Below, piece by piece: positions 1 through 64,000 of a stretch of 64,000 bases of DNA. This DNA comes from an uncultured Verrucomicrobiota bacterium. Its GTDB lineage: Bacteria; Verrucomicrobiota; Verrucomicrobiia; Limisphaerales; UBA8199. The translations under genes and the position numbers were made by a program. Position 1 is the first letter of the stretch. Each line of letters opens with the position of its first letter. Where the stretch lies: positions 11,137-75,136 of the forward strand of contig CAYNZC010000005.1 of assembly GCA_964401575.1 (NCBI GenBank), read 5' to 3'. Below the pieces are notes generated by a model, which saw only the letters and a list, made by a program, of their open reading frames with translations, was not told the DNA's origin and searched no databases.

Positions 1-1939
1 CGTGTGGGGATGGCTCGCTGGCACGGACGAAAAAGGAGAAGTGCTTTGAGACCTGATCGAATGGCGGCAGGAGCGAGAATTCGAAGAAGCGCTGAAGTTC
101 TGTGGAGGGTTTTGCCAACCCGAGAGCGGCCGGGACAAGGGACCTGGGCTGGTTGGTCGAGGTGTTTGCGGAGCGTTCCGCTTCGTATCCGGGACGAACC
201 AGAGCGGACTGGTTTTCGTAAAGCAACAGGCTCGTCGCGGGTCTGGAGACGACTGTCACTGCTTCGCGCAATCCCGGCAGATTCTTGAGTGCCGCCGTGT
301 TGGTTCCCGGTCCACGGAGAAACTCTTCGATCAAGCCGGCATCCGTAGAGATGGCTACGTAGTTGCTTGTTGCGGTGTAGTGCAGCGTGCGGCCGGGAGG
401 GACGGACGGCAGGGTCTCGAACGGCAAGGGGACCGGGGGCAGGGGCACCGAGTAAATCCTGTGGCCCTGGAACTCCCGTTGAACGGGGTTTTCGGCTTCC
501 GCAGAAAGGAATATGAGGATTCGCTGCAGAGCAGCAGCCACTTGTTCGGGGCGCCGGGAAGATACGGCCAGAAGACTCGGACCTGCTTCCTGGTTCGCGG
601 CGCCGGGGCGCGGGACCTTGCTGAACTTTATGAAATCGTCTCCGAGATTTCCGAGAAGGTTTGAGCGCACGTCGAAGCCGGGTTCCTTCAGGCGGGCGGC
701 TTCATTTGCAGTATTCAGGATGAAATCGGTGGTGCCGGTCCACTGCGTAGAGATCTGTGACATCATTTCCTGAAACGTGTTCCATGCGTTCAAGCCCTCC
801 ATGCGCCAGCGTTGAAAACGGACAGCATTCGCGGGAACCCATGCGGGCACGGAGGTGTCGCCGGGCTTGCCGGCAAAGAGCCTTAGCAGGCCCTGCCTTT
901 CGTTTTCCGGGACGTTGAGCAGCAGCTCAAACCTGCAACCATTGGTAGCATTGATGGCCGCAAAGCCGATTGATTTCAGCGCTGTGAGACCGCTGCTTTG
1001 AATGAGATTTGCCGGGTCCAGCGCATCGGGGCTGGCGGGGGTGGATTTCAGTGCGGCGGTGCGGTAGCCCTCCAAAAGCGGTTTTGGATTAAGCCAGATA
1101 CGGAAGACGGCGTTGGTGAAAATGTGATTGTGGCAAACCTTGTAAGAGGGTTGGTCCGCGAGAACGGGCGAGGCCCGGCCGGAAATGCGCGTGACAACCT
1201 TGTCAATAGCGATCTGGGAGGTGCCGACGATCAGGAGGGCGTTGACCTGGCCGACAAAAAGTTCTTTGCGCGCCCCGTGGCTGTTTGTCGGTGCACCCGT
1301 GATGAGTTGCTGGGACACGAGTTGCACGGGCAGCAACATGTCCACCTGGTGGAGCGCACTGTTGGTGGAAATCTCGAATACAGAGAATGGATGCCCGGCG
1401 ATCGTGCAATGACGCGCCGGCTTGCCTGTCTTCTGCTGCCAGTGATTGCGCATCGTTGCAAGCCGCGCCTGGAGGTTCGTCGTTCCGGGGCCACTATCGA
1501 GGATGGCAATCCAACCGGGCCGATTTGTGGATTTTGCATCCCACCCATCCTGAGTCAGAGCAATGGTGGCGGAGTCTTTAAAGAGACTTTTCCAGCCATG
1601 GTCCCCGATGCCGAATTCTTCGCGGAAGGTTTTGAGAAAATGCTGATCGAATTTTTTGCAAAAATTGTCTCTGAACGGCTTGAGCAGGGGGTCGTTCCAG
1701 AGTCTTCCGTAAGGCGTGCGGCCAAGGAAGGCAAATGCCTTTGGCGCCTGGGGAGTGGTGACAAAAGCGATTGTGTCTTCGGGCAGAAAGATTTCGGGCT
1801 GAAAAGTTTGTTCAGCGGCGCGGAGTTGAACGCAGGAAAGCGCCCAGACGCAGGCGACAGCGAGGCGGCAGACCGACCTGAAGAGTGCCGGGCGGCGGGG
1901 TTGTCGCGAGTGGCGCTGCTGCATGACTGCCAGGTTCAT
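1..1939 (-). CDS. Secreted hypothetical protein; C-terminus cut by window edge
   Basis: Absent from the ORF track because it has no stop inside the window. Manual translation of the minus frame from ATG at 1939 stays open to base 2: MNLAVMQQRHSRQPRRPALFRSVCRLAVACVWALSCVQLRAAEQTFQPEIFLPEDTIAFVT... The N-terminus looks like a signal peptide. The listed + ORF 998..2089 is its Arg/Gly-rich shadow. Confidence 0.6.
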   Translation of the reverse strand, partial: MNLAVMQQRHSRQPRRPALFRSVCRLAVACVWALSCVQLRAAEQTFQPEIFLPEDTIAFVTTPQAPKAFAFLGRTPYGRLWNDPLLKPFRDNFCKKFDQHFLKTFREEFGIGDHGWKSLFKDSATIALTQDGWDAKSTNRPGWIAILDSGPGTTNLQARLATMRNHWQQKTGKPARHCTIAGHPFSVFEISTNSALHQVDMLLPVQLVSQQLITGAPTNSHGARKELFVGQVNALLIVGTSQIAIDKVVTRISGRASPVLADQPSYKVCHNHIFTNAVFRIWLNPKPLLEGYRTAALKSTPASPDALDPANLIQSSGLTALKSIGFAAINATNGCRFELLLNVPENERQGLLRLFAGKPGDTSVPAWVPANAVRFQRWRMEGLNAWNTFQEMMSQISTQWTGTTDFILNTANEAARLKEPGFDVRSNLLGNLGDDFIKFSKVPRPGAANQEAGPSLLAVSSRRPEQVAAALQRILIFLSAEAENPVQREFQGHRIYSVPLPPVPLPFETLPSVPPGRTLHYTATSNYVAISTDAGLIEEFLRGPGTNTAALKNLPGLREAVTVVSRPATSLLLYENQSALVRPGYEAERSANTSTNQPRSLVPAALGLAKPSTELQRFFEFSLLPPFDQVSKHFSFFVRASEPSPH

Positions 1940-1965
1940 TTCAGATGGTATTGCGCCGGAACCCG

Positions 1966-2583
1966 TCAGGTGGTCAGTTCCACGAAGTTCGTGAGGAGAC
2001 GGAGGCCGACCTGCTGGCTCTTCTCCGGATGGAATTGTGTTGCATACACGTTGTCTCGCCACACTGAAGATGCGAAGCGGCAGCCGTAATCCGTCCAGGT
2101 TGCCGTGATGGATAGATCCTCTGGAACGGGGAAGAAACTGTGGACGAAATAGACATAGCTGCGATTTGGCAGGCCCCTGTAGAGAGGGCAGGCTGGCTGA
2201 ACGATTTCGATCTGATTCCATCCAATTTGAGGAACTTTAAGACCTTGCGTTTCAGGGAAGCGAACCACCTCCCCCTTGAAGATGCCAAGGCCCGGGGCTT
2301 TGCTATTGAATTCATGGCTGCGTTCGAAAAGTGCTTGATAACCAACGCAAATGCCGAGAAAAGGCTTTCCGGTGGCGATGAACTCGCGGCACGCGGCGAA
2401 CATGCGGCTCCTGTCGAGCGCGTTCAGGCAGTCATCAAAAGCTCCGACTCCTGGCAAAACGACGGCATCACAGCCGGGCATCGCCTCGGGATCAGTTATC
2501 AATTGGACTTGTGCGCCGACCTTGACCAGCGCTCTGTGAACGCTGCGCAAGTTTCCGGCGCCATAATCGATCAATCCGATCAT
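1966..2583 (-). CDS. hisH: Imidazole glycerol phosphate synthase, glutamine amidotransferase subunit
   Basis: ORF 1966..2790. The family-typical N-terminus MIGLIDYGAGNLRSV begins at internal ATG 2583. Class I GATase motifs are present: GICVGYQ (Cys) and QFHPEKS (His/Glu). Confidence 0.9.
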   Translation of the reverse strand: MIGLIDYGAGNLRSVHRALVKVGAQVQLITDPEAMPGCDAVVLPGVGAFDDCLNALDRSRMFAACREFIATGKPFLGICVGYQALFERSHEFNSKAPGLGIFKGEVVRFPETQGLKVPQIGWNQIEIVQPACPLYRGLPNRSYVYFVHSFFPVPEDLSITATWTDYGCRFASSVWRDNVYATQFHPEKSQQVGLRLLTNFVELTT

Positions 2584-2761
2584 CCGGACAGGATAGAGAC
2601 CCTGGCCCCGCTGCGCAATCCGCCCTGTGGCATTTACTTTTTGGAACGCACGCGCGGCGGAACGAGTCTTTCCTTTCAGCACCGGGCAACCATCGAACCC
2701 CACGAGCAGCACCCTGGCGAGGATTGCCACGCAATCCGGCCGGTTCGACTTTGGACGGTAT

Positions 2762-2788
2762 AAAAAAAGCGGCTCCACACGGAGCCGC
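2762..2788 (-). terminator. Rho-independent terminator downstream of the heparinase-like gene
   Basis: Perfect 8-bp stem GCGGCTCC (2769-2776) / GGAGCCGC (2781-2788) with a 4-nt loop. On the minus strand it is followed by a T7 run (A7 at 2762-2768 on plus). Confidence 0.7.
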
Positions 2789-2943
2789 ATCTGGCGGAGG
2801 GTCGAAGTTGCTACCTTTCGAATTCAAGCGACTTCGGTCAACCACCCGCCCAAGTCCGGGAACAGAATCTCCTCTGGGGCAGGTTTTCACAACCCGGGGA
2901 AATTCGTATTTCGAACCCGGGGAAAATCCGGGGACAGATGATT

Positions 2944-4806
2944 CTACTCGCCCAATCTGACTTCGAGCGTGCCGTTCGAGAATGGTTTCAAGACAACCTC
3001 GAAGCCGACGATTGACACGCCAGGGTTTGGGGCATCGTAATCGTGCGGACCCGTTGCGGGCCAGACCTTGAGGGTGGCGGTTTCCGGGGATAGGACACTT
3101 ATTGGAAGCCTTTTTCCATTGAGCTCGAGCGTGCCGGCGCGGTCGCCATTGGTTTTTAGAGTGGCGCGCGTGACGATTGCCCAACGGATTTTTGCGGGTG
3201 CTTTGCCGGCAACAACGTCATCCCGGACGGTAACTCCCCGCTGAGCAAACGAGAAGCGGCGCACTGCGCTGGAGAGGTGGGCGTTGTAGATTTTGCTCAT
3301 GTCCAGGACTGCATGCGCGTTTTCGGGGCCTGGAGAGAAACTAATGATGTCAGCCCTGCCTGAGACCGTTTGTTCATCGTCATTGACGAGCAACGTGCTG
3401 TGTGCGCGGTTGTGGTAGCGGAAGATTTTCCAGCGGTCCGAGTCCTGGGCCTTGTTCCAGAGGCGGATTCCGCGCTGCTCAAGCTCATTGTAACCCTGTG
3501 CGCCCAGGTCCATTGACCAGCGTTCTCCAAAGGCGTCCAGAACGAACGATCCGACATCCATATGCGCGTGGTTGGCCGAGGGTGTGCCTCCCTTGATTGC
3601 AAGGAAAAGGGCGTTTGGATTGGACCATGAAGTTCGGAAAACCGCCAGTGGGTTCTCTCCGCGGGCCATCCACGATTTATCTGTCGGTTCCGTGAGTCTG
3701 GCGCCGGCTTCAGCCCATACGAGAGTCAGCGGGAACAGACGATCCACGGACGACCTGCCCTTGGAGTGGCGGACAGCGGCGACCTGCCTGGCCAGTCGAT
3801 CCCACTGCAGCCAGAGGAGGTGCGGGCTGGATGTGCGGGAGGCGAACCAGAACGCGGCCGGATTGAAATGCTCTCCGGCACCGGCGTCACTGAAATTGAA
3901 CGGCAGCCCGGTCGGTCCCGTGGTGTGCAGGGGAAAATCCGCGGCCTTGAGGAAGCCGGGCATGCGGCTCAGGCCGAAGTCTGTGCCCAGGGCGGACTCG
4001 ATCATGGCGATTGCCAGCACATTGAAGGTTGTGCCGTAATGCCAATAGGAGGGGCCTTCCGGGTAGTTCCCGTCGGGGTCATAGACCTTCATCGAAAAGG
4101 GCAGACCATCCACCGCGCGGCGAACGACGAGGGCCGTTCTCTCGGGATTGTCCTCAGCCAGCGCCAAAGCGCCGGCCAGCATTCCGGCGTGGCACACTTG
4201 GTTCCAGTTGTTTCCGCCCCGCTCCCATCCATGTTTTGAGCCGGGCTTCAGGTATGGGCCGAGGCCTTTTTCCTCGATTGCCTTGCGGCCGAGGGATCTT
4301 ATCTCGGGTGAGAGATCTTGGTACAGCCAGTCGTAAGCAATCGCGAGCGCAAGAGTCATCTCAGCCACATCCAGAAAATGCGAAGGATTCCAATCCGGCA
4401 TTGCCGACATCGCCTTTATTTCCGCCTCGACACGTTCTACGAACCGGTGGTCACCGGTCATGCGAAAGGCGAATGAAAGGTGCGTGATGCGGTCCAGGGC
4501 TTCGCGTGATCTACTAAGCAACCGCCGTCCCTCTTTGCGATACACCACCGGGGGTTCGGAGAGTTGGTGCGTGGCGGTGAGCAGGGCGGCGTCCCATGCC
4601 TCCTTGAGGCGCGGGTCATTGCCCCGCTTGTTTTGGATCTGCTGTTGTGCGGCCCTGGGCCAAAGAAGGCGTGGGTGAGCAGGTGCTTTCTTAACCCGTT
4701 CCAGGATGGCGGCGGTGTCTGGCTGATCCTTTTGTTGTGCCAGGCCATGAAAGGCCAAAAGCAGGATTGCGACGATGGCAAGGCGGGCGTGTTTTTGCAT
4801 GAGCAT
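2944..4806 (-). CDS. Heparinase II/III-family (polysaccharide lyase-like) secreted protein
   Basis: ORF 2944..4824 opens at GTG. The first ATG at 4806 gives signal peptide MLMQKHARLAIVAILLLAFHGLAQQ. The core GGNNWNQVCHAGM...YPEGPSYWHYGT...ANHAHMDVGSF is typical of the heparinase II/III-like fold. Confidence 0.8.
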   Translation of the reverse strand: MLMQKHARLAIVAILLLAFHGLAQQKDQPDTAAILERVKKAPAHPRLLWPRAAQQQIQNKRGNDPRLKEAWDAALLTATHQLSEPPVVYRKEGRRLLSRSREALDRITHLSFAFRMTGDHRFVERVEAEIKAMSAMPDWNPSHFLDVAEMTLALAIAYDWLYQDLSPEIRSLGRKAIEEKGLGPYLKPGSKHGWERGGNNWNQVCHAGMLAGALALAEDNPERTALVVRRAVDGLPFSMKVYDPDGNYPEGPSYWHYGTTFNVLAIAMIESALGTDFGLSRMPGFLKAADFPLHTTGPTGLPFNFSDAGAGEHFNPAAFWFASRTSSPHLLWLQWDRLARQVAAVRHSKGRSSVDRLFPLTLVWAEAGARLTEPTDKSWMARGENPLAVFRTSWSNPNALFLAIKGGTPSANHAHMDVGSFVLDAFGERWSMDLGAQGYNELEQRGIRLWNKAQDSDRWKIFRYHNRAHSTLLVNDDEQTVSGRADIISFSPGPENAHAVLDMSKIYNAHLSSAVRRFSFAQRGVTVRDDVVAGKAPAKIRWAIVTRATLKTNGDRAGTLELNGKRLPISVLSPETATLKVWPATGPHDYDAPNPGVSIVGFEVVLKPFSNGTLEVRLGE

Positions 4807-4860
4807 TTCAACCAATGGTCGCACAGCCTTTGCGGGATCCTCCTGCGCTCCAGGGGGGGA

Positions 4861-5277
4861 TTAATACTTTTTCGAGAACTTCTTGTGTGACTCCTCGGAC
4901 GAGGCGCCAGGTGTCGATTCTCCGGAGGGCGCTGGCGTGGCCGCTGGCTTTGCATCGCCGTGGGTTTGACTCGGTTGGGCTTTATCGCCCTCCTCGACAG
5001 CCTCGACAAAGGTCATGCGCAGGTTCATGAGAGATTGCTTCAGCAGCGCGGCCTCATCGTTGGAAAGGTTGCCCCTGGTTTTGCTTTCGAGCATTTCCAG
5101 TTGATCAATGAAGAGCCGGGCAGCCTCCAGGTCTTTTGGCGCCTTCTCCGCCCCGGGCATCTGGGTGCGGCCCATGAGCATCATGGCCATGCTGAATTGT
5201 TGCATGACAAGGCTGGAGAAAAGAGCCGACTGATGCTCCTGACTTTGCGCTTTCCCGGGGTCGGAATTGTTACTCAT
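4861..5277 (-). CDS. DUF1844 domain protein
   Basis: LFSSLVMQQFSMAMMLMG...IDQLEMLESKTRGNLSNDEAALLKQSLMNLRMTFVE matches my recollection of the DUF1844 consensus. Its ATG overlaps the upstream stop by 4 nt (ATGA at 5274-5277). Confidence 0.7.
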   Translation of the reverse strand: MSNNSDPGKAQSQEHQSALFSSLVMQQFSMAMMLMGRTQMPGAEKAPKDLEAARLFIDQLEMLESKTRGNLSNDEAALLKQSLMNLRMTFVEAVEEGDKAQPSQTHGDAKPAATPAPSGESTPGASSEESHKKFSKKY

Positions 5278-5942
5278 GATGCATCACCTTGACGTTTTTC
5301 GCGGATTTCCGCCAGCAAAAAGCGAATCAGGCGCTCGAGGCGTCGCTCGACCTCGACAGTTTCGAGGATGGCTTGTCGCTGGGTGGCTCCAGGCAGGACG
5401 GCGCAGGAGACCAGATCCGCCGTCTGCTCGGGGCTCGTGATGGAATCGAGGTAAGAAAGGATGTCTTTAGCGGTAAAGCCGTGATTATCTTTTTTTGCTC
5501 TGCCGGGCACGACAGGGAACGGAAAAGGCAGGCCAAGCTCGATGCGCACTTGAAGCAATTCACGGACCTTTGCGACAAGCGCGTCCACTTTGACGGTGTC
5601 ACAAGGGGGGGTTGGCAGGCGGCGAATGCGTTGGATGCGGTAGGGTTTGTAACGAACGGCTTGCTCGAGCTCTACCCGTGCGATTCCCTGGAGGATGAGG
5701 TGCGAGGTGCCGTCGCGGTGGCCGACGGATACGCGGATGAGCCCCAGGCCGGCTACAGTCGCGGGGCTTTCGCGGTTCGAGCCAGGGCGTTGCATGGCAA
5801 CCGAGAACATTCGATGCGAGTCGAGGGCGTCGGCCAGCATCTTGCGGTAGCGCGGCTCAAAAATGTAGAGTGGAAGCAACGCTTGTGGAAACAGGGTTGC
5901 GTTCGGCAACGTCATTACCGGCACCTCGCGCGGTATCTTCAT
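5274..5942 (-). CDS. Stand-alone LON N-terminal substrate-binding domain protein (no AAA+ or protease domain)
   Basis: ORF 5274..6311. The long N-terminal extension would overlap cobA/hemD and is Arg/Ser-rich. Internal ATG 5942 gives MKIPREVPVMTLPNATLFPQALLPLYIFEPRYRKM, the canonical start of a LON substrate-binding domain. Confidence 0.8.
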   Translation of the reverse strand: MKIPREVPVMTLPNATLFPQALLPLYIFEPRYRKMLADALDSHRMFSVAMQRPGSNRESPATVAGLGLIRVSVGHRDGTSHLILQGIARVELEQAVRYKPYRIQRIRRLPTPPCDTVKVDALVAKVRELLQVRIELGLPFPFPVVPGRAKKDNHGFTAKDILSYLDSITSPEQTADLVSCAVLPGATQRQAILETVEVERRLERLIRFLLAEIREKRQGDAS

Positions 5943-5967
5943 AGGTGTAACATAGAAGAGAGTTGTC

Positions 5968-7515
5968 TCAACGCAAGGGGGCCGGCCTGGATTTCGTTTC
6001 AGCGTCCAGCAGCGTGCGGACGAGGCCATCGACCGTGTGTTCCTTCGCCTCGATGGCGGGGGAAAGGCCGAGCTTTCTGATCGCCTTGGTCGTCTCAGGT
6101 CCGATGGATGCCAGGCGCATAGACGGGAACTTTGCAGCCAGCGCCGGGAGGTCGAACCGCTGGTGAAAATGGGAGACCGTGGAACCGCTGGTGAATGTAA
6201 CCCAGTCTGCTCCGGACTCGGCGAGCGCAGCCGCTGCGCCTGTGACATCCTGAGTTTCCGCCACCGTTTTGTAGCAGGCGATGTCATCCACGATGGCCCC
6301 TTCCTTTTCAAGGTCGCGCGGCAATTCGGGGTTGGCTACTTCAGCACGGAGCAGGCAGATCTTGAGATTCTCGATGCTCTCGAATGAGGTCAGCGCCTTT
6401 GGGAGGCTGGCCGCCAAAGCTTCCCGAGGGACGACATCCACCTGGAGGTGCAGCGCCCGCAGTGCCTCCGCAGTGCCCGGTCCCACAGCGGCGATGCGGG
6501 CGCCGCCCAGATCGCGCAGATCCTGGAAGCGCTTGAAGAAATAGCCAAAGAAAGTGTTAACGCCGTTGGGGCTCGTGAAAACAAGCCAGTCGTAAGAATT
6601 GAGTTCGAGAAGAGCGTCCACGAGGCCTTGCCGATCCGTCGGAGGCTCCATCTTTATCGTGGGGACGGAGAGGACTTCCGCGCCCAGGTCCAGAAAGCGC
6701 TGTGCCAGCGTGCCGGCCTGTTCTGTGGCACGGGTGACGACGATCCGCCGCTGCCAGAGCAAGCCCTTTTCGAACCAGTTGAGTTTCTCCCGCAAGCGGA
6801 CCACGTCGCCGATCACAGCCACCGTTGGCGGGCCGATGCGCTCCTTAGCGACAACATCTGCGATGGTGGCGAGGGTGCCCGCGACAGACTGTTGGCGGGC
6901 GGTGGCGCCCCATCGGACGACCGCGATGGGCGTTCCGGGTGGCATGCCGTGCTTCACGAGAGTTGCGGCGATCTGGCCGATGCGTTCTGTGCCCATCATG
7001 ATCACCTTGGTGCCGGGAGTGGCGGCCACGTGCGGCCAGTCGATATTCGTGGCGCCCGTTTCCGGGTCCGCGTGTCCGGTGATGAGCGTGATTCTCGAGG
7101 CCATGTCGCGGTGCGTTAGGGGCACTCCTGCGTAGGCGGGCACTGCTGTGAACGAGGAGACGCCGGGAACGACTTCGAACGGAATGCCGGCTTCGGCAAG
7201 TTCCAGCCCTTCTTCGGCGCCACGGCCGAAGACGTAAGGATCTCCGCCTTTGAGGCGGACGACTGTTTTCCCTTCCCGTGCCTTGGAGATGAGCAGTCTG
7301 TTCAACTCGTCCTGGGGGATGGAGTGGTCGCGAACCCGTTTGCCGCCATAGATGACTTCCGCACCGTCTTTGGCTAAGCGCAAAATGTCCGCGTCCACCA
7401 AAGCGTCATAGACCACAACGTCTGCTTTTCGCAACAAATCGGCTCCGCGCAGAGTGAGCAGGTCGGTCCGACCGGGCCCTGCGCCCACAAGATATACTGT
7501 TCCTTTCACGCTCAT
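5968..7515 (-). CDS. cobA/hemD: Fused uroporphyrinogen-III C-methyltransferase / uroporphyrinogen-III synthase
   Basis: The N-terminal half is a SUMT fold (VYLVGAGPGRTDLLTLRG, GGDPYVFGRG, VPGVSS). The C-terminal half is HemD-like (WLVFTSPNGV...WVTFTSGSTV). Confidence 0.9.
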   Translation of the reverse strand: MSVKGTVYLVGAGPGRTDLLTLRGADLLRKADVVVYDALVDADILRLAKDGAEVIYGGKRVRDHSIPQDELNRLLISKAREGKTVVRLKGGDPYVFGRGAEEGLELAEAGIPFEVVPGVSSFTAVPAYAGVPLTHRDMASRITLITGHADPETGATNIDWPHVAATPGTKVIMMGTERIGQIAATLVKHGMPPGTPIAVVRWGATARQQSVAGTLATIADVVAKERIGPPTVAVIGDVVRLREKLNWFEKGLLWQRRIVVTRATEQAGTLAQRFLDLGAEVLSVPTIKMEPPTDRQGLVDALLELNSYDWLVFTSPNGVNTFFGYFFKRFQDLRDLGGARIAAVGPGTAEALRALHLQVDVVPREALAASLPKALTSFESIENLKICLLRAEVANPELPRDLEKEGAIVDDIACYKTVAETQDVTGAAAALAESGADWVTFTSGSTVSHFHQRFDLPALAAKFPSMRLASIGPETTKAIRKLGLSPAIEAKEHTVDGLVRTLLDAETKSRPAPLR

Positions 7516-8483
7516 TTTTTTAATTCTGCCGCCATACGCTGCCCCAATTCGGCCGGGGCGTCCATCCTGCCGTGCAGTATTGCCCTGCGGGCGGGGCCGT
7601 GCGCAAAGGAAATCGCAGTCATGACCAGGTCCGACGTACTGGTCTGGGCGAGGGCCGCGACGGGGCTTTGACAGCCTCCGCCCATTGCGGAGAGGAAAGC
7701 TCTCTCAGCCGTTACACACCGGGCGGTTTCCGAGTTGTTGAGTTGCTCGCAGAGTCTTCGGGCCACCTCGTCGTTCGATCGAATCTCGATTCCAATTGCC
7801 CCTTGTCCGACGCACGGCAGCATCGTGTCCGCATCGAGGATGCATGCCAGCAACCCCGCGGGCACGTCTGAGCCTTCGATGCGGCCATCGGGCATAAAGC
7901 TGTAATTAAGCCGGTTCATGCCGGCGCATGCGAGCACTGTTGCGTCAAGTTCGGGATTTTCGGCGAGCTTTCGCAGCCTCGTGGCGACGTTACCACGAAT
8001 ATCCGGCGTTTGGATTCCGGGGGCGATCGCGCGCAACTGCGCTTTGCGGCGGGTGCTTGATGTTGCGATGGTGCTGTCTGCGGGCAGGTCGGCCAACGAT
8101 GTTCCTGGAGGGAAGCCGCGGCCGGCGCCACCGGACTGGCTGCGATAGATCAGCACATCGCGAACATCAGCTCTGCGCGTCACAGCTCCAAGGACGAGGC
8201 CGGAGGGAAGATCCGTGGGGAGATCCTTGAGACTATGCACCGCAAGTCCGGCCTCACCGTTTAGCAGTGCAATTTCCAGCTCTTTCGTGAATAGCCCTTT
8301 TGGAAGAGCGTGTCCTTCCTGGGCCATGGAGGCAGTCTGAAGTTTGTCGCCCGTGGTCTTGATGACCTTGATTTCAATGGCGAGGTTGGGGGCGGCGCGT
8401 CTGCATTGGTCCAGGACCATGTTTGCCTGGGCCAATGCCAGTGCGCTTCCTCGGGTTGCCAGGTAAAAGACGGGGTCAGGCAT
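7512..8483 (-). CDS. hemC: Hydroxymethylbilane synthase (porphobilinogen deaminase)
   Basis: LATRGSALALAQA...IKTTGDK...HSLKDLP, with the cofactor Cys context GGCQSPVAA. ATGA overlap with cobA/hemD at 7512-7515. Confidence 0.93.
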   Translation of the reverse strand: MPDPVFYLATRGSALALAQANMVLDQCRRAAPNLAIEIKVIKTTGDKLQTASMAQEGHALPKGLFTKELEIALLNGEAGLAVHSLKDLPTDLPSGLVLGAVTRRADVRDVLIYRSQSGGAGRGFPPGTSLADLPADSTIATSSTRRKAQLRAIAPGIQTPDIRGNVATRLRKLAENPELDATVLACAGMNRLNYSFMPDGRIEGSDVPAGLLACILDADTMLPCVGQGAIGIEIRSNDEVARRLCEQLNNSETARCVTAERAFLSAMGGGCQSPVAALAQTSTSDLVMTAISFAHGPARRAILHGRMDAPAELGQRMAAELKK

Positions 8484-8530
8484 GGGAATAATAGCAGTTT
8501 GCGGTATGTATTATTGATTGCTCGATCGCC

Positions 8531-9589
8531 TCAGCCTCCATAAGCCGGGTTTGTTGTCGAGGTGCTGTCGTTTGTGGCGCTACTGTGGCCAGTGAGAGCT
8601 TTTGCCTTTTGACGAATGATTTCTTCGCAACGGACGACCTCCTCCTGCCGCTGTCTGAGGTAACCGGTGGCAATGGCCTGTAGATCGTCCACATTGTAAA
8701 GGAACACGTTGTCCATGGCGTTGACCTCAGGGTCAATATCGCGGGGGACAGCAATATCGATCAGCACGAGGGGCTTGCCGCGTCTGAGCCTCATCAGGGG
8801 GAGGAGATTTGCCCGGTCCAGGATGTAGCCGGGGGCAGACGTGCTGGAAACCACGATGTCCACACCCGGGATTTGATTCGTCCAGTCACTCCAGGGAATG
8901 GTCCTGCCGTTTAACTCGCTGGCGAGTGCGGCCGATTTCTCGGGGGATCGGTTCGTGAAGAAGAGATTAGTAGCTCCGCGGGAACACAATGCGCGGGCGG
9001 TTTTTTCGCTGGTATCCCCCGCTCCGACGACGAGCACGCTTGCCTCGTTGAGATCGGAGAAGACCTTTTGCGCGAGCTCGACGGCCACCGAAGCCACTGA
9101 GACGCTGCCTCTCTGAATATTAGTTTCCGTGCGGATTTGTTTGGCGACATTAAAAGCGCGTTGGAACGCCTTGTTGAGCTTTGGACCGGTGAAACCTCCC
9201 TTGAACGCCAGTTCGTAGGCCTTCTTGAGCTGCCCCAGAATCTCGGTTTCGCCAATGACCATGGAATCCAGGCCGCAGGCAACACGGAAAAGGTGGTGAA
9301 GACTTTCAGGCTCCGTTCTGCTGTAAATCTCGTCCGTCAGCGGATCTCTGTAATCATGGCAACCGACGAGGAATTCCTGCATTGCGGGGAAGACTTTGGC
9401 GGGGGGCAGAGGTGTTGAGGCGTAAATCTCCACGCGGTTGCAGGTCGATAGAATCACTCCTTCATCAATCGTTCCCGCGTCCCGAAGCAGTTGGAGGGCG
9501 GGAGGAATTCGCGCGTCAGCGAAAGCGAACCGTTCGCGGATCACGACCGGCGCGGAATGATGGCTTAGGCCTAGGATGACGATGGGCAT
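8531..9589 (-). CDS. hemA: Glutamyl-tRNA reductase
   Basis: ILGLSHHSAPVVIRERF...LSTCNRVEIY (catalytic Cys) and NADPH-site VLVVGAGDTSE. Confidence 0.93.
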   Translation of the reverse strand: MPIVILGLSHHSAPVVIRERFAFADARIPPALQLLRDAGTIDEGVILSTCNRVEIYASTPLPPAKVFPAMQEFLVGCHDYRDPLTDEIYSRTEPESLHHLFRVACGLDSMVIGETEILGQLKKAYELAFKGGFTGPKLNKAFQRAFNVAKQIRTETNIQRGSVSVASVAVELAQKVFSDLNEASVLVVGAGDTSEKTARALCSRGATNLFFTNRSPEKSAALASELNGRTIPWSDWTNQIPGVDIVVSSTSAPGYILDRANLLPLMRLRRGKPLVLIDIAVPRDIDPEVNAMDNVFLYNVDDLQAIATGYLRQRQEEVVRCEEIIRQKAKALTGHSSATNDSTSTTNPAYGG

Positions 9590-9598
9590 GCCAGGCGG

Positions 9599-10426
9599 TC
9601 ACTGTGGATGGTGCAGTGGGGACAACACATTTGTGCCCCAGAAAGTCAGAATGACGAAAGCGAAACTGCCAATCGCGCCCAGAGCGAAACGCCGTCCTCC
9701 GTGGGCGTATTTCCAACGCATCAGGATGAGCGAGCCGTACATGATCCAAACCATACATGACCAGATGATTTTGGGATCGAAGTGATAGTTGGGGGGATCC
9801 TTTAGCTGAGCCAGCCCATAGGCGCCCAGAACGAGGCCGGCAGTGAGCAACGCGAATCCCGATACAAGCGCCCGGCCGATAATCATTTCCAATCGTTGGA
9901 CAGGAGGCAGGAGCGAGAGAAACGCCTGTAGCTTGTTGAATTTAAGGTTCCGTTCCTGGGTGATGAACATCAGGGCGGCCACACAGGCGAGACCGAAAGC
10001 TCCGTAGGATAAGGACGTAACCGCTGCATGCAGGCTGGTCCATACAGCGGGTGCACCTCGGGCCGCCGGGCCGCTGTCCAGCCCGGGCATCAGGGCGAAG
10101 ACTCCGAGTGCGAACAGAAACGGGGAGGCAAATGCGCCCAGAAACCGCACCCGTCGGAAGGCGCCGATGACGATGTAGCCCGTAACGATGGTCCACAACG
10201 CAAAGCTCGTCGCCTCATAGAGATTGGATACGGGACAATGGTTCAGAGAAAGACCTCTCTTGAACATGGCAATCGTGTGGAAAAGGAATCCCGAGAGCAG
10301 CACCAGGTAGATTACCCTGTTATCGCGACGGAAACCCTTTCGCCACAGGAACACGGCATAGGCAGCGCCTACGCCGTACATCAATACCGCAACCGAAAAG
10401 AAATGCTTGTCAGTGGGCCAATCCAC
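9599..10426 (-). CDS. Cytochrome c assembly family (CcsA/HemX-like) polytopic membrane protein
   Basis: About 8 predicted TM helices with a C-terminal WGTNVLSPLHH region. It lies directly upstream of hemA, as hemX does in Bacillus-type hem operons. Confidence 0.75.
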   Translation of the reverse strand: MDWPTDKHFFSVAVLMYGVGAAYAVFLWRKGFRRDNRVIYLVLLSGFLFHTIAMFKRGLSLNHCPVSNLYEATSFALWTIVTGYIVIGAFRRVRFLGAFASPFLFALGVFALMPGLDSGPAARGAPAVWTSLHAAVTSLSYGAFGLACVAALMFITQERNLKFNKLQAFLSLLPPVQRLEMIIGRALVSGFALLTAGLVLGAYGLAQLKDPPNYHFDPKIIWSCMVWIMYGSLILMRWKYAHGGRRFALGAIGSFAFVILTFWGTNVLSPLHHPQ

Positions 10427-10498
10427 AGGTTGTAAAATAGCCCAGTACCCCGGGTCCGTGCAACGAAAGAGAGGGATTCAGGGCGCGGTTCTGAAAGG

Positions 10499-10530
10499 AA
10501 AAAGCCCCGGGCGGATTATCCGCCGGGGCT
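10499..10530 (-). terminator. Rho-independent terminator after the OMP gene
   Basis: On the minus strand the sequence reads AGCCCCGGCGGATAATCCGCCCGGGGC followed by TTTTT. This is a GC-rich 11-12 bp stem. Confidence 0.6.
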
Positions 10531-10565
10531 GAATTCTTTCGGGTCTGTGCCCGACTTGACAGATC

Positions 10566-11159
10566 CTAGAAGTTGAATTTGATCACCGCCAGGATTGCGT
10601 GTGTGTAAACATCGTCGAGTTCGGCGTCTTCAAACTCGGGTTCCATGTTCGCGAGGAACTTGTAACCAATACCGATCTCGGTCCGATCATTGATCGCGTA
10701 GTTCACACCGGCCATCAACTGCCAGGCAAAGGTGAAATCTTCGTCATCCACCTCTACCTCGTCCGAATCTGCCTCGACCATGCTGAACACAGCACCCGCG
10801 CCCGCGCCAATGTATGGTTTGAACTTTGACTGCAGCGGAAGCTCATAAACGACACTGGCGATGAGCGGGATCTGGTAGAAGTCGAGATCGACATCCTTTC
10901 CCTCGTTGTAAGCAAGGCCTGCTTCAAGTTCCAAAGCAAAGCCTTTGGCGAAGTTGTAGCCTCCGGCCACATCCAGTCTTACCCCGGGATCCATATCAAC
11001 ATCCTCAGAGTCGGGACCAGCGTCCTTGGGCTCGAGTTTGTCAATAATGGATAAGCCGGCGTCCAGCTTGAGGTAAGTTGTCCCAGCATCGGCAGCCTGC
11101 AAAGCAAGTGCCGTCGTCATCACAGCGCAAATGCATAGCCCTTTGATGGTTCTTTTCAT
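10566..11159 (-). CDS. Outer-membrane beta-barrel protein (OMP_b-brl/porin-like)
   Basis: Internal ATG 11159 gives signal peptide MKRTIKGLCICAVMTTALALQAADA. The body has an alternating amphipathic beta-strand pattern and ends in a terminal aromatic ...AVIKFNF. Confidence 0.75.
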   Translation of the reverse strand: MKRTIKGLCICAVMTTALALQAADAGTTYLKLDAGLSIIDKLEPKDAGPDSEDVDMDPGVRLDVAGGYNFAKGFALELEAGLAYNEGKDVDLDFYQIPLIASVVYELPLQSKFKPYIGAGAGAVFSMVEADSDEVEVDDEDFTFAWQLMAGVNYAINDRTEIGIGYKFLANMEPEFEDAELDDVYTHAILAVIKFNF

Positions 11160-11455
11160 AGATGTACTTGTTGTTCTTTTCCTGAATCTGAGGCTGCCGT
11201 GAATACTCATCACAGCTCGGTCACAATTCCCCTGCAAACAGGTTGCCTGACCTACCTTTGGGAGCCTCATAGGGCTTATTTGCTACAGCCGCTACCTCAA
11301 GTAAAGGAGAATTTTTGGAAATTTAAAGGCGGCAAGAGAGAGACTTTCCCGGGTTGGTAGCCTACGATCAAATTCTATTCTCCATCACGGGAGTCGCCGG
11401 GCTCCCGCCAGAACCCCCAATGCGGGGAATTCGCGGTTGGGGACGGTCATTTTCA

Positions 11456-11483
11456 TTGCCCGGACGCGGGGTGGCGGTATTAT
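11456..11483 (+). promoter_or_regulatory. Candidate sigma70-like promoter of the radical SAM/KS operon
   Basis: TTGCCC (11456-11461), 16-nt spacer, TATTAT (11478-11483). This would leave a very short leader before ATG 11499. Pattern match only. Confidence 0.25.
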
Positions 11484-11498
11484 TCTGATGACAAACAA

Positions 11499-12905
11499 AT
11501 GGCCAGCCGCGTCCTGCTGATCAGCACGAATACCTATGTGACGCCGGACCCGGTTTTTCCGCTGGGACTGGCACACCTGGCGTCGGCGTTGCGCAAGGCC
11601 GGCCACGAGGTTTTTTGGCAGGACAACCTTGCTCGCCCGCGGCCGATTGAGGAAGCCATGCGAGAGGCGCAGCCCGATTGTGTCGGAATCTCGGTTCGAA
11701 ACATTGATGACGTGCTCATCCGGACGCGGGAAACCTTTTTTAGCACCCTGCCGGATTTGTGCGGGAGGATTCGAAGCCTTAAGAATTGTCCGATCGTTCT
11801 TGGGGGCAGCGGCTACAGCATATTCCCGTCGGAGCTGTTGCAGCTTTCCGGGGCGGACTACGGGGTATGTGGGCCGGGGGAACTGGCATTGATTGAGCTC
11901 ATCCAGTGTTTTGAGGATGGGACCGATCCGTCCGGTGTTCCCGGGCTAGTGCGCAGGGCTGGCGGCGGGGTGGTTTGCAATGCTCCTTCTGCGGAGGGTT
12001 ATGAGGCCTCACTGGAGGGGGGGCTGGATGGGGTCACAGACTTCTATATTCGAAACGGCGGCATGCTGAATGTGCAAACTCAGCGTGGCTGCAAGCATCG
12101 TTGCTGCTACTGCACCTATCCGCTGATCGAAGGCCGACATCATCAGTGCCGGTCTGGCGAGGCGGTGGCGGAGGATTTTGCGCGCGCCATTCGCGCCGGG
12201 GCGCGGTATGTTTGTGTAACAGATTCCATATTCAATTCTTCGCTGGCGCACGTGCATCAGGTCTGCGAGGCGCTTTTAAGAAAAGACATCAAAGTGCCTT
12301 GGGGGTGTTTCCTGCGTCCGGAAGGGCTGACGGCATCTGCGATGGACCTGATGGGGCGTGCAGGGCTGAACCATATCGAGTTCGGCTCCGACAGTTTCTC
12401 GGATCCGGTGTTGAAATGCTCGGGCAAGGGATTCGCGTTGGAGGATGTTGTGAGGTCGAGCGAGTTGGCTCGCGCCAGGCAGATTGATTATTGCCACTTT
12501 CTGATCTGCGGGGGGCCGGGCGAGACGGACGCGACCATCGAGGAAAGCTTCAGGAATTCGACATTGATGGATGGCGCAATCATTATGGCGGTTGTTGGCA
12601 TGCGGATTTACCCCGGCACGCCACTTTACCGCAGGGCCATGGAAGAAGGGAGGATAGCGCCCGATCACAACCTGTTGGAACCCTGTTACTATGTCGCTCC
12701 CGGGCTCGATGCGGACCAGGTATTCGCGAAGATTAAGAGGCATGCGGCCACGGCATCGAATTGGGTGGCGGGAGAGGTAACGCCGCAGTATCAGAGATTC
12801 GTTGAGCGTTTGCGCAGTCGTGGCGTGCCGGGACCGCTGTGGGGCTATCTATCAATGATCCAACGACTTATGCCCGAGAAACTGCGCCCGACCCAGCAGG
12901 GCTGA
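11499..12905 (+). CDS. B12-binding-domain radical SAM enzyme 1 (class B rSAM)
   Basis: The N-terminal Rossmann-like cobalamin-binding region is RVLLISTN...PLGLAHLASALRKAGHEV...IVLGG. The CxxxCxxC cluster motif CKHRCCYC lies at codons 198-205 (nt 12090-12113). Confidence 0.85.
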   Translation: MASRVLLISTNTYVTPDPVFPLGLAHLASALRKAGHEVFWQDNLARPRPIEEAMREAQPDCVGISVRNIDDVLIRTRETFFSTLPDLCGRIRSLKNCPIVLGGSGYSIFPSELLQLSGADYGVCGPGELALIELIQCFEDGTDPSGVPGLVRRAGGGVVCNAPSAEGYEASLEGGLDGVTDFYIRNGGMLNVQTQRGCKHRCCYCTYPLIEGRHHQCRSGEAVAEDFARAIRAGARYVCVTDSIFNSSLAHVHQVCEALLRKDIKVPWGCFLRPEGLTASAMDLMGRAGLNHIEFGSDSFSDPVLKCSGKGFALEDVVRSSELARARQIDYCHFLICGGPGETDATIEESFRNSTLMDGAIIMAVVGMRIYPGTPLYRRAMEEGRIAPDHNLLEPCYYVAPGLDADQVFAKIKRHAATASNWVAGEVTPQYQRFVERLRSRGVPGPLWGYLSMIQRLMPEKLRPTQQG

Positions 12906-12991
12906 TCGAACAACTTGAGACCATCAATGAGTTGGAATGAAACAGACAGCGGGAGCGAAGATCAAGAGAACCTCACGGTTTTTCCGGGCTC

Positions 12992-14353
12992 GTGCCGTCT
13001 CTGTCTGATGGGAGGGAGAGGCTCGTGAAACGGTTGCTACTGATCGCACCCCTGTCCGAGAAGAGCTTAATGGGTGGCGGTTTCTTTTTCAGGATGCCTT
13101 GCCTGGGGCTGCTTAAAGTGGCGGCACTTACCCCGCCCGGCTGGGACATCAAAATTGTTGACGAGAAGATCGAGGCGTTGGATTTGGAGGAGTCGGCGGA
13201 CCTGGTGGGAATCACCGCGATGACCACGACCGTGCAACGCGGTTACGAGATTGCGGCGAGCTACCGCTCTCGTGGCATCAAGGTTGTCATGGGCGGGATG
13301 CATGTGTCGGCGCTTCCGGAAGAGGCTGCTGCTCATTGCGATGCGGTCGTTGTTGGAGAAGCCGAGGGGCTCTGGCCCCAGGCGATTAGAGATTTTGAAG
13401 CCGGACAGTTGCAACCGATGTACTCGCGCAATGATAGTTTCAGCGACCTGCGCAACCTGCCACCTGTGAACTGGGAGCTTTTTCGGGGTAAAAAGTACCT
13501 GCCAGTCCATTTTGTCGAGACGACCCGAGGCTGCCCGATTGATTGCGAGTTTTGCGCTGTGAGCACGGCTTTTGGCGGGCGATACCGAAACAGACCTTGC
13601 GCGGAAGTCCTTGCCGAGCTTCGGAGTCTGGAGCCGTTTGAAGGCCGTTTTGTGCTGAAGAACTGCGTGTTTTTTGTGGACGACAATATCGTCAGCAACC
13701 GCGCATTCGCGCGCGAGTTGTTTTCCCGTATTTCGGATTTGAAACTCCACTGGTTTGGCCAGGCCTCGATGAATATTGCCAGGGATCCAGAGATCCTGAA
13801 GTTGTGCAAGCAAAGCGGGTGTGTTGGCCTGTTTATCGGATTTGAATCCCTCTCCGCAGGCACCCTGGAATCGGTTGGCAAACGTGTGAACCGTCCGGAG
13901 GATTACATGGATGTGGTGAGCAGGATTCATGACCACGGCATCGGGATTGACGGTTCGTTTGTATTTGGTTTCGATGGAGATGAACCCGGGGTTTTTGACC
14001 GCACGGCAGAGTTTGTGATGAAGGCCAAGCTGGATGTGGCTTACTTTTCGATCCTCACCCCTTATCCGGGAACCCGGCTTTACAAGCGTTTGGTGGCACA
14101 AGACCGAATCCTGACCCGTGACTGGTCCACCTATGATGCGAACCATGTAGTTTTTCAGCCAAAGAACTTCACACCCGAGGAGCTGATTGCAGGCTATCAC
14201 CGCGCCCTGCAAAGCATATACACGGTGCCTGCGATCTTCCAGCGTCTTTGGGGAAATGGCTCCTGGAAGAACTTTTTTTATCCGATGAATTTCGGTTTTC
14301 GCCAGAGCGTCCGGAAGCTGGTGGCGGCAAACGGAGCAGCTGTGCCACACTGA
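12992..14353 (+). CDS. B12-binding-domain radical SAM enzyme 2 (class B rSAM, BchE/HpnP-like architecture)
   Basis: KRLLLIAPL...LGLLKVAALTP...GIKVVMGGMH is followed by TTRGCPIDCEFCAV (CxxxCxxC). The C-terminal region is of the kind seen in B12-rSAM proteins. The start could alternatively be GTG at 13026. Confidence 0.85.
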   Translation: MPSLSDGRERLVKRLLLIAPLSEKSLMGGGFFFRMPCLGLLKVAALTPPGWDIKIVDEKIEALDLEESADLVGITAMTTTVQRGYEIAASYRSRGIKVVMGGMHVSALPEEAAAHCDAVVVGEAEGLWPQAIRDFEAGQLQPMYSRNDSFSDLRNLPPVNWELFRGKKYLPVHFVETTRGCPIDCEFCAVSTAFGGRYRNRPCAEVLAELRSLEPFEGRFVLKNCVFFVDDNIVSNRAFARELFSRISDLKLHWFGQASMNIARDPEILKLCKQSGCVGLFIGFESLSAGTLESVGKRVNRPEDYMDVVSRIHDHGIGIDGSFVFGFDGDEPGVFDRTAEFVMKAKLDVAYFSILTPYPGTRLYKRLVAQDRILTRDWSTYDANHVVFQPKNFTPEELIAGYHRALQSIYTVPAIFQRLWGNGSWKNFFYPMNFGFRQSVRKLVAANGAAVPH

Positions 14354-15594
14354 TGCTTTACCCAAGACTAAAAACCAATTCGCGAGAGCGCCGGGTGGTC
14401 GTGACCGGAGCAGGGATTATCACGGCGCATGGCGCGGGATGGGAACCAAACCTGGAGGCATTCCAGCAGGGCAGGAAGGCTTTCCGTTCCGTAACGCGTT
14501 TTGACGTATCGAGGCAGCGGGCGAGAGTGGCGGCCGAAGCGGAATTGCCGGTGCGGCTGCCGAGTTCGCCTCTGTCATCGCGCCATTTGGAACGGTTGGA
14601 TCATTCCGGGAAGCTGCTTCTTGTTGCCGCCGCCGAGGCATGGGCCGGCTGCGGGTGGGAGTCCATGGAGGATCTGCCCTTTGTGTTCGGCACCACTGCG
14701 GCAGGAATGGGTCTGGGGGAGGACTATTATCGTCAGGCGGTTTTCGAGCCTCACGCGCACCGGAAGCAGGCGTCGCGGGTCCTGCATTATCAATCCCAAA
14801 CCCAGCTAAGGACGCTGCAACGTTTCCTCGGCGTCTCAGGTCCGATTACGATTCTCTCAAATGCATGCGCTACAGGCACAAATGCGATTGGTGTTGGATG
14901 GGAGATGATCCGGTGCGGCCAGGCTGAGCGGGTTTTAACAGGAGGCTACGAAGCGCTTTGTCAGACGTTGTTTGCGGGATTCGACTCCCTGCAGGCACTT
15001 TCGGTGACGACGTGTCGTCCGTTCGACAAGAATCGCGACGGTTTGGCGCTTGGCGAGGGTGCGGCTGTGCTGGCGCTTGAAAGTCTCGATGCGGCCCGGA
15101 GCAGGGGCGCCGAAATCATCGGGGAGATTTGCGGATACGGAACAGTCATCGATCTTCATCATTTGACTCAACCGCATCCGGAAGGTGACGCAGCGCTTAA
15201 ATCAATGGTTTTGGCATCTGAGCTGGCAGGGATCACTCCGGATCAGGCTGGCTACATCAATGCCCACGGCACTGGAACACCGTTGAACGATGCGTCCGAG
15301 GCGCTCGCGATACGACGATGGGCCGGCGAGCATGTGAAAGCCATCCCGGTTAGTTCAACCAAGGCCGGCGTGGGTCATTTGCTGGGTGCTGCCGGTGCGG
15401 TGGAAGCTGTGGTTTGCCTCATGGCACTACGGAACCAGTTCCTCCCGTCGCAGGGGACGGTTGAAACTCCTGATCCTGCATGCGTGTTTCCGATCGTGAC
15501 GGAAGCCCGATCCGCGCGGATTGAGTATGCGCTCTCCAATTCGTTCGGGTTTGGAGGTGTGAATGGCACGCTGGTCTTTAGGAGGTGGGCATGA
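14353..15594 (+). CDS. Beta-ketoacyl-ACP synthase (FabF/KAS II-like), catalytically intact
   Basis: ATG 14353 shares one base with the upstream TGA (TGATG). The N-terminus RRVVVTGAGIITAHG is family-typical. The catalytic triad is intact: SNACATG (Cys172), NAHGTGT, GHLLGAAG. Confidence 0.9.
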   Translation: MLYPRLKTNSRERRVVVTGAGIITAHGAGWEPNLEAFQQGRKAFRSVTRFDVSRQRARVAAEAELPVRLPSSPLSSRHLERLDHSGKLLLVAAAEAWAGCGWESMEDLPFVFGTTAAGMGLGEDYYRQAVFEPHAHRKQASRVLHYQSQTQLRTLQRFLGVSGPITILSNACATGTNAIGVGWEMIRCGQAERVLTGGYEALCQTLFAGFDSLQALSVTTCRPFDKNRDGLALGEGAAVLALESLDAARSRGAEIIGEICGYGTVIDLHHLTQPHPEGDAALKSMVLASELAGITPDQAGYINAHGTGTPLNDASEALAIRRWAGEHVKAIPVSSTKAGVGHLLGAAGAVEAVVCLMALRNQFLPSQGTVETPDPACVFPIVTEARSARIEYALSNSFGFGGVNGTLVFRRWA

Positions 15595-16622
15595 GCGTGT
15601 TTGTTGCCGGGATCGGGGCGGTAACGCCGGCCGGTTGGAGTGTGGCGGAGGCTGCGGCAGCGGTGAGGGACGGTTTGCGTATCGAGCCGCAGGTATTTGA
15701 TCAATCCGGCTGGGAGGGACCATTGAGGCTTAAAGTTGTTCCACCTCCCAGAACTCGGTACCCATTCCTGGCACATGCGCGTCTGCGGCGCGCCAGTCCG
15801 TTGTCGCATTACGCCGCGGGGGCATGCTTGGAGGCTCTTGGAGGCGCAGGGAAGGGCATCGACTGCACCCGGTTGGGATTGGTTTCGTGCCTGCAATCCG
15901 GCCCGGTTCAATATGCCTGCCGGTTTTACGAGGAATTGCTGCGGGATCCAGCGACGGCGAGCCCGGTGTTGTTCCCCGAGACGGTGTTTTCAGCGCCGGC
16001 CAGCCATGTGGCGGCGTTGCTTGGCGGCGTTCCGTGTGCTACGACAATGCTGGGAGACCCGGGGGCTTTTCTGCACGGTGTTGCGATGGCGGCGGGGTGG
16101 ATCGAGGACGGGAGAGTGGATTACTGCCTGGTTTTCGGCGCGGAGGAATTCAATCGCATTCATGCGAACGCGTTCTGGCATCTGGATAGCGCATCGACTT
16201 TGGGAGCCGGGGCAGGAGCGGTCCTGTTGACGAGGCATGCCGAGTTGCCTGCCGCAGTGGAGCTCGAATTCGTTACAGACGCGCACACTTATTCCGGCGG
16301 CAGGGATGCGGCTGAAGCGGCGAAAGGGATGAGGGCGCAGTTCGGTGCGCAAGGCGTGCGCGAATTGCTATGCGACAGCCTTGGGGGCGCCCTTAGGCTG
16401 CATCGCGCGGAAGCGGATGCCTGGAAGGACTGGGCCGGCGCGCGCCTGAGTCCCAAGGGAGTGCTTGGGGAGGGGCTGATGGCAGGATCCGCATGGCAGA
16501 CAGTGCTTGCGATAGACCGTGTGCTGCAGGGAGAGTTCGATGCTGCAAACGTGAGTGTCGTGGGTGTGAACCAGCAGGCTATTGGCGCGCGTTTTTGCGT
16601 TCGAGGAAGGAACTTAACATAA
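15591..16622 (+). CDS. KS-like protein lacking the catalytic triad (chain-length-factor-like partner)
   Basis: ATGA overlap with the KS stop (15591-15594). It has a thiolase-fold pattern ([13 protein letters not shown]...), but the nucleophile motif reads [10 protein letters not shown] with no Cys. Neither His motif is recognisable. Confidence 0.75.
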
Positions 16623-16623
16623 C

Positions 16624-17400
16624 ATGTTCAGACCCTGCATTGACTTGCATGACGGGAAGGTGAAGCAGATCGTCGGCGGCACCCTGCAGGATGACGCATC
16701 CGGGCTTCGGACAAATTACGTTTCCGACCGGCCGGCTGCATGGTACGCGGATTTGTATAAGCGGGATGGGCTCAAGGGTGGACACATCATCATGCTCGGG
16801 CCGGGGAACGAAGCGGAGGCCAAATCTGCGCTTGCGGCCTATCCGGGAGGCCTGCAGGTGGGAGGGGGCATTAATGGCGAAAATGCTGCGGCTTGGCTGG
16901 AAGCGGGGGCGTCTCATGTGGTTGTGACCTCGTGGGTCTTTCGCGATGGCAGGATTGACTGGGGGCGGATCAAACAGCTTTCGGAGAAAATCGGGAAAAA
17001 CCGCCTGGTGCTGGACCTGAGCTGCCGGACGCGCGGCGGTGAATATGTGATTGTCACCGATCGTTGGCAGAAGTTCACCGACGTTGCGTTAACGCCACAA
17101 ACTCTGGTTAAACTTGCGGCGTTTTGTGGAGAATTCCTCGTTCATGCGGTGGATGTGGAGGGGCTTTGCAGGGGGATTGACGCTTCTCTGGTCACCTGCC
17201 TTGCCGACGGGTCTCCCATCCCGACGACCTATGCAGGGGGGGCGAAATCCTTGCAGGATCTCGTGCTGTGCACCGAACTGGGCAGGGGGCGAATTGATCT
17301 GACGATAGGGTCTGCGCTGGACATATTCGGCGGCAATGGGGTGCGTTACGCCGATGTGGTGGCGTTTAACAAGAAGTTGGCAGAACGGGCCGGGCAATAG
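16624..17400 (+). CDS. hisA: ProFAR isomerase HisA, eukaryote (yeast His6)-type
   Basis: [21 protein letters not shown]...LQVGGGIN...VVTSWVF...LVLDLSCR...[15 protein letters not shown]...YAGGAKS...[13 protein letters not shown] is collinear with my recollection of yeast His6. It starts 1 nt after the KS-like stop. Confidence 0.85.
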
Positions 17401-17412
17401 GCCCGTTCTTTC
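17383..17412 (+). terminator. Hairpin terminator at the end of hisA
   Basis: GAACGGGC (17383-17390) pairs perfectly with GCCCGTTC (17401-17408) and is followed by TTTC. It spans the hisA stop and lies between convergent genes. Confidence 0.5.
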
Positions 17413-17423
17413 GGGCGGAGGAG

Positions 17424-18632
17424 CTATTCTTGAACCACCTTGCCCTCGACGATCCAAATGCCGCGGATATCGTTCACTGTTGCTGTCAAAACAGCGATGA
17501 CCGTGTACGGGTCTTTCACAAACAACGAATTCCATGCCTGGTTGCGTTTTGGACCGAGAGGAAGCGGATACGACTTGTTAGAGAAATTCCTGGCCTCGGA
17601 GTCTCCGACACACACAGCCATGCGGCACCGGTCCAGGGTGCCATCAGGACTTTCCTGGAAAGAAAGAAGAGTAGCGCCTGAAGGAAGCTGCCGCAGGCAA
17701 GGGGCACCCGCGTACCAGTCCGCAGGAAGAGGTTTGGCCAGTGCGAGCCAGCGGTTTGTGCTTTTTTCTGTGACTGGGCCGCTCCGCCAGTTGTCGGTGA
17801 GACTGGTGCGACAGATGGAAGGCTTGAAGCGCCCTCCTTCCTGATTGTCCTCGATGGCGATCACGATTCCTTTTCCCTCTGCCAGCAGCAGTGGCGAGGG
17901 CATGCCGTCACGATGGTTCTTGCGAAATGCGACACGCTCCGCGTGAGACCAGGTGCGCCCTCTGTCCGGAGAGCGAACCAGTGCGATTTCCTGTTCAGCC
18001 GTGGCTCTGAACGGAGATTCATTGGCGAAGTAAACGTGCAGTTCCCCCGAGGGGAGTTCCAGGCCGGCAGGTTCCCAGCAGCCATCTTCAAAAGTGTTTC
18101 CGGCTGTGTGCAGCGTTCCGGGCGCAGACCATGTTTTCCCGTGATCGCTGCTTCTCGCCATGCGGATACGGAATGGTTGGGTAAGGACGCCGGGGCTCGC
18201 GTGACGGCCCTGGTGGCGCACTGCTTTCAATGGTCGCTCATTCCAAAAGTACAAGAGTGTGCCATCACGCAGCAACAGCAACTCGGCATTTGTCAGCCAG
18301 CACCCGTCTTCCTCTGCCACGAGAACCGGATCGAGCCATGAGTGGCCGCCGTCCGTGCTGTGGCGAATCCAGACCTTCCCTCTTACATCATACACGCAGC
18401 CGAGAGACCCATTGGCCAGGCGCGCAATCCGGCCGTAATCGGCGCCTGCTTGCACCAACCGCGCCTCAGACCCATTCCACTCCAGCCGGGGGAGGGGTGC
18501 TGGACCGGCAAAGGAGGGCTGACCAAAAGGGATTGCGACTCCCTGCGAGAGAAGGAGAAGCTGCAGGAATGAGGAACCCAAAGCCTTGAGCCACGCTCGA
18601 CCAGATAAAATTGTTGCCTGCACTTGTGTCAT
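17424..18632 (-). CDS. BNR/Asp-box repeat glycoside hydrolase-like protein (sialidase/GH33-like fold), secreted
   Basis: Three Asp-boxes are present: STDGGHSW, SSDHGKTW, SPDRGRTW. There is an N-terminal signal-like segment. A canonical FRIP motif is not evident (RIARL instead), so substrate specificity is uncertain. Confidence 0.75.
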   Translation of the reverse strand: MTQVQATILSGRAWLKALGSSFLQLLLLSQGVAIPFGQPSFAGPAPLPRLEWNGSEARLVQAGADYGRIARLANGSLGCVYDVRGKVWIRHSTDGGHSWLDPVLVAEEDGCWLTNAELLLLRDGTLLYFWNERPLKAVRHQGRHASPGVLTQPFRIRMARSSDHGKTWSAPGTLHTAGNTFEDGCWEPAGLELPSGELHVYFANESPFRATAEQEIALVRSPDRGRTWSHAERVAFRKNHRDGMPSPLLLAEGKGIVIAIEDNQEGGRFKPSICRTSLTDNWRSGPVTEKSTNRWLALAKPLPADWYAGAPCLRQLPSGATLLSFQESPDGTLDRCRMAVCVGDSEARNFSNKSYPLPLGPKRNQAWNSLFVKDPYTVIAVLTATVNDIRGIWIVEGKVVQE

Positions 18633-18674
18633 CCTTCTTGCAAACCCGACTGCTCCTTCGCATGATCTCGGACT

Positions 18675-19472
18675 ATGAAGAACCGATTGGGGATCATCAT
18701 TCTTGTGCTCATTTGCCTCATATTGGGCATCATGACTATTTATAGCAAGCGGCAGGCTTCAGACAAGCAGCGCAAAGACGCCATTACCATTGCGACTTTG
18801 TCAAATAAGTGGGCGGAGACAAGCCTGAACTGGGAGGATCAAAAGCAACTCACGGCCGAGCTGGAGCAGGACCTTGAGAAGGCCAGAAAGCAGCACTCCG
18901 AGGCGGTTGGAGAACTCTCCAACAGCCTGACCCAGGTGAGCGCCACGCTTGAGAAAACAACGGCTTCCCTGAAGACGACCGAGACGACCCTAGCCTCGGC
19001 TGAGGCCGAGTTAAAGAAGACACAAGCCCGCGTGGCGGAGTTGGAAAGCGCAAACGACGAACTGGACAAGCAGGCAGCGGAGCTGTCGCTTTCCATAACC
19101 AACTTGTCTGTGCAGATCGCCGAGACGCAGCGGAAGCTGGCCACCGCTGAAGGAGACAAAGCCCTGCTTCAAACAGAGCTCAAGCGCTTGATGTCCGAAA
19201 AGGCTGATCTGGAGCGTCAGTTTAACGATCTTGCCGTGCTGCGAGCGCAAGTGGTTAAGTTGAAGGAAGAGCTTAATATCGCCCGTCGAATTGAATGGAT
19301 CCGCAAGGGTATTTTCGCTTCGTCTGACCAAAAGGGTGCCCAAAGGCTTGTGCAGGGCGGGATTGCTCCCGCAGCGAAGGCCCCTGCCACAAACCTCGAT
19401 CTGAACGTGGAGGTAAAAGCCGATGGTTCAGTCAAAGTGGTTTCTCCGGCGACAAACAGCCCTGCAAAATAA
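18675..19472 (+). CDS. Membrane-anchored coiled-coil protein, unknown function
   Basis: N-terminal TM helix LGIIILVLICLILGIMTI, then about 180 aa of heptad-like Glu/Lys/Leu/Ala-rich sequence (ELEQDLEKARKQ...LKKTQARVAELESANDELDKQAAEL...). Confidence 0.7.
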   Translation: MKNRLGIIILVLICLILGIMTIYSKRQASDKQRKDAITIATLSNKWAETSLNWEDQKQLTAELEQDLEKARKQHSEAVGELSNSLTQVSATLEKTTASLKTTETTLASAEAELKKTQARVAELESANDELDKQAAELSLSITNLSVQIAETQRKLATAEGDKALLQTELKRLMSEKADLERQFNDLAVLRAQVVKLKEELNIARRIEWIRKGIFASSDQKGAQRLVQGGIAPAAKAPATNLDLNVEVKADGSVKVVSPATNSPAK

Positions 19473-19629
19473 GAACAAATTGGCTCTGGGATTTGCAGTT
19501 GGTCTGCAGCCGGTTTGCGAAATGAAGAGGCAGCAGATCTTTCGCGAGGCGCCTGGACTCCTGGGTTAATGGAGGGACGACTCGGTTTCCGGAAGGCGTT
19601 TTTCTGCTGGCGGTGGCCCGGCGCAAACT

Positions 19630-19666
19630 GAAAAGAAAGGGCCGGCTGCCTTGAGGCAACCGGCCC
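19630..19666 (-). terminator. Hairpin terminator of the Pro/Val-rich gene (possibly bidirectional)
   Basis: GGGCCGGCTGCC (19639-19650) / GGCAACCGGCCC (19655-19666) form a 12-bp stem with one mismatch. On the minus strand it is followed by TTTCTTTTC. Confidence 0.5.
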
Positions 19667-19692
19667 TCGTGAGCGCACCATACAAAAAGTGG

Positions 19693-20079
19693 CTACCGGC
19701 AATGGCCCCAGCCTGAGTGGTGTCCCCACCCGGTATGGGCGCGCCAGCTTCCGTGACCCCGACCGTAACCGTGGTGCACCGGTGTGGCAACGACAACCCG
19801 CGGCGGGGGAGCACACACGACGGGAGTCCATGGGGCTGAAGCGACAACTACCCTGGGTGCATGCACTACGGGAGCGGGCACCACAACTACCGGGCGCGGC
19901 ACATAAACAGGCGGCGGCGCCACGACGACTGGCGGAGGCGCAACCACGACTGGCGGAGGCGCAACCACGACTGGCATGGGAACAGGGATTGCAATCCCGA
20001 TGCTCACACGCAGCCCGCCGGCATTCGCCACCGTCACGATTCCGAGGAGTGCTGTCGAAACCAGAATCAGTTTTTTCAT
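19693..20079 (-). CDS. Small secreted Pro/Val-repeat protein with His/Gly/Trp-rich C-terminus
   Basis: Clear signal peptide MKKLILVSTALLGIVTVANA, then three PVVVAPP repeats and the tail HHGYGRGHGSWRAHTGWGHHSGWGHCR. The competing ORFs 19217..20197(-) and 19689..20111(+) lack any such signal. Confidence 0.6.
   Translation of the reverse strand: MKKLILVSTALLGIVTVANAGGLRVSIGIAIPVPMPVVVAPPPVVVAPPPVVVAPPPVYVPRPVVVVPAPVVHAPRVVVASAPWTPVVCAPPPRVVVATPVHHGYGRGHGSWRAHTGWGHHSGWGHCR
19918..19980. repeat. 21-nt tandem repeat (about 3 copies) inside the Pro/Val-rich CDS
   Basis: Copies are cgccacgacgactggcggagg, cgcaaccacgactggcggagg and cgcaaccacgactggcatggg. They are in frame and encode the VVVAPPP units. 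Confidence 0.85.
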
Positions 20080-20289
20080 ACACCAGAATTGACGAAATGG
20101 CGGGTGGGTGATTCAAGCTTTTGGGACAATTTCGCCGAAATAAAGTTTGAATAAAGACATGTGGGAATCGTCTTGGCGGCCCTGTTCGCGAGGCCACTGT
20201 GAGTTGGCGCCGGCAAGGAGTTATAAATCATTGAGCATCCGCGACCGGGCCGCGTTGACGGTTCGCAGAGAAGCCGTTAGATTTTCTTA

Positions 20290-21312
20290 ATGGTTGAAAC
20301 GCAGGAACTGTTAATGCTGAAGCCGCAAACTTTCCGCACTCGTGAGCCCTTGGCGGAGCCGGAGCGGGCTGCACTCGCGTCTGAGATCGCTGCCCTGAAG
20401 CGGCGATTGAATGCCGTGATTCTCGCTCACAATTACCAGGTGCCGGAAATACAGGATGTTGCGGATTACGTGGGTGATTCCCTCGGCCTTTCGCAGCAGG
20501 CTGCCCGCACAGAGGCTGACGTTATTGTTTTCTGCGGGGTTCATTTCATGGCCGAGACGGCCAAGATTCTAAACCCGGGCAAGATTGTTGTGTTGCCGGA
20601 CAAGGATGCGGGGTGTTCGCTTGAGGAAAGCTGCCCGGCGGACAAATTGGCCGAACTGCAGAAGACCAATTCGAATTTCTGGACGATTGCCTACATCAAC
20701 TGCAGTGCGGCAGTGAAGGCTTTGTCGGACGTGATTTGCACGAGTGGCAATGCAGTCAAGATTGTGGAGGCGGCTCCCAGAGAGAAAGATATTCTCTTTG
20801 TGCCGGACGAAAACCTTGGGGCATGGGTGATGGAGCAAACCGGGCGGCCCATGACGTTGTGGCGAGGCAACTGTTATGCACACGAGGAGTTTCGACGCGA
20901 GAGCCTGCTGCGGATGAAGGAGAGGTATCCAGCGGCGAAGGTGGTTGTGCACCCGGAAAGCCTGGCCGAGGTTCGGGGACTGGCCGACGTGGTTTGTTCG
21001 ACCGAGAAGATGATTTCTTTTTGCCAGGCCGATCCTGCCCAGCAATTCATCATTGTTACCGAAGCGGGAATCATACACCGCATGCAGAAGGAATGCCCCG
21101 GGAAGGAGTTTCTGTGCGCCCCTGTGTTTGACGCGATGCGGGCGCCGACGGATGGGTGTCGGTGCAGTGAATGCAAGTTTATGAAGATGAATACCCTGGA
21201 AAAGGTGAGGGACTGCATGGCGCGCCTGGCTCCGAGGGTGGAACTTGCGGCCGACGTATGCGCGCGCGCGCGCCTGCCGATCGAGCGGATGCTGGAGATT
21301 TCCGCTCGCTAA
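20290..21312 (+). CDS. nadA: Quinolinate synthase
   Basis: ILAHNYQVPEIQDVADYVGDSLGLS...FCGVHFMAETAKIL...CSTEKM...IIVTE is the characteristic three-fold NadA pattern, with Cys ligands. Confidence 0.92.
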   Translation: MVETQELLMLKPQTFRTREPLAEPERAALASEIAALKRRLNAVILAHNYQVPEIQDVADYVGDSLGLSQQAARTEADVIVFCGVHFMAETAKILNPGKIVVLPDKDAGCSLEESCPADKLAELQKTNSNFWTIAYINCSAAVKALSDVICTSGNAVKIVEAAPREKDILFVPDENLGAWVMEQTGRPMTLWRGNCYAHEEFRRESLLRMKERYPAAKVVVHPESLAEVRGLADVVCSTEKMISFCQADPAQQFIIVTEAGIIHRMQKECPGKEFLCAPVFDAMRAPTDGCRCSECKFMKMNTLEKVRDCMARLAPRVELAADVCARARLPIERMLEISAR

Positions 21313-21352
21313 ACCGCTTGCCAAGCGGCTCTGCTGCCGTAAATTGCGGACG

Positions 21353-21736
21353 ATGTCTGAACAATTCATCCAGTATTTGCCTGTGCTTATGCTGATCGTG
21401 CTGGCGGTGGTTTTTTGCGCGGGCATGCTCATCGGCTCGGTGCTTCTTGGCAAGGTTGGGCGGCGATCCCGGATCAAGGATACGGCTTACGAATGCGGCA
21501 TGCTGCCGATCGGCGAGGGGACTGGGCGCCTTTCGATCCGGTTCTATATTGTGGCAATGTTATTCATCCTTTTCGACATTGAGGTGGTATTTCTTTATCC
21601 CTGGGCTGTGGTTTACAAGGACATGCTACAGGACAATGGGGGGTTGATTTTAGGCTCGATGCTTTCATTTCTGGGGATTCTGTTTGTGGGCTATATGTAC
21701 GCCGCCAGGAAGAAGGCTTTTGACTGGAACAACTGA
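21353..21736 (+). CDS. nuoA: NADH-quinone oxidoreductase subunit A
   Basis: Internal ATG 21353. The product has three TM helices, and YECGMLPIGEGTGRLSIRFYIVAMLFILFDIEVVFLYPWA is collinear with E. coli NuoA. Confidence 0.85.
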   Translation: MSEQFIQYLPVLMLIVLAVVFCAGMLIGSVLLGKVGRRSRIKDTAYECGMLPIGEGTGRLSIRFYIVAMLFILFDIEVVFLYPWAVVYKDMLQDNGGLILGSMLSFLGILFVGYMYAARKKAFDWNN

Positions 21737-21833
21737 CCGGTGAAGTGCGGAATGCGGAGTCCCTGTCGAAACAGTATTACCCGGATTTCCCGGTTGAACC
21801 ACTCCAACCACGCACAGCAAAAAACAATTTCAC

Positions 21834-23264
21834 ATGACAACGATCAAATTTGGAACATCCGGATGGCGCGGGCTTATAGCGCGTGATTTCACGTTCGAGA
21901 ATGTCCGTCTGGCATCCCAGGCGATTGCGCAGTATTTGAAAGGGGAACTCAAGCGGCGCGGATCACCCATTTACGGCCGGAAGCCCGTTGTGATCCTTGG
22001 GTATGACACGCGTTTTCTCGGGCGGGAGTTCAGCCTGGCGGTGGCAGAGGTGCTTGCGGCGAACGGTCTCACACCGCTGCTGTGCAATCGGGACACGCCT
22101 ACGCCGGTGATTTCGCACACGATTCGGACCCGGAAGGCGATCGGTGGGATTAACATGACCGCAAGCCATAATCCTGCTGAGTACCAGGGTCTGAAGTTTT
22201 CCACCAGTAATGGCGCGCCCGCACACCCGGAGGTGACACAGGCTATCGAAAAAATTGCGGCTTCACTCCAAGAGAAGGGTTGGGGCTTCAAGGCTGCGGT
22301 TGTCGGCACTTTTCAGTGCAAGACGATCGATCCCATGCCGGATTATTTCACGAAGCTTCGCAAGCTGGTTGACACGCAGACACTAAAGAAAGGCAGGCTG
22401 CGTGTCGGGGTGGAACTCATGTATGGAACGGGTCGGGGGTACCTGGACGCATTTTTGCGGGAATGCGGAGTAAACGTGACTGTTTTTCACGACTATCTTG
22501 ACCCACTTTTTGGCGGGCATCATCCCGAGCCGAATGCCGAGGGCATGGCCGAGGTGCGCCGGTTTATTGAGGCTGGCAATGCCCAATTGGGCTTGGGGCT
22601 TGATGGCGACGCGGACCGTTTTGGGGTTGTGGATAAGGACGGAACCTGGCTCACGCCCAATCAGATTCTCGCGTTGGCACTGTATCACTTGAAAAAGAAC
22701 CGGGGGTGGACCGGGGCCGTAGTGCGCACGGTGCCGACGAGCCACCAGGTGGATGCGGTGGCGCAGTTGCTGGGTGTGAAGGTCCATGAAACTCCGGTGG
22801 GCTTCAAATACATCGGTGCCCTTATGGAGAGCGAGCCCATCATTGTTGGCGGTGAAGAGTCCGGAGGTTTGAGCGTCAAGGGGCATATTCCGGAGAAGGA
22901 TGGCATTCTGGCCTGCCTGCTCATGGCGGAACTGGTTGCGGTGGAGAAAAAGCCGCTGGGTCAGATTCTGCGTCAGATCGAGCTGAAGGCCGGCGAGTTT
23001 CACACAGACCGAATCAATATCGCCATCCGACCGGAGACCAAGGCTGCGCTATTGGAGAAGCTCGGGTCGGGCCTGGGAAAGATTGGCTCGTTCAAAGTGC
23101 AGCAACTGGTTACCACGGATGGATTCAAGTACTTGCTTCCGGGAAACGAGTGGGTAGCGTTTCGCGCGAGCGGCACGGAACCGCTTATTAGATGCTACAT
23201 TGAGGCGAAGACAGAAGGCCACCTCCAGAAGCTCAGGCACGCCTGCAGGCAACTGCTGAAGTGA
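21834..23264 (+). CDS. Alpha-D-phosphohexomutase (phosphoglucomutase/phosphomannomutase family)
   Basis: Catalytic Ser loop MTASHNPAEYQG, Mg-binding loop GLDGDADR and sugar-binding GGEESGG. Confidence 0.88.
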   Translation: MTTIKFGTSGWRGLIARDFTFENVRLASQAIAQYLKGELKRRGSPIYGRKPVVILGYDTRFLGREFSLAVAEVLAANGLTPLLCNRDTPTPVISHTIRTRKAIGGINMTASHNPAEYQGLKFSTSNGAPAHPEVTQAIEKIAASLQEKGWGFKAAVVGTFQCKTIDPMPDYFTKLRKLVDTQTLKKGRLRVGVELMYGTGRGYLDAFLRECGVNVTVFHDYLDPLFGGHHPEPNAEGMAEVRRFIEAGNAQLGLGLDGDADRFGVVDKDGTWLTPNQILALALYHLKKNRGWTGAVVRTVPTSHQVDAVAQLLGVKVHETPVGFKYIGALMESEPIIVGGEESGGLSVKGHIPEKDGILACLLMAELVAVEKKPLGQILRQIELKAGEFHTDRINIAIRPETKAALLEKLGSGLGKIGSFKVQQLVTTDGFKYLLPGNEWVAFRASGTEPLIRCYIEAKTEGHLQKLRHACRQLLK

Positions 23265-23303
23265 CCCGACGGGCGAGGGGAGAACAATTCTTCCGGAGCC
23301 CGC

Positions 23304-23711
23304 TTATCTGTTACGGCGTTTTACCTTGAGTTGGGCGAGCGATTGAGCCAGCGCGGCGCTGGCGGCAGCGGCCTCCTCGTCCGTCAATTTTTCGCTCAAG
23401 CGCGCTTCAGCCCGGCGCCGTGCCGCTTCGGCCTGGGCCTCGTCAATATTTTCGGCGAGGATAGCCATGTCCGTTATGATGGAGACATGGTCCGGCGTGA
23501 TCTGAACAAATCCTTCACCAACGGCGAGGGAGACGTCCTTGCCCTCCTTGCGTGCGACGACCTCACCGGCTGAAATCTGGGTCATGAGCGGGACGTGGTT
23601 TGGATAGACGCCCATTTCGCCTTCGGATCCCGGCAAGATGACCATTTCGACATCATCGGAGAAGGTCCGGGCGTCGGGCGTGACGATTTCGAGCTTGAGA
23701 GTTGCCGCCAT
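23304..23711 (-). CDS. atpC: F1 ATP synthase epsilon subunit
   Basis: LKLEIVTPD...VILPGSEGEMGVYPNHVPL. It is the last gene of the atp operon. Confidence 0.9.
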   Translation of the reverse strand: MAATLKLEIVTPDARTFSDDVEMVILPGSEGEMGVYPNHVPLMTQISAGEVVARKEGKDVSLAVGEGFVQITPDHVSIITDMAILAENIDEAQAEAARRRAEARLSEKLTDEEAAAASAALAQSLAQLKVKRRNR

Positions 23712-23719
23712 GGAGTGTT

Positions 23720-26018
<2,299 letters not shown>

Positions 26019-26021
26019 CGA

Positions 26022-27554
26022 TTACTTGTAGGTTTGCTTGAACTCCGTGACCGCGGCCTTCAGGTCCGCTGTGAGCGCGTCGCTCAACGCTTTTTCACGC
26101 GCGACCCTCGCCAGCAGCTCGCACTTTCGGCTCGATAGATAATCCGTGAGCCTGGCCTGGAAGTCCTTGATCTTGTGGATGGCTACATCATCCATGTGAC
26201 CGTTCTGCACCGTCCAGAGGACCGCCACCTGGACCTCGACGGGAACGGGATTGTACTGGGGTTGCTTGAACACCTCGACGATGCGTTTGCCACGCTCGAT
26301 CTGCGCCTGTGTCTTGGCGTCAAGGTCCGACCCGAACTGGGCGAAAGCGGCTAGCTCACGGAACTGGGCGAGGTCCAGCTTGATGCGGCCTGCCACTTGT
26401 TTCATGGCCTTGACCTGGGCGGCAGAGCCGACGCGGGACACAGAAATACCCACGGAAATAGCCGGGCGTATGCCCTGGTAGAAAAGGTCGGTTTCCAGAA
26501 AGATCTGGCCGTCAGTGATGGAAATGACGTTTGTTGGGATGTAAGCGGAGACGTCGCCGGCCTGCGTTTCAATAATGGGCAGTGCAGTCAGAGAGCCGTT
26601 GCCATATTTTTCGCTGACACGAGCGGATCTTTCGAGCAACCGGCTATGCAGGTAAAAAACGTCGCCCGGATAGGCCTCACGGCCGGAGGGGCGCTTTAGA
26701 ACCAGTGAGACCTGGCGGTAAGCCACAGCATGCTTGGAGAGATCATCGTAAATGATAAGCGCGTCCATGCCGTTATCCATGAACCATTCGCCCATCGCGC
26801 ATCCGGCGAACGGGGCGATGTACTGGTTTGTGGCTGAATCGGAAGCCGAAGCTGAAACGATGATTGTGTAAGGCATTGCCCCGGCTTCTTCGAGGACGGA
26901 TATAACGCGGGCCACGTTGGACTGTTTTTGTCCGATGGCTACGTAGATGCAATATAGTGGGCGGTAATCCTTGTCCCCGGCTGCCTCGGCAGCTTTGTTG
27001 AGGCGCGCCTGGCTGATGATGGAATCTACGCACAGGGTCGTCTTGCCAGTAGAACGATCACCGATAATCAACTCGCGCTGACCGCGGCCGATCGGGATCA
27101 TGGCATCCACGGCCATGATGCCTGTTTGCACTGGCTGGCTGACGGATTTCCTGCGGATGATGCCCGGGGCGATCTTTTCGACCGGGTAGGCGGCCTCGGT
27201 CTTGATCGGGCCCTTGCCGTCCAGCGGTTCACCCAGGGCGTTGACCACGCGGCCTAGCAAGGCTTTGCCCGCGGGCACCTGCAGAAGCTTGCCCGTGGTG
27301 CGCACTTCCTGGCCTTCCTTGATCGACGTGAAGTCGCCAAGGATGATCGCTCCCACCTCGGTTTCCTCGAGGTTCAAAGCCAGGCCGGTCACGCCGTTTC
27401 CAAAGTCAATCATCTCGTTAAGCATTACGTCGGTGAGGCCTTCGATCTTGGCCACGCCGTCTCCGATCTCCCGGACGGCGCCGACGTTCTGCTTTGCCGT
27501 GACGCTCTTTGCGCCGGCGATTTGAGATTCAATCTCTTGCAACAATGTGCTCAT
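26022..27554 (-). CDS. atpA: F1 ATP synthase alpha subunit
   Basis: Walker [10 protein letters not shown], with full-length collinearity to the alpha subunit. Confidence 0.97.
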
Positions 27555-27582
27555 AGTCTTTTACGAAAATTTTTGCTGCGGT

Positions 27583-27978
27583 TCAGCCGAAGCTTTCCTG
27601 AAGCGCCGCGAGCCTGGCGCGGATGCTGCCGTCATAAACATCGCTGCCCACCTGAATTCGAACTCCGCCGATCAGGGAGGGGTTTTGACCGAAGCTGACG
27701 CTAACGCCAGCGCCGTAGGCCGTGGTGAGTGCCTGCCTCACACGGGCCTGCAAATCCTCGGGCAGCGAGGCGGCGCTTTCCACCCGCGCACTGCGGCGCT
27801 CGATATCAAGCTTCACCAGGCGGTGAAAGTGCGACAGGATTTGAAGGTAGCCGCGCGGCTTTTTTTCGAGAAGAGCCTGAACCACCTGGCGGACACGGGC
27901 CTCATCGAGCATTCCGCTGTCGGCACAGCTTTTGAAAAGCTGCTTGGCCTGGCGCCGTTCCTGTTTGCTGGTCTTCAT
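27583..27978 (-). CDS. atpH: F1 ATP synthase delta (OSCP) subunit, short form (131 aa)
   Basis: C-terminal IGGVRIQVGSDVYDGSIRARLAAL is typical of delta. The start cannot lie further upstream because atpF ends at 27989. Confidence 0.8.
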   Translation of the reverse strand: MKTSKQERRQAKQLFKSCADSGMLDEARVRQVVQALLEKKPRGYLQILSHFHRLVKLDIERRSARVESAASLPEDLQARVRQALTTAYGAGVSVSFGQNPSLIGGVRIQVGSDVYDGSIRARLAALQESFG

Positions 27979-27988
27979 TCGGGGGGAA

Positions 27989-28513
27989 TCAGGCGATCTG
28001 CCGGGTCGTTTCCTCTGCCAGACGGTGCTGATCCTCGGGTGTCAGCACCTTGCCGGTGACGGTGGCGGTGGTCTGCACCACCAGGCGTCCGACCTCGCGC
28101 TTGAGTTCGGCCATCATTTTGGCGTGATCCGCCAGGGCTGCTTCGCGGGCTTTGGCGATGATTTGCTCGGCGGAAGCCACGGCTTTTTGCGTTTCCTGCT
28201 CCTGGACGCGGGCGGCTGCCGTGCGAGCCTCCTCGATCAGTTTTGTTGCGTGTTCGTTCGCCCGGGTCAGGATTTCCTGCCGCTGTGCCTCGGCGGTGGC
28301 CAGTTCCGTCTTGATCTTCTCGGCGTTTTCAAGGCTCTCGGTGATTTTTTGCCGCCGCTCCTCAAGCATCGCCAGGACGCGTTTGTAAGCGAACTGGTGC
28401 AGCAGGAAGGCGACAATCAGGAAACTAAGCGCCTGCGCGATGAAGTGGTGCCAGTTCACACCGAAGGCGCGCGCCGTGTCCCCGACGATATCCGCGAACA
28501 AAATGTAACTCAT
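27989..28513 (-). CDS. atpF: Fo ATP synthase subunit b
   Basis: Single N-terminal TM helix (FIAQALSFLIVAFLL) followed by a long charged helix. Its operon position fits subunit b. Confidence 0.85.
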   Translation of the reverse strand: MSYILFADIVGDTARAFGVNWHHFIAQALSFLIVAFLLHQFAYKRVLAMLEERRQKITESLENAEKIKTELATAEAQRQEILTRANEHATKLIEEARTAAARVQEQETQKAVASAEQIIAKAREAALADHAKMMAELKREVGRLVVQTTATVTGKVLTPEDQHRLAEETTRQIA

Positions 28514-28577
28514 ACCAGGTTTGATTGGAAATTGCCGGACCGGGTTTTTGCCCGGGTCCGGTTAACGCGTCCGCAAT

Positions 28578-29793
<1,216 letters not shown>

Positions 29794-30092
29794 GTGACAA
29801 TCAGGCCTTCAAAACGGCCCATAAAAAGTTTGAAAAGCCTGCATTATCGCAGCCCAAGAGACAAGAAGTTTCTGCCATTTTTTGTGCTGCTGTGGCTGCT
29901 TATTGCCCTGCCGGGGCGGGAGCGGAATCGAACGGAGTCAGCATTTTGAATACTATTGGGATGTTCTCTGTCTAACCTAATGTGGGCGAAAAACAAAAAT
30001 GCAGCCTGTGACACCTGACAATGCGAAGGCCTGCAGCAAGGTTAGAAAAAGTGAAGTTCGTGTTAAGCAAAATAAATACTTTTGTTTGAGTG

Positions 30093-30121
30093 TTGACAAG
30101 AGGCGGGGTGAGAGGTTAACT
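30093..30121 (+). promoter_or_regulatory. Candidate sigma70-like promoter in the AT-rich intergenic region
   Basis: TTGACA (30093-30098), 17-nt spacer, TTAACT (30116-30121). An A/T-rich UP-like tract (aaaataaatacttttgtttgag) precedes it. The -10 element is weak. Confidence 0.3.
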
Positions 30122-30127
30122 TACCCG

Positions 30128-30309
30128 CGAACCTCACACGGCATCGGGGTCGTTGTGTAGAATTTGATCTTTGTGATATTTTAAACGATTTCGGAACTGG
30201 TTATGGTACAGACCGGTTCCGATGTTCTCCGTAATCCTACTGTTGTACTTAATTCGAAAATTCCCCGGGCTCTTCGGTCACCCCCTGACTGACTAGCCCG
30301 GTTTTTTTT
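30128..30309 (+). ncRNA. Candidate small RNA or small-ORF transcript (about 180 nt), family unknown
   Basis: Bounded by the promoter above and a + strand terminator: stem CCGGGC 30265-30270 / GCCCGG 30296-30301, inner GTCA/TGAC stem, then T8 at 30302-30309. It contains an 11-bp hairpin at 30191-30222. No + strand CDS follows, since the next genes are on the minus strand. A 29-codon ORF begins at 30203. Confidence 0.3.
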
Positions 30310-30405
30310 GCCCGTGTTTTTTTTCAGTTTTCGCTGCGCAGCGAGGGAGAACTGCACCAGACGTTTGTTCTGTGGTTGCGGGAAGAGCGGATCAGCGGCA
30401 ATGAG

Positions 30406-31152
30406 CTACGGTGTGGTAGTTAACACGTGGTTTTTTTGAACCCAACCTGTGCGGCGGGCGTCTGCAGATACTTGCAGCCAGTCCTGGTTTCGGTCGAGGA
30501 CGAGGAGTTCTGCACCATCATAAACGTTGAATACTGGAGGAGTCTCTTCGAGAGGGGCTTGGCGGACCTGGGCTTCCCGGGCGATGACGATTGCCGTGGG
30601 CGTGGAAGCCTGTCTGACTGCCAGCACCAGGCAAGTGGCCAGCAGGACCGTGGCAGCACCGGCCAGCAGCGTGTAGAGCCTGAGAGTTCGGTATAGGTTG
30701 GGCCGGAGTTTGCTCAGCGCGAGGAGACACAGAGTTCCCCAAAAGCAGGCGGCAACCGCCAGGGTCCACTCATTTAGCGTCACTTTTTTAAGAGATTGGC
30801 GGAAGCGGTCGGGCTTGAAAGCCGGACCTTTGACCTGGCTGATGGCGAACTTCAGGTTGGCTGCCAGATCCGGGTCCCGAGGGGTGGATGATTCAAGCGT
30901 CCTGTAAACAGCTACGGCTCGCCCGATTTGGCCAGACTTCAGCAGGGCGTTGCCGAAATTAAAATAAACAGCAGCCGTTCCAGCGCCGGACTGGATTAGT
31001 TTTTGGTACTCTGCCGCCGCTTCGGAGTATTTGCCCTGGTCATACAGCCGGTTGGCAGCGTCAAACCCGGCATTGGCGGAATGTCCGACAGCACTCCATC
31101 CCGCCAGCACGGGCAGCAGCAGAAATACGAGGATGACAAAGAGCCGCTTCAC
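30406..31152 (-). CDS. TPR + SH3-domain membrane protein (BatE-like)
   Basis: Signal peptide, TPR units (YDQGKYSEAAAEYQKLI...YFNFGNALLKSGQIGRAVAVY), two TM helices and a C-terminal SH3b-like segment YDGAELLVLDRNQDWLQVS...GWVQKNHV. Confidence 0.65.
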   Translation of the reverse strand: MKRLFVILVFLLLPVLAGWSAVGHSANAGFDAANRLYDQGKYSEAAAEYQKLIQSGAGTAAVYFNFGNALLKSGQIGRAVAVYRTLESSTPRDPDLAANLKFAISQVKGPAFKPDRFRQSLKKVTLNEWTLAVAACFWGTLCLLALSKLRPNLYRTLRLYTLLAGAATVLLATCLVLAVRQASTPTAIVIAREAQVRQAPLEETPPVFNVYDGAELLVLDRNQDWLQVSADARRTGWVQKNHVLTTTP

Positions 31153-32975
31153 AATTTCAGATTCCTGATTTTGCCGAGCACGTTCTCGACCTGTGGCACA
31201 AGAGCTTCGAGTTGCTGACTGGAGCGCAAGGGGGCATAGCGGGCCTGGTCGCAGGCGTGGAAGAGTTTCTGAATCTCCTCAAGCACGCTTTCCGGCACAC
31301 CCCTTGGACGCAGCCGTTCGCTCACTACAGCTTCGGTGATGGATGCTGAGGGAACGTCCATTCGCTCTCCCAACTGTTCCTGAAGGAGCCTGAAGACGGT
31401 CAAAAAGAACTCGTCCGATTTGCTCTCGGAACTATAGCGGCGAAGGTCGGCCAGAGCGGATTGCACCTTTCGCTCGACCTGCCGCTTCCGGCGCAGCCTC
31501 GGGTTTGCGGCAAATTCATCGGCTCTCCGGCGCCAGATCGAAGCTCCAGCGAGCAACAGGACCGGGATCAGCTGCAGTCCCAGGAAGAGAGGCTGTCGAA
31601 GGAGCGGTTTGGCGGGGCCGCAGGCAGAGCCGGGTTTGCGTTTGATGGGCACGATGTCCGGGGCAGGTGGGGGTTCCTCTTCGCGCTGCCCGCGATTGAC
31701 CGCGATGACCGGCGCCGGGGTCGAACCGCCGGGTCTCACCGTTAAAGGCAGGGTGCTGCTGGTGAGCGACTGGTAAGCTTTCTTTTCGGGATCGAAAAAG
31801 CTAAAGGTCATTGCGGGCAGCTCTTTGACATTTTCGGACTGGGGCACGATGACCTGCTCGAAGATTTTTGCTCCCTGCAGGCCCAGAGGATCTTTTGTTT
31901 CGACGAGGCTTGTGGCCGGATATGTCTTGAACCCGCTCCATGCGGGTTGGTCTGGCAGAGTGAGGCCCTCAAGGTCGCCGCGCCCTTCGATGCGAATTTT
32001 TACCGTGATGGGATCACCGACGGCTACGTTGGTCGGGCCCGCATTCATAGATAGCGAGAAAGAACCCGCGGCGCCGCTGAAGCCCTTTGGAACGTTCTGT
32101 GCGGGCAGAGGAAGAACTTCGATTGTCTCTGGAGCTGCGGCGAGGACCACCTCGCGCGGTTGGCTTTGTTGGAACATTCCGAACGGGTCAAAAATGTCTC
32201 TGCGTCGTTGTCCCGCCACAGGCAATTGCAGCGTGAGGGGCACCTTTATCGATTCGATGGTCAGCCTGCCCGGTTTCGCGGGGGAGATAGCTGTGACGAG
32301 CGTGGAGACGTTGTAAGCCGCGCCTTCATTTGCAGCGCGCCTCCGGTTTAAGTGAGCGGTGCGAAGGATTCGGCATCCTTCCGCGGAGATTGGAGCGGAG
32401 TTGTAGTTGTCGAACGCGCGCAGGATGTCTTCTGCGTTAAGGATACCATCGCGCACGAACACCTGCAGTTCGACGGCGATAGGTTGCCCGACAAAAACCT
32501 CCTTCTGAGGTATGAACAGCCGCATGAAAGAAAGTTCGCCCCCTTGTCCTGCGGCTGCCCCGTCAGGTTTCACGGCAGTGAGTTTGAGCGGTTGGGAAGC
32601 GACCTGTTGTCCCTGAACCGTGGTCTTCAGCGGCGGTATCTCATAAACTCCGGGCGCCAGCGGGATAATTGCAAGGGTCTGACTTATCGTGGAAGTCACC
32701 TGGTTGTTCAGGATGCTCACCCCCTGGCTGGATCCCCGGCCCACGACCCGCAAGTTTGGGATCTCTATTTGCGGAAATGCGTCTGGCTCTCCGCCTTCAA
32801 AAGTGAGTGTCAGCGTGGCGCTTTCCCCTACGATAACGGTGTCCCGGTCCAGGGTTGCGGTCAGGGTGGCCGCCCGAAGGGGGGTGCCTGTGAGCAAAAG
32901 AAAGAGCAGCGCCAATCGCGCTGCGCGAGCGCAAAGCGCTCCTGTTTCGGACGGATGTATGCTGCCTACAAACAT
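31149..32975 (-). CDS. BatD-like (oxygen-tolerance family) protein
   Basis: Internal ATG 32975 gives a signal peptide, then ATLDRDTVIVGESATLTLTFEGG... Repeated Ig-like segments follow, with a late TM helix FLGLQLIPVLLLAGASIW and a cytoplasmic tail. ATGA overlap with the BatE-like gene. Confidence 0.7.
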   Translation of the reverse strand: MFVGSIHPSETGALCARAARLALLFLLLTGTPLRAATLTATLDRDTVIVGESATLTLTFEGGEPDAFPQIEIPNLRVVGRGSSQGVSILNNQVTSTISQTLAIIPLAPGVYEIPPLKTTVQGQQVASQPLKLTAVKPDGAAAGQGGELSFMRLFIPQKEVFVGQPIAVELQVFVRDGILNAEDILRAFDNYNSAPISAEGCRILRTAHLNRRRAANEGAAYNVSTLVTAISPAKPGRLTIESIKVPLTLQLPVAGQRRRDIFDPFGMFQQSQPREVVLAAAPETIEVLPLPAQNVPKGFSGAAGSFSLSMNAGPTNVAVGDPITVKIRIEGRGDLEGLTLPDQPAWSGFKTYPATSLVETKDPLGLQGAKIFEQVIVPQSENVKELPAMTFSFFDPEKKAYQSLTSSTLPLTVRPGGSTPAPVIAVNRGQREEEPPPAPDIVPIKRKPGSACGPAKPLLRQPLFLGLQLIPVLLLAGASIWRRRADEFAANPRLRRKRQVERKVQSALADLRRYSSESKSDEFFLTVFRLLQEQLGERMDVPSASITEAVVSERLRPRGVPESVLEEIQKLFHACDQARYAPLRSSQQLEALVPQVENVLGKIRNLKL

Positions 32976-33031
32976 CGGACGGTAAAATATCCAATCGCGG
33001 TTAAAGATAAAGAGTGAAGCTCCGTTGGAGA

Positions 33032-33589
33032 TTACTTCACGATTCCAAGCATCCCTTTGAACTCGGGGCGGCCCGAAGTCTTGAGAAGTTCGAACAATGC
33101 CATTTCGACGGACACCGTCACCGCTCCGGCCGAGCGCATGCGCTCGATGCCCGCGCGCCAATCCTCCGGGCTTCGAGAGGAGGTTGCATCGGAGGCGACG
33201 AAGACCTGGAATCCGTCGCGCAAGAGGTCAAGGCATGTCTGAGTGACGCACACATGAGCCTCGATGCCGCACAGGATGACGCTGGAAGCATTTAGAGTGC
33301 GGAGTGCGGGAACAAAAGCCGGTGTGCCGCATGAGCTGAAATCGAGTTTTTCCATCGGGGCAAATGTTGGAATGGCGCTTGCGACCTCTTTAATCGTGGG
33401 ACCAATACCTTTGGGGTATTGCTCCGTGGCCACTGTCGGGATGCTCAGTAAGCCACAACCGCGAATCAGTTGAACGGCTTTTCGAACCAGTCGTTCGCGT
33501 TCGAACATTGCCGGGACCAGGCGTTCCTGGATGTCCACCACGGCCAGTGCGGCACCGGACACATCGAGTCTATTGATTGGTTTATTCAT
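33032..33589 (-). CDS. Isochorismatase-family cysteine hydrolase
   Basis: Internal ATG 33589 (MNKPINRLDVSGAALAVVDIQE...). Catalytic Cys context VILCGIEAHVCVTQT. ATGA overlap with the PolX stop. Confidence 0.85.
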   Translation of the reverse strand: MNKPINRLDVSGAALAVVDIQERLVPAMFERERLVRKAVQLIRGCGLLSIPTVATEQYPKGIGPTIKEVASAIPTFAPMEKLDFSSCGTPAFVPALRTLNASSVILCGIEAHVCVTQTCLDLLRDGFQVFVASDATSSRSPEDWRAGIERMRSAGAVTVSVEMALFELLKTSGRPEFKGMLGIVK

Positions 33590-35349
33590 AACATTGTCAG
33601 GCGCTTTTTCGTTTGAAGAGCCTCTCGCAAAGATTTGAGGGGCATTGTATTCGCCACATCCTCGCGCGTGAGACCCGCTTTGCGAGCGATGGCGGCTCCG
33701 AGTCGCAAGAATCCGGCATCTTCGAGCCGGTGCGCATCGCAATTGATCACGCACTTGACGCCGCGACGCTTCGCGAGCGGCCAGTAGCGCCAATCCATAT
33801 CGAGACGCGAGGGGCTTGAGTTGAGCTCGATCCATGTGCCGGTTTGCGCACAGGCATCGATGACCGCATCGTGGTTGATCTTGTAACCTTCGCGCGCAAG
33901 GAGCAGGCGTCCGGTGGGGTGGCCCAGGATGTGCACGCAGGGGTTCTGTGCCGCTGCAACCAGGCGAGCCGTGTTCTGCTCTTCCGGCAAGTTGAAGGAT
34001 TGGTGGATGCTGGCGATCACCACATCCAGCTCCGCCAGAAGTTCGTCGGCGCAATCAAGCCTTCCATCCTTGAGAATGTCCACTTCGATGCCGGTGAGCA
34101 GGCGGAAATTGATTCCTTCATCTTCGAGCTTCCTGTTCAGGGCGGCGATTTCCTCTAACTGCCGCCGGAGCCGGGCGGGGTTCAGCCCGTTTGCCTGGAA
34201 GGAGCTTTGAGAATGATCTGTGACACCCCAATACGAGAGGCCAAGCGCGGCCATGGACCTTGCGATCTGCTCCGGCGTTTGCCGGCCATCGCTCCATGTC
34301 GAGTGATTGTGAATCGAACCTTTCAGGTCCGTCCATTCGATAAGACGCGGTACCGGCGTCTTTTCGGCCAAAGCAAACTCTCCCGCGTCCTCGCGCATCT
34401 CGGGAGGGATAAAGTGCAGGCCGAGCGCTTGGAAAATATCGTGCTCCGTCTCGGCGGGAACCTTCAATGAAGGGTCGCGCGTCTCGACCTCGGACTGAAA
34501 AAGGCCGTACTCGTTCAGCCTCAGTCCGCGCGTGATGGCCCTCTGGCGCATGACGATGTTGTGCTCCTTGCTGCCTGTGAAATACATGAGGGCTGCGGGG
34601 AACTCGGCATCGCTCACCACGCGCAGATCCGCCTGCATCCCCGTCTCGATGATTACACTGGCCTTTGTGGGGCCCTTGGCGATGACCGTTTGAATTCCCT
34701 GCAAACTGCAAAAGAAGTCCAGAACGGCTTCGGGATTTTTTGAGGAGGCGAGGAGGTCGATGTCTCCAATGACCTCTTTTGAGCGCCGCACGCTGCCGGC
34801 GGCGCTGCAACGGATTACCGCGTCGTGCGCGCGGAGCGCCTCGATGAACTCTTCCGACATGGATAGCGCATCATGGAGCAGGCACTTCGAGGCATAGGAG
34901 CGCCGTCTTTCGATGCCATCGAGAATGTTTGCCTGGCTTTTGGACCCGAAACCTTTCAGGCTCGCAACCTTGCCTGATTTGCAGGCTTGATCGAGGGCTT
35001 CGATTGTTTCGACTCCAAGCTCATCATGCAGGGCTTTGACCTTTTTGGGTCCGAGGCCTGGAATGTCGAGCATCAGCAGCAGCCCGGGAGGAGTTGAGGC
35101 TTTCAGTTGTTCGTGGTAAGCCAACTTGCCGGTCGTGACGAGTTCGTGGATCTTTTTCTGCAAGGCTTCGCCGATGCCGGCAATCTCGCCGAGGCGGCCC
35201 TCAGCCACGATCTTGTCCAGCGGTTCGGGGAGCATCTCGATGGTGCGCGCCACGTTCGAATAGGCGCGCGTTTTGAAGGGGTTTTCCCCTTTCAATTCCA
35301 GCAACGTCGCTATATTAAGCAGGATTTCGGCTGCCGTGCCATTGTCCAT
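33586..35349 (-). CDS. polX: Family X DNA polymerase with C-terminal PHP phosphoesterase domain (PolX)
   Basis: MDNGTAAEILLNIATLLELKGENPFKTRAY matches the family N-terminus. HhH motifs GIGEAL and GLGPKK are present, along with GSVRRSKEVIGDIDLL, FTGSKEHN and the PHP motif HNHSTWSDG...TDHS. An upstream ATG at 35448 is an alternative start. Confidence 0.85.
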   Translation of the reverse strand: MDNGTAAEILLNIATLLELKGENPFKTRAYSNVARTIEMLPEPLDKIVAEGRLGEIAGIGEALQKKIHELVTTGKLAYHEQLKASTPPGLLLMLDIPGLGPKKVKALHDELGVETIEALDQACKSGKVASLKGFGSKSQANILDGIERRRSYASKCLLHDALSMSEEFIEALRAHDAVIRCSAAGSVRRSKEVIGDIDLLASSKNPEAVLDFFCSLQGIQTVIAKGPTKASVIIETGMQADLRVVSDAEFPAALMYFTGSKEHNIVMRQRAITRGLRLNEYGLFQSEVETRDPSLKVPAETEHDIFQALGLHFIPPEMREDAGEFALAEKTPVPRLIEWTDLKGSIHNHSTWSDGRQTPEQIARSMAALGLSYWGVTDHSQSSFQANGLNPARLRRQLEEIAALNRKLEDEGINFRLLTGIEVDILKDGRLDCADELLAELDVVIASIHQSFNLPEEQNTARLVAAAQNPCVHILGHPTGRLLLAREGYKINHDAVIDACAQTGTWIELNSSPSRLDMDWRYWPLAKRRGVKCVINCDAHRLEDAGFLRLGAAIARKAGLTREDVANTMPLKSLREALQTKKRLTML

Positions 35350-35595
35350 TGGACAACTATGTGGCGGGTCGGGTAATTCGCAAGCATTTCCCTGCCTCCG
35401 GTTCTGTGAGGATTCTGCTTCAGGTTTAGCTGGTGCAGTCGTGGTCATGTTGTTTCGTGACTGGAAACTGCGAGTCGACAGAGCCAAGCTTGTTGGAGTG
35501 GCGCTCGACTGGATCCATTCTGGTGAGGGGGCGCAGGGGCGCCGCCGGCAGGCTGAACAACGATTGGGCTTTCTGAATGGCCGGAGCGCGCCTTA

Positions 35596-36957
35596 TCACA
35601 GCTTGGCGAGGCATCGATCCAGCTTTGCAATGAGAAGATCAATATCGGCCATAGACACACTCAGATTTGGACGAAGACGAATGCTGGCGCTGCCGGCGGG
35701 CAGGAGCAGGAGAGATTCGTTTTCGAGAGCGAGATCAGCGAGTTGACTGCGGGCCTTTGCGGATTGCATGGAGAAGCCCTGATAAAGACCCATGCCACGA
35801 ACGTTGCTCATCGATCCGGCATGTCTCTGCGCCAGGCGGACCAGCGATTCTTTGAGGTATTCACCTTTCGACGCAGCGCCCTCCACCAATCCCTCGCGCT
35901 CCACGATTTTTATTTCCTGCACGAACCGAACCATGTCCGCGAGGCAGCCGCCCCAGGTGGAATCCAGCACCCCTTTGTCCTGCATGGGGTAGAGCATATA
36001 AACGACTCCGGCGCCAAATTTCTTTGCGGTGGCAACAGCCTGAGGAGGGAACGGCAGATCGAGCTGATCGACCATGAACATGGAGCCGGTCGGGCCGCCT
36101 GCGGTCTGCACTTCGTCGAATCCCAAAAACACATTGAACTCGTTTGTAAGACGGCTGAGCCCCTGGAAGAACTCCGGCTCGGCCATGCGGTGGCCGCCGG
36201 CGCCCTGGATTGGCTCGATAATGATCCCGACGATCTCGCTTCCGTAGCGGATAAGGAGGTCGCGGACTTTTATCAAAGCTTCGTTCGTCCTTTGGCGGTT
36301 GGTTGCGGCGGGTTCAGATGTGTTGATGGCGGGGAAGGGGACCTGAATGTTTCCGGAGACAATTCCATGGAAATCCTTTGTGGCGACCGGATCGAGGGTT
36401 TGGGTCACATTGAGCGCAAAGATGGTCCGGCCATGGAAAGCCTGTTCGAAGTAGATGAACCGCCGAATATCGCCCGGTTGCATCGGGGTCGGATTTTGAT
36501 GACGAAACAGGTTGATGAGGTATTTCATCATGTTTTCGACCGCCTCCGCGCCGGAGTTCACCGAATAAACCTCGAGGCGCGGGTTGCGCATGCATTTGGG
36601 CGCGAGCCTGTGGATGGTCCTGTAATACTCCAGGCACTCGGCTGTGAGAAAATCCGGGTTGGGGGTTTTGTTATTGGCGGCTTTGAGCAGGCGGTTGACG
36701 TATTCGGGCTCGCTCAGACCCGGGTGGTTGTGCCCCAGCAGCTTTGAGGCGTAATAGCCGGACCAGTCGAAGATTCGCTGTCCGTCCACCGTGCCGAGCC
36801 ACATTCCGTCGCAACGGTCGAGATCTATCACGAACGGGTAGAGATCCGCGATGACGTAGCGGCTGAGTTCCTGGATCATCGCGGCGCCGATCGGGCCGGG
36901 AAACGCAGGCGCGTTGCCGTCCAAGCCTCTGGACGGTTTTGAATGTTCGGAATTCAT
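35596..36957 (-). CDS. Class III PLP aminotransferase, L-lysine 6-transaminase-like
   Basis: SGAEAVEN...IIEPIQGAGG...FDEVQTAGGPTG...ATAKKF (Lys)...LDSTWGG is collinear with my recollection of mycobacterial LAT. Confidence 0.8.
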   Translation of the reverse strand: MNSEHSKPSRGLDGNAPAFPGPIGAAMIQELSRYVIADLYPFVIDLDRCDGMWLGTVDGQRIFDWSGYYASKLLGHNHPGLSEPEYVNRLLKAANNKTPNPDFLTAECLEYYRTIHRLAPKCMRNPRLEVYSVNSGAEAVENMMKYLINLFRHQNPTPMQPGDIRRFIYFEQAFHGRTIFALNVTQTLDPVATKDFHGIVSGNIQVPFPAINTSEPAATNRQRTNEALIKVRDLLIRYGSEIVGIIIEPIQGAGGHRMAEPEFFQGLSRLTNEFNVFLGFDEVQTAGGPTGSMFMVDQLDLPFPPQAVATAKKFGAGVVYMLYPMQDKGVLDSTWGGCLADMVRFVQEIKIVEREGLVEGAASKGEYLKESLVRLAQRHAGSMSNVRGMGLYQGFSMQSAKARSQLADLALENESLLLLPAGSASIRLRPNLSVSMADIDLLIAKLDRCLAKL

Positions 36958-37035
36958 GCGCGGGTTATAACAATACCGGCAGGTGCACTCAAGGCCGAGC
37001 AGGCCTCTCTCCGAAGGTGTGTCCGGGCGAAGGTG

Positions 37036-37827
37036 CTAAACGTTCGGGAAAAGGTGGTCCCACTGCCTCTGGTCGCGGAGGTGGCTGTCTTTGAGTCCAT
37101 GTCTGGGATCCACGATTCCGAGCCTCTGTTTTATTCTGAGAAGGTCGCGCACCTGGCCCGGCTCGAGGTGATTCGGCCGCCTTCCCAGTTGAGACGCCAC
37201 GAGCAGCGTGCGGCAATAGGCTTCCAGGATCTCGATTTTGAAGTACGCGTCCTCGAGAGTTTCATGGCTCCAGGAAACCACGCCGTGATTCGCCATGAGG
37301 ATGGTGTTGTGCTTGTCCACGAGCCTGGCGATATGTTTTCCCAGTTCGGGCGTGCCGGGCGTGTGATACGGCGCCACTGCGAGCGAGACGAACAATTCGT
37401 ATTCGGTGACCAGGCAGGTCGGCGGCGCAACGCCCACGACGGAGAACGCGGTTCCGTAAGGCGGGTGGGCATGAACGGTTGCGACGGCTTGTGGCTGCCG
37501 TTTCATGATTTGGAGGTGCATGAGGATTTCGCTCGTTCGCTCCCTGCCGCCTGCGATCTGGCGTCCTTCAAAATCCACCAGGATTAAGTCATCGGGCTTC
37601 ATGAAGCCTTTTGAGACGAGCGTGGGGGTGCACAGGGCGAGGTCTTCGCCCACCTTGATGGCAAGGTTGCCCCCGTTGCCGTCCACATACTCGCGCTGCC
37701 ACAGGCGCCGACCAATATCGCAGATCTGCAACTTCAGGCCATGGAGGGCAGGGCCGTGGAAGAAATCGTGGATCTCTCCGCTCGAACTGCGCGAAGTGAC
37801 GTTTCCCGGGTTGATTGCTTCGCTCAT
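37036..37827 (-). CDS. Class II aldolase/adducin-family protein
   Basis: GNGGNLAIKV...TPTLVSKG...SEILMHLQI...VHAHPPYGTAF is the zinc-His pattern of the FucA/MtnB family. Confidence 0.85.
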   Translation of the reverse strand: MSEAINPGNVTSRSSSGEIHDFFHGPALHGLKLQICDIGRRLWQREYVDGNGGNLAIKVGEDLALCTPTLVSKGFMKPDDLILVDFEGRQIAGGRERTSEILMHLQIMKRQPQAVATVHAHPPYGTAFSVVGVAPPTCLVTEYELFVSLAVAPYHTPGTPELGKHIARLVDKHNTILMANHGVVSWSHETLEDAYFKIEILEAYCRTLLVASQLGRRPNHLEPGQVRDLLRIKQRLGIVDPRHGLKDSHLRDQRQWDHLFPNV

Positions 37828-37855
37828 TGTAGCCTCGGACGAGGCTGTCTTGTGC

Positions 37856-38545
37856 TTACTTCAAGAATGGCTGCAATGCGCCGCGCCAAATTGCGTAACC
37901 TTTTTCATTCATGTGCAGCCTGTCGCTGAGGAAGATTTCCGGACGCGGCAGGCCGTCGTGGCCGAGCATCAGTGGGAATACGTTGATGAAATCCATGTTA
38001 TGTTTAGCGCAGTAATTCTGAACGAGGGAATTCAGCCGCTTGACTTTTTCCACCTGTTCCCACCGGCGCGGGTTTGGGGCGCTGGAGATATATCCGATTC
38101 GGGCGCCGGGACTTTCCTTGCGAATGGCTTTAACGAGTGCGACGAAGTCGCCATAGACGAGATCGGGGTCTTTGCCGCTGTTGATGTCGTTGCCGCCGGA
38201 ATAGATGATGACCTGACGGGGTTTGTAAGCGGTGATGATCCGGGGGGCGAATTTAACCGCGTCAGCCAACTGGGAGCCGCCGAAGCCACGATTGACGACT
38301 GGCAGCCCTGGGAAATCCTGCTGGAGCGATTTCCACATGCGGATACTCGAGCTGCCAACGAAAACGATGCAGTTGTCCGGCGGGCGGTTCGTGGCATCGA
38401 TGGCCGCGAAAGTGGCCATGTCTTTTTGCCAGCGATCCGAGTTATGCGTTGCGAGAGTGTTCGGGGGGGTGGTTCGACAACCCGCCAGCAAGGCAATGCC
38501 AAGAACGCACGACAGGACCAGTGGGCACGAAAGACGTTTCATCAT
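37856..38545 (-). CDS. SGNH/GDSL hydrolase lipoprotein (carbohydrate esterase-like)
   Basis: Internal ATG 38545 gives the lipobox MMKRLSCPLVLSCVLGIALLAGC. SGNH blocks are FVGSSS, GFGGS, GGND and DRLHMN. Confidence 0.8.
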   Translation of the reverse strand: MMKRLSCPLVLSCVLGIALLAGCRTTPPNTLATHNSDRWQKDMATFAAIDATNRPPDNCIVFVGSSSIRMWKSLQQDFPGLPVVNRGFGGSQLADAVKFAPRIITAYKPRQVIIYSGGNDINSGKDPDLVYGDFVALVKAIRKESPGARIGYISSAPNPRRWEQVEKVKRLNSLVQNYCAKHNMDFINVFPLMLGHDGLPRPEIFLSDRLHMNEKGYAIWRGALQPFLK

Positions 38546-38649
38546 GGGACTGAAAATAGCGGCTGGTTCATTGCTGGCAACACTTCTCTGATGAGCCGGC
38601 GGCGAGTTGAGATCTGGACTTTTTTTTAACTCTCCGCAATAGTCAGCCA

Positions 38650-39822
38650 ATGTCAAATGTCTCCGCAGAGAACCGGTTGGCATCGTTGGACGTGTTTCGC
38701 GGCGCGACCATTGCCGCCATGATCCTTGTCAACAACCCCGGAAGTTGGAGCGCGGCGTATGGTCCATTAAAGCACGCGGCCTGGCATGGGTGGACATTCA
38801 CGGACCTGGTCTTTCCGTTCTTTCTTTGGATTGTGGGCGTGGCGATCCCGTTGTCGATTGCCCGGCGGTTGGCGGCTGGAGAGCGGCGGGGCGACCTTTT
38901 CAGGCATGCGATTCGCCGGGCGATCATTATTTTCGCGCTGGGCTTCTTTCTTAACTCCCTTCCGTACCTGCTTGACGGGTCGCTGTTTCGCGATGGGCTT
39001 TCCGCGTGGCTTCACAGCTACCTGACCACCGTGCGGATTCCCGGGGTGCTCCAGCGGATAGCTGTTTGCTATCTGGTGGCCATTGGCATTTACCTGACGG
39101 CCGGGTTGCGGGCGCAGATTGCCTGGACGGTTGGTTTGCTGCTGCTGTATTGGGCGCTGATGATGTTTGTCCCGGTGCCGGGCTTCGGGGCGGGTGTGCT
39201 TGAAAAGGAGGGGAATCTTTCTCAATACATTGACAACGCGGTTCTGAACGGGCCGATCATAGGCACGCACGTTTACCGGAGCGCGAAGATCTATGATCCC
39301 GAGGGTTTGCTGAGCACTCTCCCGGCGATTGCCTCCTGCATGTTTGGGGTGCTTACGGGCGCGCTGGTGAGGTCGGGTCTTAACCGCGAAACCAAGACAG
39401 CCTGGATCTTTACAATGGGCGCCCTGTTATTGTGGATCGGGAGCATAATGGATATGTTTTTCCCGATTAACAAAAACATCTGGACCAGCAGCTACACCGT
39501 TTTTATGGCGGGGATGGCTGCCACATGTTTTGCCGTGTGCTACTGGCTTGTGGACGTGCAGGGCTGGCGCAAATGGAGCAAGCCGCTCAGCGTGTATGGC
39601 ATGAACGCGATTACGGTGTTTGTGCTGGCGGGTGTGGTTGGGCGCGTGTCGCTGGAGATTAAGGTGGGCGGCTCGCCACTCAAGACATGGTTGTTCCAAA
39701 ATGTCTTCGAAAACATCCCCGACCCGAAACTTGCGTCCCTTTCGTGGGCCCTCACGTACGTGCTGCTGCTTTACCTGGTGGCGTGGGCAATGTATCGCAA
39801 GAAATGGTTCGTTAAATTTTAG
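38650..39822 (+). CDS. HGSNAT-like (DUF1624/DUF5009) transmembrane acyltransferase
   Basis: RLASLDVFRGATIAAMILVNNPGSW...HAAWHGWTFTDLVFPFFLWIVG, with about 10 TM helices. This is the pattern of heparan-alpha-glucosaminide N-acetyltransferase homologues. Confidence 0.8.
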   Translation: MSNVSAENRLASLDVFRGATIAAMILVNNPGSWSAAYGPLKHAAWHGWTFTDLVFPFFLWIVGVAIPLSIARRLAAGERRGDLFRHAIRRAIIIFALGFFLNSLPYLLDGSLFRDGLSAWLHSYLTTVRIPGVLQRIAVCYLVAIGIYLTAGLRAQIAWTVGLLLLYWALMMFVPVPGFGAGVLEKEGNLSQYIDNAVLNGPIIGTHVYRSAKIYDPEGLLSTLPAIASCMFGVLTGALVRSGLNRETKTAWIFTMGALLLWIGSIMDMFFPINKNIWTSSYTVFMAGMAATCFAVCYWLVDVQGWRKWSKPLSVYGMNAITVFVLAGVVGRVSLEIKVGGSPLKTWLFQNVFENIPDPKLASLSWALTYVLLLYLVAWAMYRKKWFVKF

Positions 39823-39851
39823 CTCTGCCTCGCGGGAGAGGGCAGCCCAGA

Positions 39852-40367
39852 TCAAATGAGCTTTTTGACGCTTGCGATTTCTGCGGGCGGAAGCCCCCGG
39901 AGCAATTCCGAGATTGTCTTTGTATGGCCGGGAAGGACCAGCATCGGCGCAATCTCGGCGATTGGCGCCAGGACGAAAGCGCGAAGGTGGGCTCGTGGAT
40001 GAGGCACTACGAGGTCCGGGGTATTTCGCAACTCCGTTTGGAAAGTGATGATGTCCAAATCGAGCGTGCGAGGTTCGTTCATGCAAGTCTTGGCTTTACG
40101 TCCGGCGCGGGCCTCAATCTTCTTGAGTTGAGCCAAAAGCGATTCCGGCGTGAGGCGGAGCCGTGGCACGAGGCCGACTGCAGCGTTGATGAACACGGGA
40201 GAACCAGGAGGGCAATCTACGGGTTGGGTCTCCCAGATCGATGAGCGAAGAAAAATGCGTTCAGCGAAGCCCGCGAGCCGCTCCATGGCGGCGGGCAGGA
40301 TTTGGCGCGAATCACCCAGGTTGGAGCCGAGGGCTAGGATGACCAGGTTTTGCGGTGCTATTCTCAC
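39852..40367 (-). CDS. folK: 6-hydroxymethyl-7,8-dihydropterin pyrophosphokinase
   Basis: ILALGSNLGD...WETQPV...RTLDLDII...VPHPR. The start is proposed at GTG 40367, overlapping the dapB TGA (GTGA). Confidence 0.85.
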   Translation of the reverse strand: MRIAPQNLVILALGSNLGDSRQILPAAMERLAGFAERIFLRSSIWETQPVDCPPGSPVFINAAVGLVPRLRLTPESLLAQLKKIEARAGRKAKTCMNEPRTLDLDIITFQTELRNTPDLVVPHPRAHLRAFVLAPIAEIAPMLVLPGHTKTISELLRGLPPAEIASVKKLI

Positions 40368-41104
40368 AAGGCGCTTAATCCGAGCACGTCTTCCATGCTG
40401 TAGAGGCCCGGTTTTCTGCCCGGCAGCCACGTGGCGGCGCGAAGCGCCCCGTTCGCGAATGTTTCGCGATTCGAGGCTTTGTGCGTGAGTTCGACCCTTT
40501 CACCTTGAGCGGCGAAAAGGACGGTGTGATCGCCCACAACGTCGCCTGCGCGGATCGAGTGAATGCCGATTTCGGTGGGGGTGCGTTCGCCGGTGATGCC
40601 CGAGCGACCATACCGCGCCGATTCCGGAAGTTGGAGCCCACGCACCTGGGCGAGGATTTCCGCGAGGGTTTTTGCGGTGCCGCTCGGCGCATCTCTCTTC
40701 AAACGATGATGCGTTTCGATGACCTCCATATCGTAGGATGGTCCGAGGATTTCCGCGGCTTTGCGAGTAAGCCAAAAAAGCGTGTTCACACCCGTGGAGA
40801 AGTTCGAAGACCACACCATCGGGATTCTTGCCGCCTGCGCGAGAACAGACTGGCGCTGCTCGTCGGAATGCCCCGTTGTGCCGATGACCAGGGGTTTTGC
40901 CGCGGCGGCGCAGGCGGCGGCGATGTCCGCCGTGGCTGAGTGTGTGGTGAAGTCAATGACGACATCGGCTTGAGGGAGCGCCTTTCGGATATCGTCGCCC
41001 TGGTCCACGCGCGCTGCCACCGTGATTTCGGGGATATTGGCGGCGCGGGCGATCAGAGCGGCGCCCATGCGGCCTTTGTAACCGGCTATGATGATACGGA
41101 CCAT
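40364..41104 (-). CDS. dapB: 4-hydroxy-tetrahydrodipicolinate reductase
   Basis: MVRIIIAGYKGRMG...VIETHHRLKRDAPSGTA. Confidence 0.93.
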   Translation of the reverse strand: MVRIIIAGYKGRMGAALIARAANIPEITVAARVDQGDDIRKALPQADVVIDFTTHSATADIAAACAAAAKPLVIGTTGHSDEQRQSVLAQAARIPMVWSSNFSTGVNTLFWLTRKAAEILGPSYDMEVIETHHRLKRDAPSGTAKTLAEILAQVRGLQLPESARYGRSGITGERTPTEIGIHSIRAGDVVGDHTVLFAAQGERVELTHKASNRETFANGALRAATWLPGRKPGLYSMEDVLGLSAL

Positions 41105-41120
41105 GTTGCCTTCTTTCAGT

Positions 41121-42008
41121 TCACGATTTCGATTTCAGGATGCCGCATTGCTTCAGGGTTGCGCGCAGCAGTTCCTTGTTCTTCGCGCTCATGGGCACGA
41201 GTGGCAGCCGGCATTCCTCCTCCATCCTTCCGAGCATGGCGAGAGCCGCCTTTACCGGAACTGGATTCGTCTCGATAAACAAGTTTTTGAAAACGGGGTA
41301 ATAGGCCCTGTGGAGTTTGAGGGCACGGCGCAAGTCACCTGAGGCAAACGCGCGGACCATGGCCGAAACCTGCCTGGGAATGATATTGGAGGCGACACTG
41401 ATTACGCCCTGGGCGCCGACAGCCATGAACGGGAGCGTGAGCGAGTCGTCTCCGCTAAGGATTACAAAGCCTGGTTCTGTGGACGCGCGCAACTGGCTGA
41501 CGCGATCGGCATTGCCGCCGGCTTCCTTGATGGCGACGATGCTTTTGCAGTCGCGCGCGAGCCTTGCCACGGTATCCACGGCGATCTCCACGCCGCAGCG
41601 AGCGGGAATGCTATAGAGAATGATCGGCAGCTTTGTGCTTTCCGAAACCTTCCGGAAATGCTGGTAGAGCCCCTCCTGCGAGGGCTTGTTGTAGTAGGGG
41701 GCCACCTGGAGTGAGGCGTCCGCGCCGGCTTTGGCCGCGCGCTCCGTCAGGTAAACCGCTTCCGTTGTGGAATTGCCGCCGGTCCCGGCGATGACTTTGA
41801 TACGTCCGGCAGCGATTTTGACTGACTGTTCGATCACGTAGGAATGCTCGTCGTAATCGAGCGTGGGCGACTCGCCGGTGGTTCCCACGGGGACGATGCC
41901 ATCCACGCCGCCCTTGACCTGCGCGCGAATAAGGTTTGCGAGAGCGCGTTCGTCCAGCTTCCCGTTTTTGAACGGGGTTACGATTGCAGTATAGGTTCCT
42001 GTAAACAT
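41121..42008 (-). CDS. dapA: 4-hydroxy-tetrahydrodipicolinate synthase
   Basis: Internal ATG 42008 (MFTGTYTAIVTPF...). Motifs GTTGES and YNKP are present, with the Schiff-base Lys in AIKEAGG. Confidence 0.93.
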   Translation of the reverse strand: MFTGTYTAIVTPFKNGKLDERALANLIRAQVKGGVDGIVPVGTTGESPTLDYDEHSYVIEQSVKIAAGRIKVIAGTGGNSTTEAVYLTERAAKAGADASLQVAPYYNKPSQEGLYQHFRKVSESTKLPIILYSIPARCGVEIAVDTVARLARDCKSIVAIKEAGGNADRVSQLRASTEPGFVILSGDDSLTLPFMAVGAQGVISVASNIIPRQVSAMVRAFASGDLRRALKLHRAYYPVFKNLFIETNPVPVKAALAMLGRMEEECRLPLVPMSAKNKELLRATLKQCGILKSKS

Positions 42009-42009
42009 T

Positions 42010-42819
42010 TTAGATCTCAATGGTTCCTTCAAAAACGAATTCGGCCGGGCCGGAAAGTTGAACATTGTGGAGGCGGGCGCCGTCCTTCTCAAAAGAGACG
42101 TCGAGCTGCGCCCCGCTTTGGACTCGCACTCGAACCGGCGAATCAAAACCGTGGACTTGTGATGAGACCAGCGCTGCTGCGCTAACCCCTGTGCCGCAGG
42201 CGAGAGTCTCGCCCTCGACGCCGCGCTCGAAAGTTCTCACGCGAATGGAATTCCGGGCCAGGACCTGGGCAAAATTGACATTCGTTCCGCGTGGGCCGAA
42301 GTGGGGGTGCCTGCGGATTTCAGCGCCCAATTGCCGGACCATAACCTTTTCCACATCCGGGACAAACAACACGGCGTGAGGCACTCCGGTGTTCACGAAG
42401 TTGGCTTTTTCGACGCCAGTGGAGAGCGGCAGGTCAAAACCTGTGCGCAAATCTTTCGGGTCGGTCAGGTTGACAGTGACGCGGCTGCTTTGGAAGAGGG
42501 CGGTGATAACACCCGCACCGGTCTCAAAGGAAAGTTTGTCGCGCGCGCCGGTCAGTCTCTGAGCGAAACGGGCGAAGCAGCGCGCGCCGTTGCCGCACAT
42601 TTCGCCGGGGCTACCATCGCTGTTGTAAAACTGCCATGCCCAATCCGCTTTGCCGGAAGCGCAGGGGACAAGCAGGATCAACCCATCCGCGCCGATGCCG
42701 TGGTGGCGATCGCACAGCCTGACGATCCGCGCGGTCGAAAGCTCGATTCCGCGCTGGCGGTTGTCCACAAGCACGAAGTCATTTCCGGCCCCGCTCATTT
42801 TCACAAAATTCAGAGTCAT
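42010..42819 (-). CDS. dapF: Diaminopimelate epimerase
   Basis: KMSGAGNDFV...NSDGSPGEMCGNGARC...ETLACGTG. Both catalytic Cys are present. Confidence 0.93.
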   Translation of the reverse strand: MTLNFVKMSGAGNDFVLVDNRQRGIELSTARIVRLCDRHHGIGADGLILLVPCASGKADWAWQFYNSDGSPGEMCGNGARCFARFAQRLTGARDKLSFETGAGVITALFQSSRVTVNLTDPKDLRTGFDLPLSTGVEKANFVNTGVPHAVLFVPDVEKVMVRQLGAEIRRHPHFGPRGTNVNFAQVLARNSIRVRTFERGVEGETLACGTGVSAAALVSSQVHGFDSPVRVRVQSGAQLDVSFEKDGARLHNVQLSGPAEFVFEGTIEI

Positions 42820-42949
42820 CTGAGTCCAACATCCTAAGCAGGTTTAAAACCGCTGAAAAGCGCAAATGAAAGTGGCTGAGCGCGCCGGCTCGCCAAGCGG
42901 GTTTCGCGCAGATACTTGGGGTGAAGGAAACGTCGTGACGGCCGTCCGG

Positions 42950-44689
42950 TCAGGAAGCGGATGTCAGCACGAGGACCTGCTCGAGGGTGGAAATCCCGTC
43001 TCTTGCGCGATCGAGTGCCACCATGCGCAAGGTGCGCATTCCCTGGCCGATGGCGACTTTCGCCAGTTCACGCGTATTGGCGCGGGCAATGATCAGTTTA
43101 CGCAATTCGTCGGTGATTGTCATGGCCTCAATGACTGCGAGGCGTCCGGAGTAGCCCGAGTTTTTGCAACGATCGCAGCCACGTCCCCTATAGAGGGTTA
43201 CACCATCAAAGATGCTCGGGTCGATGCCCAGGTCCTGATACATCTTGTGGGGGTATGTCACGGGCTCTTTGCAGTGCGAGCAAATGCGCCGCATGAGCCG
43301 CTGAGCACACGAGAGGATGACGGAAGAAGAGATCAGGAACGGCGCGATGCCCATATCGTCCAGGCGCGCGATGGCGCCGGGTGCGTCGTTACAGTGCATC
43401 GTGCTGAGAACCTGGTGTCCGGTCAGGGCGGCTTCGACTGCGATTTCGGCCGTTTCAGTATCGCGAATCTCACCGATCATGATGATGTCCGGATCCTGGC
43501 GGAGAATGGATCTGAGGGCATTGGCAAACGTGAGGCCGATTTCCTTTTTTGTGGCGACCTGATTGATGCCGGGAACCTGGAACTCGACCGGGTCTTCAAC
43601 CGTGATGATGTTGTAAACGGGGTTATTGAGTTCGTTCAGGGCTGAGTAAAGTGTTGTGGTCTTGCCTGAGCCGGTTGGTCCTGTGACGAGGATCAGTCCG
43701 TGCGGCGCGTCCACTGCCGCCTTGAATTGTTGGAACGTGTCCGGGTCCAGTCCGAGCTTGTCGATGCTGGCTGACAGATTCGATTTGTCGAGTACGCGGA
43801 GCACGATCTTTTCACCGTGGACTGTCGGCATGATCGAAACGCGCAAGTCGTAATCCTTGCCCGCGACACGAATGCGGATGCGTCCGTCCTGGGGGAGGCG
43901 GCGTTCGGCAATGTCGAGGCTGCTCATGATTTTAAACCGGGAAACCAGCGCGAGTTGCATCTGCTTGGGCGGCGGGGTGGCGTCCATAAGTACGCCGTCA
44001 ATGCGGTAACGCAATCGCATTGTCCGCTCGAATGGCTCAATGTGCACATCGCTTGCGCGATCCTTAATGGCCTGCAGCAAAATCAGGTTTGCGAGTTTGA
44101 TGACCGGCGCCTCTTCGCTGGAAGCCGCGAGTTGGTCGAGGTTGACCTCTTCGTTGAACTCGCGTGAGACCTCGAGTTTGTCGGCATCCTCGTCAATATC
44201 ACCCTGCTTTTTGGCATGGTTGATGATGTCCTCCATGCTGCCGCTCTTGGAGGCGTCAATCGTGTTAAGTTTTTCGATGATGGCCTTTTCGGAGGCGATC
44301 AGGGGGGCGACCTCGAGTTTGGTGATGCGCCGGACGTCATCGATGGCGAGGACGTTTAGCGGGTCGGCCATCGCGATGAAAAGCTTGTTGTCGAGCCTTG
44401 ATACGGGCACCACCTTATGGTTGTGGGCCACTTCGCGAGGGATGAGGTCGGAGACCTCCGGGGGCACGGACAGGCGTGTGAGGTTGATGGGCGGAGTATT
44501 CAAGACGCGGCCCATAGACACGGCCATGTCCTGTTCGCTGACGTAGGCTTTATCCAGGATCAGTTTGAGAAGGCGTGTGCCCTCCTTTTTCTGCTGTTCG
44601 AGCAACTCCTCAATCTGGCGGGCCGAGAGCAAGCCATCTTCAACCAGCGCGTCCGCGATGCGTTCACCGAAAGTCTTTGGAGTAGCCAT
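42950..44689 (-). CDS. GspE/PilB-family secretion ATPase (T2SS / type IV pilus assembly type)
   Basis: Walker A GPTGSGKTT, the Asp box, Walker B, the His box and a tetracysteine motif CSHC...CDRC. The N-terminal segment is MshEN-like. Confidence 0.9.
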   Translation of the reverse strand: MATPKTFGERIADALVEDGLLSARQIEELLEQQKKEGTRLLKLILDKAYVSEQDMAVSMGRVLNTPPINLTRLSVPPEVSDLIPREVAHNHKVVPVSRLDNKLFIAMADPLNVLAIDDVRRITKLEVAPLIASEKAIIEKLNTIDASKSGSMEDIINHAKKQGDIDEDADKLEVSREFNEEVNLDQLAASSEEAPVIKLANLILLQAIKDRASDVHIEPFERTMRLRYRIDGVLMDATPPPKQMQLALVSRFKIMSSLDIAERRLPQDGRIRIRVAGKDYDLRVSIMPTVHGEKIVLRVLDKSNLSASIDKLGLDPDTFQQFKAAVDAPHGLILVTGPTGSGKTTTLYSALNELNNPVYNIITVEDPVEFQVPGINQVATKKEIGLTFANALRSILRQDPDIIMIGEIRDTETAEIAVEAALTGHQVLSTMHCNDAPGAIARLDDMGIAPFLISSSVILSCAQRLMRRICSHCKEPVTYPHKMYQDLGIDPSIFDGVTLYRGRGCDRCKNSGYSGRLAVIEAMTITDELRKLIIARANTRELAKVAIGQGMRTLRMVALDRARDGISTLEQVLVLTSAS

Positions 44690-44693
44690 GATG

Positions 44694-45545
44694 TTACCTG
44701 AAAGCTTTCCGAAGGTTTTTTAGGAGTTCGGATGGTGGAACCACGTACCAGAGGAGCCGATTGGGAGTGGCCTCGGCCAGTTCTTTGCCTGCCTGCTGGT
44801 TATAGGGGTTACAGGTGGCGACAAGTATGGATTTGCTCATCCGGTCGATGGGCAACACGCACCAGCGGCGGCATGTGGCTGCTGGAAATGTTCGGGCAAG
44901 ATCAATGTCGATGTCGTAGTTCTGTAGTGGCAGATAAGCCACACGGGACCTGTCACTAATGAGCTTCAGCGATTTATCGGTGGGGCAAAGGCCTTTTTCA
45001 TCGAGCAAATAAATGAAAGGCTCGATCGGGGCGGTGGGGGGGTGCGCAAGATCAGGCACTGGCCAGCATAGATCAAAATCTCCGGCAGTGATGATCTTGC
45101 TGTCCACGAAGAGTTTGTACATCGCTCTTCTGCCGTCTTCGACTTCGGCGGCGCCCGCCCCGGGGACGACCAACTTGGTGAAACGTGTGGTGTTTCCGTG
45201 CCTGGTGGTTGTACTGGCAGTTTCAATCGGGGATTGGTCTGGCAGGCTGCCCGCTCTATTCTCAATGTCCTTGAGAGCCTTGATGACGTCTGCGTCTTCG
45301 GGTGCGTGCTGGAGAATGGTTTCGTATTCGAGAATCGCCGAGGAGAGTTGGCCCAACTGGACATAGGCTTCTGCGATCTTCTTTGAGGTGCGAATGACAT
45401 CGGGCTCCCGCCCGAGCTTCATGTACGCTTCCTTAAGGATCTCAAGCGATTGGTAGTCCTGGGGCTGTGATTGAGTGATCACTTCGAACATCTCAATCGT
45501 CTGCGCCAGTTGTGCTTCTTCGTTTGGACTCGCTACTGTGGCCAT
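44694..45545 (-). CDS. TPR-like + GspE-N (MshEN-like) domain protein, no ATPase domain
   Basis: The N-terminal half has TPR-like helices (AYMKLGREPDVIRTSKKIAEAYVQLGQLSSAILEYETIL). The C-terminus, AATCRRWCVLPIDRMSKSILVATCNPYN..., resembles the T2SS-E N-terminal domain. Start at ATG 45545 or ATG 45599. Confidence 0.6.
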   Translation of the reverse strand: MATVASPNEEAQLAQTIEMFEVITQSQPQDYQSLEILKEAYMKLGREPDVIRTSKKIAEAYVQLGQLSSAILEYETILQHAPEDADVIKALKDIENRAGSLPDQSPIETASTTTRHGNTTRFTKLVVPGAGAAEVEDGRRAMYKLFVDSKIITAGDFDLCWPVPDLAHPPTAPIEPFIYLLDEKGLCPTDKSLKLISDRSRVAYLPLQNYDIDIDLARTFPAATCRRWCVLPIDRMSKSILVATCNPYNQQAGKELAEATPNRLLWYVVPPSELLKNLRKAFR

Positions 45546-45781
45546 GTCAAAATTGTCTTCCTGAGTTGTTTTTAGACCTGTTAAGCGACCATTGTGCATA
45601 GATGTAGCAATCTTTCGGCCATTTGGATGGCAGAGAGCAATTTTCGCAGAGTTGCATTTTCATAGTTGATTCGGGTGACTACAGGCTGGACAAATCCGCC
45701 TCGTTTTTACACAGGCAAGCTTCGATTCAGGAACGATTTGCCAATTTGGCGGTGAAATGGGACGCTCGAGAGAGATTTCTG

Positions 45782-48700
45782 ATGGAACACTATGTCCCAA
45801 CAATGAGACCGGCCCCGGGACAGCGCATGCGGCGCTTCGTGGGCGATCGGATTGTTTTCGAGGTCAATGACGTTGCGGGCAGGAGCCCCGGCAAGGGCTG
45901 GCGGGCTCTTCTTCGGACCAACCTGGGCCGAGGGGAAACCCTTCGAGCTGAAATCATAGAGTCCCACGCCAAGGGGATGCCCTTTGCAGGGAGATCGTGG
46001 CGGGACATTCCGATGGAAAGCACGCCCAGCGGTTGGAGGCTCGATCTGACCCTTGCGGAGCCGGGCTTTTTCAAGGCAAAGGCTTACCTGCTGGATCCCA
46101 AGGGTTGGCAACACTGGCCCGATGGGCCGGATTTTGGACTCGCCGTCCACCCGGATCATTCGCGCACGGCCAACACGGTTTACTGCGCTTTTCCGCGCAT
46201 GTTTGGAGAGACCAGGACTACCGAGAAGCTTGAGCCGTCAGCAGATGTGGCAATCGAGGTGCTGGATGGCTGCGGCTACGCGGTAATTCCTCCATCGGGA
46301 AAACTGCGGGATTTGGCGGCGCAGATTCCACACATCTTTGGGCGCCTCGGTTGCCGGGTGCTGCACCTGCTCCCGGTGAACCCGGTGCCGACGACCTACG
46401 CCCGATTTGGCCGGTATGGCAGCCCCTATGCCGCGCTGGACCTGGCAGGGGTCGACCCGGCGTTGGTGGTTTTCGACAGACATTCCACCGGGGCTGAGCA
46501 GTTCCAGGAACTAACCAGCGCCGCCCACTTGCACGGGGGCAGGGTCTTCCTGGACATTGTTGCGAATCACACAGGCTGGGGTTCGAATTTGCAGGAGAAT
46601 CATCCTGAATGGTTTCTGCGTGCCGGCTCGGGAGAGTTTAAGAGCCCCGGGGCATGGGGGGTGACATGGGAGGATCTCGTGGAACTCAAGCACACAACCG
46701 TCGGACTGTGGGATAACCTTTCGGAAGTATTTCTGACCTGGTGCCGAAGGGGGGTGGACGGTTTCCGATGCGATGCGGGCTATATGGTGCCGGTTCCCGC
46801 CTGGCAATACATCATTGCGCGCGTTCAACAGGAATTTCCCGACATCGTCTTCTTTCTGGAGGGGTTGGGGGGGGCATGGGAAGCCACAGAGGCGTTGCTC
46901 ACTGAGGGCGGCATGCAATGGGCCTACTCGGAGCTCTTTCAGAATTACTCTGGCCCGGAAGTGGCCCGTTATCTGGATCATTCTATCTCAAAAAGCCGGG
47001 ATGTGGGGCTGCTTGTGCATTATAGCGAGACGCACGACAATGACCGGTTGGCCGCACGCGGTCGCCAGTGGTCGCTTCTGAGGAACCGATTGTGCGCCTT
47101 AACCTCGGACAATGGCGGTTTCGGATTCACCTGTGGCGTGGAGTGGCTGGCGACAGAGAAGATCAAGGTTCACGGCAGGCCCCCGATGCGGTGGGGCGCG
47201 CCGGACAACATCATTGACGAACTCTCGAGGCTGAACGGCTTGCTTTTGAATCATCCCTGCTTTTTTGACGGGGCCGTGGTGGAAAGACTGACGGAACCGG
47301 ATTCGCAAGTCGTTGCCTTGCTCCGAACTTCTGCTGAGAGTCGGGACTCTGTCATAGTGCTGGTGAATGCTGACCTTTTCAATGAGCGTACATTCACTCC
47401 GGAGCCTTCACATCAGGAGAAGATTACGCGACTTTTCGGCCCGGAAGGGCTGGAGGGTTGCAGCGAGCTGCTCGGTCAGCCCAAACCCAGAATTTCGCAT
47501 GGAGAACGGGTGGTAATCACGCTTGCGCCCGGGACGGCCTATTGTTTGGGGTTTGCCCCGGGAGATTTCGCGGGTGAGGCGTACCGTCGGGCGCGTGCTC
47601 GGGCTGCGTGGGCGATAAGAGCGTTGAATTCTCTGTTACCGGTCGAGAAGATCCCGCTGGCTGACTGGCGGGAGCTCTCGAAAATGGTTGATAAGGATCC
47701 GGCAGGATTTCTTGGTGCTGTGTCGCAGCTTGAAGCCGGGATGCTCGAACTTGCCGAACGGGCAGCTCAAATCCCAATCCCGACCGGATACCTGCCGGTG
47801 GTGGAGTGGGGGCTGGCGGACGTCAACCGTGTTACTCTGGTGCCGCCAGGGCATTGGGTTCTTATTTGTGACAGCAAGCCGTTTCGTCTTTGTCTCGATT
47901 CCGGCAGTGGGCGCAAAGCGAACCTTGAATCCGTTCAAGTCACAGCAGGACACGTGGCGGCCATCCCGCCCGGTTGGCCTGCGGGGGACTCGATGCTGCG
48001 GTTGGAGCGCTTTGATACCGAGCGACGGCAGGCTGCGGCCACGCTTCGTTTTATTCCCGAGGAGTTTTCGTCTGAACTTACCGTTGCCAAGCCTCGCCAA
48101 AACGACCTGTTGCTGCTTACCAATGGGCGTGGCGGCATGGCGCGAATCCCTTTGGATCCGGGCCGGGTCATTTCAAAGTACGATTGTGTCCTGGGCGCGA
48201 ACCTGCATCCGGAATTCCCGGTGGACAGGCATGTATTCGTCAAACGCATACGCGTATGGGTCAACGCGGATGGTTTTCTCTCGCCTCTCGACGCGCAGCA
48301 ATTGCGTCTTTTCGAACCGGGGCCGCCGGCCAGGTGGCATTTTGTTGCCAATGCGGGTGATGGTAGAACCGCCGAAATCGAAATGAGCGCCGCAATGCTT
48401 CAGGGGCAAAACACGACTGTGTTCCGCCTCTCCCGTCCTGCGGTCACAGATGCGAGGGGCAAACAACTCCCACCCAAGTGTGATGTGAGGCTGACCGTCC
48501 GGTTTGATATCGAGGATCGTGGATTTCATACTGAGACTCACCGCAATGGGGGCGCGGATTTGCATTTCGGGTCCAACACGCGGCCCCTGCCTGGTAGCGA
48601 TTGGCGGGAGGACGGTCGGGCCTTCTGTGGTTTTGAGTTTGTTCCTGCCGCGGAGCGGTCGTTGAGAGTCTATAGTGACAAAGGCCTCTACTATTCGCAG

Positions 48701-50146
48701 GAGGAGTGGAGCCAGTGTATTCCGCATCCGGTGGAGCAGAGCAGGGGACAAATTGATCACGGGGATGCTTTCAGCCCCGGTTGGTTTGAGATTCCGCTGG
48801 CCAAGGGCGAGTCGGCGATTTTGATTGTTACAGCCGAATCCCAAAAGCCGACGACGAGTGAATTGGAAAGCGCATGGCATCCAAACCAGCCTGCGAACCA
48901 CGCGAGGTCGTCTAGGGAGGATGGGTTTTCGAGAGTTTTAATGCAGGCGGCGGAAGCTTTCATTACGAAACGTGGCTCGGGCAAGAGTGTTATTGCAGGA
49001 TATCCATGGTTTCTGGACTGGGGTAGAGATACTTTTATCGCCGCCCGCGGACTCATTTCGGCAGGATGGCACAGTGAGGTGTCCCAGATCGTGCGGACCT
49101 TTGCGCGATTTGAAGAAGACGGCACACTGCCCAACACGATATTCGGGGAGGATGCATCAAATCGCGACACGTCGGATGCGCCGCTTTGGTTCGCGGTCGT
49201 TTGCGAGGAACTCATGGAGTCGGCCCCGGAAGGCATAGAGAGCCGTTTTTTGTCCGAGGCGGTGGACGAGTCGGGCCGCACGATGCGAGACGTTCTTGAG
49301 AGCATTGCTGATCACTACATCAGCGGCACCCCGAACGGAATCCTCATGGATGCGGCAACCGGGCTTATTTGGAGCCCGTCACATTTCACTTGGATGGACA
49401 CGAACTATCCGGCCGGAACTCCACGTGAGGGTTATCCCATTGAGATTCAGGCGCTGTGGATACGGATGCTCAGGTTTCTGGCGCGTGTGGGGGCGCGAGG
49501 ACGCAGGTCCAAGTGGGAGGTGCTGGCGCGGCAGGCTTGTGATTCTGTTGAGAAGCACTTTTGGCTGCCGGAGAAGAACTATTACTCTGATCTTTTGGGG
49601 TGCGGCCGGGGTGTTCCGGCAATGCAAGCAGTCAAAGATGACGCCCTCCGTAGCAACGCCTGCTTTCTCGCAAGTCTTGGGATCAGTGCCGGAGACCGTG
49701 CGCGCTCGACGGTTGCGGCTGCTGCGCGGCATTTGCTCGTGCCCGGCGCGCTTCGGAGCCTTGCTCCAATGGCCGTCTGCGTGCCACTGCCTGTGTGCGA
49801 TGGCAGTGGCAGGTTATTGAACGATCCGCACACGCCCTACTGGGGCCGATACGAGGGCGATGAGGATACCCGCAGGAAACCCGCTTACCATAACGGCACT
49901 GCGTGGGTGTGGACGCTTCCGGTTTTCTGCGAAGCGCTGGCGAGGGCGTGGGATTTTGCTCCCGGTGCGGTTTCGGCGGCTCGGGCGTACCTTGGTTCCA
50001 CCGAACGACTGCTCTGCGAGAACTGCATAGGGCATCTACCCGAAATTGTTGACGGCGACGCTCCTCACACTCAGCGGGGATGTGACGCGCAAGCCTGGAG
50101 TGTGACTGAAACATTGCGAGTGTGGCTTCTACTTGGAGGAAAATGA
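45782..50146 (+). CDS. Giant fusion: GH13 alpha-amylase-family catalytic domain + glycogen-debranching (GDE_N + amylo-alpha-1,6-glucosidase) module
   Basis: The track ORF opens at TTG 45623, and the first ATG is 45782. GH13 motifs: FLDIVANHTG, GVDGFRCDAGYMV, FFLEGLGG, YSETHDNDR. The GDE part has LLLLTNGRGGMARIP...GYPWFLDWGRDTFIA...YHNGTAWVW. Confidence 0.85.
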   Translation: MEHYVPTMRPAPGQRMRRFVGDRIVFEVNDVAGRSPGKGWRALLRTNLGRGETLRAEIIESHAKGMPFAGRSWRDIPMESTPSGWRLDLTLAEPGFFKAKAYLLDPKGWQHWPDGPDFGLAVHPDHSRTANTVYCAFPRMFGETRTTEKLEPSADVAIEVLDGCGYAVIPPSGKLRDLAAQIPHIFGRLGCRVLHLLPVNPVPTTYARFGRYGSPYAALDLAGVDPALVVFDRHSTGAEQFQELTSAAHLHGGRVFLDIVANHTGWGSNLQENHPEWFLRAGSGEFKSPGAWGVTWEDLVELKHTTVGLWDNLSEVFLTWCRRGVDGFRCDAGYMVPVPAWQYIIARVQQEFPDIVFFLEGLGGAWEATEALLTEGGMQWAYSELFQNYSGPEVARYLDHSISKSRDVGLLVHYSETHDNDRLAARGRQWSLLRNRLCALTSDNGGFGFTCGVEWLATEKIKVHGRPPMRWGAPDNIIDELSRLNGLLLNHPCFFDGAVVERLTEPDSQVVALLRTSAESRDSVIVLVNADLFNERTFTPEPSHQEKITRLFGPEGLEGCSELLGQPKPRISHGERVVITLAPGTAYCLGFAPGDFAGEAYRRARARAAWAIRALNSLLPVEKIPLADWRELSKMVDKDPAGFLGAVSQLEAGMLELAERAAQIPIPTGYLPVVEWGLADVNRVTLVPPGHWVLICDSKPFRLCLDSGSGRKANLESVQVTAGHVAAIPPGWPAGDSMLRLERFDTERRQAAATLRFIPEEFSSELTVAKPRQNDLLLLTNGRGGMARIPLDPGRVISKYDCVLGANLHPEFPVDRHVFVKRIRVWVNADGFLSPLDAQQLRLFEPGPPARWHFVANAGDGRTAEIEMSAAMLQGQNTTVFRLSRPAVTDARGKQLPPKCDVRLTVRFDIEDRGFHTETHRNGGADLHFGSNTRPLPGSDWREDGRAFCGFEFVPAAERSLRVYSDKGLYYSQEEWSQCIPHPVEQSRGQIDHGDAFSPGWFEIPLAKGESAILIVTAESQKPTTSELESAWHPNQPANHARSSREDGFSRVLMQAAEAFITKRGSGKSVIAGYPWFLDWGRDTFIAARGLISAGWHSEVSQIVRTFARFEEDGTLPNTIFGEDASNRDTSDAPLWFAVVCEELMESAPEGIESRFLSEAVDESGRTMRDVLESIADHYISGTPNGILMDAATGLIWSPSHFTWMDTNYPAGTPREGYPIEIQALWIRMLRFLARVGARGRRSKWEVLARQACDSVEKHFWLPEKNYYSDLLGCGRGVPAMQAVKDDALRSNACFLASLGISAGDRARSTVAAAARHLLVPGALRSLAPMAVCVPLPVCDGSGRLLNDPHTPYWGRYEGDEDTRRKPAYHNGTAWVWTLPVFCEALARAWDFAPGAVSAARAYLGSTERLLCENCIGHLPEIVDGDAPHTQRGCDAQAWSVTETLRVWLLLGGK

Positions 50147-51978
50147 TGACCTATAAATGCAATCGTCGGGAATTTATCGGGGCGGCGGGCATTTCCACCA
50201 TGTGCATCGGTGGCCTTGATGGCCTTGCGCGATCTTTCTCACTCAACGGGAACTGTCGAATGGCGAGTGTTCATGTGCTTTTTGGCGATGGTGCCCGGGA
50301 AGACGATCGCTCGCGCACGTGGCGTTACATCGAAGAAATCTTTGCCCGTGCGGGTATCTTTTATCGGAGCCATTATGCGGCGGACCTGGACAGAGCCATG
50401 CGAACGCCCGGGTGTATTCTTGTGCTTGCGGGCGATTTGTTGCTAACCGCGAAACAAAGGGGTTCGATTGTCGAATGGGTGAAGAATGGCGGTTTGTTGC
50501 TTGGGCTTGGGGGGAGTTCCGGGCTGACGGAGGTTTTCGGTGTGAAAGCCGAGACGGCTTTGGCTGAAGGATGGATCCGGCCAGCAAAGCAGCCGCATCC
50601 TATCCTGCAGGGGTTGCTAAGCTCGTTGCATGTGTTTGGGGGGCGGACGTTGATGCCGTCCGGCGGGACAGTTCTGGCGGGCATTGAGGGTGGCAGCGCC
50701 TACGTAAAGGGAAGCGCGATCGTGGAAAACCTGTTTGGGAAGGGCCGCGCGGTGCTGATCGGTCCTGATGTGATTTTCTCGATCGTCCATATACAGCAAG
50801 GGTTGCCGGTGTTCCAGGATGCGAAGCCCTCACCGGACAGTTCAGCAGGCCTCAACGACGGCATATTGAAGGCTGAAGACGGGTTTGTGCTTGATTGGGC
50901 ACGTGACCGCTCGGCCGTTCAGCCGGAAGGAAGCATCTTTTTGGAGCCTGTCACCGATGAACTGCGCGAATTGATTCTGCGGAGCCTGTTCTACCTTGCC
51001 AGTGAAAGCGGCAGCAGCCTGCCCCTGCTATGGCAATGGCCCGGCAAAGCCAGGGCAGTCGCGATGATGTCTCATGATACGGACGGAAACGAACCAGCCA
51101 AGGCCGGGGCGCTCCTGGACGTCGTGAAACGCTGCGGCATCAAAACCACCTGGTGCATTCTTTATCCGGGCGGTTATCCGAAACAGTTTTATCGTCAACT
51201 CGTAAAGGAGGATTGCGAAGTGGCGCTGCATTATGATGCCCTGGGGGGCGGGGAAAAGACCTCGTGGTCGTGGCAGAACTTTGTTTTTCAGCAGCAATGG
51301 CTGATGCGTGAGGCTGAAGTGAACCGTATTGTCACGAACAAAAACCATTATACGCGATGGGAAGGGCGGCTTGATCTTTGGCGCTGGTGTGAACGAGCAG
51401 GCATTCGTGCCGACCAGACCCGCGGGCCCAGCAAGAAAGGCACGATTGGATTTCCGCTTGGGGGTTCTCAGCCGTATTATCCATTGGACGATTCAAGCAA
51501 ACGGCCCCGACTGATGGATGTGCTTGAAGTCAATCTTCTTACTCAGGATCACGTTGTTACCTGCCCGCCGGAATATGGGCCTCAACTGGTTGAATCTGTC
51601 TTGCGCCATAACGGTGTTGCCCACTTTCTCTTTCATCCTGCGCACATCCAAAAACCGGGCGTGACCGCAGCATTTGAAAACCTGGTTGAGCAGGCGAGAA
51701 GCCAGGGACTGGAATGGTGGACCAGCAGTCAAATTGTGGATTGGGAGCAGCGCAGGCGCTCGATTAAGGGGAGGCAGGATCGCGATGGGCTGCACATAGC
51801 GGCTGCAAGAGAAGAGGGGGCGACGCTACTGATGCTAAGGCCGGGGGGACGAGAAGGCAGAGTGGAGGTAAACGGTGATGCAGCCGCGACGACGCCGTGG
51901 AGACTTTACGGGTTCGAGTTCTCTGCAATTCGCCTGCCCGCCGGACATGGCGTGAGGGTTGGTTGGAGCGAGGTGTAG
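50143..51978 (+). CDS. Tat-signal-bearing two-domain hypothetical protein (GATase1-like N-domain; deacetylase/TIM-like C-domain)
   Basis: ATGA overlap with the upstream stop. N-terminus MMTYKCNRREFIGAAGISTMCIGG carries a twin-arginine-like motif. ILVLAGDLL...WVKNGGLLLGLGG resembles the ThuA / GH42-M class I GATase-like fold. The domain calls are tentative. Confidence 0.6.
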   Translation: MMTYKCNRREFIGAAGISTMCIGGLDGLARSFSLNGNCRMASVHVLFGDGAREDDRSRTWRYIEEIFARAGIFYRSHYAADLDRAMRTPGCILVLAGDLLLTAKQRGSIVEWVKNGGLLLGLGGSSGLTEVFGVKAETALAEGWIRPAKQPHPILQGLLSSLHVFGGRTLMPSGGTVLAGIEGGSAYVKGSAIVENLFGKGRAVLIGPDVIFSIVHIQQGLPVFQDAKPSPDSSAGLNDGILKAEDGFVLDWARDRSAVQPEGSIFLEPVTDELRELILRSLFYLASESGSSLPLLWQWPGKARAVAMMSHDTDGNEPAKAGALLDVVKRCGIKTTWCILYPGGYPKQFYRQLVKEDCEVALHYDALGGGEKTSWSWQNFVFQQQWLMREAEVNRIVTNKNHYTRWEGRLDLWRWCERAGIRADQTRGPSKKGTIGFPLGGSQPYYPLDDSSKRPRLMDVLEVNLLTQDHVVTCPPEYGPQLVESVLRHNGVAHFLFHPAHIQKPGVTAAFENLVEQARSQGLEWWTSSQIVDWEQRRRSIKGRQDRDGLHIAAAREEGATLLMLRPGGREGRVEVNGDAAATTPWRLYGFEFSAIRLPAGHGVRVGWSEV

Positions 51979-52100
51979 TTTCGGGGCAACGCTTTTGTAT
52001 TGTTTGACGCATCTGACTTCTTCCCCTGAAGAGCTTGGCGGACCGGGTGTTCTGAGGTGATCGAGGAGACCACCTTTTCTTGTGGTGGCGAGGCGGTTGA

Positions 52101-52604
52101 TTATCGCCGTGGGTTCGGAGAGCCGGTTGCCTGCCAGGTGGCTATCGTTCTTCCAGCGCTGTCACGCAGCGTTCCTCCTCCCGGGCCTTGCGAAACAGTG
52201 CTTGTAATTCTGCCCGCCGGGTCACGAAACACGGTTCGGTCGCCCGACCCGGAGGCGGTGCCGAGAGTGCGCCCGGCGGGGTCGCGGTAGATCGTCTGGC
52301 TGCCGGACTTTGTTGCCGTGGCGAGAGTCCTTCCGGTGGCATCGCGGAAAATGATGCTGCCCGGTCCTGCGATCGCCGTGCCGACGGTTCTTCCCGTGTT
52401 TTCACGGAAGGTTTTTCGGTTCCTGGTCGTCCGAACCGTGCCGATAGTCCGGCCGGCACGGTCGCGATGGATGGTCGTGGTGTGCGTTCTGCCTTGAAGG
52501 CCCAGGTAGCGGCTCATGTCGTCGGGACCTGGAAAAGCGTTTGTGGCTGCATTCAATACGAGGCTGGCAGCCGCTGAAAGAAGGCAAAACAGTATGGTTC
52601 TCAC
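52101..52604 (-). CDS. Secreted mini-protein of six 20-aa YD-like repeats
   Basis: GTG 52604 is preceded by AGGAGA 4 nt upstream. Signal peptide VRTILFCLLSAAASLVLNA. The repeat units are IHRDRAGRTIGTV.., FRENTGRTVGTA.., FRDATGRTLATA.., YRDPAGRTLGTA.., FRDPAGRITSTV.. and LRDSAGRTIATW.. Confidence 0.65.
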   Translation of the reverse strand: MRTILFCLLSAAASLVLNAATNAFPGPDDMSRYLGLQGRTHTTTIHRDRAGRTIGTVRTTRNRKTFRENTGRTVGTAIAGPGSIIFRDATGRTLATATKSGSQTIYRDPAGRTLGTASGSGDRTVFRDPAGRITSTVSQGPGGGTLRDSAGRTIATWQATGSPNPRR

Positions 52605-52660
52605 ATGGTCTCCTGATAAAGAGACGCGCGCGGGCAGATAATCATTCAAAAACGCCTTTG

Positions 52661-53365
52661 CTATTTGAGCAGGCGGGAGTTTTGTCTAAGCCACGTTTCG
52701 GCGGATTTCCAGCCTGGGCACGCACGATCCACGTCCTGCCAAAAGCAGTCTGAATGGTTCATGTGGCGCAGATGTGTCAGTTCGTGAATAATGATGTAGT
52801 CACGAACGAAGGGTGGGACTTGAATGAGCCGCCAGTTCAGAGAGATAGTGCCACGCCTGGAGCAGGAGCCCCAGCGAGAACGCTGGTTGCGCACGGTGAC
52901 GCGCTTCACCGGCAGTGCAGCCACTGCGTTCAACTGGGCGACGCGAAGCGGCAAAGAATCACATGCAATCTGCCACAACCCCGTCTCAATCAACGGCTGT
53001 AGATCATGACCTTCCCCCGGCCAGTCGCAGATTGGCGTCTGGCCGACGCATATGCGGGGCGTTTCCAGTGATGTATCGAGGCGGATCGGGGTGGGTTCGC
53101 CGTGGAGCAGCACCAGTGTCCCGATTTTGCAGGAGTGAGCTTCGGATTGACGGGCTTTAACCTTCTTCATTTGTTCTTCGAGCCATTGAGAATGACGCTT
53201 GACGAAAGCCAGGCCACTTTCCCGGGTTCCGAACGCCGGGATTGTTAACATGGCCGTTCCTTCCCTGCTCACGCGCAATATGTAACGTCGCGCCCTGCGA
53301 TTTGTTCTCACTCGAACAGGCACGGCTGGAAAAGCCGGAGATACTGTCAGACTCACCTCGCCCAT
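52661..53365 (-). CDS. YgjP-like DUF45 / M48-type zinc metallohydrolase
   Basis: RSRWGSCSRRGTISLNWRLIQVPPFVRDYIIIHELTHLRHMNH carries an HExxH motif. Confidence 0.8.
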   Translation of the reverse strand: MGEVSLTVSPAFPAVPVRVRTNRRARRYILRVSREGTAMLTIPAFGTRESGLAFVKRHSQWLEEQMKKVKARQSEAHSCKIGTLVLLHGEPTPIRLDTSLETPRICVGQTPICDWPGEGHDLQPLIETGLWQIACDSLPLRVAQLNAVAALPVKRVTVRNQRSRWGSCSRRGTISLNWRLIQVPPFVRDYIIIHELTHLRHMNHSDCFWQDVDRACPGWKSAETWLRQNSRLLK

Positions 53366-54285
53366 TGGTGGAACAGATCTTTGATTACGGCGTGCTTGGC
53401 AGGGCTGGCCGTCTCCGATTGGTGGCAGTAGATCAGGACGCCGTCAGCCACCTGCCGTCCGAGCAGCATCACCTGCCGAACGTACTCGGGCGATGAATCG
53501 TTCAGTCTGGAATGCCTGGTCGCGTAAACATCAACGAAAATTGGCATAGACGGGCCGAACAGCTTGCGCATAGCCGCCACTTCGGCTTCGAGTGTGTCGT
53601 AATCTGTGAGGTTCATTTCGCCGGCCTCATGGCGGTAAGGGAAGAGGACGCCATCAATCAAATCGCGGTATGCCTGCGCAAACGGCAGCTTTGCGTGGCG
53701 GTAGTAAATGCAAGGCACAAAGGCCAGTCGGGGGTTGATCCTGCGGGCCGGTTCAAGAATCCCAGCCATGCGCTCGGGAGTCAGCACCTTGCCGTTGTGT
53801 GAGAAGTCGTCGAGGCTCCATGCGACAAGATTCGGGTGTTTCCTGCTCAGACGGGCGATTTCGACGGCCCACTGCTCATAGTCCAGCCGAAAGGGCTCCG
53901 AGTAGAATTTGCTTGTGGGGGGCGACTCCGACGGCGGCACCAACGTGATCCACACGCGTATCTCCAAACGGCTAGCCAGCGGAAGGAATTCTTTGAGATC
54001 TTCCCAGTCGCTTTTTCCGGTCCAGATCAGCCAGTTGTAAGTTTGGGCCTTGATCGCGTGCAACTCATTTGCGAGTCGGTGCACGTCCACCCTGCCGTTT
54101 GCAAGGCGCGGTGCGCCGGCATAAGTTCCGAACGTGCCCCGGATGGCCTCCTTTCGTCCGGCAGCAGCCGCTGCCTGTGTGTCGGCCGGTGTCCTGCAAC
54201 CGGTCAGTGCAACGACAGCCAGCAGCATCGAGCATATCAGGGTGGCAAAGGAGAATCTCTCCGGAGCAGTTGGATCTAAACTCAT
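53353..54285 (-). CDS. Lipoprotein, possibly glycoside-hydrolase-like TIM barrel, unknown function
   Basis: Lipobox LAVVALTGC. No motif was recognised with confidence. Confidence 0.55.
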   Translation of the reverse strand: MSLDPTAPERFSFATLICSMLLAVVALTGCRTPADTQAAAAAGRKEAIRGTFGTYAGAPRLANGRVDVHRLANELHAIKAQTYNWLIWTGKSDWEDLKEFLPLASRLEIRVWITLVPPSESPPTSKFYSEPFRLDYEQWAVEIARLSRKHPNLVAWSLDDFSHNGKVLTPERMAGILEPARRINPRLAFVPCIYYRHAKLPFAQAYRDLIDGVLFPYRHEAGEMNLTDYDTLEAEVAAMRKLFGPSMPIFVDVYATRHSRLNDSSPEYVRQVMLLGRQVADGVLIYCHQSETASPAKHAVIKDLFHQWAR

Positions 54286-54340
54286 GATTTCAAGTTACAG
54301 ATATGACACTGTGAGCAAAAGAGATAAGTGGCTGGGGATC

Positions 54341-56779
54341 TCAATTCGAGGCCTCAAAAGGCTCGGCCACCTGCGCGCTATTGATTCTGTAACCGTGGTC
54401 AGTGAACTCGATCGTTGTCACTCCCGCCTGGCTTGTGCAGAGCAGCTTGGCGCCTGAGGCTCGCAGGCGGTTTGTGACCGATGATTTCACTCGGCTGTAA
54501 GAGGGGCGGATGCTGTCGCCAATGATTATCAGCGCGGGCTGTATTTTCGCGATCAGAGCGTCGCACAGGGGTTCTCCGTCATCCGGTAGGCCCGCAATTA
54601 CGATTTCCGCCTGAAGATCGGCGGCCCTGTTGAGGAGCGTCTCCTGGCCGGCGCGGTTGAGATCCGGCAGGAGCAGGACTCTTGTGCCTCTTAGGTTCGT
54701 TGCCAGCACCAGTGCCGCCGCGTCAGCCTGGGGCGCCTTGTCTGTGTCCATTGGATGCAGGATGTGCCACGGGCCGATATCGTGACCGAGAAAAACCTCG
54801 TGCAGAAGACTCTTTGCGCGGAAGTGGTCGATACATCGCCTGTAAACCGGAGAGCGAAACTTCAAGGGGCTTGCGCATGCAGTCTGGATTTTGAATACCG
54901 CTTCGACGAGTTGTGCCCCGCCTATGTGCTGGGCGTCACCGTGAGTCATGGCGAATCGGTGAATGGTGTTAACGCCCCGTGCGCGCAGGTAGGGGACGAC
55001 CAGGCGCTCGACAGGGTTGGTCCTGCCGCAGTCGATGAGGATGTGTTCACCGGCGGCCATGCCATAGATTGCCATTCCGCCATCGACAGGGAGGACTGTC
55101 AAAGAGGTGGTTTTTACGGAGTTGTAATGGAGGCTGGAAAAAATGGCTATGCAGGCGACAGGGGCGCTGCCCAATACGTACCAGCGCCGGGGTTTTTGCA
55201 GGAGCCATCCGGAAAACACACCCAGAAGCAGCGTGTAATATGCGGCGAGCTCAAGGGGGGACAAGGCCCTCACGTGCAGGGCTCCCCAGGCCTGGCTGGA
55301 CCAGATTTCGCTGAGGGTCACAATGCGCTGCATTGTCATTACCGCCACCTGGTTCAGCAGCTCGGTTATCGGTGGAATCCAGTGGCCGCACACCAGGCTG
55401 CCCATGTTGCATCCGAGAGCGATGTTGCTGAGAGGGACGATGACAACGTTGGCGAGCAGAGTCACCGGGGTGAAAAGGTGGAAGTAGTAGATTGTCAGAG
55501 GCATTGCTCCCAGCCATGCTGCCAGGGAGATGCCAAGAGCATTCGTCAGCCAGCGTACCGGGGTGTAGGACCAGCGCTGCCACTTCGGGACGAGGTCAGG
55601 CGGCAACATTGGGTCGTGTCGAAGGAATCGGTCTCGAATGGCTTCGATCCGCGGCAGCAGGAGAGCAATGCTCAGGACAACGAAGAACGAAAGTTGGAAA
55701 CTCGCGCCGAATAGCTGTTGCGGATCCCACACGAGGATGACAAGCGCTGCCGCGCAGAGAGAGTTGATCAGGTCGGTCGGTCTGACCAGCACCCACCCTC
55801 CGATGACAACACTGATCATGAGGGCCGCGCGGATGGCTGAGGGTTGCCACCCCGTGGCGCCGGTGTAGAACCAGATCAACGGGAGAGCGATCATTCCGCA
55901 CCATGAGCGGGGGAGGCCAAAGAAGCGGAGAAGGAAGAGCAGCATCGCCGAGATCAGGGCCACGTGAAGGCCGGATACGGCGAAAATATGCATCGTGCCT
56001 GTTTTGATAAAGGGATCGTAATACTCCGGGTCCAGCGTTGATCGCGCTCCGAGTGTCATCGAAAGGAGGAGAAGAAGGGGTTTGCCGGGTTCGGCAATTC
56101 CACGGGTCAGCACGGAACTGGCCCATGTGACAAACCGTTGTGAGCATCCGGCGGGCATTTCCCGGCGGATCACCCAGTCGTTGCTTCCGCTGGCACCAAG
56201 TTGAAAGTGAATGTATTGCCGAGACAGATACTTGCGGTAATCCAATAATCCATCCGCTTCCGGCCCCGGTGGATGTGCCAGCACTCCGGTGATTTCCACT
56301 TCGGCGCCCTTTCCGAAAGTTTTCGGCAGGGCCCCCGGAGTTGTGACGAGAACACGCCCTTCGACGGGCATCCATTCGCCCCCGGGCAGCCGGACCGAAT
56401 GCGTTTCCATCCATGCCAGTGTCCGGGTGGATGGGCGGTTTTCATAGTTACGGATGCGTTCCTCGGGGCTCCAGAAGAGCTTTCCCCGCAACGTGGCGAA
56501 TTGGGGTTCGCCGCTGTATTTCTGCCGAAGATCCAGAGGCGAAACAAGGTCGGCGCGCCATGCCAGGTTTATCCATCCTCCCAGACAGACAAGCGTGAGG
56601 ACGACGCTGACGCCCGCGAAAGCCAACGAGTTCGTGGCGGTCCTGCGCAACAGAAGGAATGCAACAACGAGAAGAGACATTGCCGCCGCAAAGAGAAGCA
56701 ACACCGGCGGATGGAGGTGATCCGCCAGCAACAACCCTGCCGCGTATGAGATTACCACTGGAACGAGCGGCCGCTTCAT
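54341..56779 (-). CDS. comEC: ComEC/Rec2 DNA internalisation channel with C-terminal metallo-beta-lactamase domain
   Basis: N-terminal TM and OB region, a polytopic competence domain (GTMHIFAVSGLHVALI) and the MBL motif MTHGDAQHIGG. Confidence 0.88.
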   Translation of the reverse strand: MKRPLVPVVISYAAGLLLADHLHPPVLLLFAAAMSLLVVAFLLLRRTATNSLAFAGVSVVLTLVCLGGWINLAWRADLVSPLDLRQKYSGEPQFATLRGKLFWSPEERIRNYENRPSTRTLAWMETHSVRLPGGEWMPVEGRVLVTTPGALPKTFGKGAEVEITGVLAHPPGPEADGLLDYRKYLSRQYIHFQLGASGSNDWVIRREMPAGCSQRFVTWASSVLTRGIAEPGKPLLLLLSMTLGARSTLDPEYYDPFIKTGTMHIFAVSGLHVALISAMLLFLLRFFGLPRSWCGMIALPLIWFYTGATGWQPSAIRAALMISVVIGGWVLVRPTDLINSLCAAALVILVWDPQQLFGASFQLSFFVVLSIALLLPRIEAIRDRFLRHDPMLPPDLVPKWQRWSYTPVRWLTNALGISLAAWLGAMPLTIYYFHLFTPVTLLANVVIVPLSNIALGCNMGSLVCGHWIPPITELLNQVAVMTMQRIVTLSEIWSSQAWGALHVRALSPLELAAYYTLLLGVFSGWLLQKPRRWYVLGSAPVACIAIFSSLHYNSVKTTSLTVLPVDGGMAIYGMAAGEHILIDCGRTNPVERLVVPYLRARGVNTIHRFAMTHGDAQHIGGAQLVEAVFKIQTACASPLKFRSPVYRRCIDHFRAKSLLHEVFLGHDIGPWHILHPMDTDKAPQADAAALVLATNLRGTRVLLLPDLNRAGQETLLNRAADLQAEIVIAGLPDDGEPLCDALIAKIQPALIIIGDSIRPSYSRVKSSVTNRLRASGAKLLCTSQAGVTTIEFTDHGYRINSAQVAEPFEASN

Positions 56780-57030
56780 TCTGTGGCACTGAAGGATAGT
56801 GCCTGCTAACGGGAGGTCAACATTGTGCCGTCTCTGATTGGGATGGACGGCAGTTGCGGGTGAGCGAGGACCTGGAGAACTCGTAGATTGCGCAGACGGG
56901 TGGTCCTGAAGCCCAACCCTTCGGGTGATGGTCGTTGCCGTTTATCGTCTCAAAATGGCGCATTCCAAGCTGCCGCCATATTGGCTCAATCGAATTTGCA
57001 GGAGAGTTTTTCCGACAGGCCCGGAGTTGG

Positions 57031-58425
57031 CTACTCCGGTTCGGCGCTCCCTTCAAGAATGAGCCCCTTCGTTTCCGGAAAATGTTTGTAGAACAGAGCC
57101 AGGACATCTCTCAAATGCCTGGCGTACCTGAAGTGTGCTCCCAGGCCGGTGCGCAGTTCACACTCGTAAATGAACTTGTCGGCGGTCGTCACGTGCTCGA
57201 AAGGATACTCGGTTCCGAGAAGGGTCCAATAAACGTAGGAAGCCTCCCCTTTTTGCAGGCGCTTGAGCGCCGCACGACTTGCCCGGTTGCCGGTTTCGGC
57301 TAGTTCACGCAGCGCCAGTTCCGTCTGCTGAGGCCGGGATTCGTGAGGTGCCTGGTCCAGGGCGAAGTAGAAATTACCCGGCACCAGCGGGCAGTGTTTT
57401 GTGCCGGTGCGATGCCGATTCAAGTCCCTGATTTCGGCGAAACTAATGCCAGACCAGCCGAACCGGACCATTGTCCGGTGGAGCGATGAGCCGATGGGGG
57501 CATAGCGGTTGCTGTGGTTGGCGAGGTCTTGTGTGATTTCCCGGGCGGCAATTCCTTGAGGTGACTCCACTTGCAGGCGCGGTTCCGCTGAGACCGGCGC
57601 GCGGGCGGATTCGCAGGCGGCGCGGATGAGCTTTTCAAACTCGCGGCGAATCGCGTTTTCCCATTCGGGGGTTTTGCGGGCGTGGCGCGTCATTCGCGGG
57701 GCTGATAATTCCAGGTTTTTTCGAATCGCTTCCCCCACAAGACGTGGTTCGGGCAAGGGGTGCGAGAGCAAATTCTGGCACAAGCTCACCCAGCCTCTTG
57801 CAGACATGACGAGCATCACGTTTGTGGAAGCGGCGACCGGCAGGAAGTAGCGCGCCCGGTCAAAAGCATAATTGCGTTTCATTCGCGCAACCTTCTTGCG
57901 GGCGCTGTCGGAGGTGTCGTCAAGCAGGGATCTGGGAATGCCGATGAGATCGGGCTGCTCGAAAGCAAGTTCCTCCCAAAGTGCGAGAGATGCCTGGTAT
58001 GCGCTAAAGCAATCGTCCATGAGGTCGCGCCATTCAGGCAGGTCCCGCTCGGCAATACCGAGTGTGTCGGCTGGGATAAGTCCCTCGGGAGAAATTTTGA
58101 TGTAGCGTGTGGAGGATTCCTGTCCGCCAGCGGTTGGGCAGAGTGTCCAGATGTAGTATGCAAGCCAGATGGATATGTCGTCGATGAAAAGGGCCACCGG
58201 CACCATATCGGCGATCGACTGGTGTCCGTAATCGACCATTTTGAAAATGGAATCAACGGACTTCTCGAGATTTTTCGGGTCAATTTTTGAGAGGATCGCT
58301 TCAAGTCCCTCGTTGTTCCTTGAATAGCGCGCTCCGGTGGCTGCCAGCAATTCCGGCGTGAGCGCCGGGGTATTGGCGTTCGTGGCTGCTTCGCTCGGAC
58401 ATATGGATACGTGAGTGACTTTCAT
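57031..58425 (-). CDS. Tandem-duplicated ThyX-like (flavin-dependent thymidylate synthase fold) protein
   Basis: Half 1 reads YGHQSIADMV...ISIWLAYYIWTLCPTAGGQESSTRYIK, which has S-x-RY but no RHR. Half 2 reads ISFAEIRDLNRHRTGTKH...ELRTGLGAHFRYARH, which has RHR and the C-terminal R...H.. helix. Each half is collinear with my recollection of Thermotoga ThyX. Confidence 0.6.
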   Translation of the reverse strand: MKVTHVSICPSEAATNANTPALTPELLAATGARYSRNNEGLEAILSKIDPKNLEKSVDSIFKMVDYGHQSIADMVPVALFIDDISIWLAYYIWTLCPTAGGQESSTRYIKISPEGLIPADTLGIAERDLPEWRDLMDDCFSAYQASLALWEELAFEQPDLIGIPRSLLDDTSDSARKKVARMKRNYAFDRARYFLPVAASTNVMLVMSARGWVSLCQNLLSHPLPEPRLVGEAIRKNLELSAPRMTRHARKTPEWENAIRREFEKLIRAACESARAPVSAEPRLQVESPQGIAAREITQDLANHSNRYAPIGSSLHRTMVRFGWSGISFAEIRDLNRHRTGTKHCPLVPGNFYFALDQAPHESRPQQTELALRELAETGNRASRAALKRLQKGEASYVYWTLLGTEYPFEHVTTADKFIYECELRTGLGAHFRYARHLRDVLALFYKHFPETKGLILEGSAEPE

Positions 58426-58514
58426 CCACCGCCATTATGTGATGAAGAGGGCAGGAGGCAAATCACGATTGCGCGAGGGCATCTTTTTCCTTTTGCGGCG
58501 TTGCGAGTTGGCCC

Positions 58515-60008
58515 ATGCTGCGCGGCATGAGATCTCTGTCGCTGGCGTTGGGTGGACTATACCTGATAATAGCAATGTCGCTTCAAAGCGCTCCCCGGCA
58601 ACCAAACGTACTGCTCATATGCGTGGACGATTTGAAGCCGCTGCTCGGGTGCTACGGTCAGTCGCTTGTGAAGTCTCCGAACATGGATCGGCTGTCCTCG
58701 CGTGGAGTGCTTTTTCAAAAAGCGTATTGCAACCAGGCTGTGTGCGCTCCGTCGCGTAATTCCCTCATGACCGGCATGCGCCCTGGAACGATCGGCATCT
58801 ACGATCTTGGCACCAATTTCAGGCTGGCAGTTCCCCGGGCAGTAACCATGGCTGAAGCCTTCAAGAATGCCGGGTACACAACCGAGGCCCTGGGCAAAAT
58901 ATTCCATGTCGGGCATGGAAACCAGGAGGACCCGGCTTCGTGGACTGTGGCGCACTGGCGCCCTTCAACGCCGATGTATGTTGTTCAAAGCAACATGCCG
59001 CCCAGCCAGCCCAAAAAAGGAAAAACAAAAAAGAAAAAGGCTCCTGCCGATCCGCGCGGCAGGGCTGTTGAGTGCGCCGACGTAGCCGACTCCGCGTATG
59101 CCGACGGCCAGGTTGCCGACGAGGCCATTCGGCGTCTGCAGACTCGCAAAGAATCCGGGCGGCCATTTTTTCTCGCGGTGGGGTTTCTAAAGCCGCACCT
59201 GCCGTTTGTCGCCCCGAAAAAGTATTGGGACCTTTACAAACGTGAGCAGTTTGAACCTTACCCGAACCAGGAGGCGCCCGTGGGAGCGCCTGAGTTTGCG
59301 CCGACGACCTGGGGTGAGTTGCGGAACTATTCGGACATACCGGATACGGGCCCTCTTTCTGCCGGACAGCAGCGCGAGTTAATTCACGGATACTATGCCG
59401 CAGTGAGCTACACAGACGCCCAAATCGGGCGAGTGTTGGGCGAGTTGGAAAGACTCGGCCTTGCGCAGGACACTGTGGTCGTGCTTTGGGGCGATCATGG
59501 CTGGCATTTGGGTGATCACGGGATGTGGTGCAAACACACCAACTATGAAGAGGCCGCACGCATTCCGCTCATTATTTGCGTGCCCGGGCTGGAGACGCAT
59601 GGGGACAGGTCATCGTCGCTAGTGGAATCGGTTGATGTGTATCCTACTCTTTGTGAGTTGGCCGGGATTCAGCCGCCACCGGGTCTCGATGGCAAAAGCG
59701 TTGTGCCGGTGTTAAGGAATCCAACAAAAGAGAACAAGCCCGCTGTGATGCACTTCTATCCACGGAATGTGAAAGACAAGGGCCAGCTCATTGGACGTGC
59801 CGTGCGCACGAGCCGTTACCGTCTCGTCGAGTGGAAGGCGCCCGGCGAAAAGCCGGAATCAGCGGTTCTCGAGCTCTATGACTACGAGGAGGATCCCGGC
59901 GAGACCAGGAACCTGGCCAAGAGCCGACCTGAAGTGGTCAGAGAACTTAGGGCGATTCTGGCCCGGCACCCGGAAGCCAAGCCTCAGGTCTCTCGGCCGG
60001 CCAGTTAA
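58515..60008 (+). CDS. Formylglycine-dependent sulfatase, iduronate-2-sulfatase-like
   Basis: PNVLLICVDDLKPLLGCYGQSLVKSPNMDRLSSRGVLFQKAYCNQAVCAPSRNSLMTG is nearly collinear with the N-terminus of human IDS as I recall it. It has a signal peptide and the CxPSR motif. Confidence 0.9.
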   Translation: MLRGMRSLSLALGGLYLIIAMSLQSAPRQPNVLLICVDDLKPLLGCYGQSLVKSPNMDRLSSRGVLFQKAYCNQAVCAPSRNSLMTGMRPGTIGIYDLGTNFRLAVPRAVTMAEAFKNAGYTTEALGKIFHVGHGNQEDPASWTVAHWRPSTPMYVVQSNMPPSQPKKGKTKKKKAPADPRGRAVECADVADSAYADGQVADEAIRRLQTRKESGRPFFLAVGFLKPHLPFVAPKKYWDLYKREQFEPYPNQEAPVGAPEFAPTTWGELRNYSDIPDTGPLSAGQQRELIHGYYAAVSYTDAQIGRVLGELERLGLAQDTVVVLWGDHGWHLGDHGMWCKHTNYEEAARIPLIICVPGLETHGDRSSSLVESVDVYPTLCELAGIQPPPGLDGKSVVPVLRNPTKENKPAVMHFYPRNVKDKGQLIGRAVRTSRYRLVEWKAPGEKPESAVLELYDYEEDPGETRNLAKSRPEVVRELRAILARHPEAKPQVSRPAS

Positions 60009-60032
60009 TCACGGCGCCGTCATGGGCGCCCC

Positions 60033-61691
60033 TTAGTGGCCAGGTGAGGTTTTCACATGCAGACTGTCTGTCTTGCTGTAACTGGGCCACATGAAGCCGT
60101 ATAGGGCAATGAAGATGAAGCAAACCATTGGCACGATAAAGCCCTTTGACATGTTGTAATTGTCCGCTACGGCTCCCATGAGCTTCGGGAGAATTGCGCC
60201 GCCCATGATGGCCATGACGAGGTAGGCGGAGGCCTTTTTGGCCCTTGCGCCCAACCCGTGGATCCCCAGCGCGAAGATGGTCGGGAACATGATGGACATA
60301 AAAAAGTAGCTCAGGAAAACGCAGATCACGGAGAACCAGCCAAGCTTAAGGAATACCAGCAGGCAGAGGAAAACGTTCAGCGCGCCATAAAGCGCAAGCA
60401 CTTTGTGGGCGGCATAGGTCCTCAAAATGGCCGCGCCGCTGAAACGTCCGGTCAGGAAACAGAAGAATCCGACCGAGACCATGAAGGAGGCGCCTTTGTC
60501 ACTGAAGCCGAGCGCGCCGTTTTTGTGTGTCTCGAGCAAGCCGCCGAAGAAGCTGTGCCTCCAGCTTTCCGGCATCGCTGGCACTTCGGAGGTCAGGTAG
60601 TTGATAAGAAAGCTGAAGATGCCGGCCTGGGCAGCGACGTAGAGGAACTGCGCGATGGTCGCACCGGCAAAATGAGGATGGGACCAGATACTGTGACTCG
60701 AAATTGACCGCGAAGTGCCGGCGAGTTTTACTGCGGCTATGAGCACCGCCAGGAGAACGCCCATGGCAACCACGATGGCCAGCGCGGAATGCTCGGTAAC
60801 TTCGAAGCTCGCGGGTAACGGAAGGCTGGACACGAAACCGATCAGCGGTTTGCCAAGGGTTGTGGTGCTTAGTATGACATAACCGATCATTCCAACACTG
60901 ACAGCCAGAGCCAGCACATTGCCGAGCAGGGTGATGTAAATGTTGCCAACTTCGCCGCGCATGGGCTCCGCAGGCTTCGTTGCGTCAGTTTTTTGGGACT
61001 CATCGAGTTTGTAAACGTCGGCGGTTTTTATGTCAGGCACATAAGCCAGAAAAAAGATGATGGCCAGAACAATGACCACCACCGCTACGCCTGCGTACGG
61101 GATCCAAAGAGTATCGGCGCCGGTGTTCCTGCCGGAGGCGTCTTTGCCGTAAAAAAACATGCCGCCCGCGATCGGGCCCAGGAGCCAGCCAATGCCATTG
61201 CAGGATTGCGCGAGATTGATGCGCGTGGCGGCGTAGGCGGGGTCACCAAGCACCGTGGTGTATGGGTTGGCGATGGTTTCCAGAAAGGTCAGCCCTGCGG
61301 CGATGACGCACACTCCCAGGAGGAAAGCCCAGAAGGCCGCGATCTTGGTGGCCGGAATGAACCACAAACCGCCCGCGGCCACCATGAGCAATCCGGCGAT
61401 GATCCCGCCCTTGTAGCCGAGCTTTGTGGCCAGCCACCCGGCTGGAATCGCCATTAGGAAGTAACCGAGGTAGTGAGCGAACTGGACCCAGGCGGACTGC
61501 GCGAGTGTGAGCTTCAGTTCGATCTGGAAAAGTTTGTCCATGACGTCGATCATGCCGTTGCAAAAGCCCCACAGGAGAAAGAGCAAACTGACGAGCACAA
61601 ACGTAACAACAAGGTTTTGACCGTCGTCGGTCGTAAACAAACCTCGTTTGGCTGGTTGCTGGGCTCCTGAATTTCCTGTTTGTTGGTTCAT
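60033..61691 (-). CDS. MFS sugar:H+ symporter, FucP (fucose/glucose/galactose) family, with a central insertion
   Basis: LLFLLWGFCNGMIDVMDKLFQ...AHYLGYFLMAIPAGWLATKLGYKGGII...FLETIANPYTTVLG is collinear with E. coli FucP. Confidence 0.85.
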   Translation of the reverse strand: MNQQTGNSGAQQPAKRGLFTTDDGQNLVVTFVLVSLLFLLWGFCNGMIDVMDKLFQIELKLTLAQSAWVQFAHYLGYFLMAIPAGWLATKLGYKGGIIAGLLMVAAGGLWFIPATKIAAFWAFLLGVCVIAAGLTFLETIANPYTTVLGDPAYAATRINLAQSCNGIGWLLGPIAGGMFFYGKDASGRNTGADTLWIPYAGVAVVVIVLAIIFFLAYVPDIKTADVYKLDESQKTDATKPAEPMRGEVGNIYITLLGNVLALAVSVGMIGYVILSTTTLGKPLIGFVSSLPLPASFEVTEHSALAIVVAMGVLLAVLIAAVKLAGTSRSISSHSIWSHPHFAGATIAQFLYVAAQAGIFSFLINYLTSEVPAMPESWRHSFFGGLLETHKNGALGFSDKGASFMVSVGFFCFLTGRFSGAAILRTYAAHKVLALYGALNVFLCLLVFLKLGWFSVICVFLSYFFMSIMFPTIFALGIHGLGARAKKASAYLVMAIMGGAILPKLMGAVADNYNMSKGFIVPMVCFIFIALYGFMWPSYSKTDSLHVKTSPGH

Positions 61692-61731
61692 AAATGTTGA
61701 ATAGTGTCAAATCCGGTTCCGCAACTGGTTT

Positions 61732-62724
61732 TCAAGCGCGCGGGTGCGCCTGTGCATAGGCTTTCTTGAGACGTTCGGTTGTGACGTGCGTATAGACTTG
61801 TGTGCTTGTGAGGTGGGCATGGCCCAGCAGTTCCTGCACACTTCGGAGGTCCGCGCCTGCGTCCAACATATGCGTCGCGTAGCTGTGCCGGAGCTTGTGC
61901 GGGGTCAGGTTTGGATCCAATCCTGCGGCTGCGAGGTATCTCTTTAATCTGCGCTGGATATCACGCGGGCAGACGGCTCTTCCGCCTTTCGGGGATAGGA
62001 ACAATGCGCCTGCTGCGGCGATATCGTCAAGATGCGAGCAGTAGGAGGCGATGGCTTTTAAAGCGGTGTCGCCGATCGGCACCAGGCGTTCCTTTTTGCC
62101 CTTTCCACGGATCCGCACCAGGCCTTCTCTTTTGTCCAGATCTTCGACCTTGAGGCCGCAGACTTCGCTGATACGCAGGCCGCAAGAGTATAAGGTTTCG
62201 AAGATGGCCTCGTCTCGCAGGCATAGCCGCAGGGCCCGCTTTCGCATCGGTTCGGGTGCTGTATCAGGGGGCAGAAGACTTCGGGGAGCAGCGAGCAGGT
62301 CGAGCATTTGCTGCTTTGTCAGGAACTGGGGGAGGCGCCTGGGCTGCTTAGGGAGGGCGATATTCTTAATTGGAGACACCTCGACTGTTCCCTCACGAAC
62401 AAGGAACTTGTAAAAGCTGCGAAGCGCGGAAAAACGCAGGTGAACGGCGGAGCGGCCGAGGTTGCGTCGGCCGATGTATCTCAAATAGGCCCGGAAATCG
62501 TCGCGGCCCAGGCTGCTCCAGTCCGGAGTGGTTTTACGCTCTTCCGAATGCCATTCGTGAAATCCGCGCAGGGCTTGAGTATAGTTCCGTACGGTGTAAG
62601 CGGAAGCGCCACGGGCTGAGGCGAGGTGGTTCAGGAAACGTTGGGCTGCGGGATCGAGAGCCGATCCAGATACGACTGTGGGTGCAGCCACCTGGCTACT
62701 GGGCTGTTTCCTTTGTGAAAGCAT
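61732..62724 (-). CDS. Tyrosine site-specific recombinase XerC/XerD family
   Basis: RNYTQALRGF...GLRISEVCGL...HKLRHSYATHMLDAGADLRSVQELLGHAHLTSTQVYTHV. ATG 62724 overlaps the exbD end by 29 nt, and an alternative GTG lies at 62691. Confidence 0.88.
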   Translation of the reverse strand: MLSQRKQPSSQVAAPTVVSGSALDPAAQRFLNHLASARGASAYTVRNYTQALRGFHEWHSEERKTTPDWSSLGRDDFRAYLRYIGRRNLGRSAVHLRFSALRSFYKFLVREGTVEVSPIKNIALPKQPRRLPQFLTKQQMLDLLAAPRSLLPPDTAPEPMRKRALRLCLRDEAIFETLYSCGLRISEVCGLKVEDLDKREGLVRIRGKGKKERLVPIGDTALKAIASYCSHLDDIAAAGALFLSPKGGRAVCPRDIQRRLKRYLAAAGLDPNLTPHKLRHSYATHMLDAGADLRSVQELLGHAHLTSTQVYTHVTTERLKKAYAQAHPRA

Positions 62725-63121
62725 TTACGACCTTGATCCTGGCCTCCTTTGCGGCGTCCATGATCCGGACGATTTGTCCGAATGGGGCGGCTTTATCTGC
62801 GCTGATGGCCAGTTTCAAATCCGGTTTTCGGGATGCCATCGAGAGCAGTTCCTCTTTCAGGCTTTCCGGCGTGACACGCTTGCCCTCCTGCCCGAGCCGG
62901 AGGTTGCCTTTTAGGTCCACGGTTACCACCAGGGGTGGTTCCTCGTGGGCACCTGTTCGTTGCGCCTGGGAGGATTCCGGGAGGGCTAACTTGAGCGATG
63001 GCTGCTGTTTGAAGGTGGTGGTCACCATCAGAAAAATGAGAAGGACGATCAGGATGTCGATCAGTGCGACAATAATGATCGCCGGAGCTTGTCTTCTATT
63101 GCGGGTGTAGAAGCGCATCAC
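62696..63121 (-). CDS. exbD: Biopolymer transport protein ExbD/TolR
   Basis: Single TM helix IIIVALIDILIVLLIFLMV and a periplasmic ExbD fold (LKLAISADKAAPFGQIVRIMDAAKEA). Confidence 0.88.
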   Translation of the reverse strand: MMRFYTRNRRQAPAIIIVALIDILIVLLIFLMVTTTFKQQPSLKLALPESSQAQRTGAHEEPPLVVTVDLKGNLRLGQEGKRVTPESLKEELLSMASRKPDLKLAISADKAAPFGQIVRIMDAAKEARIKVVNAFTKETAQ

Positions 63122-63717
63122 TTTTGTGCGGGATCTTTGCGGTAGAGGCGCCGCACAAATTCATCGCACATGGTTTCCAGTTCCACGGCAATGGTTTCTA
63201 CCTTTTTGGAGTAATAGCTCCAGAAAATGAGAGACGGTATGGCGATGAGCAGGCCGAGGAGCGTGGCGTTCAGGATGAGTGCGATTCCGTTGGCAAGAAG
63301 CGAGGCGTCGTTCAGGCCGGATTGGCCGATGTTCCCGAATAGGGTCATCATGCCCGCGATGGTGCCCACAAGACCGAGCAGGGGAGCGATGCCAACAATG
63401 ATCTCGAGGACTACCAGGCCTCTCTCGAGCCGTGCGACCTCCTGCCGGGCGCGTGTCTGGAGAGCGTCCACGTTTTCATCACGAGGCCAGCCCTGGTGGT
63501 CGGCAGCCAGGAGCAGTAGTCGGCTAAGTGCCGAGTCATTCTGACGACACACGCGCTGCAGCATCGGCACGTCTTCGGGGGTCTGACACGATTCGAGGGC
63601 GGACTGCACCTGGGGCGGGATCACGCGGCTCCAGCGAAGCACAAGGCCCCTCTCCACAATGAAGGCCAGACCCACTACGGAAGTGAGAATCAACAAACCA
63701 TAAACAAGCGGTTCCAT
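63118..63717 (-). CDS. exbB: MotA/TolQ/ExbB proton channel protein
   Basis: IAPLLGLVGTIAGM...ALILNATLLGLLIAIP. ATGA overlap with exbD. Confidence 0.88.
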   Translation of the reverse strand: MEPLVYGLLILTSVVGLAFIVERGLVLRWSRVIPPQVQSALESCQTPEDVPMLQRVCRQNDSALSRLLLLAADHQGWPRDENVDALQTRARQEVARLERGLVVLEIIVGIAPLLGLVGTIAGMMTLFGNIGQSGLNDASLLANGIALILNATLLGLLIAIPSLIFWSYYSKKVETIAVELETMCDEFVRRLYRKDPAQK

Positions 63718-63902
63718 GCGACAGAACTTTCACATGCACTGTAGGAATTGGCTCCGAGAGGTCAAGCGCGTATGCGCGCCCAACGTGTCGTTGGCTGCCG
63801 CGCCCTCTGCCCTCGTTTACCGATGTGGGCCGCGATGACTGACCCGCGGACCGCTGATCTGCGATACCTTCTGCGCGGGCGGCGACAGGCCGAACTTCTG
63901 CT

Positions 63903-63930
63903 TTGACGTGCTGTCGGCCGCACTTAGTAT
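63903..63930 (+). promoter_or_regulatory. Candidate sigma70-like promoter for the edge gene
   Basis: TTGACG (63903-63908), 16-nt spacer, TAGTAT (63925-63930). This would give a near-leaderless mRNA for ATG 63943. Pattern match only. Confidence 0.25.
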
Positions 63931-63942
63931 GTCCCCGTATAT

Positions 63943-64000
63943 ATGAAACTATTGTTCAGCATGTTTGCCATCGCCGCAGCCTCCGCCCTCTCGGCAACCG
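63943..64000 (+). CDS. 5' end of a secreted-protein gene (runs off the window)
   Basis: ATG at 63943 gives MKLLFSMFAIAAASALSAT..., a signal-peptide-like start. Only 19 codons are visible, and it is not in the ORF track. Confidence 0.35.
   Translation, partial: MKLLFSMFAIAAASALSAT

Follow-up and report, generated by a model that had tools for sequence, protein, structure and literature searches.

A compact operon joining two cobalamin-type radical SAM proteins to a ketosynthase and its chain-length-factor-like partner: a probable small member of the 'ladderane-type' lipid pathways in Verrucomicrobiota

Kuenenia stuttgartiensis and Desulfotalea psychrophila have fab-like clusters of the 'ladderane' type, in which a B12-binding radical SAM (rSAM) protein is encoded beside FabF paralogues that have diverged, one of them without the active-site residues, and a CrtI-like desaturase and further B12-rSAMs are found in the same clusters (Rattray et al., 2009; PMC2649909). 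Clusters of this kind carry the antiSMASH label 'ladderane' BGCs. Their product, and the reaction of the associated rSAM family TIGR04072, have been sought since 2009, and genome mining keeps bringing such clusters to the surface outside the anammox bacteria. 'Ladderane' BGCs have been described from Verrucomicrobia before (PMC7298704, PMC9902471), which lowers the novelty that an earlier note on the DNA described here had implied; where similar clusters have been reported from further phyla, Verrucomicrobiota included, they are not tied to ladderane lipids, and the literature agrees with that note that the related clusters have no assigned product. Reviews give TIGR04072 as 'unknown transformation', our literature search found no paper that mentions TIGR04072 or its product name, and a 2026 review (PMC13459092) names ladderanes and the Jaw5 product as the only acyl-derived lipids proposed to be radical SAM-modified.

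No paper found in the same search joins a chain length factor (CLF), radical SAM and cobalamin. To our knowledge, cobalamin rSAMs are not part of the described aryl-polyene (Ape) clusters. What the Ape and flexirubin pathways do share with the present locus is an active ketosynthase set beside an inactive partner (ApeO/ApeC, PDB 6qsp).

Here we describe a locus within a 64-kb stretch of DNA (the window) in which two cobalamin-type rSAM genes (rSAM1 and rSAM2) precede a FabF-like β-ketoacyl synthase gene (KS) and a gene for a CLF-like partner (KSL). With a probability of roughly 55%, we read it as a pared-down example of the type II KS/CLF lipid pathways that are 'ladderane-type' (TIGR04072-associated) and related to the aryl-polyene systems; pathways of this kind are common in Verrucomicrobiota. 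Unlike the clusters of Rattray and colleagues, the operon lacks genes for an ACP, FabZ, a desaturase and a SAM methyltransferase; it consists of four genes only, one of them a second, unclassified B12-rSAM, and its host is not an anammox bacterium. It seems very improbable that the locus makes genuine ladderane lipids, with their concatenated cyclobutane rings, in a non-anammox host. While rSAM1 belongs to a family whose name refers to the proposed ladderane clusters, the ladderane role of that rSAM is itself hypothetical; in the literature ladderane lipids are known from anammox Planctomycetota only, the reports of similar clusters elsewhere make no such link, and the Kuenenia-type amxACP, amxFabZ, phytoene-desaturase-like and SAM-methyltransferase genes are absent from the operon.

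The four genes lie on the plus strand and are translationally coupled, with hisA as a fifth coupled gene: rSAM1 (11499..12905, 468 aa), rSAM2 (13025..14353, 442 aa), KS (14353..15594, 413 aa), KSL (15591..16622, 343 aa) and hisA (16624..17400, 258 aa), all with products of the same length in the public gene calls. The stop of rSAM2 and the start of KS share the TGATG at 14351-14355, KS is joined to KSL by ATGA at 15591-15594, with an AGGAGG Shine-Dalgarno sequence for KSL at 15580-15585, and the KSL stop TAA (16620-16622) is separated by the single base 16623 from the hisA ATG at 16624. All three junctions had been placed correctly in the earlier note, as had the boundaries of the unit, whose divergent upstream gene is by Pfam OMP_b-brl (10566-11270, minus strand) and whose convergent downstream gene, beyond a hairpin, is a BNR-repeat gene (17424-18632, minus strand). 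On one point its layout had to be revised. The spacing between rSAM1 and rSAM2, given there as 86 nt, becomes 119 nt, because the most likely start of rSAM2 is GTG 13025, behind a GGGAGGGAGAGG Shine-Dalgarno sequence, rather than the alternative GTG 12992. A weak promoter-like site of sigma-70 type upstream of rSAM1 (the hexamer pair TTGCCC/16 nt spacer/TATTAT, 11456..11483, plus strand, matching at 9 of 12 positions) is no better than chance, three such sites being observed in the region against 2.6 expected from shuffles. Scanned in full against Rfam, the window yielded neither a cobalamin riboswitch nor any other RNA element. A GC-rich hairpin lies where hisA and the BNR-repeat gene converge (GAACGGGCC, an 8-nt loop and GGCCCGTTC, then TTTC; 17383..17412, the hairpin proper being 17383-17408), with terminator-like sites predicted at 17391-17405 and 17405-17424, and this is probably where the transcription unit ends.

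The fifth gene of what had been described as a five-gene unit encodes a eukaryote-type ProFAR isomerase (TIGR02129, 383.4 bits; cut-off 229.3). hisA adjoins the cluster in none of 80 related genome loci and is found beside it only on a contig from the same organism (L085). Since it is not syntenic in the related loci, we rejected it as a part of the lipid system; hisA is a co-transcribed passenger outside the lipid module.

The first gene of the operon provides the link to the 'ladderane' clusters of B12-rSAM and fab-like genes, and the earlier suggestion of such a link proved correct: rSAM1 scores 388.7 bits against NCBIfam TIGR04072 (rSAM_ladder_B12, lipid biosynthesis B12-binding/radical SAM protein; curated cut-off 360 bits), in a match that runs from residue 4 to residue 451 and takes in 1-441 of the 443 model positions. 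Its neighbourhood is also that expected of the family, with fatty-acid-synthesis homologues, KS and KSL, encoded downstream. Pfam finds B12-binding (PF02310, 61.7 bits; cut-off 32.1) and Radical_SAM (PF04055, 65.3 bits) domains in rSAM1 and both domains again in rSAM2 (B12-binding, 50.3 bits), in keeping with the previous description of the two as cobalamin-type proteins with a CxxxCxxC motif. In rSAM1 this motif reads CKHRCCYC, and C198, C202 and C205 are invariant in an alignment of 18 homologues.

The nearest solved structure to rSAM1 is TsrM (6wte, E 9e-38, 133 bits). TsrM and BzaD have the same domain order as rSAM1 and a clearly homologous N-terminal cobalamin domain, and R67 of rSAM1, invariant among the homologues aligned, corresponds to the Arg under the corrin in TsrM. 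The likeness has its limits, as the BzaD model scores rSAM1 at 177.6 bits and the BzaD and TsrM scores are both far under the cut-offs of those families; moreover, TsrM and BzaD have a thiopeptide or cofactor context, whereas that of rSAM1 is lipid-related. TsrM presumably caps its cluster with a Glu, at which position rSAM1 has Ile. Tyr207 of rSAM1 sits where TsrM has Glu236, and a hydrophobic residue at that position is of the type seen in radical methylases (PMC12931638).

The second rSAM (CxxxCxxC motif CPIDCEFC; C-terminal DUF4070) reaches the cut-off of no NCBIfam model and falls in no specific curated family, although its orthologues, at 69-76% identity, are the most similar among those of the four genes. 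The solved structure nearest to it is 9ccb (QCMT/MgmA). Neither for TIGR04072 proteins nor for the rSAM2 family did our literature search find a demonstrated reaction. In the reading that we prefer, rSAM1 and rSAM2 would modify the acyl chain by cobalamin-dependent C-C bond formation. C-methylation would be the most probable chemistry, because the nearest characterized relatives are methyltransferases (TsrM/BzaD for rSAM1; QCMT/MgmA, PhpK and HpnR for rSAM2), and BchE- or HpnJ-like cyclization or ring chemistry may also be considered.

The KS aligns with FabF (1j3n) throughout its catalytic motifs (ACATG, HGTGT, KxxxGH), so that the Cys, His and His columns, and the Lys, are all present. This intact triad, and its loss from the partner protein, had been noticed before and are borne out by the alignments. 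By score, KS is closer to FabF (285 bits, 1j3n) than to PKS ketosynthases (173-190 bits; ApeO, 173 bits), and it shares 56-66% identity with its counterparts in related clusters. Could it simply be the housekeeping FabF of the organism, with the other genes as unrelated neighbours, a case that the earlier note had named as one that would overturn its proposal? Its best PDB and NCBIfam matches are indeed FabF proteins, but it stays under every FabF/KAS curated cut-off (TIGR03150, 341.6 bits against 493.75; PRK07314, 329.7 against 387), its gene stands beside that of the dead KSL in 51 of 52 loci, the two being fused in some cases, and no fabD, fabG or acpP lies near it within the window. Because the curated cut-offs are missed and the pairing with KSL is obligate, we rejected this explanation, which is hardly credible; judged by these scores, KS is a cluster-specific protein and not a FabF equivalog.

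The partner was harder to place. A search of the PDB with the KSL sequence returned marginal FabH matches alone (E about 0.005), and structure prediction was therefore needed. The AF2 model (pLDDT 80, pTM 0.85) has a thiolase fold, and its best structural matches are the CLF subunits AntE (6smo_E) and the ishigamide CLF (6kxe_B), with E 5.7e-17 and TM 0.70-0.73. These subunits, from the AntD-AntE (6smo) and ishigamide Iga11-Iga12 (6kxd/6kxe) pairs of type II PKSs that are reducing or unusual, are of similar length to KSL, yet they are only 15-21% identical to it, and the present operon lacks an ACP, KR and DH. A heteromeric KS pair (PDB 9s5h/9s5i) matches both KS and KSL weakly. At the columns of the KS Cys, His and His, KSL has Pro157, Ser (Gly in relatives) and Glu294, with the Lys retained, and it is thus predicted to be catalytically dead at all three positions. 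CLFs of aromatic PKSs have Gln at the Cys position. KSL instead has an invariant Pro there, within a G155-D156-P157 motif that is invariant in 36 homologues, and is therefore not a canonical aromatic-PKS CLF.

Several observations bear on whether KS and KSL work together. In addition to the ATGA overlap and the adjacency in 51 of 52 loci, KS::KSL fusions occur: in one protein of 781 aa (P0471), the N-terminal half is 51% identical to KS and the C-terminal half matches KSL, and two others (P0489 and P0534) have the same layout, although the three fusion representatives may in part be gene-calling artefacts. Since such fusion proteins exist in nature, they argue for a physical association, and all of this evidence, indirect as it is, is consistent with a putative KS-KSL heterodimer. 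The heterodimer would extend an ACP-bound acyl chain with malonyl-ACP, and KSL would shape the substrate tunnel and set chain length.

By its nearest homologues the host would belong to the Verrucomicrobiota, the best match in the genome scan being 57% identical. Comparison with relatives showed that the gene arrangement is beyond chance. Fifteen genome loci and four metagenome loci share the order rSAM1-rSAM2-KS-KSL (45-76% protein identity). Among the 62 genome loci anchored on rSAM1, this gene lies upstream of KS-KSL in 32, of which 15 have rSAM2 too, and this order and orientation are kept at about 50% identity. In 28 of the 62, rSAM1 is solitary, among unrelated housekeeping genes. Conversely, in 30 of the 34 KS-KSL loci no rSAM of the TIGR04072 type directly precedes the pair, and these are without rSAM1 and rSAM2. 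KS-KSL is thus an obligate pair and the two rSAM genes are its facultative neighbours, so that co-conservation, which the earlier note had made a test of its proposal, holds for the pair but not uniformly for all four genes.

This pattern invites the explanation that the locus consists of two independent modules, rSAM1 and rSAM2 serving a substrate that has nothing to do with what KS-KSL makes, and their adjacency being due to operon shuffling. In addition to the solitary rSAM1 genes and the KS-KSL loci that do without either rSAM, one locus (L165) has an rSAM-rSAM2 pair without KS, beside ribosomal protein genes. We nonetheless consider independence improbable, given that order and orientation recur in as many as 32 genome loci, that the rSAM2 stop and KS start overlap, and that the clusters without an upstream rSAM1 often have other B12-rSAMs, one of them TIGR04072-like at 358.9 bits. 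The last observation indicates a general link between rSAMs and the KS-KSL pathway. As 30 of the 34 KS-KSL loci are without a TIGR04072-type rSAM, the functional link itself rests on recurrent adjacency and not on obligate linkage.

Where the relatives and the window differ most is in what surrounds this core. In relatives, the core is adjoined by genes for an ACP, FabG, an ApeI-like dehydratase, an AMP-ligase, GT2, an MMPL-acyltransferase and a LolA-like protein, and their sets also include an LpxL-type acyltransferase, FabA-ApeI-like and DUF8321-8322 genes. The full Ape-type accessory repertoire (ACP, KR, dehydratase, AMP-ligase, GT2, acyltransferase, MMPL, LolA-like) is thus a feature of the relatives, beside an orthologous core, and not of the window. 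When 13 accessory families taken from the relatives were searched against the 64 kb by tblastn, nothing matched at E <= 1e-3, the relatives' ACP and FabZ-like proteins included, and no ACP, KR, DH or exporter homologue was found; the absence of an ACP, ketoreductase and dehydratase from the cluster, as first reported, therefore extends to the whole window, and the pathway as drawn is incomplete here.

One way to account for this is that the locus is a self-sufficient tailoring module, KS-KSL using the acyl-ACP, ACP, KR, DH and ER of the housekeeping FAS II and the rSAMs branching, cyclizing or coupling fatty acyl chains, with no dedicated partners in the genome. The missing accessory homologues, the tightness of a four-gene unit with unrelated genes on both sides, and a KS nearer to FabF than to PKS ketosynthases would all fit. 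However, the absence of accessory genes covers 64 kb of the genome only, and relatives encode dedicated partners beside the same core (45-76% identity), which weakens the idea, first put forward in the earlier note, of borrowing from housekeeping FAS; we regard a self-sufficient module as possible but unlikely, and dedicated partners elsewhere in the source genome as at least as likely as FAS borrowing. In the stripped-down pathway that we favour, the missing functions (ACP, ketoreductase, dehydratase, AMP-ligase for starter activation, GT2, acyltransferase-MMPL as exporter and LolA-like carrier) would be encoded outside the window or replaced by FAS II. Substrate and product are, like the heterodimer, inferred; by analogy with aryl polyenes and flexirubins, the end product would be an envelope or outer-membrane lipid.

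Regardless of the product, the window holds an unusually small version of these pathways, four coupled genes and nothing else of the pathway in their vicinity, and the comparison separates a constant part (KS-KSL) from optional ones (rSAMs, ACP/KR/DH, export set), which should be useful for experiment design. Should these four genes suffice for a minimal pathway of their own, in which a CLF-type heterodimer and two cobalamin rSAMs turn ordinary acyl-ACP into a structurally new lipid (methyl-branched, cyclized or tail-coupled), a doubtful proposition at present, it would reveal the reaction of the TIGR04072 'ladderane' rSAM in a system of heterologously expressible size. Some relatives add a CrtI-like desaturase and more B12-rSAMs to the core, as in the clusters of Rattray and colleagues, and a metagenomic locus (L111) has a CrtI-like gene and an ACP. 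Related clusters from peat soil likewise carry a CrtI-like desaturase, an ACP and additional rSAMs.

Five ORFs, all on the + strand, occupy positions 11456–17412. They encode two cobalamin-type (B12-binding) radical SAM proteins, rSAM1 (11499–12905, 468 aa) and rSAM2 (12992 or 13025 to 14353, 442 aa in public gene calls), a ketosynthase with an intact Cys-His-His triad, KS (14353–15594, 413 aa), its catalytically dead, chain-length-factor-like (CLF-like) partner, KSL (15591–16622, 343 aa), and HisA (16624–17400, 258 aa). Public gene calls include identical products of 468, 413, 343 and 258 aa. The junctions described in the earlier note were borne out: TGATG at 14351–14355, ATGA at 15591–15594, where KSL starts behind an AGGAGG, and TAA, one base and ATG at 16620–16626. 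The 86-nt gap it gave between rSAM1 and rSAM2 needs correction, since the public 442-aa call starts at GTG 13025, behind a GGGAGGGAGAGG Shine-Dalgarno, and so leaves 119 nt, the sole real intergenic gap of the unit. An OMP beta-barrel gene lies upstream in divergent orientation and a BNR-repeat gene downstream in convergent orientation, while the hisA stop codon is spanned by a GC-rich 9-bp hairpin followed by TTTC. A promoter-like site at 11456 scored at chance level, and the window holds no Rfam element and thus no cobalamin riboswitch.

HisA, encoded by the last of the five, is a ProFAR isomerase of the eukaryote type (TIGR02129, 383 bits against a cut-off of 229). Its gene never adjoins the cluster in the best 80 related genome loci. 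Here it lies 1 nt from the lipid/polyketide operon, translationally almost coupled to it; this linkage is species-specific, recurring only in L085, a contig of the same organism.

With B12-binding and Radical_SAM domains, rSAM1 scores 388.7 bits against TIGR04072, above the curated cut-off of 360. This NCBIfam model, named rSAM_ladder_B12, describes a 'lipid biosynthesis B12-binding/radical SAM protein'. The next-best models, BzaD and the TsrM family, each fall far under their own cut-offs, and TsrM is the nearest solved structure (6wte, E 9e-38). The Arg under the corrin in TsrM is kept as R67 and is invariant in 18 homologues. rSAM1 has an Ile at the position of the TsrM Glu that, in the TsrM structure paper, reportedly caps the unique iron. 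Where TsrM has Glu236, rSAM1 carries Tyr207, which is of the hydrophobic type found in radical methylases (PMC12931638). Judged by these aligned residues, rSAM1 seems to be a genuine cobalamin-using radical enzyme whose cobalamin pocket resembles that of TsrM.

rSAM2 carries B12-binding, Radical_SAM and DUF4070 domains. It falls within no curated family; closest among the models are BchE, HpnJ, the MCR glutamine C-methyltransferase, PhpK and HpnR, and closest among the structures is 9ccb (QCMT/MgmA). Conservation among the four genes is highest for its orthologues (69–76% identity), which occur on shared contigs with those of rSAM1.

KS can be aligned over its full length with FabF structures, and the catalytic Cys, the two His and the Lys are all present. 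It scores under every FabF/KAS cut-off (341.6 vs 493.75 bits), and on these scores and its pairing with KSL we rejected the scarcely credible candidate that it is the housekeeping FabF. KSL matches FabF and FabH models weakly. In alignments to FabH and to the KS of this operon, it has Pro157 in the Cys column, within an invariant G-D-P motif, and Ser/Gly and Glu294 in the two His columns, with the Lys retained. As modelled by AlphaFold2 from 36 homologues (pLDDT 80, pTM 0.85), KSL most resembles the CLF subunits AntE (6smo) and ishigamide CLF (6kxe), with E 5.7e-17 and a TM of about 0.7 whichever of the two lengths is used, ahead of FabF and FabB. An exhaustive search returned 977 representatives of the KSL family at E ≤ 1e-3, three of which (P0471, P0489 and P0534, about 770–780 aa) consist of a complete KS ahead of the KSL domain, the KS half of P0471 being 51% identical to the window KS. 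These could be natural Rosetta-stone fusions or gene calls merged over an ATGA-type overlap; they lend support to a physical KS–KSL pair, with the reservation that a fused gene call may be an artefact. Separately, chains B and C of PDB 9s5h/9s5i, both '3-oxoacyl-ACP synthase', form a heteromeric pair of solved structure; the window KS is matched by chain B (E 3e-67), and the weak matches of KSL include chain C (E 0.026).

We scanned the rSAM1 alignment against species-representative genomes. The best 80 loci (42–57% identity) come nearly all from Verrucomicrobiota MAGs (Limisphaerales/subdivision 3 and Opitutaceae), with a few labelled Nitrospirota, Fibrobacterota or Acidobacteriota, although many of the loci lie on MAG contigs, for which the taxonomic assignment may be mistaken. 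Gene order was counted in the 62 of these best 80 loci, not phylogenetically independent of one another, that have at least 4.5 kb downstream of rSAM1: 15 show rSAM1-rSAM2-KS-KSL, 17 show rSAM1-KS-KSL, 28 have neither KS nor KSL, and two are arranged otherwise. Seven sampled KS-less loci have unrelated housekeeping neighbours (e.g. EF-P, glycerate kinase, glycoside hydrolases, a response regulator), and at one locus, L165, an rSAM-rSAM2 pair occurs without KS. Co-conservation of the four genes, which the earlier note asked to be tested, extends to the 15 loci with the full order but not to the 28 with no KS or KSL near rSAM1. That the rSAM pair and KS–KSL are two unrelated modules, which the KS-less loci favour and the recurrent gene order argues against, seems to us quite unlikely.

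At many Limisphaerales loci a larger set precedes rSAM1-[rSAM2]-KS-KSL-FabG: ACP, a LolA-like protein, a FabA/ApeI-like dehydratase, AMP-ligase, DUF8321/DUF8322, GT2, an MMPL exporter fused to an LpxL-type acyltransferase and sometimes a HydE/PylB-like rSAM. This accessory repertoire is that of aryl-polyene and flexirubin pathways. The conserved protein with Pfam DUF8321/DUF8322 (about 250–280 aa; at 6586–7320 in locus L166), which has no NCBIfam match, is a regular member at many loci, between AMP-ligase and GT2.

What the data show directly is the domain composition, the inactive state of KSL, the family to which rSAM1 belongs and a gene order that recurs. Beyond this, we infer that KS and KSL would form a CLF-type heterodimer elongating an ACP-bound chain, which the two cobalamin rSAMs would then modify by C–C bond formation. 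Our first guess at the chemistry is C-methylation, since most characterised relatives of rSAM1 and rSAM2 are methyltransferases; BchE- or HpnJ-type cyclisation is a less probable alternative. The earlier note saw a self-sufficient module relying on FAS II, and none of the accessory genes of the larger loci lies within the 64-kb window. We consider that version unlikely, as relatives own a dedicated ACP, KR, DH, starter ligase and export set; for the same reason these functions are probably encoded elsewhere in the genome, FAS II being used otherwise. If Ape and flexirubin systems are a guide, the pathway would yield an envelope lipid. We give this reading, of a CLF-type KS–KSL pair with chain-modifying rSAMs, accessory genes probably elsewhere and an envelope lipid product, a probability of about 0.55.

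In a reciprocal scan of the KSL alignment against metagenome contigs, peat and soil supplied most of the best 80 loci, which again are not phylogenetically independent; of the 52 with room for a KS, 51 have one immediately upstream of KSL. The rSAM1-rSAM2 pair precedes KS-KSL in only 4/34 of these best-80 metagenome loci, the usual context being GT2 (− strand), KS, KSL, FabG, a further B12-rSAM sharing about 36% identity with rSAM2, and ACP. A third B12-rSAM family, 32–38% identical to rSAM2, follows FabG in L111, L005, L020, L026 and L041. L111 adds two AMP-ligases, an FAD oxidoreductase, a CrtI/phytoene-desaturase-family gene and a divergently oriented TIGR04072-like rSAM near threshold (358.9 bits). 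Given this third family and the extra TIGR04072 paralogue, the rSAM complement of these pathways varies widely.

The gene repertoire of L111 is that of the Kuenenia and Desulfotalea clusters (Rattray et al., PMC2649909). 'Ladderane' BGCs have been reported as well represented in Verrucomicrobia (PMC7298704) and as expressed in several non-anammox phyla, Verrucomicrobiota among them, with a function not known (PMC9902471); in 2026 reviews the transformation carried out by the ladderane B12-rSAM is still listed as unknown. True ladderane synthesis, which the TIGR04072 membership of rSAM1 might bring to mind, is very improbable here. Because such BGCs are already reported, the window operon joins known 'ladderane'-type clusters of a still uncharacterised kind, distinguished by its minimal size, by having a second B12-rSAM that is unclassified, and by the lack of any accessory gene nearby. 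This four-gene form of an unsolved system offers a practical handle on a question open since 2009.

Upstream of the operon, past the OMP gene, lies a tetrapyrrole/cytochrome block on the − strand (5968–10426), not seen at related loci: a cobA/hemD fusion (uroporphyrinogen-III C-methyltransferase plus synthase; 5968–7515) and putative hemC-like (7512–8483), hemA-like (8531–9589) and ccsA-like membrane protein (9599–10426) genes, the last three named from their translations. Its adjoining two cobalamin-type enzymes may be coincidence. Elsewhere in the window, a 1507-aa protein (45623–50146) has as its sole NCBIfam match a weak likeness of its C-terminal third to a glycogen debranching enzyme of archaeal type (126.7 bits, where the cut-off is 364), with none in the N-terminal 1000 residues. 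A small ORF at 19693–20079 (− strand, 128 aa), overlapped by longer ORFs on both strands, is a candidate gene whose product would begin with a signal-like segment, contain PPPVVVA repeats and end in a tail rich in His, Gly and Trp.
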